Assembly: GCF_006345805.1 (NCBI RefSeq)
Contig: NC_043014.1
Span: 12,338,001 to 12,402,000, forward strand
Direction: 5' to 3'
From: Octopus sinensis
Taxonomy: Eukaryota
Length of the DNA: 64,000 bases
In this document: piece by piece, positions 1-64,000 of the stretch
Position numbering within the stretch: position 1 is the first letter of the stretch
Layout: each line of letters opens with the position of its first letter
Notes under the pieces: model-generated
Seen by the model: only the letters and a program-made list of their open reading frames with translations
The model's database searches: none
What the model was told of the DNA's origin: nothing
Translations under genes and position numbers: made by a program

Positions 1-126
1 GAGAAATAAACAACATTTTTGCTGTGTTCGTAGATCGCCTGACTTGTCTGTTATTTTAACTAAAATTGAATGTGACGAGATCAGATAGGACACCCCTCCA
101 GTGATACCGAATCTAGATCCTGTTAC
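1..126 (+). mobile_element. 3' end of second-family LTR, truncated by the window edge
   Basis: Matches the reverse complement of ~38761-38860 and ends CCTGTTACA. Confidence 0.6.
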
Positions 127-611
127 AGGGCTTTAGTAGAAGACACTTGCAGAAGGTGCTATGCAGTGAGACTGCACAAGGTTTCAGGTTCAATCCCACC
201 GACCAAAGCCTTGCAAGTGAATTTGGCAGGTGGAAACTGAAAAAAGCCCATCAAAAGAAAGACCCAGGACTACCTTATGAAGGAAACTCACTGCAACAGC
301 ACACCTAACTTGGGGCTTAATTCTCAGATGGGCTGCAGTTATTCCAATTTTGCAGTGCAGGGTTCAAGAACACCTGAGGTCTTGACAGCAACTGGCACAA
401 ACTGATAGCAGCCAGTCAGGATCCTGTAATTGTTTATCTTTCTTTCTTCTGCATTACAAGTGATGATTCTCAGTTTTGCAGCCAATGAGGCAAGGTTGGA
501 ACCAGAGAATGGGTTACTTATGGTCTCTATCATAAATGGTTCCATTAACAGCAAACAGTGAAATTGTACGCAAAATAAATATCAATGGAAATAGTAGTTG
601 TGATACCTGTG

Positions 612-991
612 CCGGTGGCACATAAAAAGCACCATCCGAACGTGGCCAATGCCAGCGGCGCCTCGACTGGCTTCTGTGCCAGTGGCACGTAAAAAGCACC
701 ATCCGAACATGGCCGATGCCTGCGCCACCTTGACTGGCTTCCGTGCCGGTGGCACGTTAAAAGCACCAACCGATCGTGGCCGCTGCCAGACTCCCCTGGC
801 ACCTGTGCCGGTGGCACGTAAAAAGCACCCACTACACTCGCAGAGTGGTTGGCGTTAGGAAGGGCATTCAGCTGTAGAAACACTGCCAGATCAGACTGGA
901 GCCTGGTGCAGCCTCCTGGCTTCCCAGACCCCGGTCGAACTGTCCGACCCATGCTGGCGCAGAAAACGGACGTTAAACGATGATGATGATG
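612..991 (+). mobile_element. RTE 3'-UTR copy. Similar copies at ~1775-2172, 4640-5200, 6284-6600(-), 6960-7406, 8809-8993, 23905-24152, 24545-24985, 27270-27510, 31556-32060, 40986-41280(-), 42460-42894, 44106-44445(-), 44797-45240(-), 53268-53419, 59500-59808
   Basis: Shared core GGAGTGGTTGGCGTTAGGAAGGGCATCCAGCTGTAGAAAC..CCATGCTAGCATGGAAAACGGACGTTAAACGATGATGAT. Confidence 0.88.
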
Positions 992-1619
992 TACAAACAG
1001 CAATGCTGTGTGGTTGTGAAATTTGAACTATGAATGCAGAAAACATTCGAAGACTGGGAAGAAATAAGGCCAACAAGCTCCACTAGATATGCCATATCAG
1101 TGTCCAAGTACGACAAATGTCTTTAAAGAAAAACTGGGCATAAAAGGCATCAGGTGTCATATAAACAGTGAAGATAGAAAGAAAGATACAATCATACACG
1201 AACCCCAGCACATATTTTTAAGTCAGGTACTTATTCTACCAGTCACTTTTGCCAAACTGCTAAGTTATGGAGGTGTAAACAAACCAACAAATATACTACG
1301 AACCACATGGTTCCGGGTTCAGTCCCACTGCACGGAAACTGAAAGAAGCCCGTCGTATATGTATGTACATGTACATATGTTTATGTGTATGTGTTTGTAC
1401 CCCAACATTGCTTGACAATCGATGCTGGTACGATTACATCCCCGTAACTTAGCGGTTCGGCAAAAGACCCGACAGAATAAATACTAGGCTTACAAAGAAT
1501 AAGTCCTGGGGGCGATTTGCATGACTAAAGGTGGTGCTCCAGCATGGCCACAGTCAAATGACTGAAACAAGTAAGAGACTAAAAGATAGAGAGAGGAAGA
1601 TGGATATAGTTTTACTTAC

Positions 1620-1697
1620 TTCAGCCTTTTCAGCTTTCCATTCATACTTTTCCAACTTTTCGGACTGCAATATCTTTTCACGTTTCAGTTTTTTCAG
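1620..1697 (-). CDS. CENPE: CENP-E exon [26 protein letters not shown]
   Basis: tttctag/gtaagt boundaries; phase 0 to 0; charged heptad sequence. Confidence 0.75.
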
Positions 1698-4204
1698 CTA
1701 GAAAAACAAAAGCATTGAGTACATTACTTTGTTAAACATAATGCTTATTTATTTAATCGAAATTGAACCAAATTGACTGGCACCGGCAGTTGCCAGGAGC
1801 CCTGGACTGGTGGTACGTAAAAAGTGCTATCCGAATCGTGGCCGATGCCAGCGTCACTTCGACTGGCTTCCGTGCTAGTGGCACATAAAAAGCACCATCC
1901 GAATTGTGGCCGATGCCAGTGCCGCCTCGACTGGCTTCCGTGCCGGTAGCATGTAAAATGCACCAATCGCCTGGCACCTGTGCAGGTGGCACATAAAAAG
2001 CACCCACTACACTCACGGAGTGGTTGGCATTAGGAAGGGCATCCAGCTGTAGAAACACTGCCAGATCAGACTGGGCCTGGTGCAGCCTTCTGGCTTCCCA
2101 GATCCCCCGTCGAACCGTCCAACCCATGCTAGCATGGAGAACGGACGTTAAACGATGATGATGATGATGATGTTTTGAAGTAATCATGCATTATCTCTTA
2201 GCATCGAGACTTCAATGATGTGATTGGTTATTTTTTAGAATGATGTAAAAGGCTAGGCTCAAGGTCAGATCTGGCAGCTTTGAACATAGAGCAGATCCGG
2301 GTCGGGTATACCTAAACAATTAAATACTACAACCAGCTGTACACTTGTAAGAATTAGCACTTCCTTCTCAAAGCTTGGATTCGAAATCAGACCCAAGAAT
2401 CATTGGTCGTAAAATACCAATGCACAAAAAGGCGCGAAATCAGAATCTCTTTGTACTGACAAAAAGTGATGGATCGTCTCCCTTCGACCTCTGACCCGAG
2501 CAGGTCAGGCGAAGTTTAACAGGACGACCAGCGACCTACTGTACGCAATAACATTCTTGCAGTATATCTATTTTTCTGGCTATTTGAGATGTTATAAATA
2601 GAACGGAGAAATAGGTATCTAGAGAGAACCCGAACCAACGTTTAAGAGAACGCCACGCATTTATGAGGACGACGAAAGAATAATCAGAAAGGTGACTCTG
2701 TCATGCATGATTTACACACACGCACACACACACACCATCAAACATATTCTGCTTTAATGTGTATCCTGTATTATGCATTCCTTTAATATGTATTATTTGC
2801 AACCACTATTTAATATGCATTTTGTACAAGCGATGTGTAACATTGCTTACAAATTGATGTAGTGATAATAAATCTTTAATTTATTACAAAGCACTTATGT
2901 ATTTATTATACATCCACGCATCCACTACACACTCCTAATGATCAGAATTATTAGTTCAAATGCATTTGAGCCCTCAGTTGAGGTATATGTCTCTCCTTTC
3001 TGTACCATCATCATCATCATCTACATTATTCTCAACTGACAGTGAGTTCAATAGCTTTCTTCAGCTTTCACTTGTTTCACCCAGTGAACTGCTGCCATGC
3101 TACAGCACCACCGTGAAAAGTTTAGTCAAATAAATCAACCCCAGTACATTTTTTTAAAGTCTGGTACTTATTCTATCAGTCACTTTTGCCAAACTGCTAA
3201 GTTATAGAGGTGTAAACAAACCAACACTGGTTGTCAAGTGGTGAGCAGGAAACGCACATACATCTAGCAGCAGCAGTAGCCATGGCGGCGGTGCCACCAG
3301 CACCATCATCTAACATCTGTTGTCCATGCTGGCATGGGTCGGATGGTTTGGCTAGAGCAAGCTGAGAAGCTGCACCAGACCCCAGTACATATAATAGGCT
3401 TCTATTTCCATCTACCAAATTCATTCACAAGGCATTGGTCAGCCCAAGGCTATATTAGAAGACACTTGCCCAAAATGCTGCAGAGTGGGACTGAACCCGG
3501 GACCATGTGGTTGCAATGTGAGCTTCTTAACCACAACCAAACATACAGTTATTTTGGGAATGTTTTTCTGGCATCAGGACAACACAGTGACAACAGGGGT
3601 TTTATGTTGTACATCCTCTTGGATGCAATGCTGTACACTTCTGTAAATATATAAATGTATGTTGTTGGTGACCAAACCACTAAATACAGGGGATGAACAA
3701 CAGATATATCTCTACAAGGTTGCCCAGCCTGCCAGAATCTCCCTCAAACTACAACAAACTCTCTTACAAAAACAAAAACGGAAATGTTATCCTGAATGAA
3801 TTACATGTAAAAATGCTGTACTTACCATTTCTGTCTTCTCTTGAATATTCTTCTCCAAATTTTCCAACTTATCTGTTAGAAAACTACATTCTTGAACTTT
3901 TTCTTTAAGTAGATTCTGAACATCAGTAGAGTCATTGTATACTCCAGAATTGTCTGTTAAAATACATACACACAAACATATAAAAATATATAGCATAAAG
4001 ATTGCAATCTGCAGTTAAAAATTGATGCTATTTACAGAAACATACATCACTTTATATCGTACAACTAAAGGTAGATTTATGGAATAATCTTTAAAGAAAG
4101 CATACTTAGAAAATGTGCGCAAAATTTTATCAAAATACATGTTCTTTTGTTAATGTTTTTTCATCAAGTTACCAACATTGTCCTCAAATACCTCTTGCAC
4201 CCTA

Positions 4205-4258
<54 letters not shown>

Positions 4259-7200
4259 TTGTTACCATATTTATTTTGAGATGCTCTGTGTTTCTTTCTA
4301 TTATTTTAAATATAACAAAGAATTTAGTAAAATTACTTAGTTATCATTAAGCTAGTGTTAGAAACATAAATTGTAACTAAGGTTTTGTGGAGGATTTTAA
4401 TTCAAAACTTAGAGAATAAAACATTTGTACTACAGAACCAGAGCCGGTTTCAGCCTGGTTGGTAATGAAAGGGTTAAATATTATATTCAAGGGCGGACTA
4501 TACTCGAAGATTTACGGTACTTAGTTCCCACACAAAAGGGTTACACCATCATTTGGTTGCAGTTTATAGCAAGTCAAGAAACTATGTAGGTGCATGCTCT
4601 GAGAAGCATGGTGCCTTGCTGTACTTAAGAAGACCTGTACTCTGCAGCAGGAGTGTTAAGACTGGGCCCTCTGGTGGTGTGTAAAGCACTTGTTGCAGTG
4701 CTGCATAAAAGCACCCGTGTGGCACCATGTAAAAGCACTTATGCAGTGCCACATAAAAGTACCTGTGTTGTGCTACATAAAAGTGCCCATGTAATAACAT
4801 GTAAAAGCACCCAGCACATTCTGTAAAGTGGATGGTGCCAGCCCCCTCGCCCCAACTGGCTTCTGTGCCAGTGGCATGTAAAAAGCACCATCTGAACGTG
4901 GCCAATGCCAGCACCACCTTGACTGGCTCCCATGCCGGTGGCACGTAAAAAGCACCCACTACACTCTCGGGGTGGTTGGTGTAAGGAAGGGCATTCAGCT
5001 GTAGAAACATTGCCAGATCAGACTGGTGCCTGGTGCAGCCTCCTGGCTTTCCAGACCCCAGTCAAACCATCCAACCTATGCCAGCATGGAAGGGCACCCA
5101 GCCAAATCAGAATGGAGTCTGGTGCATCTCCTCATCTTGCCAGCTCTGATCAAACCATACAATCCATGCCAGCATGGACAACGGATATTTGATGATGGTG
5201 ATGAAAAGGGAACACAATGGTATTGCTGAACCCTAGGCCAATGACCAAGAAGTCAGTTGCTCTCAACACCCAAATCTCTTCCACTCTCTATTTTAGTTAA
5301 AAACAATGGAAAGAAAACGTATAAAAATAAGATCAAAAAAGGTAAAAAAATGATTCCTTACTCGGTTTTTGGATGGTTGAATTATTTGAGATCTCTTCTT
5401 TTATTTCACTAGATTCTTTGTTCATTGATTCATTATTAGATCCAGGTGTCACATGCAACTAAAAAGAATTAAAAAGAAAAGGGTAAAAAAAAATCCCACC
5501 AAAATCAAAGAGAAAAATGCTTTTCATAATAGGAACCCTTAACCCTTTAGTGTTCAGATTATTCTGTCAAATGTGATGTTTGTATATTCAAAATGGTTTG
5601 AATTAATCATGCATTATCTTGTAGTTTAGAGATTTCAGTGATGTGATTTGGCGAAGTTTCGGTTGTCGTAGCACATGTTTCCGTCGATTTCCGTAAAAAA
5701 CTTTTATTTTTTTACATATGGCTTTGCGGGAATATTTGAAGTAATGAGAGCGAAAGAGACTAAGAGGAAGCGATTTTATGACGAGGGAATTTCTTTTTGA
5801 AGTCCCCGTGTGTGTGTTTGATGGGGTGTGGGAGACAGACAGTATGTTGTGTAAGTGAAGTGCTTCTGTTAGTGTGTGCGAAGAGACAGAGAGAGTAATG
5901 TGTGAAAGAGAGAGATAACTGAAATTTTTTACTCGGTGTATGTGTATATGTATGTCTGCATGTATGTGTGTGTGTATGTATCTATGTATGTGTGTGTGTA
6001 TGTATCTATGTATGTGTGTGTGTGTATGTATGTATGTATGTATGTATGGCCGATTCAGTGTTTACATTTTTTACGGAAATCGATGGAAACGTGTGCTACG
6101 ACAAACGAAACATCGCCTGTGATTTTTTTTAGGTAGGGCTGAGGTGAGAGGCGAGATTTGGTCAGTTTCAATATAAAACAGGTTAAATATTTTGGCCAGA
6201 TATGGCCGGTTTGAATGCTAAAGGGTTAAACAATGGACATCATCCATTTTTTATGTATCTATGCATGCATGTATACCCACACACACATCGTCATTTAACG
6301 TCTGTTTTCCATGCTGGCATAGGTTGGATGGTTCGACTGGGGTCTGGAAAGCCAGGAGGCTGCACCAGGCACCAGTCTGATCTGGCAATGTTTCTACAGC
6401 TGGATGCCCTTCCTTACACCAACCACCCCGAGAGTGTAGTGGGTGTTTTTTACTTGCCACCGGCATGGGAGCCAGTCAAGGTGGTGCTGGCATTGGCCGC
6501 GTTCAGATGGTGCTTTTTACACGCCACTGGCACAGAAGCCAGTTGGGGCGAGGGGGCTGGCATCAGCCACGTTCAGATGGTGCTTTTTACGTGCCACCGG
6601 CATGAGGACCACAACAACAATTTCCATTTGGTTGTAATTTGATTTCATTTTGATGTTGATGTACTTGACTCAATAGGTCTCCTCAAGCACAGCATGTTGC
6701 TCTACGATCCAAGGGTACTTTTTAAGTTGGCTGGTTATGCGACATTGGTGTAGGTAACAGCTGTGATCTCAATTTATTTGCCGGGTCTTCTCAGTCACAG
6801 TACCCCCACAATCAACATTACAAAATTCCACTCATAAGGCTTCAGTAAACGGTTTTGTAGCCTCAGATAACTAATGTAAGTAATATCTTGTGAGCAAAAT
6901 TTTGGAACCATAAGTTGTGTAGAAGCTCACAATGTGTGTATATTAAATTGAAATCGAAATCAAATCGATGACTGGCACCTGTGCTAGTGGAGCGTTAAGA
7001 GCACTATCCAAGCGTGATCGTTGCTGGAGCAGCTAATTGGCTTCCATACGGGTGGCATGTAAAAAGCATCACCTTACTGGCACTTGTGCCGATGGCATGT
7101 GAATAAAACATTCAAGCGAGGTCATTGCCAGTGCCGCTGGACTGGCTCCTGTGCAGGTGGCATGTAAAAAACACCATTTGAGCTTGGCCACTGCCAGTAC

Positions 7201-10200
7201 CACCTAACTGGCCCTCGTGCCAGTGGCACATAAAAGCACCCACTACACTCTCAGAATGGTTGGCGTTAGGAAGGGCATCCAGCTGTAGAAACTCTGCCAG
7301 ATCTGATTGGAGCCTGGTGCAGCCATCTGGTTTGCCAGTCCTCAGTCAAATCGTCCAACTCATGCTAGCATGGAAAGCAGACGTTAAACGATGATGATGA
7401 TGATGATATACAAATATATGTGTCATCATCATCATCATCATCATTTAGCGTCCGTTTTCCATGCTAGCATGGGTTGGACGGTTCTACTGGGGTCTGTGAA
7501 GCCAGAAGGCTTCATCAGGCCCAGTCAAATCTGGCAGTGTTTCTACGGCTGGATGCCCTTCCTAACGCCAACCACTCCGTGAGTGTAGTGGGTGCTTTTT
7601 ACGTGCCACCCGCACTGGTGCCAGACAGAGCTGGCAAACGGCCACGAACGGATGGTGCTTTTTATGTGCCACCAGCACGAGGGCCAGGCGAGGCTGGCAA
7701 CGGACACGAAACGGGGCAGTGCTGGCAACGGTCGCGAAACGGAAAGTTCTTTTACATGCCACCGGCACTGGTAACACATCTGCAATTTCCATTGATCGAT
7801 TTCCATTGATCGATTTCGATTCTGATCCTCACTTGCCTCAATGGGTCTTCACAAGCAGAGTTTCGACATGCCACCGGCACTGGTAGCACATCCGCAATTT
7901 CCATTGATCGATTTCGATTCTGATCCTCACTTGCCTCAACACGTCTTCACAAGTAGAGTTTTGTGTCCCAAGAAGGGAAGGTATGCATACGTAGGCTGGC
8001 TCCATCCCATGTAGAAGGCCACGGGTTGTGGACTCACTTGTCCTGCCAGGTCTTCTCGCGCACAGCACACTTCCAGAGGTCTCGGTCTCTAGTCATTTCC
8101 TCAGTGAGACCTAAAGTTCGAAGGTCGTGCTTCACCACCTCGTCCCAGGTTTTCCTGGGTCTGCCTCTTCCACAGGTTCCCTCAACCGCTAGGGTGTGGC
8201 ACTTTTTCACACAACTATCTTCATCCATTCTCACCACATGACCATACCAGCGCAAACGTCTCTCTTGCACACCACAACTGATGCTTCTTAGGTCCAGCTT
8301 TTCTCTCAAGGTACTTACACTCTGCCGAGTGTGAGTACCGGCATTACACATCCATCGGAGCATACTGGCTTCATTTCTAGCGAGCTTACGCATATCCTCA
8401 GCAGTCACGGCCCATGTTTCACTGCCATGTAGCATGCTGTTCGTACACACGCATCATACAGTCTGCCTTTCACTCTATGCGAGAGGCCTTTTGTCACCAG
8501 CAGAGGTATGTGTATTGGTGTAAAAATTTTATAATCAACTGATAGTCTTAAAGGCATTGGTCTTTAATGCTTCCGTGTTAAAACTGGCCATATACACTCC
8601 AAATATTCTACCTGTCATATTCAAACTGGCTGGATCTCACCTCTCACACCTACCTTATAATGACATTCTAAAAATAAAACAATCACATCGTCAAAATATC
8701 AAGGCTACAAAATAATGCATGATTAATTCAAGACAGTGTGAATAAATAAGCATTGAGCTGAAGTAATCTAAATGCTAAAGAATTAAGTATTTTTTTTAAT
8801 TGATTGTACCGGTGGCACGTAAAAAGCACCCACTACACTCATGGAGTGGTTGGCGTTAGGAAGGGCATCCAGCCGTAGAAACATTGCCAGATCAGACTGG
8901 GCCTGGTGCAGCCTTCTGGCTTCACAGACCCCAGTTGAACCGTCCAACCCATGCTAGCATGGAAAGCGGACGCTAAACGATGATGATGATGATGTACTGA
9001 ACTTAGCACTCATTTCAGTTTAGTGTGGAACTAAACTAGATGAAAGTATGGCATTTAAGTATGTGTATGAATGAAGCAAGCAAATTTTTTCAATTGATTA
9101 TTAAGATACAGAACAAGGGCAGAAAAGTTGATGGAGAAGTCAAAATTGAATTATCAAATTTTAAAAAAAAATTTTTAATTGGAAAAATCAAATGTAAATA
9201 CCTGATCTTTTTTTGTCAGTTGAGACTGTAGACATAATGCTTGATGTCGAAGTTCTTCAATTTCTAAGTCTTTGTCCTTAATTTCATTATATTTCTTTGC
9301 AATGTCACTCTTCAGCTCTAACAATGAGCCTTGAAGACTGGAATATTTCTGAAGAATAGTATCCAATTCATTGGACTGACATTCATAGAGTTGACACTTC
9401 TCTTCCAATTCCTTCTTGAGATCCGACTGTATACCAGAATGAGTTATTTCTAATGACTTGAGGTTTTCAGAAAGAGAGTTATATTCTTGGGTCTTAACCA
9501 TAAGCTGCTTTTCCAAATCATTAATTTGATTTTCTTTGTCTTGTTTGAAAGCAGCTAATTCATTGGTCAGCTCAATTTGTTCTTTACGTTTTTGTTCAAG
9601 CTCACATGCAAAGTGCTTCTCAGTTTTCATTTCCCCAGCTTGAAGCTCAGACAATTCTCTGGAATGTGCTAAACATTCTTCTGACTTCTCAGACAATTTC
9701 TCCTTTAGTTTCTTCACCATTTTACTCTCCTCCATCTTTCTTTCTTTAAGTTGAGATAATTCTTGAGAAAGAGCTAAGCACTCTTGTGATTTCTCAGACA
9801 ATTTCTCTTCTAGTTCTTTCACCATTTCACTTTCCTCAATCTTTCTTTCTTTAAGTTCAGACAATTCTCTGGAATGTGCTAAACATTCTTCTGACTTTTC
9901 AGACAACTTCTCTTCTAGTTCCTTTACTGTTACACTCTCCACCATTTTCTCTTCCTTAAGATCAGACAATACTTTCATAAGCGCTAAACATTCTTGTGAT
10001 TTGTCATTGAATTTTTCTTCTAGTTCTTTCACCATTTCACTCTCCTCCATCTTTCTTTCTTTAAGTTGAGATAATTCTTGAGAAAGAGCTAAGCACTCTT
10101 GTGATTTCTCAGACATTTTCTCTTCTAGTTCTTTCACCATTTCACTTTCTTCAATCTTTCTTTCTTTAAGTTCAGACAATTCTCTGGAATGTGCTAAGCA

Positions 10201-13200
10201 CTCTTGTGATTTCTCAGACAATTTCTCTTCTAGTTCTTTCACCATTTCACTTTCTTCAATCTTTCTTTCTTTAAGTTCAGACAATTCTCTGGAATGTGCT
10301 GAACATTCTTGCGATTTTTCAGACAATTTCTCTTCTAGTTCCTTTACTGTTACACTCTCCTCCATTTTCCCTTCCTTAAGTTCAGACAATACTTTGGTCA
10401 GCGCTAAACATTCTTGCGATTTGTCAGACAATTTCTCTTCTAATTTTTTCACCATTTCACTTTCTTCAATCTTTCTTTCTTTAAGTTCAGACAATTCTCT
10501 GGAATGTGCTAAGCACTCTTGTGATTTCTCAGACAATTTCTCTTCTAGTTCTTTCACCATTTCACTTTCTTCAATCTTTCTTTCTTTAAGTTCAGACAAT
10601 TCTCTGGAATGTGCTAAGCACTCTTGTGATTTTTCAGACAATTTCTCTTCTAGTTCCTTTACTGTTACACTCTCCTCCATTTTTCCATCCTTAAGTTCAG
10701 ACAGTACTTTGGTCAGCGTTAAACATTCTTGCGATTTGTCAGACAATTTCTCTTCTAGTTCTTTCACCATTTCACTTTCTTCAATCTTTCTTTCTTTAAG
10801 TTCAGACAATTCTCTGGAATGTGCTAAGCACTCTTGTGATTTTTCAGACAATTTCTCTTCTAGTTCCTTTACTGTTACACTCTCCTCTATTTTCCCATCC
10901 TTAAGTTCAGACAATACTTTGGTCAGCGCTAAACATTCTTGCGATTTGTCAGACAATTTCTCTTCTAGTTCTTTCACCATTTCACTTTCTTCAATCTTTC
11001 TTTCTTTAAGTTCAGACAATTCTCTGGAATGTGTTAAGCACTCTTGTGATTTCTCAGACAATTCTCTTCTAGTTCTTTACTGTTCACTCTTCTTCATCTT
11101 TCCTTTCTTAAGTTCAGACAATACTCTGGAAGTGCTAAGCATCTTGTGATTTTTGCACACTACATTTCACCATTTTCTCTTCTAGTTCTTACTGTTACAC
11201 TCTCCTTATTTTCATCCTTAAGTTCAGACAATACTTTGGTCATGTGCTAAACACTCTTGCGATTTCTCAGACAATTTCTCTTCTAGTTCTTTCACCATTT
11301 CACTTTCTTCAATCTTTCTTTCTTTAAGTTCAGACAATTCTCTGGAATGTGCTGAACATTCTGCGATTTTTCAGACAATTTCTCTTCTAGTTCCTTTACT
11401 GTTACACTCTCCTCCATTTTCCCATCCTTAAGTTCAGACAATACTTTGGTCAGCGCTAAACATTCTTGCGATTTGTCAGACAATTTCTCTTCTAGTTCTT
11501 TCACCATTTCACTTTCTTCAATCTTTCTTTCTTTAAGTTCAGACAATTCCCTGGAATGTGCTAAACATTCTTCTGACTTTTCAGACAACTTCTCTTCTAG
11601 TTCCTTTACTGTTACACTCTCCACCATTTTCTCTTCCTTAAGTTCAGACAATACTTTCATAAGCGCTAAACATTCTTGTGATTTGTCATTGAATTTTTCT
11701 TCTAGTTCTTTCACTATTTTACTCTCCTCCATCTTTCTTTCTTTAAGTTGAGATAATTCTTGAGAAAGAGCTAAGCACTCTTGTGATTTCTCTTCTAGTT
11801 CTTTCACCATTTCACTTTCCTCCATCTTTCTTTCTTTAAGTTGAGATAATTCTTGAGAAAGAGCTAAGCACTCTTGTGATTTCTCTTCTAGTTCTTTCAC
11901 CATTTCACTTCCTCCATCTTTCTTTCTTTAAGTTGAGATAATTCTTGAGAAAGAGCTAAGCACTCTTGTGATTTCTCTTCTAGTTCTTTCACCATTTCAC
12001 TTTCCTCAATCTTTCTTTCTTTAAGTTCAGACAATTCTTGAGAAAGAGCAGAGCATTCTTCTGACTTTTCAGACAATTTCTTTTCTAGCTCTTTCACTAT
12101 TTCACTCAACTCTCTTTTTCCATCCTTAAGTTCAGACAATTCTTTGGAAAGAACTGAACATTCTTCTGACTTGTCCGACAATTTCACTTCTGGTTCCTTT
12201 ACTGTTACACTCTCCTCCATTTTCCCTTCCTTAAGTTCAGACAATACTTTGGTAAGCGCTAAACATTCTTGTGATTTCTCAGACAATTTCTCTTCTAGTT
12301 CTTTCACCATTTCACTTTCCTCAATCTTTCTTTCTTTAAGTTCAGACAATTCCCTGGAATGTGCTGAACATTCTTGCGATTTTTCAGACAATTTCACTTC
12401 TAGTTCCTTTACTGTTACACTCTCCTCCATTTTTCCATCCTTAAGTTCAGACAATTCTTTGAAAAGAGCTGAACATTCTTCTGACTTTTCAGACAATTTC
12501 TCTTCTAGTTCCTTCACTGTTATACTCTCCTCCATATTTTTTTGTTTAAGCTCCGACAATACTTTGCTAAGCGCTAAACATTCTTGTGATTTCTCAGACA
12601 ATTCCTCTTCCAGTTCTTTTACTGTCTTGTTCAGCTCTATATTTCTACCTTCAAGCTCAGAGAATTCTCTGGAATGCACTAAACATTCTTGTGATTTAGC
12701 AGATAACTTTTCTTCAATTTCTTTTAATCTTCATCCATCTCACTTTCTTTAATTTCAGGAAGCTCTGTTACTCTTTCATTATCATCCATCTTTCTTTCTT
12801 TCAGTAAAGACAATTCTTTGGAGAGAAATAAGCACTCTTGTGATTTGGCAGAAAGGTTCTCTTCAAGTTCCTTTATCATTTCACTATCCTGTGCCCTAAG
12901 ATCAAGTTCTGCAGCTAAATTATGGCATTCATCAACCTTGGATTGCAGTTCTTTTTGACAAACATTCAATTTACTGTCAAGACTGATAAAACCAGCATTC
13001 TCAGCAGTAAGTCTCTCTAATGAGTCTTTCAAATTAGAATTATCTCTCTTCAGTTCATTAATGTAAGTCAGTTTTGATTTTAATTCTTTTCTGAGTTCTA
13101 TAATGTCATCTTCATTGATGTCAAAAGAATTTGGTTGTATATTATCAATATATCCTGAATGAGATAAATTTAGCTCTAGTCCATCACAAATTTCTTGTTT

Positions 13201-16004
13201 GGCAGATTGAAGATTTACATCAGCAGAAAACAGCTGTTCTTCTTGCTCTGCATCTAATATATTAAAATCTCTTATTTCTTTCTCCAAAGCGGCAAAATTT
13301 TGGATCTTAGATTCCGACGATTCAAATAGTAATTTATGTTTCTCTTTCAGATCATTCAACTCTTTCGTTTTATGAGAAAGTTCACTTTTCAACAAGATAA
13401 TATCTGCCTTCTCTTTACTCTCACCCTCTGATCTTCCAATTTCTTCAACAAGTACATCATATTCTAGAGCTTTGGATTCTAATCTTTGTAAAGAACATTG
13501 CAAGGCTTCTATTTCCTTATCTTTTTGTGTTTTATAATCAGAGAATTTTGACTTCATTTCGCTTAATTGTTCAACCAAATCTTCACATTGTTGTCTTTTA
13601 GCCTCTAATTCTGCTTTGTTTGAAAGCAACTCTCCTTTCAGGTAGTCATATTCTTGTTTGTCAAGTGTACAGTCTCTTGCCAATGAATTTAACTGATGCA
13701 AATTATTCTGTATCTGTAGATTCTCATCTTCAACAAGCTCTCCACTTCCATGTTTGAGCCTTTCTAGCTCAGAATCAGATTCATTGGAATTCTGTTGACT
13801 AACAATAATAGGGTTGGACCTCACTTCACTTACACTTTCAAAGGATTCTAATTTAATTTTGAGTGATGAACATTCTTTAGTTTTAATTTCAACTTCTTTT
13901 TTCAGAGAATTAATTTCATCCTTCAAAGAATGACATTCTTGAATTTTCTTATCTAGACTTGTTTGGCATTCAAGAAGCTGACTTTTGGATGCTAAGTCAG
14001 AAATATCACTTGAGTCATAATCTTCAAGAGACGTAATTAGGACATCAGAATCATCCTTATCATTATCTTTCAAGTTAACTTGATGAACAATTGAAACGGA
14101 TTTCCATTGACTCCTATCAGCAGAGTTTAAGCTCATAGATTTTCTGATGCTGGTATCTAACTGTTCGATTTGTGAAAGATCTACATCTTTTTGAGCTAGT
14201 AAGTGTTCTCTGGTTTCTTTCAAAGATTTTTTCATTTCTAAAACAACAAGATGAGCAATCTCCACATTTTCTTGCAATTTTGTACATTCTTCACCTTTTA
14301 TTGCAAGTTCAAGTGCAATTTTCTCCTTTTCTCTAATTGTTGCTGCTAATTGTTCTTGAAGTTCAGAAAGAACATCATTGTTATCTTCTGGTGTTTTACT
14401 TTCTTCAGAAGTACTTAATTCAGGAATTTTATCATCTAATTGCACTTGCTGATCCACTGATGCTCTTGATAAATATGTTAGTTCTTCTGCTTTGAGTTTT
14501 AGTTTGTAGTTCAATTTTTCATTATCTTGCATAACTTTATTAAGTTGTGTCTTCAAGTCGATGTATTCTTTATGCTCAAAAACAGGCGTTTTGTCCTGAA
14601 CAAGTTGATTAAGTTTGTCATTTTCTGCAATCAATTTATTAAGTTCTAGTTTTTGTTCATTATTTTCCGATGATAAGAAAGTTATTTCTTCAGATTTAGA
14701 TAAGATTTGCTCTTTTGCCAATTGAAGATCATGAGACAGTTTCTGAACCTGGCTTTCCAAAATTTGGACTTGGGACTCCAAATTAAATATTTGATCATTA
14801 AGCAGGTTATAGTCTGCTATACGTGCAGATCGTGAAGCTGAACGACTAGTGATGTTGCTTAGATTCAGTAACGGCCTATCTCCAGAATTACTACAACAGC
14901 TAGTATCTAACAAACTAGATCTTTGTGCATGCTGAAGCTCTTCTTCAAGGCTCTTCACACGTTCTTGACTATTTTGCAGTTTAGACAGCAAGTACATATT
15001 TTCAATTTCTGTACTTTGCACTTTTTGCATCAGATCTGTTTTTGAGTCAATGAAAGCTTTCACTTCTCTGTCATGATTCGTTTTTTCTTCTTTCAGCCTT
15101 TGTCTCTCCTTTTCAATCTTTTCCTCTTCCACCTGTAAGAACAAAGAAATACTTCTGTAGTGATGCTATTTTGGAAGTTTTCAGCACGCATGCACAGAGT
15201 TGGATTACTTCCGGTAGGCCGCCGGAAGTTCCCTCATGCGCAGAGAACTGCGAACAGAAAGTTTTCCCGCTAGATCAGTCTTTTTGAAGCTGCAGCCCTA
15301 TCAAGTGGACACAACTAAACCTTCTCTCAAGGAAAACCTAACACGTAGAAAAGCCCCCTTCTACGAGGGAACGAAGACAGCATTTTGGCTCACACAAGTT
15401 AACTGTTGTGAATAGTTTTATGGACTTGGCTACCGGTTCGCCCCGAAGAAAATATATGTGCATATATTTTATTTGCGAATCCAGACAAAAATAAAGTATT
15501 ATTTATTGCTGTTGAAGATAGTCGAAGCTTTGGTTTTCCTTTCAACACAATTGAATGTAACAGGATTAGACCGACACTCCTCAAGTGTTCCTGAGACCTT
15601 CATCCTGTTACACTTTCAATAGGATTCGTGTCACAGATAATTTTCCTATAATTACATTGTATTCTGCGATGAAAGGTTTGACTATTTCTGTACATTCACT
15701 CACACTTCATAACATAATTAGCAAAGAAAATAATCTTAATTCTCAACAGCCCCATTCATCTAATAATAAACAGGCATCATGTAAGCAATTGGGGGAAGTG
15801 GAAGTGTGTGGGAAAATATATACTTTCTTACTCTTTTACTTGTTTCAGTCATTTTGATTGATTGTGGCCATGCTGCAGTGCTGCCTGGACTTATTCTTTG
15901 TAAGCCTGGTACTTATTCTATTGGTCTCCTTTGCTGAACTGCTAAGTTACGGGGATGTAAACACACCAAGATGGTAGTAATGTGATGGTGGAAGGACAAA
16001 CACA

Positions 16005-16042
<38 letters not shown>

Positions 16043-19000
16043 AATAAATAACAGGCTTCTTTCAGTTTCCGTCTAGCAAATCCACCCACAATGCAGGGGA
16101 AGATGTAGATGAAGAGTTACAAGTGGTTCAAGGAGTTCAGAGGGCGACAAATGGAGCAGATGAATATGAAGGAGTAAGGGAAACTGAGCTTGCATAATTT
16201 CTGAAACCCTAGTGGAAGATGAGAGGAGTCTGAACAAATGCAGACACAACCTTTCAGAATAGAGTTTGAGCAAAGAATGTAGCCTCAATGGTGCAGATGG
16301 ATTATGGATACAGGCTGAGAAATCTGTGGCTTGGAGAGGAATAGGACATAGAGTTTGTGTGAGCGTGAGGTGATGTGTGGTATTTAGGTTGCAACAAAGT
16401 CCATGGACATCAAAGAAGTAGGAAAATTGTTCACAAGATTCAGTGTTGGTTTCTGACATCTTGGGGAAAATGCCAAGGATGAAAGTTTCTCAAAAAATCA
16501 TGAGAATGCTCAGCCAAAAGAATGCTTGCGACAGAGTGGATTCTGACAAAGGTGCCCATGGGTCAAAGTGGTAGTGCTAAAAAGAGTGATATAATGGAAT
16601 CTATTGTTCAGAAAAGGAAGAGAAAAAAAGGGAGAGAAAGAGATCCTGTTGGCAATTAGTGGCTGATGCTAACTGAAAGTGATCTACAGAATCTGTTTAT
16701 AGATTCAGTTGAAGAAGTTCAAAAGAGAAAAAAACATTTTGATATTTCGTTGCACCTCTCAAATCCACGCAGAAAAGATATTTCATCTTTAACCCTTTAG
16801 TATTTAAACCGGCCATATCCGGCCAAAATATTCTATGTATTTTATGTTCAAACTAGTCAGATATGGTCATTCATAGCTACCTTATTGTGTCATTTTAAAA
16901 ATAAACAATCACATCATTGAAATCTCGAAGCCATGAAATGATGCAAGATTAATTTTACATGGTGTGAATACATAAGCTTTACATTTGACAGAATAATCTG
17001 AATGCTAAAGGGTTAACAATTAGGTTTATAATATTCAAAATTGCCATCTTATAAGCCTAGTTAAGTTGGTGTACAGCACCAAGATGTGGTGCAGAGCTTT
17101 CTAATAGGAATATCTAAAATAGGCATAGGCATGGATATGTGGTAAGAAGCCCGTTTCCCAGCCACATGGTTCTGGGTTCAATCCCAGTGTGTGGCCCCTT
17201 GGGCAAGTGTCTTCTGCTATAGTCTCGAGTTGACTAAAGCCTTGTGAGTAGATTTGGGAAATGGAAACTGAAAGAAGCCTGTTGTATATATGTGTGTGTG
17301 TGTGTGTGTGTTTGTCCCCCCCCCCCCATCACTGCTTGACAACCAGTGTTGGTGTGTTTAAAACAGACTGATAGAATAAGTACAGTAATTAAAAATAAGT
17401 CCTGGGGTCGATTTTTTTGGTTAAAACTCTCCAAGGGTGTGCTCCAGCATGGTCACAGTCAAATGGCTGAAACAAGTAAAAGAATTAAAGAATAAGAATA
17501 AAATAGAGACGAATAAGTGGAGGCAAGTGGCTTAGTGGTTAGGGTGTTGAACTCATGGTCATAAGATTTTGGTTTCAATTCTGGGACCAGGCGGTGTGTT
17601 GTGTTCTTGAGCAAAACACATCACTTCATGTTACTCCAGTCCACTCAGCTGGCAAAAGCATGTCATCTTGTAAAGGACTAGTGCCGCATCCAGGAAGGAA
17701 TATACACATCACAGTAACTGGGAAACTAGCCTTATGAATCTATATGACTCAGGAAGGAACTTTAAACCCCACAACCCAACCCTTTTTTTTCTCTTCTCTG
17801 TCTCTCGCTGGGTAACCAGGTAGCTCCTCTATAGCAAGACACCTGTATCTATCTCTCAGTCACACTAACCTTTTATCCTCTGACACAAGTCCCCTCTTTA
17901 AATGCCCCTACCCTCCCCAAAATTCCTTGTCTTGCAAGTTACTTGGTGACCCTGCCAGTGCTGGTGCCATGTTAGAAGCATCCAGTCCACTCTGTAAAGT
18001 GATTAGCATTTAGAAGGGCATCCAGTCGTAAAAACTCTGTCAAAACAGACACAGTATCCTGAGGTAGTCTTCTACCTGGCTGGCCCCTGTCAACCGTCCT
18101 ACTTATACATGTGTAAGAGTTAGCACTTCCTTCTCTAAGCCTAGATTCGAAATCAAATCCAAGAATCATCGGTCGTCAAAAACCAATGCATGTATAGGCG
18201 CGAAATTTAAAGATCCTTTGTTCTGTCAAAAACTGATTGATCATCTCCCTTTGACCTGCGACCTCAGCCATGTCAGGCGAAGTTCAACTGTACAAGCGCT
18301 GACCTACTTAAGTGGTGGCTCTGTTGCAGTATGTCTATCTTTCTAGCTGTTTGAAATATTATAAATACAAGGGAAAAACAGAGAAAGAAACACAATCGGA
18401 GCTGACACACCAGCAGACACCCCACGTTTTGGAGACGACAGAGAAAATGCCTACAGGCTACTGTTTCGAATGATTCACGCACACACCCACACACACAAAC
18501 ATATTCATCTTTATTATGTGCTCTATGCAAGCAATGTGTAGCATTTGCTTACAATTGTATGTAGTGTATTTATAATCCATGTAAATAAATCCCTTTTTAA
18601 TCATGAAACAATTTATGTATTTATTAATACACACACACATCCACTACATTTGGTGACCCCGTCAAACAAATTGCGCCTTCCCCGGAACCAGCTTCATCAA
18701 CCACGTTGAAGAATTACAGCTTGCACATCACCCGGCAATGAAACACCTGAGAATTCCGACGAACACAATGGACCTCCCGGAACAGAATCCAGCGGCCAAC
18801 ATCATACCTCAGATCGACATGGCATTCCAAGCGGCAATTTCTTTGAAAATTCCACCATTCTGGACCCACGACCCTGCATTATGGTTTTACCATATAGAGG
18901 CACAGTTTTCCTCTCACAGAATACTGAGCAATGCGTCTCGACTTTCGCATGTTATCGGTTCTCTGTCGCCAGAAATAACAAACGTTGTCCGTGATCTTAT

Positions 19001-22000
19001 CATGGCACCACCCGGTTCTGTGTCGTACGACACTTTTAAAACCACGCTGATAAACAGAACCTCCGAATCGCAACAGAAACGACTTCACCAGCTTCTGATA
19101 TCGGAAGAATTGGGTGACAAAACGCCGTCCCAGCTTCTTTGTAGAATGAAGCAGCTTCTCGGAGATGAGAGCCTCCCAGAAAAAATTTTCAAGCAGCTTT
19201 TTCTCCAGCGTCTGCCCTCCAATACCCAGGTTGTTCTCGCTTCTACTAGAGAAAATACATCCATTGAAGAACTGGCGGATCTAGCTGACAAAATAGCCGA
19301 AGTACCGCACAAATATCCAACGGTATCGACGGTGACGCCAGCCGTTCCCAGTACCAATCCTTTCCGTGCACAAACCAGTTCTTCCGATTTTTCGGACTTG
19401 CGTGCATTAATGACACAGCAAGCTGCTCAAATACAGATCCTCACAACCCAAATACAGGCCCTAAAGCTTAGTCCCCAGCGTCGAAGCACCAGCCAATCGC
19501 GACGAGAGGCAGACGGTCCCGAAGCCCCAGTGCTACCCGCAATTCACATGACACGTGTTGGTACCACCGGACATTCGGAACACGGGCACAAAAATGTACG
19601 GTACCGTGCTCGTTTTCCTCACCCAGTTCGGGAAACGGCACAGCCAGGAATTGAACGCGACGGAAGTTCCTGGTTTGCACCCACACAGTCGCCTGTTTTT
19701 CGTTTGCGATCGGGTAACAGGCACGCTTTTCCTGGTTGACACCGTGCGGAAGTCAGCATCATCCCTGTCTCCAACACTTCTGGAAAAAGAAAAGAGACAT
19801 CAGTCTGTCTTCAGGCAGTCAACCATTCACCCATTCCAACCTACGGTGAACAGTCCCTAACATTGAACTTAGGACTACGCCGCACATTTCAGTGGGTATT
19901 TGGCGTCGCTAAACTGCCGACCCCTATCTTAGGAGCCGATTTCCTGCATCATTTCGGTCTCCTGGTAGACATAAAGAACAGACAACTTGTTGACAGCACC
20001 ACCAGGCTTACTGTGCGTGGTATAGCCGCTCGTATGGCCACAGTATTGCTTACAACAACGACTCGTCACAGTTCCATCCTGAAGGAATATCCGGACGTCG
20101 CTCGACCAGTATTCCACAACCAGCCGATCAAACACGACGTTACCCACCACATCAAAACCAGCGGTCCACCTGTTGCTGCAAGGCCCAGAAGGTTACCATC
20201 TGATCGTCTCCAGGCCGTCAAGCGGGAATTCCAGCACATGCTTGACCTCGGAATCATCCGCCCTTCCAGCAGCAACTGGTCCTCGCCGATACACTGCGTC
20301 CCAAAAAAATCATCGACCGATTGGCGGGTTTGCGGCGATTATCGATCGCTGAATAAAAGCACTATCAGTGATGCCTATCCGGTGCTTTTCTTCAAGACTT
20401 TTCGAGCTCGCTGCATGGAGCTCAAATCTTTTCCAAAATCGACCTTTGTGCGAGCATACAACCAAATCCCAGTGGAACCTGTGGACATCTCGAAGACAGC
20501 AGTTACTACGCCTTTCGGAATGTTTGAATTCCTGCGTATGCCTTTCGGTTTACGCAATGCAGCACAGACATTCCAAAGGTTTATCGACATAGTGACTAGA
20601 GGTTTGCCTTCGTCTATACCTACATAGACGACATACTCGTGGCCAGTAACTCGGACGAAGAACGTAACCAACACCATCACCTACTATTCAAACGCCTCCG
20701 TCAATTTGGTGTTGTTATCAACCCTACTAAATGTTTGTTCGGAGTTGCTTCCCTTCATTTTCTTGGGCACATCATCGATAAGAATGGAATTTGTCCCCTT
20801 CCCGAGAAAGTCATGGCCATCGTGGATTTTCCACCACCCACATCTCTCCGCAAATTAAGGGAATATCTCGGTCTAGCGAATTTCTATCGATGGTTCATAC
20901 CCCACCTCGCTGAGATAGCGCAACCGCTCATGGATTTGCTACATCAGCGAACTTGCAAAATTGCAGATATAGCTCTGACCGAAGATCAACTCGCTTCTTT
21001 TGCTGCCCTGAAAAAAGCGTTATCTAACGCTACCATGTTGGTTTATCCAAAACCAGACGCCCCACGATGTTTACTCGTTGATGCATCCGATTCCGGAGTT
21101 AGAGGTGTACTACAGCAGCTTGTTGACGGTATATGGCAACCGTTGTCTTTCTTTTCTAAGCGGTTAAAACCCGCGGAAACCAAATACAGCACATTCAGTC
21201 GGAAATTATTAGCGGCATACCTAGCCGTTAAGCATTTCCGTCACATGCTAGAAGGTACCAATTTTGCCATATACACCGACCACAAGCCATTAGTATATGC
21301 ATTTAACACCAAGCCGGATCGCCACTCGCTGAGAGAAATCCGCCACCTCGACTTCATATCGCAGTACACAACGGATATACGCCACATCAAAGGGACGACC
21401 AACTTAGCAGCCGATGCACTTTCACACGCGCAGATCAATGCTATCCACACCACGTCTACAATTGATCTGGCACGTATAGCAGCTGACCAGGAGAATGACG
21501 AAAAACTTCTAAAGCTCCAGAATTCGTCATCTCTGAAATTTCAGCATGTTCCGCTACCATCATCCACAGCCCATATTTGGTGTGATATCTCCACTGGTTA
21601 CCAACGCCCTTATGTACCACAGAAACATCATCGAGAAGTTTTCTCCACTCTGCATTCTCTGTCACATCCTGGTATTCGCTCCACTCAAAAGCTGATATCG
21701 ACCCGTTTTGTGTGGACCAGTATCAACAAGGATATCAGAGAATGGACCAAGTGCTGTGTTGCGTGCCAAAAAGCGAAAATCCACCGGCACATAAAATCAT
21801 CAATCGGTTCATTTTCGCAAACCGACGCACGATTTCAGCACGTTCACATTGATATCGTCGGACCCCTGCCACCTTCGCAGAACTATTCGTATTTGCTTAC
21901 CTGCGTAGATCATTTTTCGCGATGGCCCGAAGCCTGGCCCTTATCTGATATATCAGCAGAAACGGTCGCCAAAACGCTGATATCACAATGGGTTTCGCGT

Positions 22001-25000
22001 TTTGGCACACCCACAACAATCACCACCGACAGAGGACGTCAGTTCGATTCCCACCTTTTCACCGAGCTGACTCGTCTCCTCGGGTGTAAACACACCCGCA
22101 CTACGGCTTACCACCCTGCAGCAAATGGCATGGTCGAATGCTTTCACCGCCAACTCAAGGCATCTATCAAAGCAGCTCTAGACAGTTCTCACTGGTTGGA
22201 ACATCTCCCTCTCATCCTCCTTGGAATTCGATCCACGGTTAAGGAAGAACTGGGATATACTCCGGCTGAACTCGTTTATGGCACAGCACTCACCTTACCT
22301 GGGCAGATGATCGAACCTGTTTCACAAGGCTTTCCTGACCCACAACAATATGTGCACCGATTACGGACATCCATGTCGCAGTTATCACCTTCAGGCCCCA
22401 GACAACAGAACGTCGTTTCACGAGTCCCAAAAGATATCAACACTTGGACTCATGTTTTCGTGAGGAATGATGGGATACCATCTCAACTTCGCCCACCATA
22501 TTCCGGGCCCTACAAGGTTATCAAAAGAGAACCCAAGTATTTCGTCCTCCATATTGGAGGCAAACGAAATACAGTCTCGATTGATCGTTTAAAAAAAGCT
22601 TTCATCGAGGAGGACTTACATTCAGTTCCCTCCTTTCCTCGAACAGACTCAACAACTCCAGCAAACACCACAGATTCTGCACAACCCCGACACACCAAAT
22701 CGGGAAGAACAGTTCGATGGCCAGCAAGGTTTATGCAAGTTTTTCGGGTAGGTTCCGAACTTTTAACTTGTCCATCTTCCTAAATGAAATGCATACATCA
22801 ACACATAACTCACATAACTGCATCACCCACATACAAACCCAGAGAAATCAAAGAACATTTATGTGCATAAAAAAAAAAAAAAAACGAAAACAAAAACGTT
22901 GTTCCACATCAACGAAAAACTGTCTGTATGAACATTTACGGAACATTTCACAATCGAACTTTGCCGATGAACATTTCTTTCATTTTTGCATGTTTTGCAT
23001 GTTTTGCTTTCTTGTAAATATATTTTTGCTAACTGCATATTCACACACATTTACAAGTCATATTCTCATGTGTGCTATCACTCGATCTTTTTCGCCACTG
23101 AAAGACACCTTGCCTCTATTAGACCTCTAGTGGGTCAAGTAATCAATAGACGCACATCTCTTTCAACGTGCCAACATATTTCTGCCTGGGCACAAATACA
23201 TATTGCCCACCATATAGCACACACAAACAGTAAACCTTTGCTTCATAATTTTATTGTTCATTTGTCTGTTACGATGTGTAAATTTTTTCTGCATACACAC
23301 AAAAAATAACATTTCCAATATCGTTCGATCTCTGTGGCTTTCTCACTTTCTTCTCTAAGCCTAGATTCAAAATCGAATCCAAGAATTATCGGTCGTCAAA
23401 TACCAATGCATGTATAGGCGCGAAATTTAAAGATCCTTTGTTCTGTCAAAAAGTGATTGATCATCTCCTTTGACCTGCGACCTCAGCCATGTCAAGCCAA
23501 GTTCAACTGGACAAGCGCTGACCTACTCAAGTGGTGGCTCTGTTGCAGTATGTCTATCTTTCTAGCTGTTTGAAATATAAATACAAGGGAAAAACAGAGA
23601 AAGAAACACAATCGGAACTGACACACCAGCAGACACCCCGCGTTTTGGAGACGACAGAGAAAATGCCTACAGGCTACTGTTTAGAATGATTCACGCACAC
23701 ACCCACACACACAAACATATTCATCTTTATTATGTGCTCTGTACAAGCAATGCGTAGCATTTGCTTACAATTGTATGTAGTGTATTTATAATCCATGTAA
23801 ATAAATCCCTTTTTAATCATGAAACAACTTATGCATTTATTAATACACACACATATCCACTACACATGCATGGAAGACAAATGTTAAATGATAACGATAA
23901 ATATGGCCGTTGCCACGTAAAAAGCACCATCCAATTGTGGCCGTTTACCAGCCTCGTCTGGCACCTGTGCAGGTGGCACATAAAAAGCACCCACTACACT
24001 CATGGAGTGGTTGGCGTTAGGAAGGGAATCCAGCTGTAGAAACACTGCCAGATCAGACTGGGCCTGGCACAGCCTTCTGGCTTCCCAGACCCAGTTGAAC
24101 CGTCCAACCCATGCTAGCATGGAAAACGGACGTTAAACGATAATGATGATGATAAATAATAACCTATGGATATACATACACTCAATTTGATTCCATCGTT
24201 GACACACTGTAACTCCAACTCAAGGAATTCCTTGGTTTCATCGTGATCAGGGACAGAGAGGCGAGGTTTTTTAGTTGGGCTGTAAAGAAAGTTTATAAAA
24301 CCAATTTTCAATGCAGTTTCACTACCACATACATCAAATACACCATTCTTCTAAAGAAGATGATAATATCTGCTTCATAATTTTCATAGTTCATGCATGC
24401 AAAGGAGAAGCAAGTACTGGCAATCCCACTGTATGGCACCTGGGACAAGTGTCTTCTGCTGTAGTCCTGGGACAACCACACACATACACACACACACACA
24501 CAATGGGGTTCTTTTTGTTTCCGTCAATCAAATCCACTCACTGGTGGAGCGCTAAGAGCACCATCCAAGCGTGATCGTTGCCAGAGCAGCTGACTGGCTT
24601 CCATGCTGGTGGCACGTAAAAACCACCATTCGAGCGTGATCATTACCAGCATCACCTTACTGGCACTTGTGCTGGTGGCACGTGAAAAATAACATTCGAG
24701 CGAGGTTGTTGCCAGTGCCGCTGGACTGGATCCTGTTCAGGTGGCACGAAAAGCACAATTTGAGCATGGCCGTTGCCAGTACCGCCTGACTGGCCCTCAT
24801 GCTGGTGGCACGTAAAAGCAGCCACTACACTCTCGGAGTGGTTGGCGTTAGGAAGGGCATCCAGCTGTAGAAACTCTCCTAGATCAAGATTGGAGCTTGG
24901 TGCAGCCATCTGGCTCACCGGTCCTCAGTCAAATCATCCAACCCATGCCAGCATGGAAAGCGAACGTTAAACGATTATGATGATGAGCTGGCAGAAACGT

Positions 25001-28000
25001 TAGCACACCGGGCGAAATGCTTAGCGGTATTTCGTCTGCCGTTACGTTCTGAGTTCAAATTTCGCCGAGGTCAACTTTGCCTTTCATCCTTTCGGGGTCG
25101 ATAAATGAAGTACCAGTTACACACTGGGGTCGATGTAATCGACTTAATCTGTTTGTCTGTCCTTGTTTTTCCCCCTCTGTGTTTAGCCCCTTGTGGGTAG
25201 TAAAGAAACAGATTATGATGATGATGATGATGAAGGCTTTGGTCAGCCTGAGGCTTCAGAAGAAGACACTTGCCCAAAGTGCTACACGATGGGATTGAAC
25301 CTGAAACCATGTAGCTGGGAAGCAAGCTTCTTACTACACAGCCATGCCTGCACCTAGATGTTGGATATCAATTAAAACAAAGAGTCAATACATACACACA
25401 AGAGCCTGTACACACCCACTCACACACACATTAAAAATATAGTCGAGAAAAGGTTAAAATAGATTTGGAAGTCTTACCTGGGCATATGAGACTCATTTTC
25501 TTTCATTGTTAACATATTCTTTAACATTTCATTTTCAAACCTCAGGAAATGTTCATTTTCATTCTGGAAAAAATCAAAAACAATGCATTTCACAATACTG
25601 AGACAGGAATAAACAATTTGACCGTTTTGTGACCAACCTGCCTGAAAACACTCCTGGTTCTATGATGAAAGTTTCTTCATTTGAAACGATCTTAATTAAA
25701 AGCTCCCATCAAAATTTCGTGCTAATTTATGCTGCAGGCATCAGATTGATAATCAGAAAATTATTTTACTAATTTACTCTTTTACTTGTTTTCAGTCATT
25801 TGACTGTGGCCATGCTGGAGCACCGCCTTTTTAGTCGAGCAAATTGACCCCAGGAGTTATTCTTTGTAAGCCTAGTACTTATTCTATCGGTTTCTTTTGC
25901 CGAACTGCTAAGTTACGGGGGACGTAAACACATCAGCATCGGTTGTCAAGCAATGTTGGGGAGGGACAAACACACACATATATACGACAGGTTTCTTTCC
26001 GTTTCCGTCTACCAAATCCACTCACAAGGTTTTGGTCGGCCCGAGGTGCCATGCAGTGGGACTGAACCATGTGGTTGGTAAACAAGTTACTTACCACACA
26101 GCCACTCCTACACCTAAATTCTTCATTATTTCCAAAATTAATTGAAACAAAGGCAGAATATTTTAACAGAAATATGGTAACAAAAGGGATTAAGTGACCT
26201 GAATTAAAACCTTCCATCAAAATTTCATGTTACTGTAAAAACCCATGTAATTTGCGCACTTGTGTAATTTACACAGGTGATTTTCAGGATAAAATTTCTT
26301 AAAAAAAGCTTCTACTCATGTAAAATTCGCACCCAAAAGTTTTCAGAATTGCTGATATGGCCAGAGGGAAAAGGTTTTCACTTTAGATGTATTTAGCATA
26401 ATTTCACTTATTTATGATTAGATTTTGTTAAATTCTCATAAAACAAAATTTCTGTTTAACAGGTCTCACATTGAAAGCTATTGAACTACAAAGTGTTTGT
26501 GTTGTTTATAATAAACTTTATTTTACATTTCTTTCCCACAAGAGATTATGTCCGATCTTTAGCATACTGCTGTATGTCTTCTCAAATCACGATCACAGGA
26601 AAAGTTATTGATAAGAATTATCAACAAAAACAAAGCTGATAAATATGCACAGGTGTTGCAAATTAAGCTTAATTACCAATAAACATTAATGGTTTTAGTA
26701 AATTTATACAGAAAATGTAAGCATTATACCATCCAGCATAAATAAAGTCAACTTCATCATATTTAACCCTTTAGCATTTAAACCGGCCATATCCGGCCAA
26801 AAATATTCTACCTGTTTTATGTTCAAACTAGCCCTATCTGGTCTTTCACACCAACCCTACAATATCATCTTAAAAATTAACAGCTACCTTATCAAAATCT
26901 CATAGCTACAAGATAATGCTTGGTTAGTTCAAAACAATGTGGATAAAAAGCATTAGTTTTGGCAGAATAATGCAAACACTAAAGGGTTAAGCCCTTATTT
27001 TTTCTGTAAAACCTATTCTGACATTAAATGAGTCAACTTCCAGTATGAATGCTTGTCTTGTATGTCTTTCTTCAACAGATAAAATATTTCTAAAAAAATT
27101 CTGGAAATCATCTACTTATGTAATTTACACACTTTGAAAGTTTATTTTTATTTTTGGGGAAAAAAATGCGTAAATTACATGGGCTCTTACAGTAATTTAT
27201 GTTCCAAACACCAGATTAATAACGAGAAAGTTATTTTACTTTCTTCATTATTTCCAAAATTAATTGAAACCGGTGGCACGTTAAAAGCACCAACCGATCG
27301 TGGCCGATGCCAGACCCCCCTGGCCCCTGTGCAGGTGGCACGTAAAAAGCACCCACTACACTCGCGGAGTGGTTGGTGTTAGGAAGGGCATCCAGCTGTA
27401 GAAACACTGCCAGATCAGACTGGAGCCTGGTGCAGCCCTGGCTTCCCAGACCCCGGTCGAACCGTCCAACCCGTGCTAGCGCAGAAAACGGACGTTAAAC
27501 GATGATGATGAAAGGCAGTGTAATTCAAAAGAAATATGGCAGCAAAAAGTTAAACAAGAGCATCAAGGTAAGGAGAGAGAGAATAAAAAGCACCTGGTGC
27601 CACAAAAAGGCACCTAGTACACTCTGTAAGATGGTTGGCATTAAGAAGGACATCCAGCTGTAGAAACTGAGCCAAAAGAGATAATAGAACTTGGTGCAGC
27701 CCTCTGGCTTGCCAACTCCTATCAAACCATTCAACTCATGCCAGCATGGAAAATAGACATTAAATGATGATGAACTCTATTTGGGAAATAGTTGAAAGAA
27801 ACTAAGATGAACAATTTTTTTTTTTAGAGAAACAAAACTAAACAATAAAAGAAATAAAGATGCCACAGTCAAGGGCCAACAAGGATTCATCCTGAATCAT
27901 ATTATTATTATTGTTTTTAAATTCCTTATGCATTAAAGAGGATATGTTTTCTTCCAAATAAATTTCATTTTTTTGTTTAAGCTCCGACAATACTTTGCTA

Positions 28001-31000
28001 AGCGCTAAACATTCTTGTGATTTCTCAAACAATTCCTCTTCCAGTTCTTTTACTGTCTTGTTCAGCTCTATATTTCTTCCTTCAAGCTCAGAGAATTCTC
28101 TGGAATGCACTAAACATTCTTGTGATTTAGCAGATAACTTTTCTTCAATTTCTTTTAATCTTTCATGAAAAAAACAAATAGAGTCTCTGTGTGTCACTCA
28201 ACCTGCAAGAAACAGCAGCCAGATCTCCCTGATCATCTTAATGAAAGGAAATGACATATTAACATAGCTTTATATATCCCCCTATAAAAGATGGGACGAC
28301 CACAATAGGAACGCCTGTTCATCATATAACTGCTTGATCTGGATTGACTTGGGGTTAAAAATAATAACAATTTGAAGAAAGAATAAAAGCCAAGAAAAAA
28401 AACGTTCACTATTATCTTTCATCATTTACTACAGTACTTGGACTGAGGTCATATTGGGACACTGCCTTGAGGGGTTTCAGTAGGACAAATTGACCCCAGG
28501 ACTTCTGTTTTTATTTTTAAGTTTGCTACATGCTCTGTTGGCCCGTTTTGCCAAACTGTGAAGTTAGAAAGGTGCCAACTTTTTTGGACTGCAGCCCCCT
28601 TGACACCCAGGCCACATTCCTAGTGACCCCACCCCAGCTAACTATCACAAACATAGACCTCTTTCTGAAGCAAATTCAAAGCAACTGTATTTCACAAATA
28701 AACTTAACCTAACGAACCCGTAATTTTGTTGTTTGCACATGAATCACTACCCCATTATCGCCCTGCTTTCCTTCAATGCCCCCTTGGAATTTTCCACTGT
28801 CCCCAGGGGAGTAATAGCACCCACTTTGGGAACCACTGATGTAAACCAACCAATGCCAATTGTCAAGGGTGACAAAAAGTCAAAAAAACATTGTGTTTGT
28901 GTGTGTGTGTGTGTGTGTGTATTTAACCCTTTAGTGTTCAGATTACTGTTAAATGTAATATTTTTTCACTCAAATTGTTTTTAATTAATCCTGCATTATT
29001 TTATAGCTTTTGAGGTTTCAATGATATGAATATTTATTTTTAGAATGTCAATGTAGGTTAGGTGTGAGAAGCTACATATCACCAGTTTGAATATAAAGCA
29101 TAGAATATTTGGGCCGGATATGGCCGGTTTAAACACTAAAGGGTTAAGTGTGTCTGCTATTTTCAAGATTCTCGTTTGATGGTCTTACTTGTGCCAAGTA
29201 CTGACATGTCAAAGAATACAAACAAAAATACAAGATAAAAACAAGAAAAACAAAAACAAAAAATGGCTAAAAGAAGAGAAGGAATGCAAAAAACATAACA
29301 ACAAAGTAGAAAACTAAAAGATCAAACCTACTTTACATTCTGTTTGGACAGAACAGCTGACATAGTTAACTAGAGGTTTGCCATTGGAAATACGCTTCAA
29401 GTTATTACTGGTATCAGTAGTTTTGCTCTCATCATCAGACAGTGAGGTTTCGGCAATGCTGTCAAGAAATCTCGCAGGAGTTCTACAAGCATCTGTGAAG
29501 GAAAAGGAACAGAGATTAGATTTAAGAGCTTTGTCTAGACTGGTGCTCTGCAACTGGTATGCCGCGAGACAGTACTAGTTGTGCCACAGTGTAACCCGAT
29601 TATAATTTCTACCCTTATACTTTTAGTTATATTTTTAGTTCAGGTGGAGGCGCAATGGCCCAGTGGTTAGGGCAGCGGACTCGCGGTCATAGGATCGCGG
29701 TTTCGATTCCCAGACCGGGCGTTGTGAGTGTTTATTGAGCGAAAACACCTAAAGCTCCATGAGGCTCCGGCAGGGGATGGTGGTGATCCCTGCTGTACTC
29801 TTTCACCACAACTTTCTCTCACTCTTACTTTCTGTTTCTGTTGTACCTGTATTTCAAAGGACCGGCCTTGTCACTCTCTGTGTCACGCTGAATATGCCCG
29901 AGAACTACGTTAAGGGTACACGTGTCTGTGGAGTGCTCAGCCACTTACACGTTAATTTCACGAGCAGACTGTTCCGTTGATTCGGATCAACCGGAACCCT
30001 CGTCGTCGTAACCGACGGAGTGCTTCCCAGTTCAGATGTGCCGCTCAAGTTTGAAAAGAATAAAAGTATACCACAGGTGAAAAAAAGGTTGTGGAACACA
30101 GGTCTAGACATCAAAAGGTTATGTTTTACTTCCAGTGGAGTTGCCTGAATGAAACATAGCCAAGTTCCAGAGTAGGAGGGACAGCAACTATGGCTCTTTG
30201 CAGTGCTTTTGATACAATTGCAATGGGATGGGTAGGAAACGACATTGATTCGTAGTCTGCTGCAATAAGATTCAGTTTCATTAAGATATCCTATCTGTCG
30301 GGTCTGAATACATGACACAGGGTAGATTCCATAAAAAAGCATCCAAAGACTTGGAGATGGTTGTGTTAATCCTTTAGCATCCAGATTACTCTGTCAAATG
30401 TAATACTTACTTCAGTCACAATGTTTTGAATTAATTATGCATCATCTAATATACTCTCTCTTTTACTCTTTTACTTGTGTCAGTCATTTGACTGCGGCCA
30501 TGCTGGAGCACCGCCTTTTAGTCGAGCAAATCGATCCCAGGACTTATTCTTTGTAAGCCTAGTACTTATTCTATCGGTCTCTTTTGCCAAACCGCTAAGT
30601 AACAGGGACGTAAACACACCAGCATCGGTTGTCAAGCGATGTTGGGGGTACAAACACAGACACACAAATATATACACACATACATATATACGACAGGCTT
30701 CTTCCAGTTTCCGTCTACCAAATCCACTCACAAGGCTTTGGTCGGCCCGTGCCTATAGCAGAAGACACTTGCCCAAGATGCCACGCAGTGGAATTGAACC
30801 CGGAACCATGTGGTTAGTTAGCAAGCTACTTACCACACAGCCACTCCTGCGCCTATTACTGCTTTTACTTATATAACAATTAATTACTATAAGATTGTAT
30901 CAATTTTTCTTTGTGTTTTCCAAGTTTTAGATGTAACATCCGCTTCAGCTTTACACAACCATTACATTTTAAAATGTAGGGAAAAAATTTAAAACCTGTT

Positions 31001-32600
31001 ATTGGTGCTTCAATTTTCCTCTTCAAAAGTCCTGGACACCATGTCTTCCTCCGAATGATTCTTTGCTGAAAGGACAAAAAAAGAATTCTTTTACTAACAA
31101 AATAAAATACTAAAACAGCATTTATTTCAATGGATTTCTAATACTAAAGAAGGAAACCAATGATGGCCTGCATTGGTAGCAGTTACTTAATAAGGCTCAC
31201 AAAATTGAATAATTTTATGTGAGGGTACAATTACAGCAGTGGTTCTCAATCAGGATCCATATGGCTCCTGAAGGTCCATGCAACAAAGTAGTAAATTGGG
31301 GACCCACAATAGTATTTTAAGGGCCTCTGAAAAATGTTGCTTTAGCTATATGTATTGATATACATTGCAAGAAACAGCTAGGTTTCTTTCTCCAGCATTT
31401 TACATAGTTTGACCTACACAAGTTAATGTGTGAAAAACAAAATAGGAATTTTGAAAGAAGTTTCCATAAAACTAGTTTTTAAATATTGAATGGCTATGGG
31501 GGTCCACCAGACTAAAATAGTAATCAAAAGGGGTCCATAGATAAAAATGATTGAGAAACCTGTGTCGGTGGCACATAAAAAACACCATCCGAGCGTGGCC
31601 GTTCGCCAGCCTCGTCTGGCACCTGTGTCGGTGGCACATAAAAAACACCATCCGAGCGTGGCCGTTCGCCAGCCTCGTCTGGCACCTGTGTCGGTGGCAC
31701 ATAAAAAACATCATCCGAGCATGGCCGTTTGCCAGCCTCGTCTGGCACCTGTGTCGGTGGCACATAAAAAACATCATCCGAGCATGGCCGTTTGCCAGCC
31801 TCGTCTGGCACCTGTGTCGGTGGCACATAAAAAACACCATCCGAGCATGGCCGTTTGCCAGCCTCGTCTGGCACCTGTGTCGGTGGCACATAAAATCACC
31901 CACTACACTCTCGAAGTGGTTGGCGTTAGGAAGGGCATCCAGCTGTAGAAACACTGCGAGATCTGACTGGCCTGGTGCAGCCTTCGGGCTTCCCAGACCC
32001 CAGTTGAACCGTCCAACCCATTCTAGCATGGAAAGCGGACGTTAAACGATGATGATGATGAAACCCTAATGTACAGCTATGTCGTTAAAATGTTTGCTTC
32101 ATAGCCAAGGTCTGAATTCGTAGGACTGTGATATGTTAGCCAATTATTTTCAATGAAAGCTTTGAGAGTAAAATTTGATAGATGGAAACAGCGGAAATCC
32201 ATATTATATAGCTGATCTCTAATTGTGAAGGGAACCTGTAGAAGAGGTAGATCCAGGAAGATGTGGGATGAGGTGGTGAAATATGATCTTTGGTTGTTGA
32301 GTCTCATGGAGGCAATGACAAGTGACCGAGACTTTTGGCAATTTGTTGAGCTTCAGAAAACACATCAAGGTAAGTGGAATTATGGTTGTGGCCAGTGCTG
32401 ATGACACATAAAAGACACCCAGTACATACTCTAGAGTGGTTGGTGTTGAGAAGGGCATCCAGCTGTAGAAACCAAGCCAAAAAATGAAGGCTGGAGCCTG
32501 GTGCAGCTCTCCTCAGAAAAGATTTTGGAGGGTAAGTTCAAATCATTTGAGCACTACTAAGTATTTTCTATATTGAGTATCTCTGGATGTCATCTGTTAA

Positions 32601-32632
<32 letters not shown>

Positions 32633-32941
32633 GTGTGTGAGTGTGCGTATATATATATATATATATAATAACAAAGGGTAAAATTAATTAATTAAGAAGT
32701 AATCAATAATTTTCCCCAAGTAGAATTCGGCATGAAAAAAGGACCATTTCATGGTAAACTTAAGTAATACTTAATAAATAGGGTTCAGCAAAGATTTGCT
32801 TTACCACATACCGAAGTTTAGAAATAGCAGCCAAAAACGTTAGCTATTTCTTCTACTTTAAAAAGGGACTCCCAGAAAAACCAAAAGTATGTGGTAAAGC
32901 AAATCTTTGCTGAACACCTATTTATTAAGTGTGTATATATA

Positions 32942-32988
<47 letters not shown>

Positions 32989-33686
32989 TAGATAGATATT
33001 GTTACCATCAGTTAACATCAGTTTTCCATGATGGCAGGATTTGGACATGTGTGGGGGTCTTTATGTATGTGTTTGTCCCCCTCCCCACTACTTGACAACC
33101 GGTGTTGGTGTGTTTACATCCCCATAACTTAGCGATTTGGCAAAAGAGACCAACAGAATAAGTACCAGGCTATATAAGAGATAATAAATACAGGGGTTGA
33201 TTCGTTTGACTAAAATTCCTCAAGGCAATGCTCCAGCATGGCTGCAGTCTAATGACTGAAACAAGTAAAAGATAAAAAATTATGATATACCTTGGTATTT
33301 TCAGAAGTCGAGACACATATCATTTTCTTCAGTGTGTCAATTGTATTTTGGTATTTCTTCTCCAATTGTTCTTTCTCTGAATCATTGCTTATGAATCTAT
33401 AATAAGGATTTAAGTTCTTCTGTGGAGTCTGTTTCTTATACTATGGGAAAATAAAAGAGAAATGTTATACACCAACAAACAAAAATGTTTCATAAATATT
33501 TTTTAAATATTAACAAGGCGCAGGTGTGGCTGTGTGGTAAGTAGCTTGCTAACCGACCACATGGTTCCGGGTTCAGTCCCACTGCGTGGCATCTTGGGCA
33601 AGTGTCTTCTGCTATAGCCTCGGGCCAACCAATGCCTTGTGAGTGGATTTGGTAGACGGAAACTGAGAGAAGCCTGTCATATATAT

Positions 33687-33720
<34 letters not shown>

Positions 33721-36700
33721 TTGTGTGTCTGTGTTTGTCCCCCTAGCATTGCTTGACAACTGATGCTGGTGTGTTTACGTCCCCGTCACTTAGCGGTTTG
33801 GCAAAAGAGACCGATAGAATAAGTACTGGGCTTACAAAGAATAAGTCCCGGGGTCGATTTGCTCGACTGAAGGTGGTGCTCCAGCATGGCCGCAGTCAAA
33901 TGACTGAGATAAGTACAAGATAGTAAAGCAAATGATAACACTGTGTGACATGTCTTTTGTCCTTGGGCAGCAACTCTTATTTCCTATTTGCTTACCCCTA
34001 GAAAGTATGAAAAATGGCAAATAGTTCCTTCAAACTTTGCTTTTCTTACATTTATTCAAACCGCAAAGAATCCCTCTCAAAACAAGGCTGTGATGCACCC
34101 CAACTACTCCTGCTCATGATCAGAGAAGCACATATTGTCAGCCACTAAAGGACGTACTCAAAGGGTTAAGGGTCAAGCAACTTACAAAACCAATTTGTGG
34201 TACTGAGAAGAATATTTGACAGGCAGAAAATAGGTATAAATCACAAAAATCTGTACCAAATGTAAGCTATCAACATACAAGTGATAATAATGGAGACCCA
34301 GGCAAGCTCACAAAAAAATAAGCTTCATACAATGTGGTTGATGTACTGTAGCAATACATACTAAAAGTACATACACATACAACAGTTAATATCCATTATG
34401 CTGGCATGGGTCAGCTGGTTCTACAGAAGCAGGTCGGCTACAGGTAAGCTCCAATGTCTGCTTCAGTATGGATCAGATGGTTCTACAGAAGCAAGCTGGC
34501 AGGTTACAGGAGGGTGCTAAGCTCCAATGTCTGCTTCAGCATGGTTCCTATGTCCTTCCTAATGCCAACGACTTTACAATGGGTGCTTTTTTTGTGCATT
34601 CATCCCCCCCCCCAACATCTCTAATCACCCTCTCTCTCTCTATCCGCTCAGTTGAAGTCGACTCTCGGTCACTCGTTGGATCAGTGTCCTCCAGTCAGTT
34701 CTATCCTGGGCCACTTCCTTCAGATTGGCTATGTTCATTCCGGTATCACTCTTGATGGTGTCAAGCCAGTGGGTTCTTGGTCAGCCTCTTCCTCTCTTGC
34801 CACTGACCATTCCTAGCATGATGTCCTTCTCCAGGGATTCTCTCCGCATTAATTTTAAATTTATATTAGTAACATTCTTCGTTATCAACATAAATGGATA
34901 ACCTCTTAAAAAAGACATAAGCTCACAAGTGAAGAACCCACCAACTGAGATGAGGTGTGGTATTGAGCAGGGTGGTTTCATGCCAGGTGATGAGAGGTTA
35001 ACCCTTTTGTTCCCAACCTGGCTGAAACTGGCTCTGGCTCTGAGTACAAATGTCTTATTTTCATAAGTTTTGAATTAAAATCTTCCACCAAACCTTAGTC
35101 ACAATTTATGTTTCTAACACTAGCCGAATGAAAACTAAGTTATTTTACAAAATTCTTTGTCATATTTAAAGTAATTGAAAGAAACACACAGCATCTCAAA
35201 ATAAATACAGTAACGAAAGGTTTAGGGTATGATAGGGGAAGAAGAACAGGAGTCTCGCTGTAGGGGAGATACATAGTTACACTTTCAATGAAACAAAAAA
35301 ATGGTAGTAAATTGTAAAAATTAACAAAAAATATTTATAGCTGAAAGAAAAATAAAATCAGATAACTATCAGTTACCGATTCCAGTTGCTTCTTCAATTG
35401 GTGAATTTCCTGTTGATAGCGTTTCAAAATAGCCTTGTTCGACACATCTGTGATTTCATTAATCATTGGTTGATTATTTATGGTTTTGGCTCGACTGGCA
35501 AACTGCAAAGAGAGACAACAAGAAAGTGAAAACCCATTACTCAATCATCATCAACATTTAAGGTCTAGTTATCATGCTGGCGTGTGTTGGACAGCTTGAC
35601 AGGAACTGCACTGGGTTCCATAGCCTGTTTTGGCTTGATTTCCACAGTTGGATGCCCTCCCTAATGCCAACCATTCCACAGATGGATTGGATGCTTTTTA
35701 CATGGCAACATCATCAGTGCTTTTTATGTGGCACCAGTACCAGTGCTTTTTAAGGGGCAACAGTACCAGTGCTTTTCTGTTTGACACCAGCACCAGTGCC
35801 TTTTATGTGGCACCAGCCCTAGTGCTTTCCATGTGCTACAGCACCAGTACTTTTTATGTGGCACTAGCACCCACACCAATGGTTTTTACAAGACACCTCG
35901 GTTTTAAGGTCTCAGTTCCAGCATTTGTGCTGGAAGCTTTCAGAGTGTTTGGGTGTCAATCTAAGGACAGTGCAATCTGGGGACATGTACTGAGAGTGAT
36001 AAAAATGAGACAATTATGTGACCACATAACCTCTAACATCTGCAGACGGCAACCCCCTTGATTATTATGTGTGGGGTGCAGTTGAGCAAAGAGCCCAACA
36101 AAACTCCTTGTTACACCAAAGATGAACTGAAGGGAAAGAATTATGGCAACATTCACCACCTTAAACAAGGAGACCATCCACAATAAATTTACTCTTAACT
36201 ATTTCAGGATATTGAGACATCCGTATTATTTTCATTTTTGCGTAATTCAGAAAACAATTTATTCACCACAGTCAGTATATGTGTATTAATCATCATCATT
36301 TAACATCCACCTTCTATACTGGCATGGGTTGGACAGTTTGACAGGAGCCAGCCTGGTAGAAGACTACCTCAGGTTACTGTGTCTATTTGGGCAGGGTACT
36401 TACGACTGGATATCCTTCCTAACACCAACCACTCTGCAGAGTGTACTGAGTGCCTTTTTGCATGGCACCAGCACATGTAAGGTCAGTTTCGGCATGGTTT
36501 TTAAAACTGGATGCCCTTCAAAATGCCAACCACTTTACAGTGTGGACTAGATGCTTTTTACATGGCACCAGCACTAGCAGGGTCACCAAGTAATTTGCAA
36601 GACAAGGAATTTTGAGAGGAGAGAAGGTACTGGAGGAGGAGATCTTGTGTTAGATAATGAAAGGTTACAGTGTGACAGAGAGACAGAAACAGGTGTCTTG

Positions 36701-37806
36701 TTATAAATGACTAGCAATATCGCCAGGCGTTGCTCGGGTTTGTAAGGGAAATAACTATATAAGCATTTTTAGAGATGTAAAATATAATAGCCATCTCAAT
36801 ATGGCTAACCACAAAGGGGGGGTGTTACTGTAGCTTTTTAATAATACATTTTTAGAGAGTTACTTCCCTTATATATGCCAAAAATGTATTAAAAATGGGG
36901 AAAATTGATGGTAAATTTTTTTTTAAATCGTAGAATCATCATAGATGCGTGCTCGATATGAATCACGACTATAAGATACCCGGTTTTGGTTAAACTGCAC
37001 CGCAAAATGTGAGAGTAGTTAGGAATCTAAATCGTAGGAGACAGACAGCACACAACCTCTCTTTTATATATAAAGATATATATATCATCATCAACTTCCA
37101 TTTTCCATGTTGGCATGGGTTGGATGGTTTGAGAGGAACTGGCCAGCCAGAGAGCTGCCCAGACTCCAATTCTCTGTTTTAACATGGTTTCTACAGCTGG
37201 GTGCTCTTCCTAATGGCAACCACTTTACAGAGTGTGTATCATGTTTTTTTACATGCCACTGGCACGTGTGTATTTATGTAGCACCGACATGAGTGTATAA
37301 AATACTGAATGTAAATAAATACAGAACTGAAGAATGAATAGAAAAGTGATACAGATTAATGTATACAAAGAAGGGAAAAAAACTCAACAACATATTGTAG
37401 ATTCAGTCAAGAAATTAACATTGCTACTTACTCGCAGAGTGGAATGTGTCTCATCAATTGCAGTTGGGTTAATAGTGCAAATAATAGCAGTCTTTGAATT
37501 ACCTCCAAGACCATTCTGAAGTAATCTTGTCAACTTAGAATCTCTGTAGTTAATATGCTGGTGACTGGAAAATAAAACAAGAAAAAATTCACAATTTTAA
37601 ATGCAATGGAACATATAAAATATTGTACACACACTCAAGCATAGGCATGGCTGTGTGGTTAAGAAGTTTCATTCCCAACCACATGGCTTTGGGTTCAGTC
37701 CCATTGCATGACACCCTGAGCAAGTACTTTCAACTATAGCTCAGGGCTAACCAAACTCTTGTGAGTGGATTTAGCATGCAGAAAACAAAAGAAGCTCATT
37801 GTGTGA

Positions 37807-37845
<39 letters not shown>

Positions 37846-40800
37846 AAGAGAGAGAGAGAGATAGATAGATAGATAGATAAATTGACAGATAGATATAATT
37901 AAATTCAATATATATATGTTTAAATTTGTTTGGGCAAAAGCCTTGTAATGAGCTCTTAAAAGCTGCGCTCCTCTATGCCAGCTACCACTTTTAGTTCCAT
38001 CTTCTAAGGTAATCTGATGGTATGGTTATACAGCATGGAATCCCTTTCAGTGTAGGATAATAATAATAAAAATAACAACAACTAGTAGAACACATGGGGT
38101 GTAGAGCCATACGTTGTGATTCATTAATAAAGCTTATGAACTTCCGGCAGACACGTTAGCGCACCGGGCGAAATGCTTAGCGGTATTTTGTCTGTCGTTA
38201 TGTTCTGAGTTCAAATTCCGCCGAGGTCAACTTTGCCTTTCATCCTTTCGGGGTCGATAAATAAAGTACCAGTTTCGCACTGGGGTCGATATAATCAACT
38301 CAATCCCTTCGTCAGTCCTTGTTTGTCTCCTCTGGGCAGTAAAGAAATATATATATATGTATATATATATCATCATCATCATCATCGTTTAGCGTCCATT
38401 TTCCATGCTAGCATGGGTTGGACGGTTCTACTGGGGTCTGTGAAGCCAGAAGGCTTCATCAGGCATATATCAAGTCCTTAAGAATAAAATGTCCAATTTT
38501 CTTATGCACAATGTTTGACAGTCGTTAGCTCTAATGTTTTATCCTGACAATTCTTTGTTTTACAATGCCAGACCAAATTAGAAAGAAAATAGTTCTAACT
38601 CAATTTATTAGGAAATCAATCAATCTAAATGGGATGCAATTCAATTTTGTGCCAGAAAGATGTACTACTGATACTTTTCTGCAAGAAAGGCAACTGTAGG
38701 ATAAGTACTAAGTCAGGAGTGAGCTCCCGCACTTGGAATCTGTTGACCTATAAAAGGACCTGTAACAGGACCAGAGCTCAAGAACACTGGAGGGGTGTCC
38801 GATCTGATCCTGTCACATACAATTTAAGTTGAATAAACGGAGACAAAGTCAGGCGGTCTTCGATAACAGTAAGTGGTGGTTTATTCTGCGGTTACTGGTA
38901 AGAACTAGTGCACATGTATCTCTAGTAGGGAAACCAGCAGCCAAATCCGCAGGACTGGTTGCGATGCTTTCTCGTGCGAGTCAAGACGATTCGTCGGTTC
39001 ACTCCCGCTTCGTTAGGGTGAGGTTCTCTGAGTGTAGGGTTGTTCCCTGAGAGAAAGTGAAGCCACGTCCGACCGCTAGCGCTGCTCATGCCAGAAAGAC
39101 CGATTTAGCGGTCAGGTTTTTAGGTTCCAGTTCCTGCACATGAGGAAAACTTCCGGTGGCCAGCCAGAAGTAATCCAATTCTGCGCATGTGCACTGAAAC
39201 TTACACAGTAGCGTCACTACAGACTTTTCATTTCATTCCACTCTGTGATTTGGTTCCACTGATGAAGCTTGGGGTAGGTCCTCCCGAGGTAAATAATGCA
39301 GCATTTTGTAATTCTAACACAACAACCAAGTCAAGTTGGAGATGAAGATAGCTTTTTGAGATTAATACTGTTTCTGTCACTATAAATTTTATATATATAT
39401 ACTAGATATTTTGACCCGTGCTTCGCTTGGATTTTCATGGTTTGTGTCAACACGCTAATTGAATTTAAACTCAAATCAGCTGATTTGAGTCTGCAAGCTT
39501 AAGCGAAGAAAAAAAATCAATAACCCAAGCAAGCTTGGCCGCGGCCAAGTTGACAAAATAATTACACTTTTACATGTGCAATTAAGATCACAAAAATAAT
39601 TCAAAATTACTTAAAATTTTGTGAAATTTGATACTTTTTTCTAGTATATTTTGACGGTTCATGATGCAAATGAATGCTAACATTTTGGCCTTTAACACAA
39701 TGCCATTTTTACCCATGTCAACCAAATAATGCAAACAGAAAAAATTAAATCTAAAAATAGGGCAAAAATGTACTCTTTTTAAAAGTTGAAAAATTTTACC
39801 CCCTTTTCCAAAATCTCCCAAATTTTTACACCCACAATTAAAGATAACCGCCTCTAGCCCCTGCAGCAACACAAAAAGCCACCATTATTCAAACAGCGCA
39901 ACCTGTCTATCCCATAAAACTCAATTTTTCACATATTCCTCACCATGGCAACCAAATGGTAGTCCTGAGTGACTTGCAACCCTCCTCACACCATTGCCCA
40001 CCCCATTTTACCCCCAGTGTAAATTTTGGCGCCAATCCAACCGCATCTACTGCCCCTTAAACCATTCCCATCACAAAATGAGACAAATAACCAAGGAATC
40101 AAACAACTTTTTCACATTTCAGCTTTATGGATACTGATATATGCATACCCACATACACATACAAACATGTGTGTGTCTGTTTTGTTCTTTAATAGCAGTA
40201 TCGCCCGGCGTTGCTCGGGTTTGTAAGGGAAATAACTATATAAGCATTTTTAGAGAGTTACTTCCCTTATATAAAGAGCAAAAAATGCATTAAAAAAACG
40301 AAAAAGTGGTAAATTTTTTTTAAATCGTAGACGCGCGCTAATACCCAGAAGGGCTCGATATGAATCACGACTATAAGATACCCGCTTTTGGTTAAACTGC
40401 ACCGCAAAATGTGGGAGTAGTTAGGAATCTAAATCGGAGGAGACAGACTCTCACACAACTTCAGTTTTATATATAAAGATATGCCATAACCAAATGGTCT
40501 GACAAAGAGATATTATTAAAATATCAAGCTTAAAAAAGCACTTATATGAATATGATTGACTAAAATGTGGTGGCTCAGTATGGCTGCAATCCAATGACTG
40601 CAACTAGTAAAAGGAACAAAGAATAAAACAGTAGTTAAAAAAAGAAAGCTATTTCTCGTACAAACCTGATACCATCACTAAGTTTGCTGATTACTTGTCC
40701 TAAAACTGAGAGACTTTTATTGATAGCACAACCTTCCCGGAACCGGTCACCAGTATTTTCAGAACATTTTTCAGATCCAGCTAAATCTATGAAATACTGC

Positions 40801-43800
40801 AAAATTGAAAAGTAGTGGAGGGAAGAAAAAAAAACTCAATATTATCCTGTGTTACAAAATGCATTTTAAATGTTCATCATCTATCGTTACAAGTGAAACG
40901 GACAAGTGTTAATCTACATCAAACGAGGTCCCTAATGAGCACATGTTTTACAGTACAAGTCTGCAGAACTAAACATCTAACACTTCATCATCATCATCAT
41001 CTTCGTTTAGCATCCGCTTTCCATGCTAGCATGGGTTGGACGGTTCAACTGGGGTCTGGGAAGCCAGAAGGCTGCACCAGGCCCAGTCTGATCTGGCAAT
41101 GTTTCTATGGCTGGATGCCCTTCCTAACGCCAACCATTCCGTGAGTGTAGTGGGTGCTTTTTACGTGCCAGACAAGGCTGGCAACGGCCACGATCGGATG
41201 GTGCTTTTTAGTGCCACCGGCACGAGGCCAGTCGGGGCGGCGCTGGCAACGGCCACGTTCGGATGGTTCTCTTACGTACCACAGCTGCAATTTCTATTGA
41301 TGTTGATCAATTTCAATTTTCACTTGCCTCAACAGGTCTTCACAAGTAAAATTGTGTCCCAAGAAGGAAAGGTATGCATAAGTGGACTGGCTACACTGTG
41401 TAACAAAATTTTAATGTCTTTTTTTTTTTTTTTGTCTTTGGTAAGTAAGTGTTTTTTCCTATTTGCTCCTATTTAGAAATCAAAGGAAATTCTTGCTATT
41501 CCCTTCAAACTTTGGCTTTTGTGATCTGGACATCAATGTTTTGAAACTAACCTATTTTCCTTTACATCTCAGACAGAGCCAGTGCTGAGATGCTGAAGAA
41601 GAAGTGGATCTTTTCGCCTTGACTGGCAGTTTTTAAAAATAATTTGTAGTGGTGTTATATGAAATTGTCACCCATAATTATGACCCTAGTATCGATCTAT
41701 TGCATTTCAATCTGGGTTAGGGTTAGGGGTGAGGGGAAGGGTATCTTTTTCTTCAGAAATGTAAATAAACCCAATCTGTTTCTTAAATGAGGGACATTGT
41801 CATATGGCAGAAAATATTTTCACCTCAATAGACGTCATTGATTGGTTGAAATTGCAGAAAATATCTTACAAACTACAGAATTTTCTCAAGAAAGCCAAGA
41901 GAAAAAGATGTTTTAAAAACACATTCTACCAGTATACAAAGTTTAAAAGTGTTTAGTTACATGGAAATTATTTTAAAAAACTGCCGGTCAAAGCGAAAAG
42001 ATCCGAAGAAATATCATTATAGCAAATATTCTGCTCAATATCACAGATTTACTTGACCTTAACTACCCTTAGTAGTTGACGATATGCGCATCTCTGATTA
42101 TGAGCAGAAGTAGTGGAGGAACATCACAGCCATGTGTTAAGAGGGATTCTTTGGGGTTTGAATAAATGTAACAAAAGCAAAGTTTCAAAGAAATATTAGC
42201 CATTTTTCATACTCTCAAGGGGTAACTAAACAGGGTTGTTACCCAAGGACAAAAATTGTCTTAGTGTAATTTACAATTCTATCTGCATACACTTAAAAGA
42301 TATTAGATACAAAATTTCACTGGAAAGTTATGTGCCTTCCACAAATCCCAGGATGTTATATAACTATAAATTCCTTAACTATAAACGTGACTAGAATTAA
42401 GGGATTCTTTTGAAAACGAACCAAATGCACTAATAATTCGTCATGTTTTCTATATATCTTACGTGGCCGTTGCCAAGCGCCGCCTCAACTGGCTTCTGTG
42501 TCGGTGGCACATAAAAAAAGCACCATCCAAACGTGGCCGATGCCAGCGCTGCCTCGGCTGGCTTCTGTGCCGGTGGCACATAAATGGCACCATCCAAACG
42601 TGGCCGATGCCAGCGCCGCCTCGACTGGCTTCTGTGCCGGTGGCACATAAAAAGCACCATCTGAACGTGGCCGATGCCAGCTCCGCCTTGGCTGGCTTCC
42701 GTGCAGGTGGCACGTAAAAAGCACCCACTACACTCGCGGAGTGGTTGGTGTTAGGAAGGGCATCCAGCTGTAGAAACACTGCCAGATCAGACTATGGCCT
42801 GGTGCAGCCCCTGGCTTCCCAGACCCCAGTCGAACCGTCCAACTCGTGCTAGCGCGGAAAACAGACGTTAAAAGATTATGATGATGATGATGATATAGAC
42901 ACGCAATGACACAGACATATACAACATATACATATGCGTGTGTGTATATGAGAGTGAGTAAGTTTACAATAGTCCTCACCTCTCCTGAAATTGAAACCAG
43001 TCCATCACAGGGTTAACTTCTCAGCTTTTCCTGGAACTCACAGCTGAGTGGATTGGAGCAAGGTGAAATGAAGTGTTTTTGCCCAAGAACACAACAATTC
43101 CGCCTGGTCAAGGAATCAAAACCACAATCTTTATATTCGTGAGTGTTATATCCTAACCACTAGTAAAAGAGCAGAATTAAAATCTACAGTCTATCATAAA
43201 ATGTTCTTACTGTACCAGGAGGCTACATAGTTATATTCTTTTATCTCCCTCTTTACTGACCCAAAGTTATTAGCTAATCCCTTAATATTTTTGTTCATCC
43301 TCATTGATAATTAGTCACAGGTGTGGATGTGTGGTTAAGAATCTTGCTTCCCAGCCATGTGGTCTTAGGTTCAATCCCACTGTTTAGCACCTTGGGCAGA
43401 AGTTTATTGTTATAGCCTTGGGCTGCACAAAGTCTTGAGAAGATTTGGTAGACGGAAACTGAAAGAAGCCATCTGTATGTGTGTGTGTATGCCTAAACTT
43501 GTCATGACAACATCTGATGGTTGTAAATAAGAATCACCATCATACAAACAATGTCATTTCATTTCTTGTGTCTGGCCATGGGGAAAAAAAATTCTCTTGC
43601 TTGGAAACATGAGCATTGGTGACAGCAAGAGCATCCAGTCATAAAAAAATCTGCCTCAACAAATTCTGACTGATCCATGCCAGCAAGGAAAAGTGGATGT
43701 TAAATAATGATGGTAGTGATGATATTTAACACTGAGGTGATTATTTTTGATGTTGAAAATATTGGTAATAATCGGATCCAACTCTTTTATGACTTAAATA

Positions 43801-46800
43801 CGTGATCACAAACCATAATAAAATGAACTGCTCAACATGAAGGATTAGCTATGTTCATCTCCTAGATATGGCTAGGTTATTCAATCTTTTCTTTCTCAAA
43901 ACTATATCTTCTAGGTTACTTTTCCTTAATATTTTCATGTCATCACTAACCTCTATTTCCCAAGTACTGTATTTTCTGGTCATACAAATTGAATTATCAG
44001 ACCAAGATTTACAGTCAAATACAAAGTGGGTTAACTATATATACCAAGACTATGGAAGACCAAAAATTCCATGTGAAATGCAGCAAGATTTGGAAGGACA
44101 GTGACATCATCATCATCATCATCATTTAGCGTCCGCTTTCCATGCTAGCATGTGTTGGACGGTTCAACTGGGGTCTGGGAAGCCAGAAGGCTGCACCAAG
44201 CCCAGTCTGATCTGGCAATGTTTCTACAGCTGGATGCCCTTCCTAACGCCAACCACTCCGTGAGTGTAGTGGGTGCTTTTTACGTGCCAGACGAGTCTGG
44301 CAAACGGCCACTATCGGATGGTGCTTTTTACGTGCTACTGGCACGGGGGCCAGGCGAGGCTGGCAACGGCCATGAACGGATGGTGCTTTTTACGTGCCAC
44401 CGGCACGAGGCCAGTCGGGGCGGCGCTGGCAACGGCCACGTTCAAATACTGTCACTGTCTTTTCACATCCTGCTATGTAATATGTTGACTTGCATGCTGG
44501 AAAATATGGGAGATACAGTTGGGACAACCTCCTTTTATGTAACTAGACAAAATCTCTTACTGCCTATGGATGAGGGGAAGAAAATTATTAGATGTAAAAC
44601 TAAAATATACTTACCAATAAAGAAAGTCGCACAGATTCATCTCTTAAATCATCATCATCATTATCCTGTCGTTCTTGGCTCTCAATAATCTACAAATATC
44701 AATCAGATTTCATGTATAGGCACAAAGCAAGTTCCTGTAGAAGATGGTATAATTGACTCATAGTCAAGTAAATAATTACTGTATATTACTGGTGACAATC
44801 ATCATCATCATCATCATCATCGTTTAATGTCCGCTTTCCATGCTGGCATGGGTTGGACGATTTGACTGAGGACTGGGGAACCAGATGGCTGCACCAGGCT
44901 CTAATCTGATCTGGCAGAGTTTCTACAGCTGGATGCCCTTCCTAACGCCAACCACGCCGAGAGTGTAGTGGGTGCTTTTATGTGCCACCAGCACAAGTGT
45001 CAGACAGGTGGTACCGGCAACAGCCATGCTCAAATGGTGTTTTTTATGTGCCACCTGCACAGGAGCCAGTCCAGCGGCACTGGCAACAACCTCGCTCGAA
45101 AGTTTTTTTTCACATGCGACCAGCACAAGTGCCAGTAAGGTGACACTGGTAACAATCACACTCGAATGGTGCTTTTTTAAATGCCACTGGCACGGAAGCC
45201 AGTTAGCTGCTCTGGCAACGAACACGCTCAGATGGTGCTCTTAGCACAATATATGTTATAAAGAGGTAAGGCAGTGAGCTGGCAGAATCATTAGCACACC
45301 AGACATTTCGTTTGTCCTTATGTTTCTAGTTCAAATTCTGCCAAGGTCTGTTTTGCTTTTCATTTTTTTGTGGGTCAACAAAATAAGTACCAGTTGAACA
45401 TTTGGATTAATATAATCTCTTTCTTTACTACCCACAAGGGGCTAAACGCAGAGAGGACAAACAATGACAGACAAACAGATTAAGTTGATTATATCGACCC
45501 CAGTACGTAACTAGTACTTATTTAATCGACCCCGAAAAGATGAAAGGCAAAGTCGACCTCGGCGGAATTTGAACTCAGAACGTAGCGGCAGACGAAATAC
45601 CGATAAGCATTTCGCCCGGCGTGCTAACGATTCTGCCAGCTCGCCGCCTTTATTATTTGGATTAATATAATCGACTAGCTCCCATCCCTGGAGTTGCTGG
45701 TCTCATGCCAAAATTTGAAAACAAACTATATTTTATAAAGCAGTTGGTGGTTTGAAACAGCAATATAAATTACCTCTAGAGCCCAAGAGAGGTTATTGAA
45801 AGAGCTGGTGCTTCTAACCCATGGCATAAAGTTGATGTCAGGTGAATTCATTACAGTGTGAATGCCACTAAGGAAATGATGCAGAATGAATAATTAAAAA
45901 AAAAAACTGCTGATTTAACTTACCATACAAAATATTGCATGTGATCTAGAGCTCTCTTCATTTCTGGCTGTTTCAGCCACACGTCTTCTTGCTGGAAGAA
46001 TGAAAAGAACAAGAAGATTTGAGATTTTAGTGGGGTTCCTATAACCCAGCAATATACGGATCAGAATGCTTACACTGATACACTTTTAAATTCAGCTGAG
46101 AGCAATGAAAGACAAAGTTAATCCTTCTAGACTTTTTCTTTTAAGAATATTAATACTAGGCACAGAAATGGCAGTAAGGTCAAAAACTTTGCTCTACAAT
46201 CAGCTAGTTTAAGATCCAGTCCCATTCCATAGCACCTTGGGTGACCAATGCTTTGTCAGTGAGCTAGGTAGACAGAAACTGTGTGGAATCCCATCATATG
46301 TACATGTGTGTGTCTGTGCGCGTGTACTTTTGTATTTGTTCTTATTACTGCTTGATAACCAACGTTGATTTGTTTACATCCTCTTAATTTAGCAGTTTGG
46401 CAAAATAATCCAATAGAATAAATACCAGGCATGAAAATATGTACTGGAGTTGATTTGTCTGACTAAACCTTGGACAAATGCCTTTTACTGTAACCCTGGG
46501 CTAACCAAAGCCTTGTGAGTGAATTTGGTAGATGGAAACTGAAAACCCACCTTTCCATAACTGCAAGGGTTAGACAGTATTTGTCGAGGTGGATATTCTA
46601 TGGCCAGACACCCTTCGTGTTGCTAACCCTCATCTGTTTCCAAGCAATATTTCCCTTTGACCAGACATGTTTTCAGAGAAGATTGGGAACAAAGGATACC
46701 ACATGCACAACATTTTGAAGCAAAGAGACAGTAGCACATGCATACATAAAAACATACATATATACAACAGGCTTTTTACAGTTTCTATCAACCAAATCCG

Positions 46801-47793
46801 CTCGGAAGGCTTTCATTGGCCCAGTGCTATAGTAGTTGGAACTGAACCAGAAACCATGTGTATGGAAACAAATTTTTGACCACTGCCACAACTGCTATAG
46901 AATAAAGATTGAAACAGATCAAAACCAGCCAATTCTTGCTGGTGTTGCTCTAAGACTACAAGCCTGTCTTGCCAGAGCAGAATTCTGATAAAAAATAATG
47001 CCAACCCTGATCTTCCCATCTTTTCCTTTATCAGGTATAAATTTTCTAGGAGTAAACCTTAACCCTGAACCATGTTTTAACCCTTTAGTTTTCACATTAT
47101 TCTGCCAAAACTAATGCTTTTTTATCCACAATGTTTTGAACTAATCATGCATTATCTTGTAGCTATGAGATTTTGATGAGGTAGCTGTTAATTTTTAAGA
47201 TGATATTGTAGGGTTGGTGTGAGAGACCAGATCTGGCCAGTTTGAACATAAAACAAGCAGAATACTTTTGGGCGGATATGGCCGGTTTAAATGCTAAAGG
47301 GTTAAGAGAGATTTAACTACTATTTCTAGAAGGTTAGACAAGACAGAGGTTCCTTTACTGGTTCAAAACCAGCACTAGGAATAGAAATATACTTACAATC
47401 TCCTTTCTTCTTAATGGCTAACATATCATCTATGTTTTGAAAGACCATTTCCTTCAGCCCACTCACATGAACCACTCGATTCTGGGAACAATGGAGAAAG
47501 AACAAATTAGCTTGCTCCAAGAAACTTTTCTTCATGGAAATATCATATTTGACAGCATAGATGAAGGGAGGAGGAGGGGAAGAAGAAAAGGAAGGCAAAG
47601 AAGAAGAAAGCAAAGAGGCGGGGGAGGCGGGGGAGGAGGAAGAAGAGGAAGAAGAAAAAGTGGAAGAAAAAGAAGAGGAAGAAGAAGAAAAAGAAGAGGA
47701 AGAAGAAGAAAAAGAAGAGGAAGAAGAAAAAGGAGAGGAAGAAGAAGAAAAAGAAGAGGAAGAAGAAAAAGAGGAGGAAGAAGAAGAAAAAGA

Positions 47794-47826
<33 letters not shown>

Positions 47827-50800
47827 GGAAGAAGAAGAAGAAAAAGAAGAAGAAGAGGAAGGAGAAGATGAAGAAGTGGAGGAGGAGGAAGAAGAAGCAG
47901 CAGCCAGTGCCACCACCACCATCATTTAATGTCTGTTTTCTTTGCTGGCATGGGTTAGATGGTTTGACAGGAGCTGGTTAGGCAGAAAACTGCACCAGGC
48001 TTCACTGTCTGTTTTGGTAGGGGTTTTACAACTGGATGCCCTTCCTTACACCAACCACCTTACAGAGTGGATTGAGGGCTTTTTATACGGCACCAGCACA
48101 TTTTCCCCAACAAAAATTGTTACAGGCATGACCCTCCATGTCTCACACACAATCAGTGCCCCTAACCTCAAGATCCTTTGAATGAATCACATGCTGCACA
48201 GCCTAAAAGCATTTTGGCCTAGCATACTGCAGCCCATTTTGTGTTTGTGTGTGTGTGGCTCCTGCCAGAGAAGTACTCTTAACTTCCATATTAATCCTAC
48301 CAGAATCAGAGGACCTACAAAGGACATAGATTACAGCATCATCTCCAAGACCAAACTGTTAAAAAATATATTTTAAAAATCATTAGGATACATTGACCCC
48401 AACAGATTACTGTCCGATCTAGAAGAAATTTTTTTTTTTTATCCACTACCATAAAACTAGTAGAGGCACATGGCCTAGTGGTTAGAGCAGCGGACTTGTG
48501 GTCGAAGGATCGCGAGTTCGAATCTCAGACCGGGTGATGTGTGTGTTTATGAGAGAAACACCTAAGCTCCACGTGGCTCAGGTAGAAGGTAATGGCAAAC
48601 TTCTGCTGACTCTTTCACCACAACTTTCTCTCACTCTTTCCTCCTGCATCTTGCAGCTCACCTGCAACGGACCAGCATCCCGTCCAGGTGAGGAACCTAT
48701 ACATCAAGGAAACTGGGAAACTGGCCCTTATGAGCCAGGGATTGCTCCAGAAGGAACAAACAAACAAACCATAAAACCAAAGCTAAGACCAGCTTCTAAA
48801 AGCCTGTAGCAGGGTTAGATGGAATTTTGAAAAAAAAATTACCACTCCAGTTACCATCAGCATATCACAATGACAGAACAGAGATAAAAAGAAATCTTAT
48901 TGCAATATTATTTACCTCATCTTCCAATAGCTTCAGTGTCTTTTCTTCAACATCAAGCAAATCAGTGATTTTTTCATTATATATTTCCATGTATGAAACT
49001 CGCAGAAGAAACTGTCGATTTGGAGCCTTCAAATAAAAAAGAAAAGAAATGATAAAAAGAAGTCTTTCCCATTCTCTTACAACTGCCTTACAATGTCAAG
49101 ACAAGGAGAACACAAACATACATGTAAACACACACATACTTATGTATGATGAGTTTCTTTCAGTTTCCGGCTACCAAATCCAGTCACAAGATTTTGATCA
49201 GCCTGAGATTATAGTAGGATATACGTGCCCAAGATGCCACACAGCGGAACTGAACTTGAAATCATATTGTTGAGAAGCAAAGTCCTTAACCACAAATTTA
49301 TCTCTATAAACATTAAGGATAAGAAAAGGATCACTTTATGGTCCACAGTCCCAACACTGTTAAACCAATATAGTTTATAGTTTCCTGTACTAAATACTAT
49401 ATGGAACTGGAGGCGCAATGGCCCAGTGGTTAGGGCAGCGGACTCGCGGTCATAGGATCGCGGTTTCGATTCCCAGACCGGGTGTTGTGAGTGTTTATTG
49501 AGCGAAAACACCTAAAGCTCCACGACGCTCCAGCAGGGGATGGTGGTGATCCCTGCTGTACTCTTTCACCACAACTTTCTCTCACTCTTACTTCCTGTTT
49601 CTGTTGTACCTGTATTTCAAAGGGCCGGCCTTGTCACTCTCTGTATCACGCTGAATATCCCCGAGAACTACATTAAGGGTACACGTGTCTGTGGAGTGCT
49701 CAGCCACTTACACGTTAATTTCACGAGCAGGCTGTTCCGTTGATTCGGATCAACCGGAACCCCTCGTCGTCGTGACCGACAGAGTGCTTCCACTATATGG
49801 AACTGAATATGCTGGAAAACAGTTTTTAATACAAAATAACAAATTTCTAAGAGGGAAAAGTCCAATTTAATTAAGTGACCAAGATGTATGACTAGCCTTA
49901 CATAATTAACCCTTTCCAGATCATATTGCTAATGAAATACACTACCAATTGTTTGTGAAATACAGGCATCTCCCACTTTTGGAAGAGGTCCATTCTTAAA
50001 GAATTTTGCAATAATCTGAAGTTCTGTAATGTGAAACTGCTTTCCCCCAAAGGCACCACACCTAACATAATGCAAGAGACGATGACAATCATCAATTTGG
50101 AGGTGTTTATATTAAAATAACCAACTATTTCTTTGTTATGCTGGTGTTTGGAATATGACTTAACCCTTTCATTACTGTATTTATTTTGAGATGCTCTGTG
50201 TTTCTTAAAATTACTTTAAATGTAACAAAGAATTTAATAAAATAACTTAGTCATAATTCAGCTAGTGTCACGATCATAAATTGTGACTAAGGTTTGGTGG
50301 AAGATTTTAATTCGATACTTAGGAAAACAAGACATTTCTACGACAAAGCCAGAGCCAGTTTTGGCTGGGTTGGTATCAAAAGGGTTAAAGGGTCTTAAAT
50401 AAACTTATGAAATCAGAAATTTCTCATCATCAAACATCTCAGGTAAGTTAGCAACTAAGGAATAATGCAGATATTACAAACCACTGCAATTACCCCATGA
50501 CATTCACTGCAACCATGTGTCCCCTATCACGTGACGAAGCTATTTCCAGATTTAGATAGGTCTTCACTCCATATAAAATTTATCAGTAAGAATGTAGCAG
50601 AGAAAGCTTTGTAATTGTGACATCCTTTAGGACACTATCAAATGACATAATCAAACTATCTTTCAGCCAAACTGTAAATTGGCTGAGCAGAAGCCAATTA
50701 GGCTATCTTGATTAGTTCTATAACTAGCCAATTAGTAACCACCTTCCTGAGCCTCTTTTGCAGTATTTAAGGGAAATATAGTTAAAAATAGAAATGTAAA

Positions 50801-51767
50801 GAGGAAAAAAAGGCTTTCGCTAGCAACTGGAGAATATTAACACTCTCATCGTGTCTCTCTGTTTAAGTGCACATTATGATAACATTCAAACTGTTTGAGA
50901 GTTTTCCTACTTCTGTTAACTTGTTGAGAAAAATTTCTATAACCTTTGGAGACAAAGCCTACTAATGACTTTATACTTAAGACACAGCCATTTTCACAGG
51001 AGACAAAAATGCAGAAGTTATTTAATGTTCAGCTACAAAATATAACTGAATCTCAAAAAGGCAAAGGAATTATGTGTACTTTTGAAGAGATAGTTGATTT
51101 TTGTTCTTTGTAGCAAAACTAGTTATCTTTTAATAGTTAATCTATATATATAAAGCTGAAGTTGTCTGTGTGTGGCAGGTTTGGTAGCCTTCAACTAACA
51201 CTATCTCCTCCGAGACCCCACGGTGCAAGATGACCAAAATTGAGAGTATGATAGAAGAAGGTTTGCTCTTCATTCCGTATGAAATAAAATTCAAATCGGA
51301 CCATGTTAACACCAAAAATTATTTACATCAAAAAGCTGCTCTTTTTCTATGAAAATCCCTATTTTTTACGATTTTTGACAATTGTGTCGCCATTTTTCGG
51401 TGTATTTCAACCAAAAAAATGTTCACTTAAAGAGAATAACAAGCTACATAATGCAACATTTTTACTTCTCAAAAATTCCAATTCTAAGGGTCGAAACAAA
51501 CCCAAGCAATGCCGGGCGATACTGCTAATAATTGTAATATTTAATGCATACTCTCTTTTTACTCTTTTACTTGTTTCAGTCATTTGACTGCGGCCATGCT
51601 GGAGCACCACCTTTAGTCAAGCAAATTGACCCTGAGACTTATTCTTTGTAAGCCCAGTACTTATTCTATCGGTCTTTTTTGCCGAACCGCTAAGTGACAG
51701 GGACGTAAACACACCAGCATCGGTTGTCAAGCAATGCTAGGGGGACAAACACAGACACACAAACACG

Positions 51768-51828
<61 letters not shown>

Positions 51829-53953
51829 GACAGGCTTCTTTCAGTTTCCGTCTACCAAATCCACTCACAAGGCATTGGTCGGCCCGGGGCTATAGTAGAA
51901 GACACTTGTTCAAGATGCCACGCAGAGGGACTGAACCCGGAACCATGTGGTTGGTAAGCAAGCTACTTACCACACAGCCACTCCTGCGCCTATATAAAAC
52001 TATAATATAAACATAATAAAAGGAATAAAATGATATGGCTAACAATATCATTTCTTCATTGCTGTTTTTTTTCTTACCAAAGAAATGTCTCAAGTTTACT
52101 TACATTATCGATGGCATCAAACATGGACTGCATTGCCATTGGAATTATTCCTTTCTCTTCTTTTGACCCAGACATTGTGTAGGTTTTCCCTGAAGAAGTC
52201 TGGCCATAAGCAAAAATGGTTCCTAAAAATGATTAAAAAGTAAACATTATTTGTGTATGGGCAGAGAGAGGGAAGAGGATAGCTACGATGAGAGGAAGAG
52301 AGATGTTTACATTGAATTGATTTAAACAATGGCTCTATAGTTTAACCCTTTAACATTCAAATTACTCTCTCAAATGTAATGCTTATTTATTCACACTGTA
52401 ATCTACATTATCTTGTAGCTTCAAAGATTCCAATGACATGAAAGGTAGGTATGAGAGGCTGAATCTGGCCAGCTTGAACATAGAATAGGTATAAAATTTG
52501 GGCCAGTTTAAATGCTGAAGGGTTGATTATAATGCAATACAACAAACCACATACCAGGTCTTTATTCAGACAGGTGGCTATTTGCAACATTAATGAATGG
52601 CATAGGAGTGGCTGTGTTGTAAGTAGCTTGCTTACCAACCACATGGTCCAGGGTTCAGTCCCACTGCGTGGCACCCTGGGCTAATGTCTTCTACTATAGC
52701 CCTGGGCCGACCAAAGCCTTGTGAGTGGATTTGGTAGACGGAAACTGAAAGAAGCCCATCGTTTATATGTATATATATATGTATATGTTTCTGTGTTTGT
52801 CCCCCTACCATCGCTTGACAACCGATGCTGCTGTTTACATCCCCGTAACTTGGCGGTTCGGCAAAAGAGACCGATAGAATAAGAAGTACTAGGCTTACAA
52901 AGAATAAGTCCTGGGGTCGATTTGCTTGACTAAAGGCGGTGCTCCAGCATGGCTACAGTCAAATGACTAAAACAAGTAACAGAGTAAAATAGAATGTTAC
53001 GTTCACTATTTCCTACATTGCAGAGAATGAATTCTCATAAAAATGTACAGACTTATGCTTTATATAGTTTCATACACAGGGTTTGAGTCAAAACCTATGG
53101 CTAGAGTAGAAGGCACTCACCCAGTTGCTATGCAACTGAGAGACCAAAGAGAAAATCGTGATTGCAAAGGTGAGGAAGTGATGGAAGAGCACACCCCCTT
53201 CCTTCAGTCATGAATGACCATCAGATTGCACCTAGAAGGTTACCCTCAAAAAGCACCCACTACACTCGTGGAGTGGTTGGCGTTAGGAAGGGCATCCAGC
53301 CGTAGAAACTCTGCCAGATCAGACTGGAGCCTGGAGCAGCCCCTGGCTTCTCAGACCCCGGTCGAACCGTCCAACTCATGCTAGCGCGGAAAACGGACGT
53401 TAAACGATGATGATGATGAAGGTTGTTTAGAGATCAGCCTGCCCTCTCCATGCCACAGATGTTATCCAAGGGAAAGGCAAAGTCCGATACAGCTTGGCAC
53501 TAGTGCCGGTGCAGTTCATTTCTACAGCTGAACTGGAGCAACATGAGATAAAGTGTCTTAATCAATAACACAACACACAGCCTGGTCTGGGAATTGAAAT
53601 CGCTACCTCATGATTGTGAGCCCGATGCTCTAACCACTGAGCCATACCTTCACATATGATTACAAAGCAAACTTCTTAAGTGCACAACCACAGCTATTCC
53701 CATACTGCAAGACCAAGACTGAAGATGTGGCACCCTCTCAACCACATGGTTCCGGGTTCATTCCTACTGTGGGGCACCTTGGGTAAGTGTCTTCTACTAT
53801 AGCCTCAGGCTGACCAAAGCTTTGTGAGTGGATTTGGTAGACAGAAAGTGAAAGAAGCCTGTTGTATATATATGTGTGTGTGTATATATACATACATATA
53901 TATATATATATATACATACATACATATACACACACATATATATATGTGTGTGT

Positions 53954-54008
<55 letters not shown>

Positions 54009-57000
54009 ATATGTTTGTATGTCTGTGCTTGTCCCCTCAACATCGCTTGACAACCGATGCTGGTGTGTTTACACCCCCGTAACTTAGCGGTTTGGCAAAA
54101 GAGACCGATATAAGTACTAGGTTTACAAAGAAAAAGTCCTGGGGTCGATTTGCTTGACTAAAGGCGGTGCTCCAGCACGACAGCATTCAAATGACTGAAA
54201 GAGAGTAAAAGAGAGGAGTGAAAGAAAACAAAAAAATCTTAAATGAGAAAATTGCCTACCATTGAAACCCTCCATAGTGGCACAAATAATTGGTTCCACA
54301 GTTTCATGATAAATGTCTGCAGTGATGTCATTACAATCATAAACACGATCTACAAAAACAAAACAATGTTTCACCATTAGTATTTCTGTAATCAGCTGGC
54401 AGAATTGTTAGTATGCTGGATAGAAATAGCTAGAGACATTTGATCTATAGTGGGTATATGTGTGTTACCATTGTTAGGTCGGTGAAGTGCTGATTAGGTG
54501 TGGACTGCGTGTAAATGAAAAATAAACACTTACTAAATATAACAATTTTTATCCTTTTGGAGATGCATTGCAGGATGTTGTGGCATTCTTGCATGCACCA
54601 TTTAAATATAAACAGAGCAAGCAAATATATCATCAGGAAGTACCTAGTGAGAGAGAGGTATCACAACACCACGTGTAGGGCACTGAAGCAAAGAAAGAGA
54701 GCTGGCAGTCCTAGCTGTGGGCAGTTGGCAAGCTGACTGCCCAAAAGGGAAAGAGGAAGTGTCCTTTTAGTTGGGCTCCTTATATGCCTTTCATAACTTC
54801 TGTTAAGGGCTGTTGTGTTTTGCACATGCATTATGGCTGTCTGCTTTGTCCCTTCTGGGCCTTTTACGTTTAGCCCTGAGATAATCCAAGCAGTCATGGC
54901 AGGTATGCTACAGATCTATCTTAATGTTCTGAGTTCAAATTCCACCATGGTCAACTTTGCCTTTCGTCTTTTTGGGGTCATTAATTGGTAAAGGGGAAAA
55001 ATTCTGAAGCTTGGAATTTTGTTATTGGCGCAAATGTTGATGTATTGGCTGAATGCTATTTTTCTGTTTTTGGGAATTTTGATCTGGGATCTGTGCTGAG
55101 CCATCCTTTGATGTAGACTGTTTTTTGTTTGGCCTATGTATTGCTCTTGACACCCAGAGCAGGTTAGTGCATATATCAGGTTTTCCAAAGCACATGTGAA
55201 GCTGCTTTTCACTGTGAAACGTTGTGCCTGTTTGAAGGAGAACTCTGATCCCTCGATTAAATTGACGCATATCCCACAGTTAGGTCTTCCATATTTTTTT
55301 CACTGACGGCTTCTATGTTGTTGTTGAGTGTATTCGGGCTTGTGTTAGGAGACTTTCCATAGATTTGGGTTGTCTCTTGCTTTTTATGATGGTGTGTTTG
55401 AAGGATTAAGTACATTCTGAGATCCTTTTTATATACACATTACACACACACACACACACATGTATTTGTATATGCGTGTGAGTGAGCATATGTTTGTTTC
55501 CTTTATTCATTCATATTGGCTTGAATTAATCATTGCAATATCTCATAGCTTTGATATTTCAACAATGTGACTGGTTATTTTTAGAATGATAACATTGTAG
55601 GGTAGATGCGAGAGGCCAAATCAAGTTGGTTTGAGCATAAAAACAAGTAGAATATTTGGAGCAGATACAACCAGCTTAAACGCTAGAGGGTTAACGCCCA
55701 TTTTTTCATGCTGGCATGGGTTGGATGGATTTTATTATAGGATATTTTACACAAAGTGGCATAAATTGTTTGAAGATGAGGAAAAGATAACACGCTTTCA
55801 TCCTCTCTCAGTTTGCCAGCATTTCTGTTGACACCTTCCTTTAACAAGTAAAATTTAAGCACTTACCAAACATATATGACTGATTATTGGTTCCTTCTGT
55901 AGCTGAGATAATTCTCTTCTCTCTGGTTTGCCAAGCCAAGTCACTGCCATTGTGCTTCTCACTACAAGAGAAAAATATGTACATATAAAATTGGCTGTGT
56001 GGTAAGTAGCTTGTTTACCAACCACATGGTTCCAGGTGGCATGTGATCCGTGTATATATTTATATATAGAAAGAATTTGGTATAAATTGCAAATAATATG
56101 ATATATAATGATTTAATAAGAACTCCATGTAATCTATTATACTTCAAGAAGATACATCAAAGGAAATAGTGCCTCAGAAACAACTGTGAAGGCAAAAATC
56201 TTGAATATATCTTTCTATTATATATGACAATTGGAGAGAAAGTAATTCAAAAGTGGGCGTAACATTTTTACTAACTGACACAGAACATTCAAATTGCACA
56301 TAGTGGGAGAGTAACTATTCCTGAATAATTCTCCTTTACAGTTTTCTCTGCAGGCAGATAGTGGCAGCATTTTGCTTCTGCATAGAATCCATCAACTTCT
56401 TGATAAAAGCAAGGTGCAGATTGTCCAATATCCACAAAAGGTTGCAGCTTGTTAATAGAAATAACACCACTAACAAGAACAATCTGCATAGATGGATGAA
56501 AGAATTTAAAGAAGGGGAAATTGGCATTGGAAACAAGCCACACCCTGGAAGAACATTCACTATGACTACTGATGCAGATCACCAGTAGTTGGGAATGAAT
56601 TGATTTATGATCTATGACCTTGCTGCACAAAAGCATGGTGGTCACAATGCATTAAAGAAGATTAAGTATCGGAAAATGTATACAAAATGGGTACCTTAGC
56701 TACTGACACCCAATTTGGAAGAAAGAACGAACACCATTTTTTATCTGATTTTATCATCATCATCATCACTTAGCGTCCATTTTCCATGTTGACATGGGTT
56801 GGACGATTTGACAGGAGCTAACTAGCTGAAGGGCTGTTCAGGTTCCATGTCTGTTTTGGCATGGTTTCTATGGCTGAATGCCCTTCCTAATGCCAACCCC
56901 TTTACAGAGTGTATTGGGTGCTTTTATGCAGCACCGGCATGGGTGCTTTTTATGTGACACCAGCACCTAAGGGCCTGCAAGACTAGGGATGCTCAGTTGG

Positions 57001-58120
57001 AGAGGGTTGCAGGGGATGAACATGTATGCAAGGACAACCACGTTTTTTTCTTAATTTAATGTGTCTTTTCAAGCACAGCAAACCACCAAGAGTTTTGGTC
57101 CTGTCATCCTCTCTTTGAAACCTGTAGATCCTTAAGAGATGAAATGTGGGCTTATCCTTATGATTCAGATATCAAAAGTTCAGTACATGGAATGGACTTG
57201 CAACTTTTCTTCAAAACTTCAGAAGTTTGACCTTTTTGATACCAACCTACCCGAGATTGCTCCAGCTTCTATAACAAAAACTTTCTGTTCTAAATTATAA
57301 TCTTCCATCAATTAAATTAGTTTGTTAAATTATTCCAGACCCCAGCTTAATTATTAGAAAGTTATTTTACAAAATTCTTCATTATTTAAAAAATTAATTC
57401 AAACAAAGATAGCATTTGTTAACAGAAATTTGGAATAAGGCGGCGAGCTGGCAGAAACGTTAGAATGCCGGGCAAAATGCTTAGCGGTATTTCGTCTGCC
57501 GCTACGTTCTGAGTTCAAATTCTGCAGAGGTCAACTTTGCCTTTCATCTTTTCGAGGTCAATTAAATAAGTACCAGTTACGCACTGGGGTCGATATAATC
57601 GACTTAATCCGTTTGTCTTTCCTTGTTTGTCCTCTCTGTGTTTAGCCCCTTGTGGGTAGTAAAGAAATAGGTATTTCGTCTGTCGCTACATTTTGAGTTC
57701 AAATTCCACCGAGGTCAACTTAGCCTTTCATCCTTTCGGGGTCGATTAAATAAGTACCAGTAACGCACTGAGATCTATATAATCGACTTCATCTATTTGT
57801 CCGTCCTTTTTTATCCCTTCTGTGTGTAGCCCCCTGTGGGCTGTAAAGAAATAAGAAATATGGTAACAAAAGGGTAAAGAGCCTATGATCAGCACAAAGT
57901 CTGTTGGGACAACAAAGGAACCATTCTCCAAGATTTTTTCTAAGATATCTCTCAAGTGAGACTCAATTCCAACAACTAAGACAGTACCGATGATATCTAC
58001 GAGATTTACAGACTGCCTAAATAGCAGTAATGGTCATCCTGTAAGGAATGAAAAAGAAATAGAAGCTTACCGTTCATTAAGTGGCCGTAGTCGAATAACG
58101 ACTTGAATCTTGTCTGACAT
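1620..58120 (-). CDS. CENPE: CENP-E-like kinesin-7 (centromere-associated protein E), multi-exon, 3' end beyond window start. Coding exons: 58071-58120, 55867-55961, 54260-54349, 52104-52222, 48916-49026, 47397-47481, 45924-45991, 44615-44689, 40666-40796, 37432-37564, 35377-35502, 33291-33440, 30996-31065, 29332-29492, 25478-25563, 24180-24279, 9202-15132, 5362-5458, 3826-3953, 1620-1697
   Basis: Manual splicing: all exons are AG/GT-bounded with matching phases. The product is an N-terminal kinesin motor ([73 protein letters not shown]). It is followed by the CENP-E-type neck ([29 protein letters not shown]), RRKTWC at residue ~419 (human RRVTWC, T422) and >1900 aa of coiled coil. Confidence 0.9.
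2346..2929 (+). mobile_element. Solo LTR of the same family as 18112-18648
   Basis: TGTAAG..CCACTACA termini, 4-bp TSD CACT, alignable to the Gypsy LTR. Confidence 0.88.
3826..3953 (-). CDS. CENPE: CENP-E exon (N)[42 protein letters not shown]
   Basis: ttaacag/gtaagt boundaries; coiled-coil KxQEC motif like the repeat unit; phase 1 to 0. Confidence 0.82.
5362..5458 (-). CDS. CENPE: CENP-E exon [32 protein letters not shown](N)
   Basis: ctttttag/gtaagg boundaries; phase 0 to 1. Confidence 0.72.
5650..6117. mobile_element. MITE with ~50-bp TIRs and 8-bp TSD TGTGATTT, Merlin-like termini (GGCGA)
   Basis: ggcgaagtttcggttgtcgtagcacatgtttccgtcgatttccgtaaaaaa at one end and its near reverse complement at the other; TSD at 5642-5649 and 6118-6125. 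Confidence 0.8.
7424..8506 (-). mobile_element. 5'-truncated RTE-clade LINE: ORF2 C-terminus (8034-~8506), VNTR-containing 3' UTR and (GAT)n tail
   Basis: [37 protein letters not shown] is RTE-type; runs contiguously into the abundant GGCACGTAAAAAGCACC repeat. Confidence 0.88.
9202..15132 (-). CDS. CENPE: Giant (5931-nt) CENP-E coiled-coil exon with internal frameshifts
   Basis: Acceptor ttcttacag|GTG GAA, donor GAT CAG|gtattt. ORFs 12724-15144, 11897-12679, 11292-11903 and 9175-11061 are successive frames of one E/K/L-rich heptad sequence. Confidence 0.85.
9640..12880 (-). repeat. Coding tandem repeat, ~31 units of 105 bp (35 aa, [35 protein letters not shown] and variants); three units are 93 bp
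   Basis: Direct periodicity in DNA and protein; about 31 KS[QE]EC cores counted. Confidence 0.95.
15156..15612 (+). mobile_element. Solo LTR, second family
   Basis: TGTAGTG..CCTGTTACA termini; homologous to 38761-39221 (reverse) and 1-126. Confidence 0.7.
16073..16459 (-). mobile_element. Possible degenerate LINE apurinic endonuclease relic
   Basis: [18 protein letters not shown] weakly resembles the APE N-terminus (NxRGL..L.LTET). Confidence 0.35.
18738..19660 (+). pseudogene. gag: Gypsy gag (KIPPFW..DPALWF..IEAQF) with CHCC motif [18 protein letters not shown] at 19556-19609 in a shifted frame
   Basis: ORF 18738-19739 plus manual translation of the alternative frame. Confidence 0.85.
19690..22783 (+). 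pseudogene. pol: Gypsy pol (protease D-T-G broken by a 1-bp deletion, RT YIDD, RNase H LLVDASD, integrase HHCC and D-D-E), several frameshifts and a stop
   Basis: ORFs 19555-19860, 19863-20627 and 20639-22783; motifs [49 protein letters not shown]. Confidence 0.93.
24180..24279 (-). CDS. CENPE: CENP-E exon (S)[33 protein letters not shown]
   Basis: ttacag/gtatgt boundaries; phase 2 to 0, joins the giant exon in frame. Confidence 0.75.
25478..25563 (-). CDS. CENPE: CENP-E exon [28 protein letters not shown](S)
   Basis: ttccag/gtaaga boundaries; phase 0 to 2. Confidence 0.75.
26233..27192. mobile_element. TA-flanked TIR element (Tc1/mariner-type non-autonomous) containing the nested piggyBac MITE
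   Basis: TA|CTGTAAAAACCCATGTAATTT..AAATTACATGGGCTCTTACAG|TA. Confidence 0.6.
26767..26986 (+). mobile_element. piggyBac-type MITE, ~220 bp. Copies at 16793-17012, 28927-29143, 47081-47301, 5541-6226 (interrupted)
   Basis: TTAA|CCCTTTAG..CTAAAGGG|TTAA. Confidence 0.82.
27967..28166 (-). repeat. Intronic 200-bp copy of giant-exon segment 12536-12734
   Basis: By-eye alignment shows 2 substitutions and a 1-bp indel. Confidence 0.92.
29332..29492 (-). CDS. CENPE: CENP-E exon (D)[53 protein letters not shown]
   Basis: ttcacag/gtaggt boundaries; open frame, phase 1 to 0. Confidence 0.75.
29645..30025 (+). mobile_element. tRNA-derived SINE, young copy (near-identical copy at 49409-49790; relative at 48465-48760)
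   Basis: A box TGGCCCAGTGG, B box GTTTCGATTCCC; the two copies differ at few positions. Confidence 0.85.
30996..31065 (-). CDS. CENPE: CENP-E exon [23 protein letters not shown](D)
   Basis: RRxTWC motif at the expected position; ctttcag/gtttta boundaries. Confidence 0.88.
31556..31890 (+). repeat. 63-bp minisatellite, ~5.3 units, inside an RTE 3' UTR
   Basis: ggcacctgtgtcggtggcacataaaaaac.. recurs at 31618, 31681, 31744 and onward. Confidence 0.9.
32210..32420 (+). mobile_element. Degenerate RTE ORF2 C-terminal fragment (similar relic at ~58620-58780)
   Basis: Translates to [20 protein letters not shown], homologous to 8034-8200. Confidence 0.65.
33291..33440 (-). CDS. CENPE: CENP-E exon [50 protein letters not shown]
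   Basis: cccatag/gtatat boundaries, phase 0 to 0; [11 protein letters not shown] resembles human IENLTRMLVTS. Confidence 0.8.
33515..33915 (+). mobile_element. tRNA-derived SINE with central (TA)n/(TG)n microsatellite. Other copies at ~17125-17480, 25790-26110(-), 30460-30852(-), 51552-51990(-), 52600-52985, 53740-54210, 62335-62690(-)
   Basis: Head TGGCTGTGTGG..GGTTCAGTCCC; shared tail GTCGATTTGCTCGACTAAAGGCGGTGCTCCAGCATGGCCGCAGTC. Confidence 0.82.
35377..35502 (-). CDS. CENPE: CENP-E alpha6/neck-linker/neck-coil exon [42 protein letters not shown]
   Basis: Aligns by eye to human [40 protein letters not shown]. Confidence 0.93.
36711..37076 (-). mobile_element. Non-autonomous Helitron (copies at 40192-40479(-), 51141-51528(+); a related family at ~39402-40138(-))
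   Basis: 5' TC, 3' hairpin CCCGAGCAACGCCGGG followed by CTAG/CTAA, inserted between A and T, no TSD. Confidence 0.75.
37432..37564 (-). CDS. CENPE: CENP-E exon [44 protein letters not shown]
   Basis: Microtubule-binding [11 protein letters not shown] motif; ttccag/gtaagt boundaries. Confidence 0.95.
38761..39221 (-). mobile_element. Solo LTR, second family
   Basis: Reverse complement aligns to 15156-15612; near-TSD gacc/gact. Confidence 0.68.
40666..40796 (-). CDS. CENPE: CENP-E switch II exon [43 protein letters not shown](S)
   Basis: DLAGSE and INKSL motifs; LGQVIxKLSDG is CENP-E-like. Confidence 0.95.
41595..42005. mobile_element. TIR-bounded MITE (GGATCTTTTCG..CGAAAAGATCC); second copy at ~63132-63533 interrupts the hAT fragment
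   Basis: Terminal inverted repeats and a shared interior between the two loci. Confidence 0.7.
44615..44689 (-). CDS. CENPE: CENP-E exon [25 protein letters not shown]
   Basis: IIES start typical of CENP-E after switch I; ttgtag/gtaagt; phase 0 to 0. Confidence 0.85.
45924..45991 (-). CDS. CENPE: CENP-E switch I exon (S)[22 protein letters not shown]
   Basis: NxxSSRSH motif; ttccag/gtaagt boundaries. Confidence 0.93.
47397..47481 (-). CDS. CENPE: CENP-E exon [28 protein letters not shown](S)
   Basis: VxGLxE motif; cccag/gtaagt boundaries. Confidence 0.88.
47561..47900 (+). repeat. Purine-only (GAA/GAG)n low-complexity tract, ~340 bp
   Basis: Direct reading. Confidence 0.95.
48916..49026 (-). 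CDS. CENPE: CENP-E exon [37 protein letters not shown]
   Basis: Conserved SYMEIYNE motif; phase 0 to 0. Confidence 0.95.
49409..49790 (+). mobile_element. tRNA-derived SINE, paralogue of 29645-30025
   Basis: Direct sequence match. Confidence 0.85.
50164..50384 (+). mobile_element. Second piggyBac-type MITE family, ~220 bp (copies at 4254-4473, ~35002-35220)
   Basis: TTAA|CCCTTT..AAAGGG|TTAA with a different interior. Confidence 0.75.
52104..52222 (-). CDS. CENPE: CENP-E P-loop exon (G)[39 protein letters not shown]
   Basis: Canonical kinesin P-loop; ttttag/gtaagt boundaries. Confidence 0.95.
54260..54349 (-). CDS. CENPE: CENP-E exon (D)[29 protein letters not shown](G)
   Basis: Kinesin FDRVF..GxNG segment; ttgtag/gtaggc boundaries. 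Confidence 0.92.
54985..55300 (-). mobile_element. Penelope-like element GIY-YIG endonuclease fragment
   Basis: [36 protein letters not shown]. Confidence 0.8.
55867..55961 (-). CDS. CENPE: CENP-E exon (R)[31 protein letters not shown](D)
   Basis: ttgtag acceptor, gtaagt donor, phase 2 to phase 1, fits both neighbours. Confidence 0.85.
56361..56700 (+). mobile_element. Mariner transposase N-terminal HTH relic
   Basis: [31 protein letters not shown] resembles mariner IHxRL..VYG..RWxxxFxxG..DxPRSGRP. Confidence 0.7.
57438..57850 (+). mobile_element. MetaSINE-like element with a tandem headless second copy. Other copies at ~24985-25210, 38140-38340, 45267-45410, 45422-45648(-), 54915-54985
   Basis: tRNA-like head (GAGTTCAAATTC B box); central GTCGACTTTGCCTTTCATCCTTTCGGGGTCGATAAATAAGTACCAG resembles the Meta domain (from memory). 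Confidence 0.7.
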
Positions 58121-58130
58121 TTTATTCAAT
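58071..58130 (-). CDS. CENPE: CENP-E first coding exon, [16 protein letters not shown](R); ATG at 58120, 10-nt UTR
   Basis: Acceptor tcttttgcag, donor CG|gtaagc, kinesin beta-1 motif VxxRxRP. Confidence 0.9.
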
Positions 58131-60326
58131 CTGCAAAAGATAAAACAATATCATCATCATCATCATATTTGTTTAATGTTTACCTTCCATGCTGGCATGG
58201 GTGGAACAAATCAAATGGAAAGCAAAATGTTTTATACAATAATCCCTCGACTATTGCGGGTGTTACATTCCAAAACCTCCCACAGAAATAATTAAAATCT
58301 AAAAAAGTATAAATACCTATCAGCCACAAAAACCCAGATTTACTGAGGAGTCCATGATATAAATTTACATATATTCGCCAGAAAAATCTGCAATGTACTG
58401 AGTGCACAATAGGTGAACCACGATATGGTGAGGGATTACTGTATATCAACCCTTTAGCATCTATACCAACCACATCAAACCCAAATATCCTATCTGTTTT
58501 ATGTTCAAACTGGTCAGATCTAGCTTCTCATACCTGTCCTACAATGTCATTCTAAAAATATACAATGACATCATCAAAATGTCGAAGCTACAAGATAATG
58601 CATGGTTAATTCTAGGACAGTTGCGTGAGGAAGTGCAGATCTCTAACTGTGGAGGGAACCTAGGGAAAGACATGATCTTTGGATGCTGAGTCTCACAGAG
58701 TGATGACAAATGATTGAGATCTTTGGCAAATTGCTGTACTCAGAAGACTTGTCAAGCCAAGTGAAATCGTAGTCATGGACTGTGCCGGGGACACATAAAA
58801 GGCACTTATGCCAGTGACATGTAAAAGACACTGACTACACAATTGGAATGGTTGATATTAGGAAGGGCATCCAGCTGTAGAAACCAAGCCAAAATCAGAC
58901 TGGAGCCTAGTACAGCTCTCCAGCTTAGCTGTTTCGGTTAAACCATCTAACCCATGCCAGCATAGAAAACAGACACAAAATGATGATGATGTTAATAGAT
59001 AAGATAATCTGAATGCTAAAGAGTTAAAGGCCAAAAGAGATTATCATTACAAGCATTGGCACTAGGTCAACATTTGTGTGTGAGCAGAATTTTTTAAGTT
59101 ACTTCACTAGCACTTAGTTTATTGGCCTTTGGAAGGATCCAGCCATTTTCTCTGCCTTCTATTCCCGGGAGGGTTGTTGGGGTATAATCCTAAGGCATCT
59201 TTTTCATAGGGTCCTATCAAAAGCAATTGTCATTACACTTTCCAGCTGGATTACCAAGTGTGACCAACTGAAAGTATAGATATCATCTAACTATTTCATT
59301 CTTAGGTTACCCCTCGGTCTCCTGCCGGTTGGCTCAGCTTGAATAATCAATCTTGCAATTCTCTCTTGTGCCATTCTAATCACATGTCCATGGTACAAAT
59401 GCTGTGACCTTCCTGATCACCGAGGTTATACACCCTGTCAAGTAACATAACTCCATAGATCCATTTGAGGAGCCCCGTTTGTGATCATATTGTGCCAATG
59501 GCACGTAAAAAGCACCATCCGAACGTGGCCGATGCCAGTGGCGCCTTGACTGGCTTCCGTGCCGATGGCACGTAAAAAGCACCAACCCGATCGTGGCCGT
59601 TGCCAGCCTCGCCTGGCACCTGTGCCGGTGGCACGTAAAAAGCACCCACTACACTCTCGGAGTGGTTGGAGTTAGGAAAGGCATCCAGCTGTAGAAACAC
59701 TGCCAGATCAGACTGGAGCCTGGTGCAGCCTTCTGGCTTCCCAGATCCCCGGTCATACTGTCCGACCCATGCTAGCATGGAGAACAGACGTTAAACGATG
59801 ATGATGATTGTTTAACACAAGATATTTTTATGAGTTATTACATGTCATTTATGTAAATAAGATATAATGCATTAAACAATAACACACTATTCAAATAATA
59901 TCATAACAGTTTAACATTCTAAGACAACAAGTGTAATTAAGTGAAGAATTGCTAAAATGTGGATCGTGGGAATTTAAGGAGTTGAAACTAAAGCTTCTTG
60001 TAAATATTGTAGATGTGAACTAAAGGCAAAATTCCAAGACTTAAAACTCCCAACAAACTCTAAGAGAACATACTAATGCAACATCTTTGAAGAACATCTC
60101 GCACATTACTATCTTATAATGTGTCATGTCAACATGAAGGATCGGTTAAAGAAATGTGGGCCATCTTTCGTTTTCACCCGCAGAACATAGTCATGCGAGT
60201 CATTCAGTTGACTTATACAAGAATAATAATGGTGTTAGCAAAACTGTATCTAATCTGAAAATGCACCATACAAAATATAATTCCATAATTCCTGACTGCA
60301 ACTATTTATGTTAGAAAAAAAAAAGC

Positions 60327-60490
60327 TCGGATTTTTTGCGTGGAATCAAGTACCCTGACCTCCTTAATATGTTGCAAATCCCATATTTTGGTTCGGAGGG
60401 GGGGGGGTTAGCCCCACCCTTCCGAACCCAAATATGGGATTTACAGCATATTACGAGGTCAGGGTACTTGATTCCACGCAAAAAATCCGA
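60327..60490. repeat. Long imperfect inverted repeat (~75-bp arms, short loop)
   Basis: tcggattttttgcgtggaatcaagtaccctgacc at the left and ggtcagggtacttgattccacgcaaaaaatccga at the right. Confidence 0.9.
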
Positions 60491-60970
60491 TTTTTTTTTT
60501 TCTTAGTGAAAATCGTGCGGGTGTTAATCTGTAATTTTACCGAAAAAAATGTTTTATTTTGACACATTCTACCAGTTTACGAAGTTTAAGTGTTTAGTTA
60601 ACTAGAAATTGTGTTGAAAACTGCTGTTCAAAAGGAAAAGATCCCATTAACAGTATACAAACCAACCAGAAAATATTCGCTATACTATATAATAATAATA
60701 ATAATAATAATAATAGAAAAACTTGGTAAACGGCTATAACAGTAATGACTTATGCAATTTGAAACACAAACGTGCGTGTCAAAATATTAGTGTTATTTTC
60801 CTACGTTATATCCGTACTTTGGTCTACTAGTTAGAAAATACTTATGTATATATAAAATAACTAAATCAAAAGCACTTTACAATTCTGCTGATTATATAGA
60901 GATTAAGGATATTCTGTTCACTTTTAATAAGGGCATATTGTCCAACATCATATATATACATGCATACATT

Positions 60971-61074
60971 AAAATTGGTGATCTTCGAACTTATATATAT
61001 ATATATATTATATATATATATATATATATGTGTGTGTATATATTATATATATAAGTTCGAAGATCACCAATTTT
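60971..61074. repeat. Perfect ~29-bp inverted repeat flanking an (AT)n/(GT)n spacer
   Basis: aaaattggtgatcttcgaacttatatata at the left and tatatataagttcgaagatcaccaatttt at the right. Confidence 0.92.
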
Positions 61075-61260
61075 ATTTTTTTTAGATAAATTACAAAAAA
61101 TATTTAGATTTTGATGCTATTCAAAAGAAATCGGACATTTCCTGAGAAGTGGGAGAGCTGACTTGAAAGTGATGTCGGGTGAAACTATGACAAATAACAA
61201 GTATAAACAAGCACCTTAATTACTGTTAATATTAGAAGTCCAAACATTTATTGTACTTAC

Positions 61261-61355
61261 GTTTATTTGAGATTGTGTTTACATACACGATGTAACCAAG
61301 ATATAATAATATCGAACAGAAATCGTTCGGCTTCTGATAAAACGCAAACAGTGAA
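61261..61355 (-). other. CENPE: Putative non-coding first exon of CENP-E (TSS approximate)
   Basis: The ATG exon has its own splice acceptor, so an upstream exon is required. A strong gtaagt donor lies at 61255-61260, just downstream of the CHR/CCAAT cluster. Confidence 0.55.
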
Positions 61356-61362
61356 TACAAAA

Positions 61363-61457
61363 TTCAAACTTTAACGAAAACGAATGAGGAACATAATTTA
61401 AGCTTGCCACGCTTGTATTTCATTGGTTGATTAAAATAAACTACTGATGTTGATTGG
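61363..61457 (-). promoter_or_regulatory. G2/M-type promoter module: CHR (TTTGAA, 61363-61368) and two CCAAT boxes (61422-61426, 61453-61457; 31-bp spacing)
   Basis: Motifs read directly; the arrangement matches the NF-Y/CHR architecture of late cell-cycle promoters. Confidence 0.6.
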
Positions 61458-61734
61458 TCAATAAATTTGCAACCGGTGTAGACGGAATAAAAGTAACTGT
61501 GGATAAATCTGATGTGTTGATAAATTTTTCTAACAGAAATTTTACAGTCATTTACTTTTCCTTGACATTATAAAATAAGAAATTATTTTGAAACAAATAT
61601 AACCAAGTCTTTGTATATTGCAATTAGATCTAATTTAATATATAATTGATTCTTCCGTTTCATAGTTGAAAACATAAAAAGAGAAGTCAGTTCCCGCTGG
61701 AACTCCGAACGTTATTGTGCTTTTAATAAATGCC

Positions 61735-62037
61735 GCATGCAATATTTACTTATCTTCATTTGCTTCTTGTGTTTAAAACCTCTTTGTGACATTTCTATCT
61801 CCCAATCTCTCTATCTAGGTATAATTAATTATTTTATTCTGTCTAGGTATAATGAGATAAATACGAAACAGCATGCAATATTTACCTATCTTCATTTGCT
61901 TCTTGTGTTTAAAACCTTTTTGTGACATTTCTATCTCCCAATCTATCTATCTAGGTATAATTAATTCTTTTATTCTATCTAGGTATATTTCACTCTTTTA
62001 TTCTATCTAGGTATAATGAGATAAATACGAAACAGCA
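61735..62037 (+). repeat. 136-bp tandem duplication upstream of the CENATAC ATG exon
   Basis: gcatgcaatattt at 61735 and 61871; internal attct(a/g)tctaggtat subrepeats. Confidence 0.88.
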
Positions 62038-62121
62038 GTGCTGAAGAAGTAAAGCAATTCAACCTTTAGTAAACACGGTGTTGCATTGTTTACCTTTTCA
62101 TTTAGAATTACAGAATTAATC

Positions 62122-62253
62122 ATGTCTTCTGACCCACAGCAATTCCAGTTTTGCTCTATATGTCATGCAAGTCATACTGGAGGTAAAAAACACGTCTATT
62201 CCAAGAAACATAAATTGTTTCTAGATAAGGCATTGCAGCGGTTTGATGAGAAA
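62122..62253 (+). CDS. CENATAC: CENATAC/CCDC84-like first coding exon MSSDPQQFQFCSICHASHTGGKKHVYSKKHKLFLDKALQRFDEK (N-terminal C2H2-type zinc finger)
   Basis: CxxC..G..HVYSxKH matches, from memory, human CCDC84 [21 protein letters not shown]. Donor AAA|gtaagt; acceptor-like ttttcatttag just upstream. The rest of the gene lies outside the window. Confidence 0.8.
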
Positions 62254-62749
62254 GTAAGTAACTCAGTTCGCATTCATTACTGATATTGTTGGTTAGCCAC
62301 AGGCAGGACTCTAAATGGTTAAACATAGTCTTTTACGTGTTTCAGTCATTTGATTGCGGCCATGCTGGAGCACCGCCTTTAGTCGAGCAAATCGACCCCA
62401 GGACTTATTCTTTATAAGCCTAGTACTTATTCTATTGGTCACTGTTGCCGAACCGCTAAGTGACGGGGACGTAAACACACCAGCATCGGTTGTCAAGCGA
62501 TGTTGGAGAGACAAACACACGTACATATACATATATACGACGGGCTTCTTTCAGTTTCCGTCTAATCCCCTCACAAGGCTTTGGTCAGACCGACGCTATA
62601 GTAGAAGACACTTGCCCAAGGTGCCACGCAGTTTGACCGAACCCGGAACCATGTGGTTGGTAAGCAAGCTACTTACCACAGAGCCACTCAACTTGGGCCA
62701 TCATCTCGTCTTTTCGCGATCTTTTGATTTAAGAACTTTGCAGTTATAA

Positions 62750-64000
<1,251 letters not shown>

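Follow-up and report, generated by a model that had tools for sequence, protein, structure and literature searches.

Does the long tandem repeat at this octopus locus encode part of a motor-protein stalk, and what do its size and sequence say about how such a stalk evolves? The question is raised by the window, a 64,000-nucleotide stretch of Octopus sinensis contig NC_043014.1 (positions 12,338,001 to 12,402,000; coordinates below are counted from its first nucleotide), for which a sequence-only reading had proposed a CENP-E stalk built by expansion of a 35-residue unit inside one ~5.9-kb exon. Our analyses make it probable that the repeat is a genuine coding minisatellite in the single giant stalk exon of octopus CENP-E, acting as a spacer and subject to concerted evolution, and that the breaks in its reading frame are assembly errors.

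The assignment to CENP-E was borne out. The top PDB matches of the motor are human CENP-E entries (1T5C, 292 bits; 6M4I, 291 bits), followed by kinesin-2 at 241 bits, and the nearest named proteins in protein searches are called 'centromere-associated protein E'. All proteins that the motor search listed were below ~700 residues in length; full-length orthologues were taken from a representative search and a cluster look-up. Exons for the P-loop, switch I and switch II of a kinesin-7 motor were all located by motif scan, and the Pfam Kinesin family matches the Argonauta CENP-E orthologue. Judged by these matches, the gene is the octopus kinesin-7/CENP-E orthologue, laid out as follows:

58120-24177, minus strand: upstream exons (motor, neck and linker), from the motif scan and from tblastn with cuttlefish and O. 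sinensis proteins
58120, minus strand: start codon
near 52205, minus strand: P-loop, by motif scan
near 45953, minus strand: switch I, by motif scan
near 40787, minus strand: switch II, by motif scan
24281-24177, minus strand: last of the neck and linker exons
9202-15132, minus strand: giant stalk exon, 5931 bp, 1977 codons, from splice sites and O. vulgaris gene models
5458-5363, 3954-3823 and 1682-1620, minus strand: first three tail exons, located by a tblastn query from the C-terminal region of O. vulgaris model P0002

The remainder of the gene lies beyond the window and in O. vulgaris continues for ~26 kb further. The motor and tail exons are intact by tblastn. The whole protein comes to ~2930 residues and has a CAAX-like C-terminal end, CKSQ in the O. 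vulgaris model and CTNQ in Argonauta, most of the tail falling outside the window. No Pfam family matched the tail.

The stalk exon is bounded by canonical splice sites, with an acceptor (ttacag, followed by GTG) at 15133/15132 and a donor (gtattt, preceded by CAG) at 9202/9201. Its ends, as originally proposed, agree with the O. vulgaris models P0123 (junction between GIKLS and VEEEK) and P0002 (junction between TKKDQ and LHVTP). The stalk of more than 1500 residues that characterizes CENP-E after the neck is provided by these 1977 codons, which show heptad periodicity, six of the array units being predicted all-helical. The exon divides into three parts:

12847-15132, minus strand: non-repeated first part, ~762 aa, within the open frame 12727-15165
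9583-12846, minus strand: tandem array of 31 units, from Tandem Repeats Finder and unit-start anchoring
9202-9582, minus strand: non-repeated last part, ~127 aa

The first part is 49% identical to cuttlefish CENPE over 223 aa and contains five scattered copies of a K-S/T-x-E-C..L motif, against 0.07 in shuffles. The last part shows 100% identity with its O. vulgaris counterpart across 361 bp. The non-repeat stalk matched no Pfam family; in protein word-index searches it returned a single match, as did the array, and in the representative search the sequence similarity of the stalk was detectable only within cephalopods.

Tandem Repeats Finder reported a 105-bp period at 9639-12724 (29.7 copies, 79% matches, score 3123). 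Anchoring on unit starts resolved 31 minus-strand units arranged head to tail between 12846 and 9583, spanning 3264 bp or ~1088 codons, in close agreement with the ~31 copies and ~1080 aa first estimated. The basic unit of 105 bp encodes 35 aa, or five heptads. The earlier description of the units as exactly five heptads applies to about 27 of the 31, which measure ~105 bp; three others are of 93 bp and one is of 150 bp, the last being the length of the intact O. vulgaris copy. The exceptional units are:

12698-12846, minus strand: first, divergent unit, 149 bp here and 150 bp, in frame, in O. vulgaris
11790-12067, minus strand: three short units (93, 92 and 93 bp; 31 aa) that lack the KLSE end of the unit

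Four short 93-bp units are present in O. vulgaris, compared with three here. The near-identity of copies noted in the sequence-only reading is evident within three subtypes, A, B and C, whose members share 92-99% DNA identity, many units reaching 97-99%; the block of units 11-13 matches that of units 27-29 at 97-99%. All unit lengths (105, 93 and 150 bp) are multiples of three and 26 of the 31 units share one open relative frame, as in a coding minisatellite. The array accounts for roughly 1050-1090 residues, more than half of the exon and ~37% of the protein. By arithmetic, a 35-residue unit corresponds to 5.2 nm of coiled coil and the array to ~160 nm if fully coiled. No Pfam family and no PDB sequence relative was found for the array.

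The array units evolve as coding sequence. Among the 23 intact units pN/pS is 0.28 and diversity at codon positions 1, 2 and 3 is 0.10, 0.13 and 0.30; the remaining two sense frames contain stops in every unit. One reverse frame is free of stops in 20 of the 23 units, and plus-strand open reading frames inside the array (10394-11149, for example) were rejected as genes, being the antisense of the repeat. The array is predicted to form an α-helical coiled coil. AlphaFold2 modeled six units entirely as helix (pLDDT 95.5); the monomer folds as a hairpin, which is uninformative on the dimer. In the best heptad register, position a is hydrophobic in 80% of cases and position d in only 50%. The pattern is imperfect, lysine and glutamate occupying core positions in mid-unit, and the 31-residue units interrupt the register.

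The view of the array as part of one coding exon stands as regards its coding nature and its place in a single giant exon; the frame itself is broken in five units of the window. Here the exon is split among three frames into four open segments (12727-15165, 11900-12730, 11295-11927 and 9178-11076), with a garbled stretch lacking any open frame at 11077-11294. The five units carry three single-A deletions in A-runs and two indel mosaics, located as follows:

12698-12846, minus strand: first unit, one-base A-run deletion, frame shift near 12730
11883-11974, minus strand: unit 9, one-base A-run deletion (92 rather than 93 bp), frame shift
11053-11369, minus strand: units 15-17 (104, 113 and 100 bp); one-base deletion in unit 15, many small indels making mosaics of units 16 and 17

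Units matching unit 9 are intact in O. vulgaris. Indeed, all five broken units are intact in the O. vulgaris assembly, and the window in turn has intact copies of the four units that are broken there. In an older O. sinensis assembly the array is interrupted by a 100-N gap. Since the breaks are private to each assembly, take the form of A-run deletions and indel mosaics and coincide with a region where the older assembly has an N-gap, the frameshifts of the window are most likely consensus errors and not real mutations. On the opposite reading, genuine frameshifts would mark an exon, or a gene copy, in decay towards a pseudogene; this would account for the stop codon and the five broken units found in the window and for the four broken units in O. 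vulgaris. That reading is highly improbable, and we reject it because every break is assembly-private and resembles a consensus error; the units are moreover under purifying selection, the motor and tail exons are intact, and no second gene copy was seen among the loci examined. An uninterrupted frame of 1342 codons crosses the array in Argonauta. From these comparisons we infer an intact reading frame, and use of the whole exon, in the animal. A cuttlefish Logan protein, P0125, was considered as transcript evidence and rejected, as its end runs into intron sequence, which indicates a genomic or unspliced origin.

How far the size of the array can be trusted, and whether it is functionally meaningful, was considered next to each other. 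The window has 31 units, O. vulgaris has 29, and the older O. sinensis assembly has 24 or more ahead of its gap, each count being one sequence from a different assembly, possibly of a different species, with errors or a gap in the array. As all three assemblies are imperfect there, the exact number of 31 is not secure, and true polymorphism and misassembly are inseparable here. Over-assembly or collapse could even have made the size of the array largely an artefact, the true array being clearly shorter or longer; units 16 and 17 are garbled mosaics, the three assemblies give three different interiors, and one of them is broken by its N-gap within the array. We consider this quite unlikely. The array is spanned in two independent assemblies, whose edges (units 1-8 and the last four) are identical, and in the third 24 units or more precede the gap; the intact Argonauta frame contains ~30 homologous units. 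The approximate size of the array is therefore robust, the exact count not.

The sequence-only reading had gone further and suggested a coding VNTR, possibly polymorphic, that may tune the kinetochore-microtubule tether in steps of ~5 nm; on this view copy number would be under selection for the reach of the tether. The 5.2-nm unit would suit such a role, very close genomes differ in the number and order of units (31 versus 29; three versus four 93-bp units), and shortening of the CENP-E stalk impairs congression and attachment in human cells (PMC4116301). These differences, however, come from a single sequence per assembly and fall exactly where the assemblies are least reliable, copy number is tied to no phenotype, and the stalk exon is of very different length in different genera (Octopus, 1977 codons; Argonauta, 1331; cuttlefish, ~1735), a spread that fits loose constraint better than fine tuning. 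Selection for tether length by copy number is unlikely. A further possibility arises from the cysteine of the fuller module, K-S/T-x-E-C..L..L, which coleoid cephalopods have retained at a core position of the coiled coil 20-30 times per protein, and which may mark a repeated structural or binding element. The module could then serve for multivalent docking or as a redox-sensitive staple, with a functional, polymorphic unit number that sets tether reach and valency; we hold this to be a long shot. The preferred reading remains that of a coding spacer whose copy number can drift, and the comparison with other molluscs bears on its age.

A giant stalk exon is not peculiar to octopus. Giant open frames are also found in cuttlefish (5.2 kb), Argonauta (4.0 kb) and Lottia (4.3 kb), so the limpet probably shares the exon; the scallop contig in this comparison stops before the stalk. 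Argonauta has ~30 homologous units of mixed length (35, 28 and 31 aa) with sequences of their own and only short near-identical runs, and an HMM of the Octopus unit finds them with values down to 7e-10. The cuttlefish exon contains 20 degenerate copies of the K-S/T-x-E-C motif against 0.19 expected, the last five exactly 32 residues apart, and a DNA-level array is absent from it. For Octopus and Argonauta, nearest-unit identity within the lineage amounts to 0.91 and 0.81, respectively, falling to 0.47 and 0.40 between the two; the array is shared and its units are more alike within than between lineages. That the Argonauta units are homologous yet species-specific in sequence points to concerted evolution. 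Between the window and O. vulgaris, the edge units are 100% identical and the interior is rearranged. Of the recent or homogenised expansion first proposed, the recent homogenisation of the interior is upheld, whereas the array itself is not fresh: by these sequence comparisons it is old in octopods, given the ~30 Argonauta units and the 20 motif copies of cuttlefish.

A probable course of events is that an old K-S/T-x-E-C..L..L module, recurring through coleoid cephalopod stalks, was the ancestor of the array units and came to form a tandem array in octopods. Unequal exchange and gene conversion would keep the array homogeneous within each lineage. Because the unit is a whole number of heptads, the coiled-coil register survives the gain or loss of units, and copy number can drift. 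The array may then serve to space the motor from the kinetochore-binding tail, a role carried over by analogy from work on vertebrate CENP-E (PMC4116301).

For kinetochore biology, Octopus, Argonauta and cuttlefish offer a natural series of CENP-E stalks in countable 5-nm units, which could probe the importance of stalk length and regularity, addressed so far only by engineered deletions in human cells (PMC4116301). For annotation, a 3.3-kb coding array leaves an essential gene with fragmented or truncated models in three public octopus assemblies. Public O. vulgaris models split CENP-E into four genes, the RefSeq O. sinensis model XP_036366862.1 is flagged LOW QUALITY and stops within the array, and the older assembly has its scaffold gap, so that CENP-E is wrong in these proteomes. 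What the octopus locus encodes is a known protein in an unusual form, one that public gene models already contain, though broken. The sequence-only reading had allowed that the array might already be annotated across molluscs; this is so in part for octopods, in these broken or LOW QUALITY models, and not across molluscs. Our literature search returned no relevant paper linking CENP-E with octopus. For repeat evolution, the locus provides a tidy example of concerted evolution in an intracellular coiled-coil protein.

The closest known system is vertebrate CENP-E (kinesin-7, KIF10). The human protein has ~2700 residues and is farnesylated, and the vertebrate stalk is a discontinuous coiled coil, not known to be repetitive, encoded over many small exons. 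Octopus CENP-E resembles it in size, in an N-terminal motor of the same subfamily, in a very long coiled-coil stalk before the tail and in the CAAX-like end of the O. vulgaris model (CKSQ). It differs in having a homogenised 35-residue array that makes up more than half of the stalk exon and its whole central stalk in one 5.9-kb exon. At one fish CENP-E locus, which ends after the neck, the mapped pieces of motor and neck encode 22-40 residues each; no paper giving '49 exons' for CENPE was found in the literature search. In human cells CENP-E's stalk length matters for function (PMC4116301). Among cephalopods, Argonauta hians GAB1607646.1, Acanthosepion pharaonis CENPE, O. vulgaris CAI9737426.1 and O. 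sinensis XP_036366862.1 represent the same gene with the giant exon and the K-S/T-x-E-C module. They differ in that the Argonauta units have their own sequences, cuttlefish is without a DNA-level array, and the Octopus models are split four ways or truncated in the array.

Phage tape-measure proteins and the needle-length proteins of injectisomes are molecular rulers. They offer an analogy for the tether-tuning hypothesis only, in the notion that a distance may be fixed by how long a protein is; unlike them, the octopus stalk has no measured structure tied to its length here. Streptococcal M proteins contain heptad-based tandem repeats whose number is changed by intragenic recombination. The heptad-repeat tails of chicken BG genes likewise vary in number by intragenic recombination (PMC4046983). 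M proteins and BG tails are surface or immune-related and under diversifying pressure, whereas octopus CENP-E is an intracellular mitotic motor and nothing in its array suggests diversifying selection (pN/pS 0.28). All three are nevertheless built of whole-heptad units, change rod length without loss of register and are homogenised within lineages.

The array lies in the stalk of a gene whose identification as a CENP-E (kinesin-7) orthologue, made from sequence, holds. Human CENP-E is the top solved-structure match of the assembled motor (1T5C, 292 bits; 6M4I, 291 bits; next family, 241 bits), and the motor's nearest named relatives are 'centromere-associated protein E' of molluscs, arthropods and vertebrates, which bears out the gene named in the sequence-only reading. 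A search with the non-repeat stalk returned 'CENPE [Acanthosepion pharaonis]', and 'centromere-associated protein E-like' entries of O. vulgaris and O. sinensis share a 90% cluster with the O. vulgaris protein. The C-terminal ends, CKSQ in the O. vulgaris tail model and CTNQ in the Argonauta protein, resemble the farnesylation box of vertebrate CENP-E. The gene is laid out as follows:

58120, minus strand: CENP-E start codon, upstream of the giant exon
near 52205, minus strand: kinesin P-loop, upstream of the giant exon
near 45953, minus strand: kinesin switch I, upstream of the giant exon
near 40787, minus strand: kinesin switch II, upstream of the giant exon
down to 24281-24177, minus strand: further upstream exons
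9202-15132, minus strand: giant stalk exon with canonical splice sites, 5931 bp or 1977 codons

The exon boundaries proposed from sequence were confirmed by canonical sites at both ends, ttgttcttacag/GTGGAAGAG at the acceptor (15132) and AAAGATCAG/gtattt at the donor (9202), the slash marking the junction. O. vulgaris gene models share them (..GIKLS/VEEEK.. in P0123 and ..TKKDQ/LHVTP.. in P0002). Tandem Repeats Finder reported a 105-bp period at 9639-12724 (29.7 copies, 79% matches, score 3123). Units were delimited by anchoring on the unit start AAATCACAAGAGTG, which codes for KSQEC, giving 31 head-to-tail units from 12846 to 9583 on the minus strand (3264 bp, ~1088 codons), numbered from the 12846 end:

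27 units, minus strand: ~105 bp (35 residues)
three neighbouring short units, minus strand: 93, 92 and 93 bp (31 residues)
unit 1, minus strand: 149 bp, divergent

The units sort into three subtypes (A, B and C), inside each of which DNA identity is 92-99%; the block of units 11-13 is repeated as units 27-29 at 97-99% identity. The earlier estimate of ~31 near-identical copies and ~1080 residues is thus matched closely. Divergence is greatest in units 1-7 and the last unit, as expected of an array homogenised in its interior. Plus-strand ORFs of 101-251 codons run antisense to the array (10394-11149, 11446-11751 and 12144-12752); they were rejected as genes and are a by-product of the repeat, since one reverse frame has no stops in 20 of 23 units.

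In the window, open reading across the exon is split over three frames into four stretches (12727-15165, 11900-12730, 11295-11927 and 9178-11076), with no open frame at 11077-11294. The frame is broken by five array units: units 1, 9 and 15 each miss one A from an A-run, and units 16 (113 bp) and 17 (100 bp) are patchworks of many small indels. The array was compared with those of an O. vulgaris assembly (L001, OX597833.1), an O. sinensis assembly (L004, CM016876.1) and Argonauta hians. The O. vulgaris locus has flanks 99-100% identical to the window and an array of 29 units, in which all five broken units are intact, the first, for example, being in frame. Four other units are broken there (119, 107, 106 and 107 bp) and intact in the window, and because of these breaks one CENP-E gene at 1-44823 is annotated as four, of 1726, 141, 164 and 717 residues. 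NCBI labels the 717-residue piece 'Hypothetical predicted protein', and UniRef labels it 'Early endosome antigen 1-like'. In Argonauta an unbroken frame of 1342 codons crosses the array.

Frame breaks of this kind could mark a pseudogene, a reading opposed by their being private to one assembly and of homopolymer or consensus type. The sequence is also under purifying selection: across the 23 intact window units, diversity at codon positions 1, 2 and 3 is 0.10, 0.13 and 0.30, pN/pS is 0.28, and every unit is interrupted by stops in both remaining sense frames. The breaks are therefore most likely errors of assembly. The array, copy number and exon ends seen in the first reading stand; the continuous frame does not in this assembly, most likely through such error.

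The O. sinensis assembly L004 has a 100-N scaffold gap within the array (54489-54588), after ~24 units, and the sequence past it is unrelated to the remainder of the gene. RefSeq XP_036366862.1, derived from it and flagged LOW QUALITY PROTEIN, ends inside the array at 1858 residues; it is hence truncated, and the gene tail would have to be elsewhere in that assembly. The window agrees with O. sinensis at all four residues that separate the two Octopus protein models, yet its DNA is only 97-99.4% identical to L004, indicating a third assembly of the species complex.

Between the window and O. vulgaris, identity is 99-100% for units 1-8 and for the last four, with no difference at all in units 2-8. 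In its interior the window has three additional 105-bp units, one fewer 93-bp unit and a changed A/B order, with many units still pairing at 100% identity. Shared edges around a differing interior would fit a real, evolving minisatellite and also a region where assemblers fail. The stalk exon has 1977 codons in Octopus, 1331 in Argonauta and ~1735 in cuttlefish; this difference of hundreds of codons between genera argues for a stalk length that is loosely rather than finely constrained.

Unit composition is strongly enriched in E, K, L and S. With the heptad register that fits best, unit residues 5, 12, 19, 26 and 33 (C, L, K, V, L) occupy position a; hydrophobic residues make up 80% of position a and 50% of position d. 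The register is kept between units by 35-residue units and lost with 31- and 50-residue ones. AlphaFold2 predicted a continuous helix for six units (pLDDT 95.5), the monomer model doubling back as a hairpin. The computed length is 5.2 nm per unit and ~160 nm for the whole array (0.1485 nm per residue). Neither Pfam nor the PDB sequences gave a match to the array.

The ages of the exon, motif and array were drawn from relatives. At the cuttlefish locus (L002), a 5.2-kb open frame (32590-37794, 1735 codons) is the counterpart of the giant exon. Most of it is spliced out in the CENPE model published for the cuttlefish (906 residues; 3839-41692), and the contig stops shortly past the gene, so that this model is badly truncated. 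The locus has no DNA-level tandem array. In its exon the motif [KRT][ST..]x[EQKD][CY]xxL occurs 20 times (0.19 times in shuffled sequence), the final five occurrences lying at exact 32-residue spacing just ahead of the exon end. In the full-length Argonauta protein P0124 (2449 residues), the octopus-unit HMM matches ~30 units, which are 35, 28 or 31 residues long (values down to 7e-10), and the Argonauta DNA also has 105-bp runs (e.g. 26409-26820, 3.9 copies, 92%). Nearest-unit identity is 0.91 and 0.81 within Octopus and Argonauta, and 0.47 and 0.40 between them; units so much more alike within than between species are, on this comparison of sequences, the product of concerted evolution. In the limpet Lottia (L005), the kinesin-7 motor is followed on its own strand, 4 kb further downstream, by an open coiled-coil frame of 4.27 kb (17672-21943), a position from which we infer that the frame belongs to that gene; its only coding repeat is small (45 bp x 5, SGMSLEDELKQTPTG-like, 18715-18941). 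Searched against 1.84 billion representatives, the stalk sequence found relatives in cephalopods only. The giant exon is probably older than the cephalopod-gastropod split, the motif at least coleoid and the tandem array at least octopod, leaving only the strong interior homogenisation specific to Octopus. The array itself was correctly recognised at first sight; the novelty of the exon was overstated, given the cuttlefish and Lottia frames, as was the recency of the repeat, given the ~30 homologous Argonauta units, and the length-tuning role proposed for the array is a hypothesis.

Argonauta has a second, unrelated repeat of three ~95-residue copies (ETQGGTSQSADVSSLQSQLREKEERCSRLSEKLETLEKDVAEKLDRLKKLNHKSNTQSERIEIL..; L003 ~29700-38600, P0124 residues ~1890-2180). 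These sit in separate exons, which suggests that a group of exons in the stalk near the tail was duplicated in tandem. The repeat was not seen in Octopus. Around the giant exon, the upstream intron contains a (TA)16 microsatellite (16009-16040). In the intron after it, ~1.08 kb (7422-8506) is missing from the O. vulgaris assembly, which has ~10 bp between the flanks. The segment contains a minus-strand ORF of 138 codons (8034-8450) whose motif, of the RLRWYGHV type, resembles the C-terminal part of LINE ORF2, although no Pfam family matched, and the segment is probably a transposable-element insertion polymorphism. A SINE-like dispersed element of ~185-290 bp at 8811-8994 recurs 23 more times in the window, with 70-97% identity (e.g. 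41170-40989, 44289-44108, 7610-7427 and 23966-24153) and many copies in the O. vulgaris locus introns.

The array would form the middle part of a flexible coiled-coil tether from the motor to the kinetochore-binding tail. Copies may be gained, lost and homogenised through unequal exchange and gene conversion among units, and whole-unit changes would be tolerated because the frame and, with 35-residue units, the heptad phase are kept. The array is already within public protein models in broken form, and no paper describing it in octopus CENP-E was found in the literature. Work on human CENP-E, which does not show small length steps to matter, found that removal of 1475 of the ~1700 stalk residues impaired congression and stable attachment as well as the free motor's binding to microtubules (PMC4116301), indicating that a long stalk is needed.

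What the first reader, a model, noticed from the sequence alone, without database searches (positions are those of the whole stretch)
61261..62253. CENP-E and CENATAC/CCDC84 are head-to-head within about 0.8 kb
Seen: the putative CENP-E first exon (minus strand) and a CCDC84-like zinc-finger exon (plus strand, ATG 62122) diverge from one short region. Established: CENP-E drives chromosome congression. CENATAC is a minor-spliceosome-associated factor whose loss causes mosaic variegated aneuploidy, and the human genes are unlinked. Inference: a shared bidirectional promoter may co-regulate a mitotic motor and a splicing factor needed for mitotic fidelity. I do not know of this linkage being described.
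Basis: partly seen in the sequence, partly recalled or inferred. Interest (0 to 1): 0.7.

Follow-up and report, generated by a model that had tools for sequence, protein, structure and literature searches.

The report
Octopus CENP-E and CENATAC genes head-to-head
In Octopus the genes for the mitotic motor CENP-E and the minor-spliceosome factor CENATAC really do sit back-to-back and may share a short promoter region, but other molluscs checked lack this pairing, so it looks like a recent rearrangement rather than a conserved regulatory unit.

Summary
The window is Octopus sinensis DNA (100% identical to GCA_006345805.1). The plus-strand exon 62122-62253 is exon 1 of a 355-aa CENATAC/CCDC84 protein: it passes Pfam's cut-off on its own and matches the annotated octopus proteins exactly. 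The minus-strand gene is a kinesin-7/CENP-E. Its best solved-structure match is the human CENP-E motor, and it has a very long coiled coil.

The two genes are head-to-head in three independent Octopus assemblies. Their coding starts are 4.0 kb apart (58120 and 62122). The "0.8 kb" figure depends on a non-coding CENP-E exon 1 ending at 61261. That exon is plausible but unproven:
- the ATG exon begins at a strong 3' splice site;
- 61261 is followed by a consensus GTAAGT donor;
- just upstream lies a G2/M-type module of two NF-Y-type CCAAT boxes 31 bp apart plus a CHR TTTGAA, unique in the window (0.09 expected).

No transcript data could be reached, so co-regulation is untested.

The pairing is absent from Argonauta, a cuttlefish, a gastropod, a mussel, Lingula and amphioxus. 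In the mussel, gastropod and cuttlefish, CENATAC is head-to-head with GPS2 instead, which is probably the ancestral molluscan state. Verdict: a real, lineage-specific head-to-head pair of a well-known kind, of modest interest.

The parts
62122..62253 (+). CENATAC/CCDC84 exon 1 coding part: 44 aa carrying the first C2H2 zinc finger (C11, C14, H18, H24). GTAAGT donor at 62254. Exon 2 lies outside the window, at about +5.3 kb.
61369..62121 (.). Divergent intergenic / candidate shared promoter region between the CHR element and the CENATAC ATG. It is 28% G+C with no CpG island. The CENATAC transcription start is unknown, and acceptor-like sites at about 62105 and 62113 leave room for an upstream non-coding exon.
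61735..62037 (+). 136-bp tandem repeat (1.9 copies) with a 28-bp sub-repeat, inside the intergenic region. O. vulgaris has one copy fewer; the blastn matches suggest O. bimaculoides also has a single copy.
61453..61457 (-). Distal CCAAT box (GACCAATCA, NF-Y-type flanks).
61422..61426 (-). Proximal CCAAT box (AACCAATGA), 31 bp from the distal one.
61363..61368 (-). Canonical CHR element TTTGAA, downstream of the CCAAT boxes and about 100 nt upstream of the donor. The inferred CENP-E transcription start lies at or just downstream of it.
   Evidence: PMC4176359 and PMC3287175 for the architecture.
61261..61345 (-). Putative non-coding exon 1 of CENP-E. The 5' end is not determined. The 3' end is at 61261, with a GTAAGT donor at 61260-61255. 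It contains only a minimal ATG-TAA upstream ORF.
   Evidence: sequence; inferred. No transcript evidence.
58131..61260 (-). Inferred CENP-E intron 1 (3.1 kb). It carries inverted repeats and a (TA)n tract.
58071..58130 (-). CENP-E exon 2, the first coding exon. Acceptor ttttgcag|, ATG at 58120, peptide [16 protein letters not shown](R), donor gtaagc.
   Evidence: The annotated CDS start in O. sinensis, O. vulgaris and O. bimaculoides falls at the same position.
55867..55961 (-). CENP-E exon 3: (R)[31 protein letters not shown](D).
   Evidence: phase-consistent AG...GT search. The resemblance to the N-terminus of human CENP-E is recalled from memory.
54260..54349 (-). CENP-E exon 4: [30 protein letters not shown](G).
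52104..52222 (-). CENP-E exon 5 with the P-loop GQTSSGKT.
9178..49030 (-). Rest of the CENP-E motor and the giant coiled-coil exons. Motor landmarks: [15 protein letters not shown] about 49030-48920, switch I 45953, switch II 40787, LGGN 37509. Coiled-coil exons span 15165-9178. Boundaries are approximate.

Best explanation
This is a head-to-head pair of two protein-coding genes in Octopus: CENP-E (kinesin-7, minus strand) and CENATAC/CCDC84 (plus strand). It arose by a lineage-specific rearrangement in the octopus lineage.

Shown: both gene identities, the orientation, coding starts 4.0 kb apart, the same layout in three Octopus species, and its absence elsewhere.

Inferred: CENP-E is transcribed from a G2/M-type promoter made of two NF-Y CCAAT boxes 31 bp apart plus a CHR TTTGAA, at 61457-61363. 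Transcription would start near the CHR, run through a non-coding exon of roughly 60-100 nt ending at 61261, and splice over a 3.1-kb intron to the ATG exon at 58130. Under that model the CENP-E start lies about 0.75 kb from the CENATAC ATG, so the two genes have adjacent and possibly overlapping promoters.

Speculative: whether the NF-Y/CHR module also drives or gates CENATAC. The simplest reading is two neighbouring promoters brought together by chance, with at most partial co-regulation.
For: CENATAC exon:
- Pfam CCDC84 at 35.6 bits on the 44 aa alone.
- 100% identity to residues 1-44 of the annotated O. vulgaris protein P0121, whose full-length Pfam E-value is 1.3e-57; the same 44 residues start the O. 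sinensis protein.
- The zinc-finger residues C11, C14, H18 and H24 are invariant in a 7-species alignment.

Kinesin:
- Best database names are CENP-E.
- The best solved structures are the human CENP-E motors 1t5c and 6m4i at 224 bits, against 183 bits for the next family.
- Pfam Kinesin at 281 bits, starting at residue 10.
- Kilobase-long coiled-coil ORFs.

Layout:
- The window is identical to the O. sinensis assembly.
- A kinesin on the minus strand ends 3.4-4.0 kb before the CENATAC ATG in O. vulgaris, O. sinensis and O. bimaculoides.

Non-coding exon 1 and promoter:
- A strong acceptor lies 10 nt before the ATG.
- A consensus donor sits at 61260.
- The composite CCAAT-N26-30-CCAAT-N20-90-TTYGAA occurs once in 64 kb on both strands, against 0.09 expected, and it lies exactly here in the CENP-E orientation.
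- This architecture, with the CHR on or close to the TSS, defines G2/M promoters. Human CENPE is listed among DREAM-bound genes with identified CHR sites (PMC3287175, PMC4176359).

Derived state:
- Argonauta has a TPT-family transporter upstream.
- Cuttlefish, gastropod and mussel have GPS2 head-to-head with CENATAC.
- No kinesin exons were found in those loci.
Against: - No transcript, CAGE or expression evidence was available, so neither transcription start is mapped.
- The CENATAC ATG is itself preceded by acceptor-like sequences (ttttcatttag, attacag). Its true start could therefore lie in an upstream exon elsewhere.
- Conservation of the CCAAT/CHR/donor block in O. bimaculoides carries no weight. 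The whole 4-kb interval, intron included, is 90-95% identical.
- The motif model comes from mammals. DREAM/CHR use in molluscs is assumed, not shown.
- The intergenic region holds a copy-number-variable tandem repeat, which suggests weak constraint.
Confidence: 0.6

Rival explanations
1. A selected, truly shared bidirectional promoter. One NF-Y/CHR control region co-regulates CENP-E and CENATAC, so the splicing factor needed for chromosome congression is expressed together with the congression motor.
For: The inferred inter-gene distance is under 1 kb. NF-Y-dependent bidirectional pairs of mitotic genes are documented, for example PRR11-SKA2 (PMC5372550) and FOXM1-RHNO1 (PMC8104967), both. CENATAC loss causes congression defects (PMC8280824). 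The layout is kept in three Octopus species.
Against: The pairing is absent from Argonauta, cuttlefish, gastropod, mussel, Lingula and amphioxus. The three Octopus species are so close (90-95% identical in introns) that retention says little about selection. The module is oriented for CENP-E. A variable 136-bp tandem repeat sits between it and CENATAC. There are no expression data.
Confidence: 0.2
2. The two promoters are not close. The sequence ending at 61261 is not a CENP-E exon, and CENP-E starts elsewhere, either in another unrecognised 5' exon within 58131-61260 or directly at the ATG exon. The genes would then be merely divergent neighbours about 4 kb apart.
For: The only hard coordinates are the coding starts, 4.0 kb apart. 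The exon-1 call rests on motifs alone.
Against: The ATG exon begins at a strong polypyrimidine-CAG acceptor only 10 nt before the ATG. The only CCAAT-CCAAT-CHR composite in the window lies directly upstream of a consensus donor at 61260.
Confidence: 0.18
3. The adjacency is an assembly or annotation artefact.
For: None found. The annotated CENP-E lengths do differ (1726, 2032 and 2479 aa), which shows the models are imperfect in the repetitive stalk.
Against: Three independent assemblies of three species show the same collinear 10-kb region. Both 5' coding exons are intact, with proper splice sites.
Confidence: 0.02

Closest known systems
NF-Y-dependent head-to-head pairs of mitotic genes (human PRR11-SKA2; FOXM1-RHNO1)
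   Same: Two divergent protein-coding genes, at least one with a mitotic or kinetochore role. CCAAT boxes lie in a short intergenic region, on the inferred start sites here.
   Different: Here neither transcription start nor co-expression is shown. The region is AT-rich rather than a CpG island. The pair is confined to one genus, and one partner is a minor-spliceosome factor.
G2/M promoters of the CCAAT-CCAAT-CHR type (cyclin B2, CDC25C, human CENPE; DREAM/MMB-FOXM1 targets)
   Same: Two CCAAT boxes with NF-Y-type flanks about three helical turns apart (31 bp, against about 33 bp). A canonical TTTGAA lies downstream, where the transcript is expected to begin. The orthologous human gene is a CHR/DREAM target.
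   Different: No adjacent CDE or E2F site. Binding and cell-cycle regulation are untested in any mollusc. The start site is inferred.
GPS2-CENATAC head-to-head pair of other molluscs (Mytilus edulis, Gigantopelta aegis, Acanthosepion pharaonis)
   Same: CENATAC exon 1 faces a divergent neighbour at 1.1-8.4 kb (coding start to coding start).
   Different: There the partner is GPS2 (G-protein pathway suppressor 2), not CENP-E. Octopus and Argonauta have lost that partner, and no GPS2 lies within 62 kb upstream in O. sinensis.

Membership tests
CENATAC / CCDC84 (Pfam PF14968) | Sequence match to the family profile above the curated cut-off | tested here: met
   The 44-aa exon scores 35.6 bits against a 25.3 cut-off. 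The full-length O. vulgaris protein P0121 scores 196 bits, E=1.3e-57.
CENATAC / CCDC84 (Pfam PF14968) | N-terminal C2H2 zinc finger 1 (PMC8280824 describes two N-terminal C2H2 fingers) | tested here: met
   C11, C14, H18 and H24 are invariant in alignment A1 of 7 species. All four lie in the window exon.
CENATAC / CCDC84 (Pfam PF14968) | Second zinc finger and conserved C-terminal motifs (PPW, IGP, RVGA, WLPSFG) | tested here: met
   Present in the octopus proteins P0121 and P0217, but encoded outside the window.
CENATAC / CCDC84 (Pfam PF14968) | Association with the minor spliceosome; role in AT-AN intron splicing | not testable with these tools
   Known for the human protein only (PMC8280824).
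Kinesin-7 / CENP-E | N-terminal kinesin motor domain | tested here: met
   Pfam Kinesin at 281 bits, protein residue 10 aligned to profile position 1. P-loop, switch I, switch II and LGGN motifs are present in order.
Kinesin-7 / CENP-E | Motor closer to CENP-E than to other kinesin families | tested here: met
   Best PDB matches are the CENP-E motors 1t5c and 6m4i (224 bits), against kinesin-2 at 183 bits. Named database hits are CENP-E or KIN-7. No phylogenetic tree was built.
Kinesin-7 / CENP-E | Very long coiled-coil stalk | tested here: met
   Open exons of 813, 277, 211 and 633 aa, rich in E, K, L and heptad-like repeats, at 15165-9178. Annotated products are 1726-2479 aa. No formal coiled-coil prediction was run.
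Kinesin-7 / CENP-E | C-terminal kinetochore-binding and second microtubule-binding regions | not tested
   The 3' end of the gene appears to run off the window.
Bidirectional promoter (divergent transcription starts less than 1 kb apart) | Head-to-head orientation of two genes | tested here: met
Bidirectional promoter (divergent transcription starts less than 1 kb apart) | Transcription starts less than 1 kb apart | tested here: inconclusive
   Coding starts are 4.0 kb apart. The under-1-kb figure holds only with the inferred non-coding exon 1. No transcript data.
Bidirectional promoter (divergent transcription starts less than 1 kb apart) | Correlated expression / shared cis elements acting in both directions | not testable with these tools
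   No expression or reporter data are reachable.
G2/M CHR/NF-Y promoter | Two or more CCAAT boxes about 33 bp apart plus a CHR (TTTGAA) downstream | tested here: met
   CCAAT at 61457 and 61426 (31 bp apart), TTTGAA at 61368-61363. The composite is unique in the window, with 0.09 expected.
G2/M CHR/NF-Y promoter | CHR on or close to the transcription start; DREAM/MMB binding; G2/M expression | not testable with these tools
   The start is inferred only from the donor 100 nt downstream.
Conserved microsynteny block | Adjacency retained in distantly related lineages | tested here: not met
   Present in three Octopus species only. Absent in Argonauta, Acanthosepion, Gigantopelta, Mytilus, Lingula and Branchiostoma.

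The most novel reading that the evidence does not exclude
In the Octopus lineage a rearrangement placed CENATAC beside the NF-Y/CHR (G2/M) promoter of CENP-E, replacing its ancestral partner GPS2. A minor-spliceosome factor required for chromosome congression has thereby become cell-cycle-regulated together with the congression motor. This would be a lineage-specific regulatory rewiring created by cephalopod genome reshuffling.
Probability: 0.12. Interest if true: 0.45.

Novelty: new member of a known kind. Interest (0 to 1): 0.25.

Why it matters
If the two genes really share a G2/M control region, Octopus offers a natural experiment. A splicing factor whose loss causes congression defects and aneuploidy in humans would be transcriptionally coupled to the congression motor. 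It would also be a concrete case of new regulatory neighbourhoods created by the extensive gene-order reshuffling of cephalopod genomes (PMC9023564). As things stand, it is one of the many head-to-head pairs that any animal genome contains. The more solid by-product is the apparently ancient GPS2-CENATAC pairing in molluscs and its break-up in octopods.

Tried and rejected
- The word-index homologue search with the 44-aa peptide found nothing. The full HMMER scan was needed.
- Phylogenetic footprinting of the promoter against O. bimaculoides and O. vulgaris has no resolving power, because the background identity is 90-95% even in the intron.
- Look-ups of O. sinensis isoform X2, Pecten maximus and Mya arenaria CENATAC were not on record.
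- I tested whether CENP-E itself carries a CENATAC-dependent AT-AC (U12-type) intron. The only RTATCCTY site next to coding-like sequence (27945, minus strand) sits after a diverged copy of a coiled-coil exon and is not a convincing exon boundary. The idea was dropped.
- Rfam scan of 58000-64000 gave only sub-threshold miRNA-like matches to inverted repeats in CENP-E intron 1, and nothing in 61261-62253.
- A TATAAA at 61569 on the plus strand was considered as a CENATAC TATA box. It is not conserved in O. bimaculoides (an inserted T), so it is weak.
- The supplements of the cephalopod microsynteny paper do not mention CCDC84, CENPE or GPS2.
- There is no GPS2 in the window or in the octopod loci.
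- Suspected hAT-transposase-like ORFs in CENATAC intron 1 gave no Pfam match.
Transcript-derived contigs for either 5' UTR could not be found: the CENATAC clusters hold NCBI records only.

Full report
**What the window is.** Window 57900-62300 is 100% identical to the Octopus sinensis assembly GCA_006345805.1 (CM016876.1; locus L005 5779-10179). Window 52001-64000 is 99.2% identical to O. vulgaris GCA_951406725.2, and the alignable parts are about 85-94% identical to O. bimaculoides. It is ordinary, repeat-rich octopus nuclear DNA at 28-50% G+C.

**The plus-strand exon.**
- ATG at 62122, 44 open codons, GTAAGT donor at 62254.
- The peptide MSSDPQQFQFCSICHASHTGGKKHVYSKKHKLFLDKALQRFDEK alone passes Pfam's curated threshold for CCDC84: 35.6 bits against 25.3, matching profile positions 1-35 of 330.
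- A full HMMER scan of 1.8 billion representatives returned a 350-aa protein, P0121, identical over residues 1-44. It is the annotated O. vulgaris CCDC84-like protein and scores E=1.3e-57 against PF14968.
- The O. sinensis protein P0217 (355 aa, "coiled-coil domain-containing protein 84-like") starts with the same 44 residues. Its exon 2 lies about 5.3 kb further on, outside the window.
- In a 7-species alignment C11, C14, H18 and H24 are invariant. [quoted passage not shown]

**The minus-strand gene.**
- P-loop (GQTSSGKT, 52205), switch I (SSRSH, 45953), switch II (DLAGSE, 40787) and LGGN (37509) lie in order on the minus strand.
- Joined exon peptides give Pfam Kinesin at 281 bits, starting at residue 10, so the motor is N-terminal.
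- Against all solved structures the two best matches are the human CENP-E motor (1t5c and 6m4i, 224 bits). The next family, kinesin-2, scores 183 bits.
- The best named database homologues are CENP-E / KIN-7.
- Downstream lie huge open exons of repetitive E/K/L-rich coiled coil (15165-9178).
- The gene is a kinesin-7/CENP-E orthologue, within the limits of a best-hit argument.

**Its 5' end.**
- The first coding exon is 58130-58071: acceptor ttgttttatcttttgcag|, 10 nt of leader, ATG at 58120, [16 protein letters not shown](R), donor gtaagc.
- Exon 3 is 55961-55867, found by a phase-consistent AG...GT search.
- Exon 4 is 54349-54260 and exon 5 (P-loop) is 52222-52104.
- The annotated coding starts in O. 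sinensis, O. vulgaris and O. bimaculoides fall on the same ATG.
- The hard number is therefore 4.0 kb between the coding starts (58120 and 62122), not 0.8 kb.

**Is there a CENP-E exon ending at 61261?**
- Nothing near 61261 encodes kinesin sequence, so such an exon would be non-coding.
- Three things favour it:
  - The ATG exon starts at a strong 3' splice site only 10 nt before the ATG, so an upstream exon is expected.
  - On the minus strand the sequence reads ...CTCAAATAAAC|GTAAGTAC, a consensus donor with its G at 61260.
  - About 100-200 nt upstream on the same strand are GACCAATCA (61457) and AACCAATGA (61426), 31 bp apart, followed by TTTGAA (61368-61363).
- The composite CCAAT-N26-30-CCAAT-N20-90-TTYGAA occurs once in the 64 kb on both strands, against 0.09 expected from composition-matched simulations.
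- This is the signature of G2/M promoters: CCAAT boxes about 33 bp apart activated by NF-Y, and a CHR bound by DREAM/MMB-FOXM1 lying on or very close to the transcription start (PMC3287175 and PMC4176359). Human CENPE is in the list of DREAM-bound genes with identified CHR sites.
- The candidate exon holds only a minimal ATG-TAA upstream ORF.
- The block is intact in O. vulgaris and O. bimaculoides. That means little, because the whole interval, intron included, is 90-95% identical between these species.
- I rate the exon-1/promoter model at roughly 60-70%.
- The CENATAC start is equally unmapped. Acceptor-like sequences just before its ATG (ttttcatttag, attacag) leave room for an upstream non-coding exon.

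**The region between.**
- It is AT-rich (28% G+C).
- It contains a 136-bp tandem repeat (61735-61987) with a 28-bp sub-repeat running to 62037.
- O. sinensis has one more copy than O. vulgaris, and the blastn matches suggest that O. bimaculoides also has a single copy.
- No Rfam family matches inside 61261-62253.

**Is the linkage conserved?** I took CENATAC orthologues from a profile search and fetched their genomic neighbourhoods. Ranges are CDS-based.

| Species | Upstream neighbour of CENATAC | Distance between coding starts |
|---|---|---|
| O. vulgaris | kinesin, minus strand | 3.9 kb |
| O. sinensis | kinesin, minus strand | 4.0 kb |
| O. bimaculoides | kinesin, minus strand | 3.4 kb |
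| Argonauta hians (another octopod) | TPT-family transporter, same strand, ending 2.3 kb upstream; no kinesin exons in the locus | not applicable |
| Acanthosepion pharaonis (cuttlefish) | GPS2 (G_path_suppress), head-to-head | about 8.4 kb |
| Gigantopelta aegis (gastropod) | GPS2, head-to-head | 1.1 kb |
| Mytilus edulis (mussel) | 449-aa gene with four collinear exon matches to Gigantopelta GPS2, head-to-head | 1.7 kb |
| Lingula | Nop52 | 0.2 kb |
| Branchiostoma lanceolatum | LMBR1; this CENATAC-like gene is intronless and may be a retrocopy | 0.7 kb |

- No GPS2-like sequence lies in the window or in the octopod loci.
- The most parsimonious reading is that GPS2<->CENATAC is the ancestral molluscan head-to-head pair. 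It was broken in octopods, and the CENP-E adjacency arose in the lineage leading to Octopus.
- Coleoid cephalopods are known for large-scale loss and gain of microsynteny (PMC9023564).
- From my own knowledge, the human genes are on 4q24 (CENPE) and 11q23.3 (CENATAC).

**How it most likely works.**
- CENP-E is probably driven by an NF-Y/CHR G2/M promoter about 0.7 kb from the CENATAC coding start.
- The two genes therefore have adjacent, possibly overlapping promoters. NF-Y sites can act in both directions, as in the human PRR11-SKA2 pair (PMC5372550).
- Whether CENATAC is actually co-regulated is unknown.
- Three things make chance juxtaposition with at most partial co-regulation the more likely explanation: the absence of the pairing outside one genus, the orientation of the module towards CENP-E, and the variable repeat between the module and CENATAC.
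- The functional echo is real but indirect. Human CENATAC loss causes congression defects, which the authors consider secondary to minor-intron mis-splicing (PMC8280824).
- I looked for a CENATAC-type AT-AC intron in octopus CENP-E and found none convincing.

**Novelty and score.**
- I found no paper that describes the linkage. It is, however, plainly visible in three public annotations.
- The kind of feature, a head-to-head gene pair with CCAAT boxes, is well known. I file it as a new member of a known kind, with interest 0.25.
- The most novel reading not excluded is a lineage-specific capture of CENATAC by a G2/M promoter. I put it at about 12%.

Noticed in passing
L009 8244-8351 and 10001; L006 8773-8889 and 10001; L003 1421-1528 and 9896: CENATAC is head-to-head with GPS2 (G-protein pathway suppressor 2) in a mussel (1.7 kb), a gastropod (1.1 kb) and a cuttlefish (about 8.4 kb). 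This looks like an old molluscan microsynteny that is broken in Octopus and Argonauta. I found no mention of GPS2, CCDC84 or CENPE in the supplements of the one cephalopod microsynteny paper I searched.
   Followed up: partly
window 61735-62037: A 136-bp tandem repeat with a 28-bp sub-repeat lies in the intergenic region. O. sinensis has one more copy than O. vulgaris, and the blastn matches suggest a single copy in O. bimaculoides too. Each unit carries a CCAAT and TATAAT-like strings on the plus strand.
   Followed up: partly
window 60301-60516 and 60970-61075: Two inverted-repeat (hairpin or MITE-like) elements sit in the inferred CENP-E intron 1. The second has perfect 32-nt arms around a (TA)n tract. 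They give only sub-threshold miRNA-family matches in Rfam.
   Followed up: partly
window 9178-12730 (minus strand): The CENP-E stalk is built of many near-identical repeats of about 33 aa (…[31 protein letters not shown]…). The reading frame changes between adjacent long ORFs. The annotated products differ widely (1726 aa in O. vulgaris, 2032 in O. sinensis, 2479 in O. bimaculoides), so the models or assemblies of this repeat array are probably unreliable.
   Followed up: no
window 27960-28160 (minus strand): A diverged copy of the start of the coiled-coil exon at 12730 ([43 protein letters not shown]…) lies 15 kb upstream of it. It is followed by ATATCCTC. It could be an alternative exon, a pseudo-exon or a segmental duplicate.
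   Followed up: partly
window 54919-55299 (minus strand): An ORF with a GIY-YIG nuclease domain (Pfam 26.4 bits) lies inside a CENP-E intron, presumably a remnant of a mobile element.
   Followed up: partly
window 62326-62689, with many other copies (e.g. 30457-30856, 33516-33927, 52604-52995): A dispersed repeat of about 380 bp (SINE-like, 82-90% identical copies) occurs many times in the window and in the octopus loci. One copy sits in CENATAC intron 1, just after exon 1.
   Followed up: no
L007 1111-5564 and 10001-14804: Lingula anatina has two 546-aa CCDC84 genes 8.9 kb apart with near-identical first exons. One lies inside the annotated range of the divergent Nop52 gene. This is either a tandem duplication or an assembly duplication.
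   Followed up: no
L008 10001-11035: The Branchiostoma lanceolatum CENATAC-like gene P0175 is intronless (its DNA translates directly to the protein). Another CCDC84 entry exists on a different contig. It may be a retrocopy.
   Followed up: no
window 47329-47977 (minus strand): A long CT/TTC-rich low-complexity tract (poly-Ser/Phe/Leu in all frames, strong G/C and A/T skew in the profile) lies directly upstream of a CENP-E motor exon.
   Followed up: no
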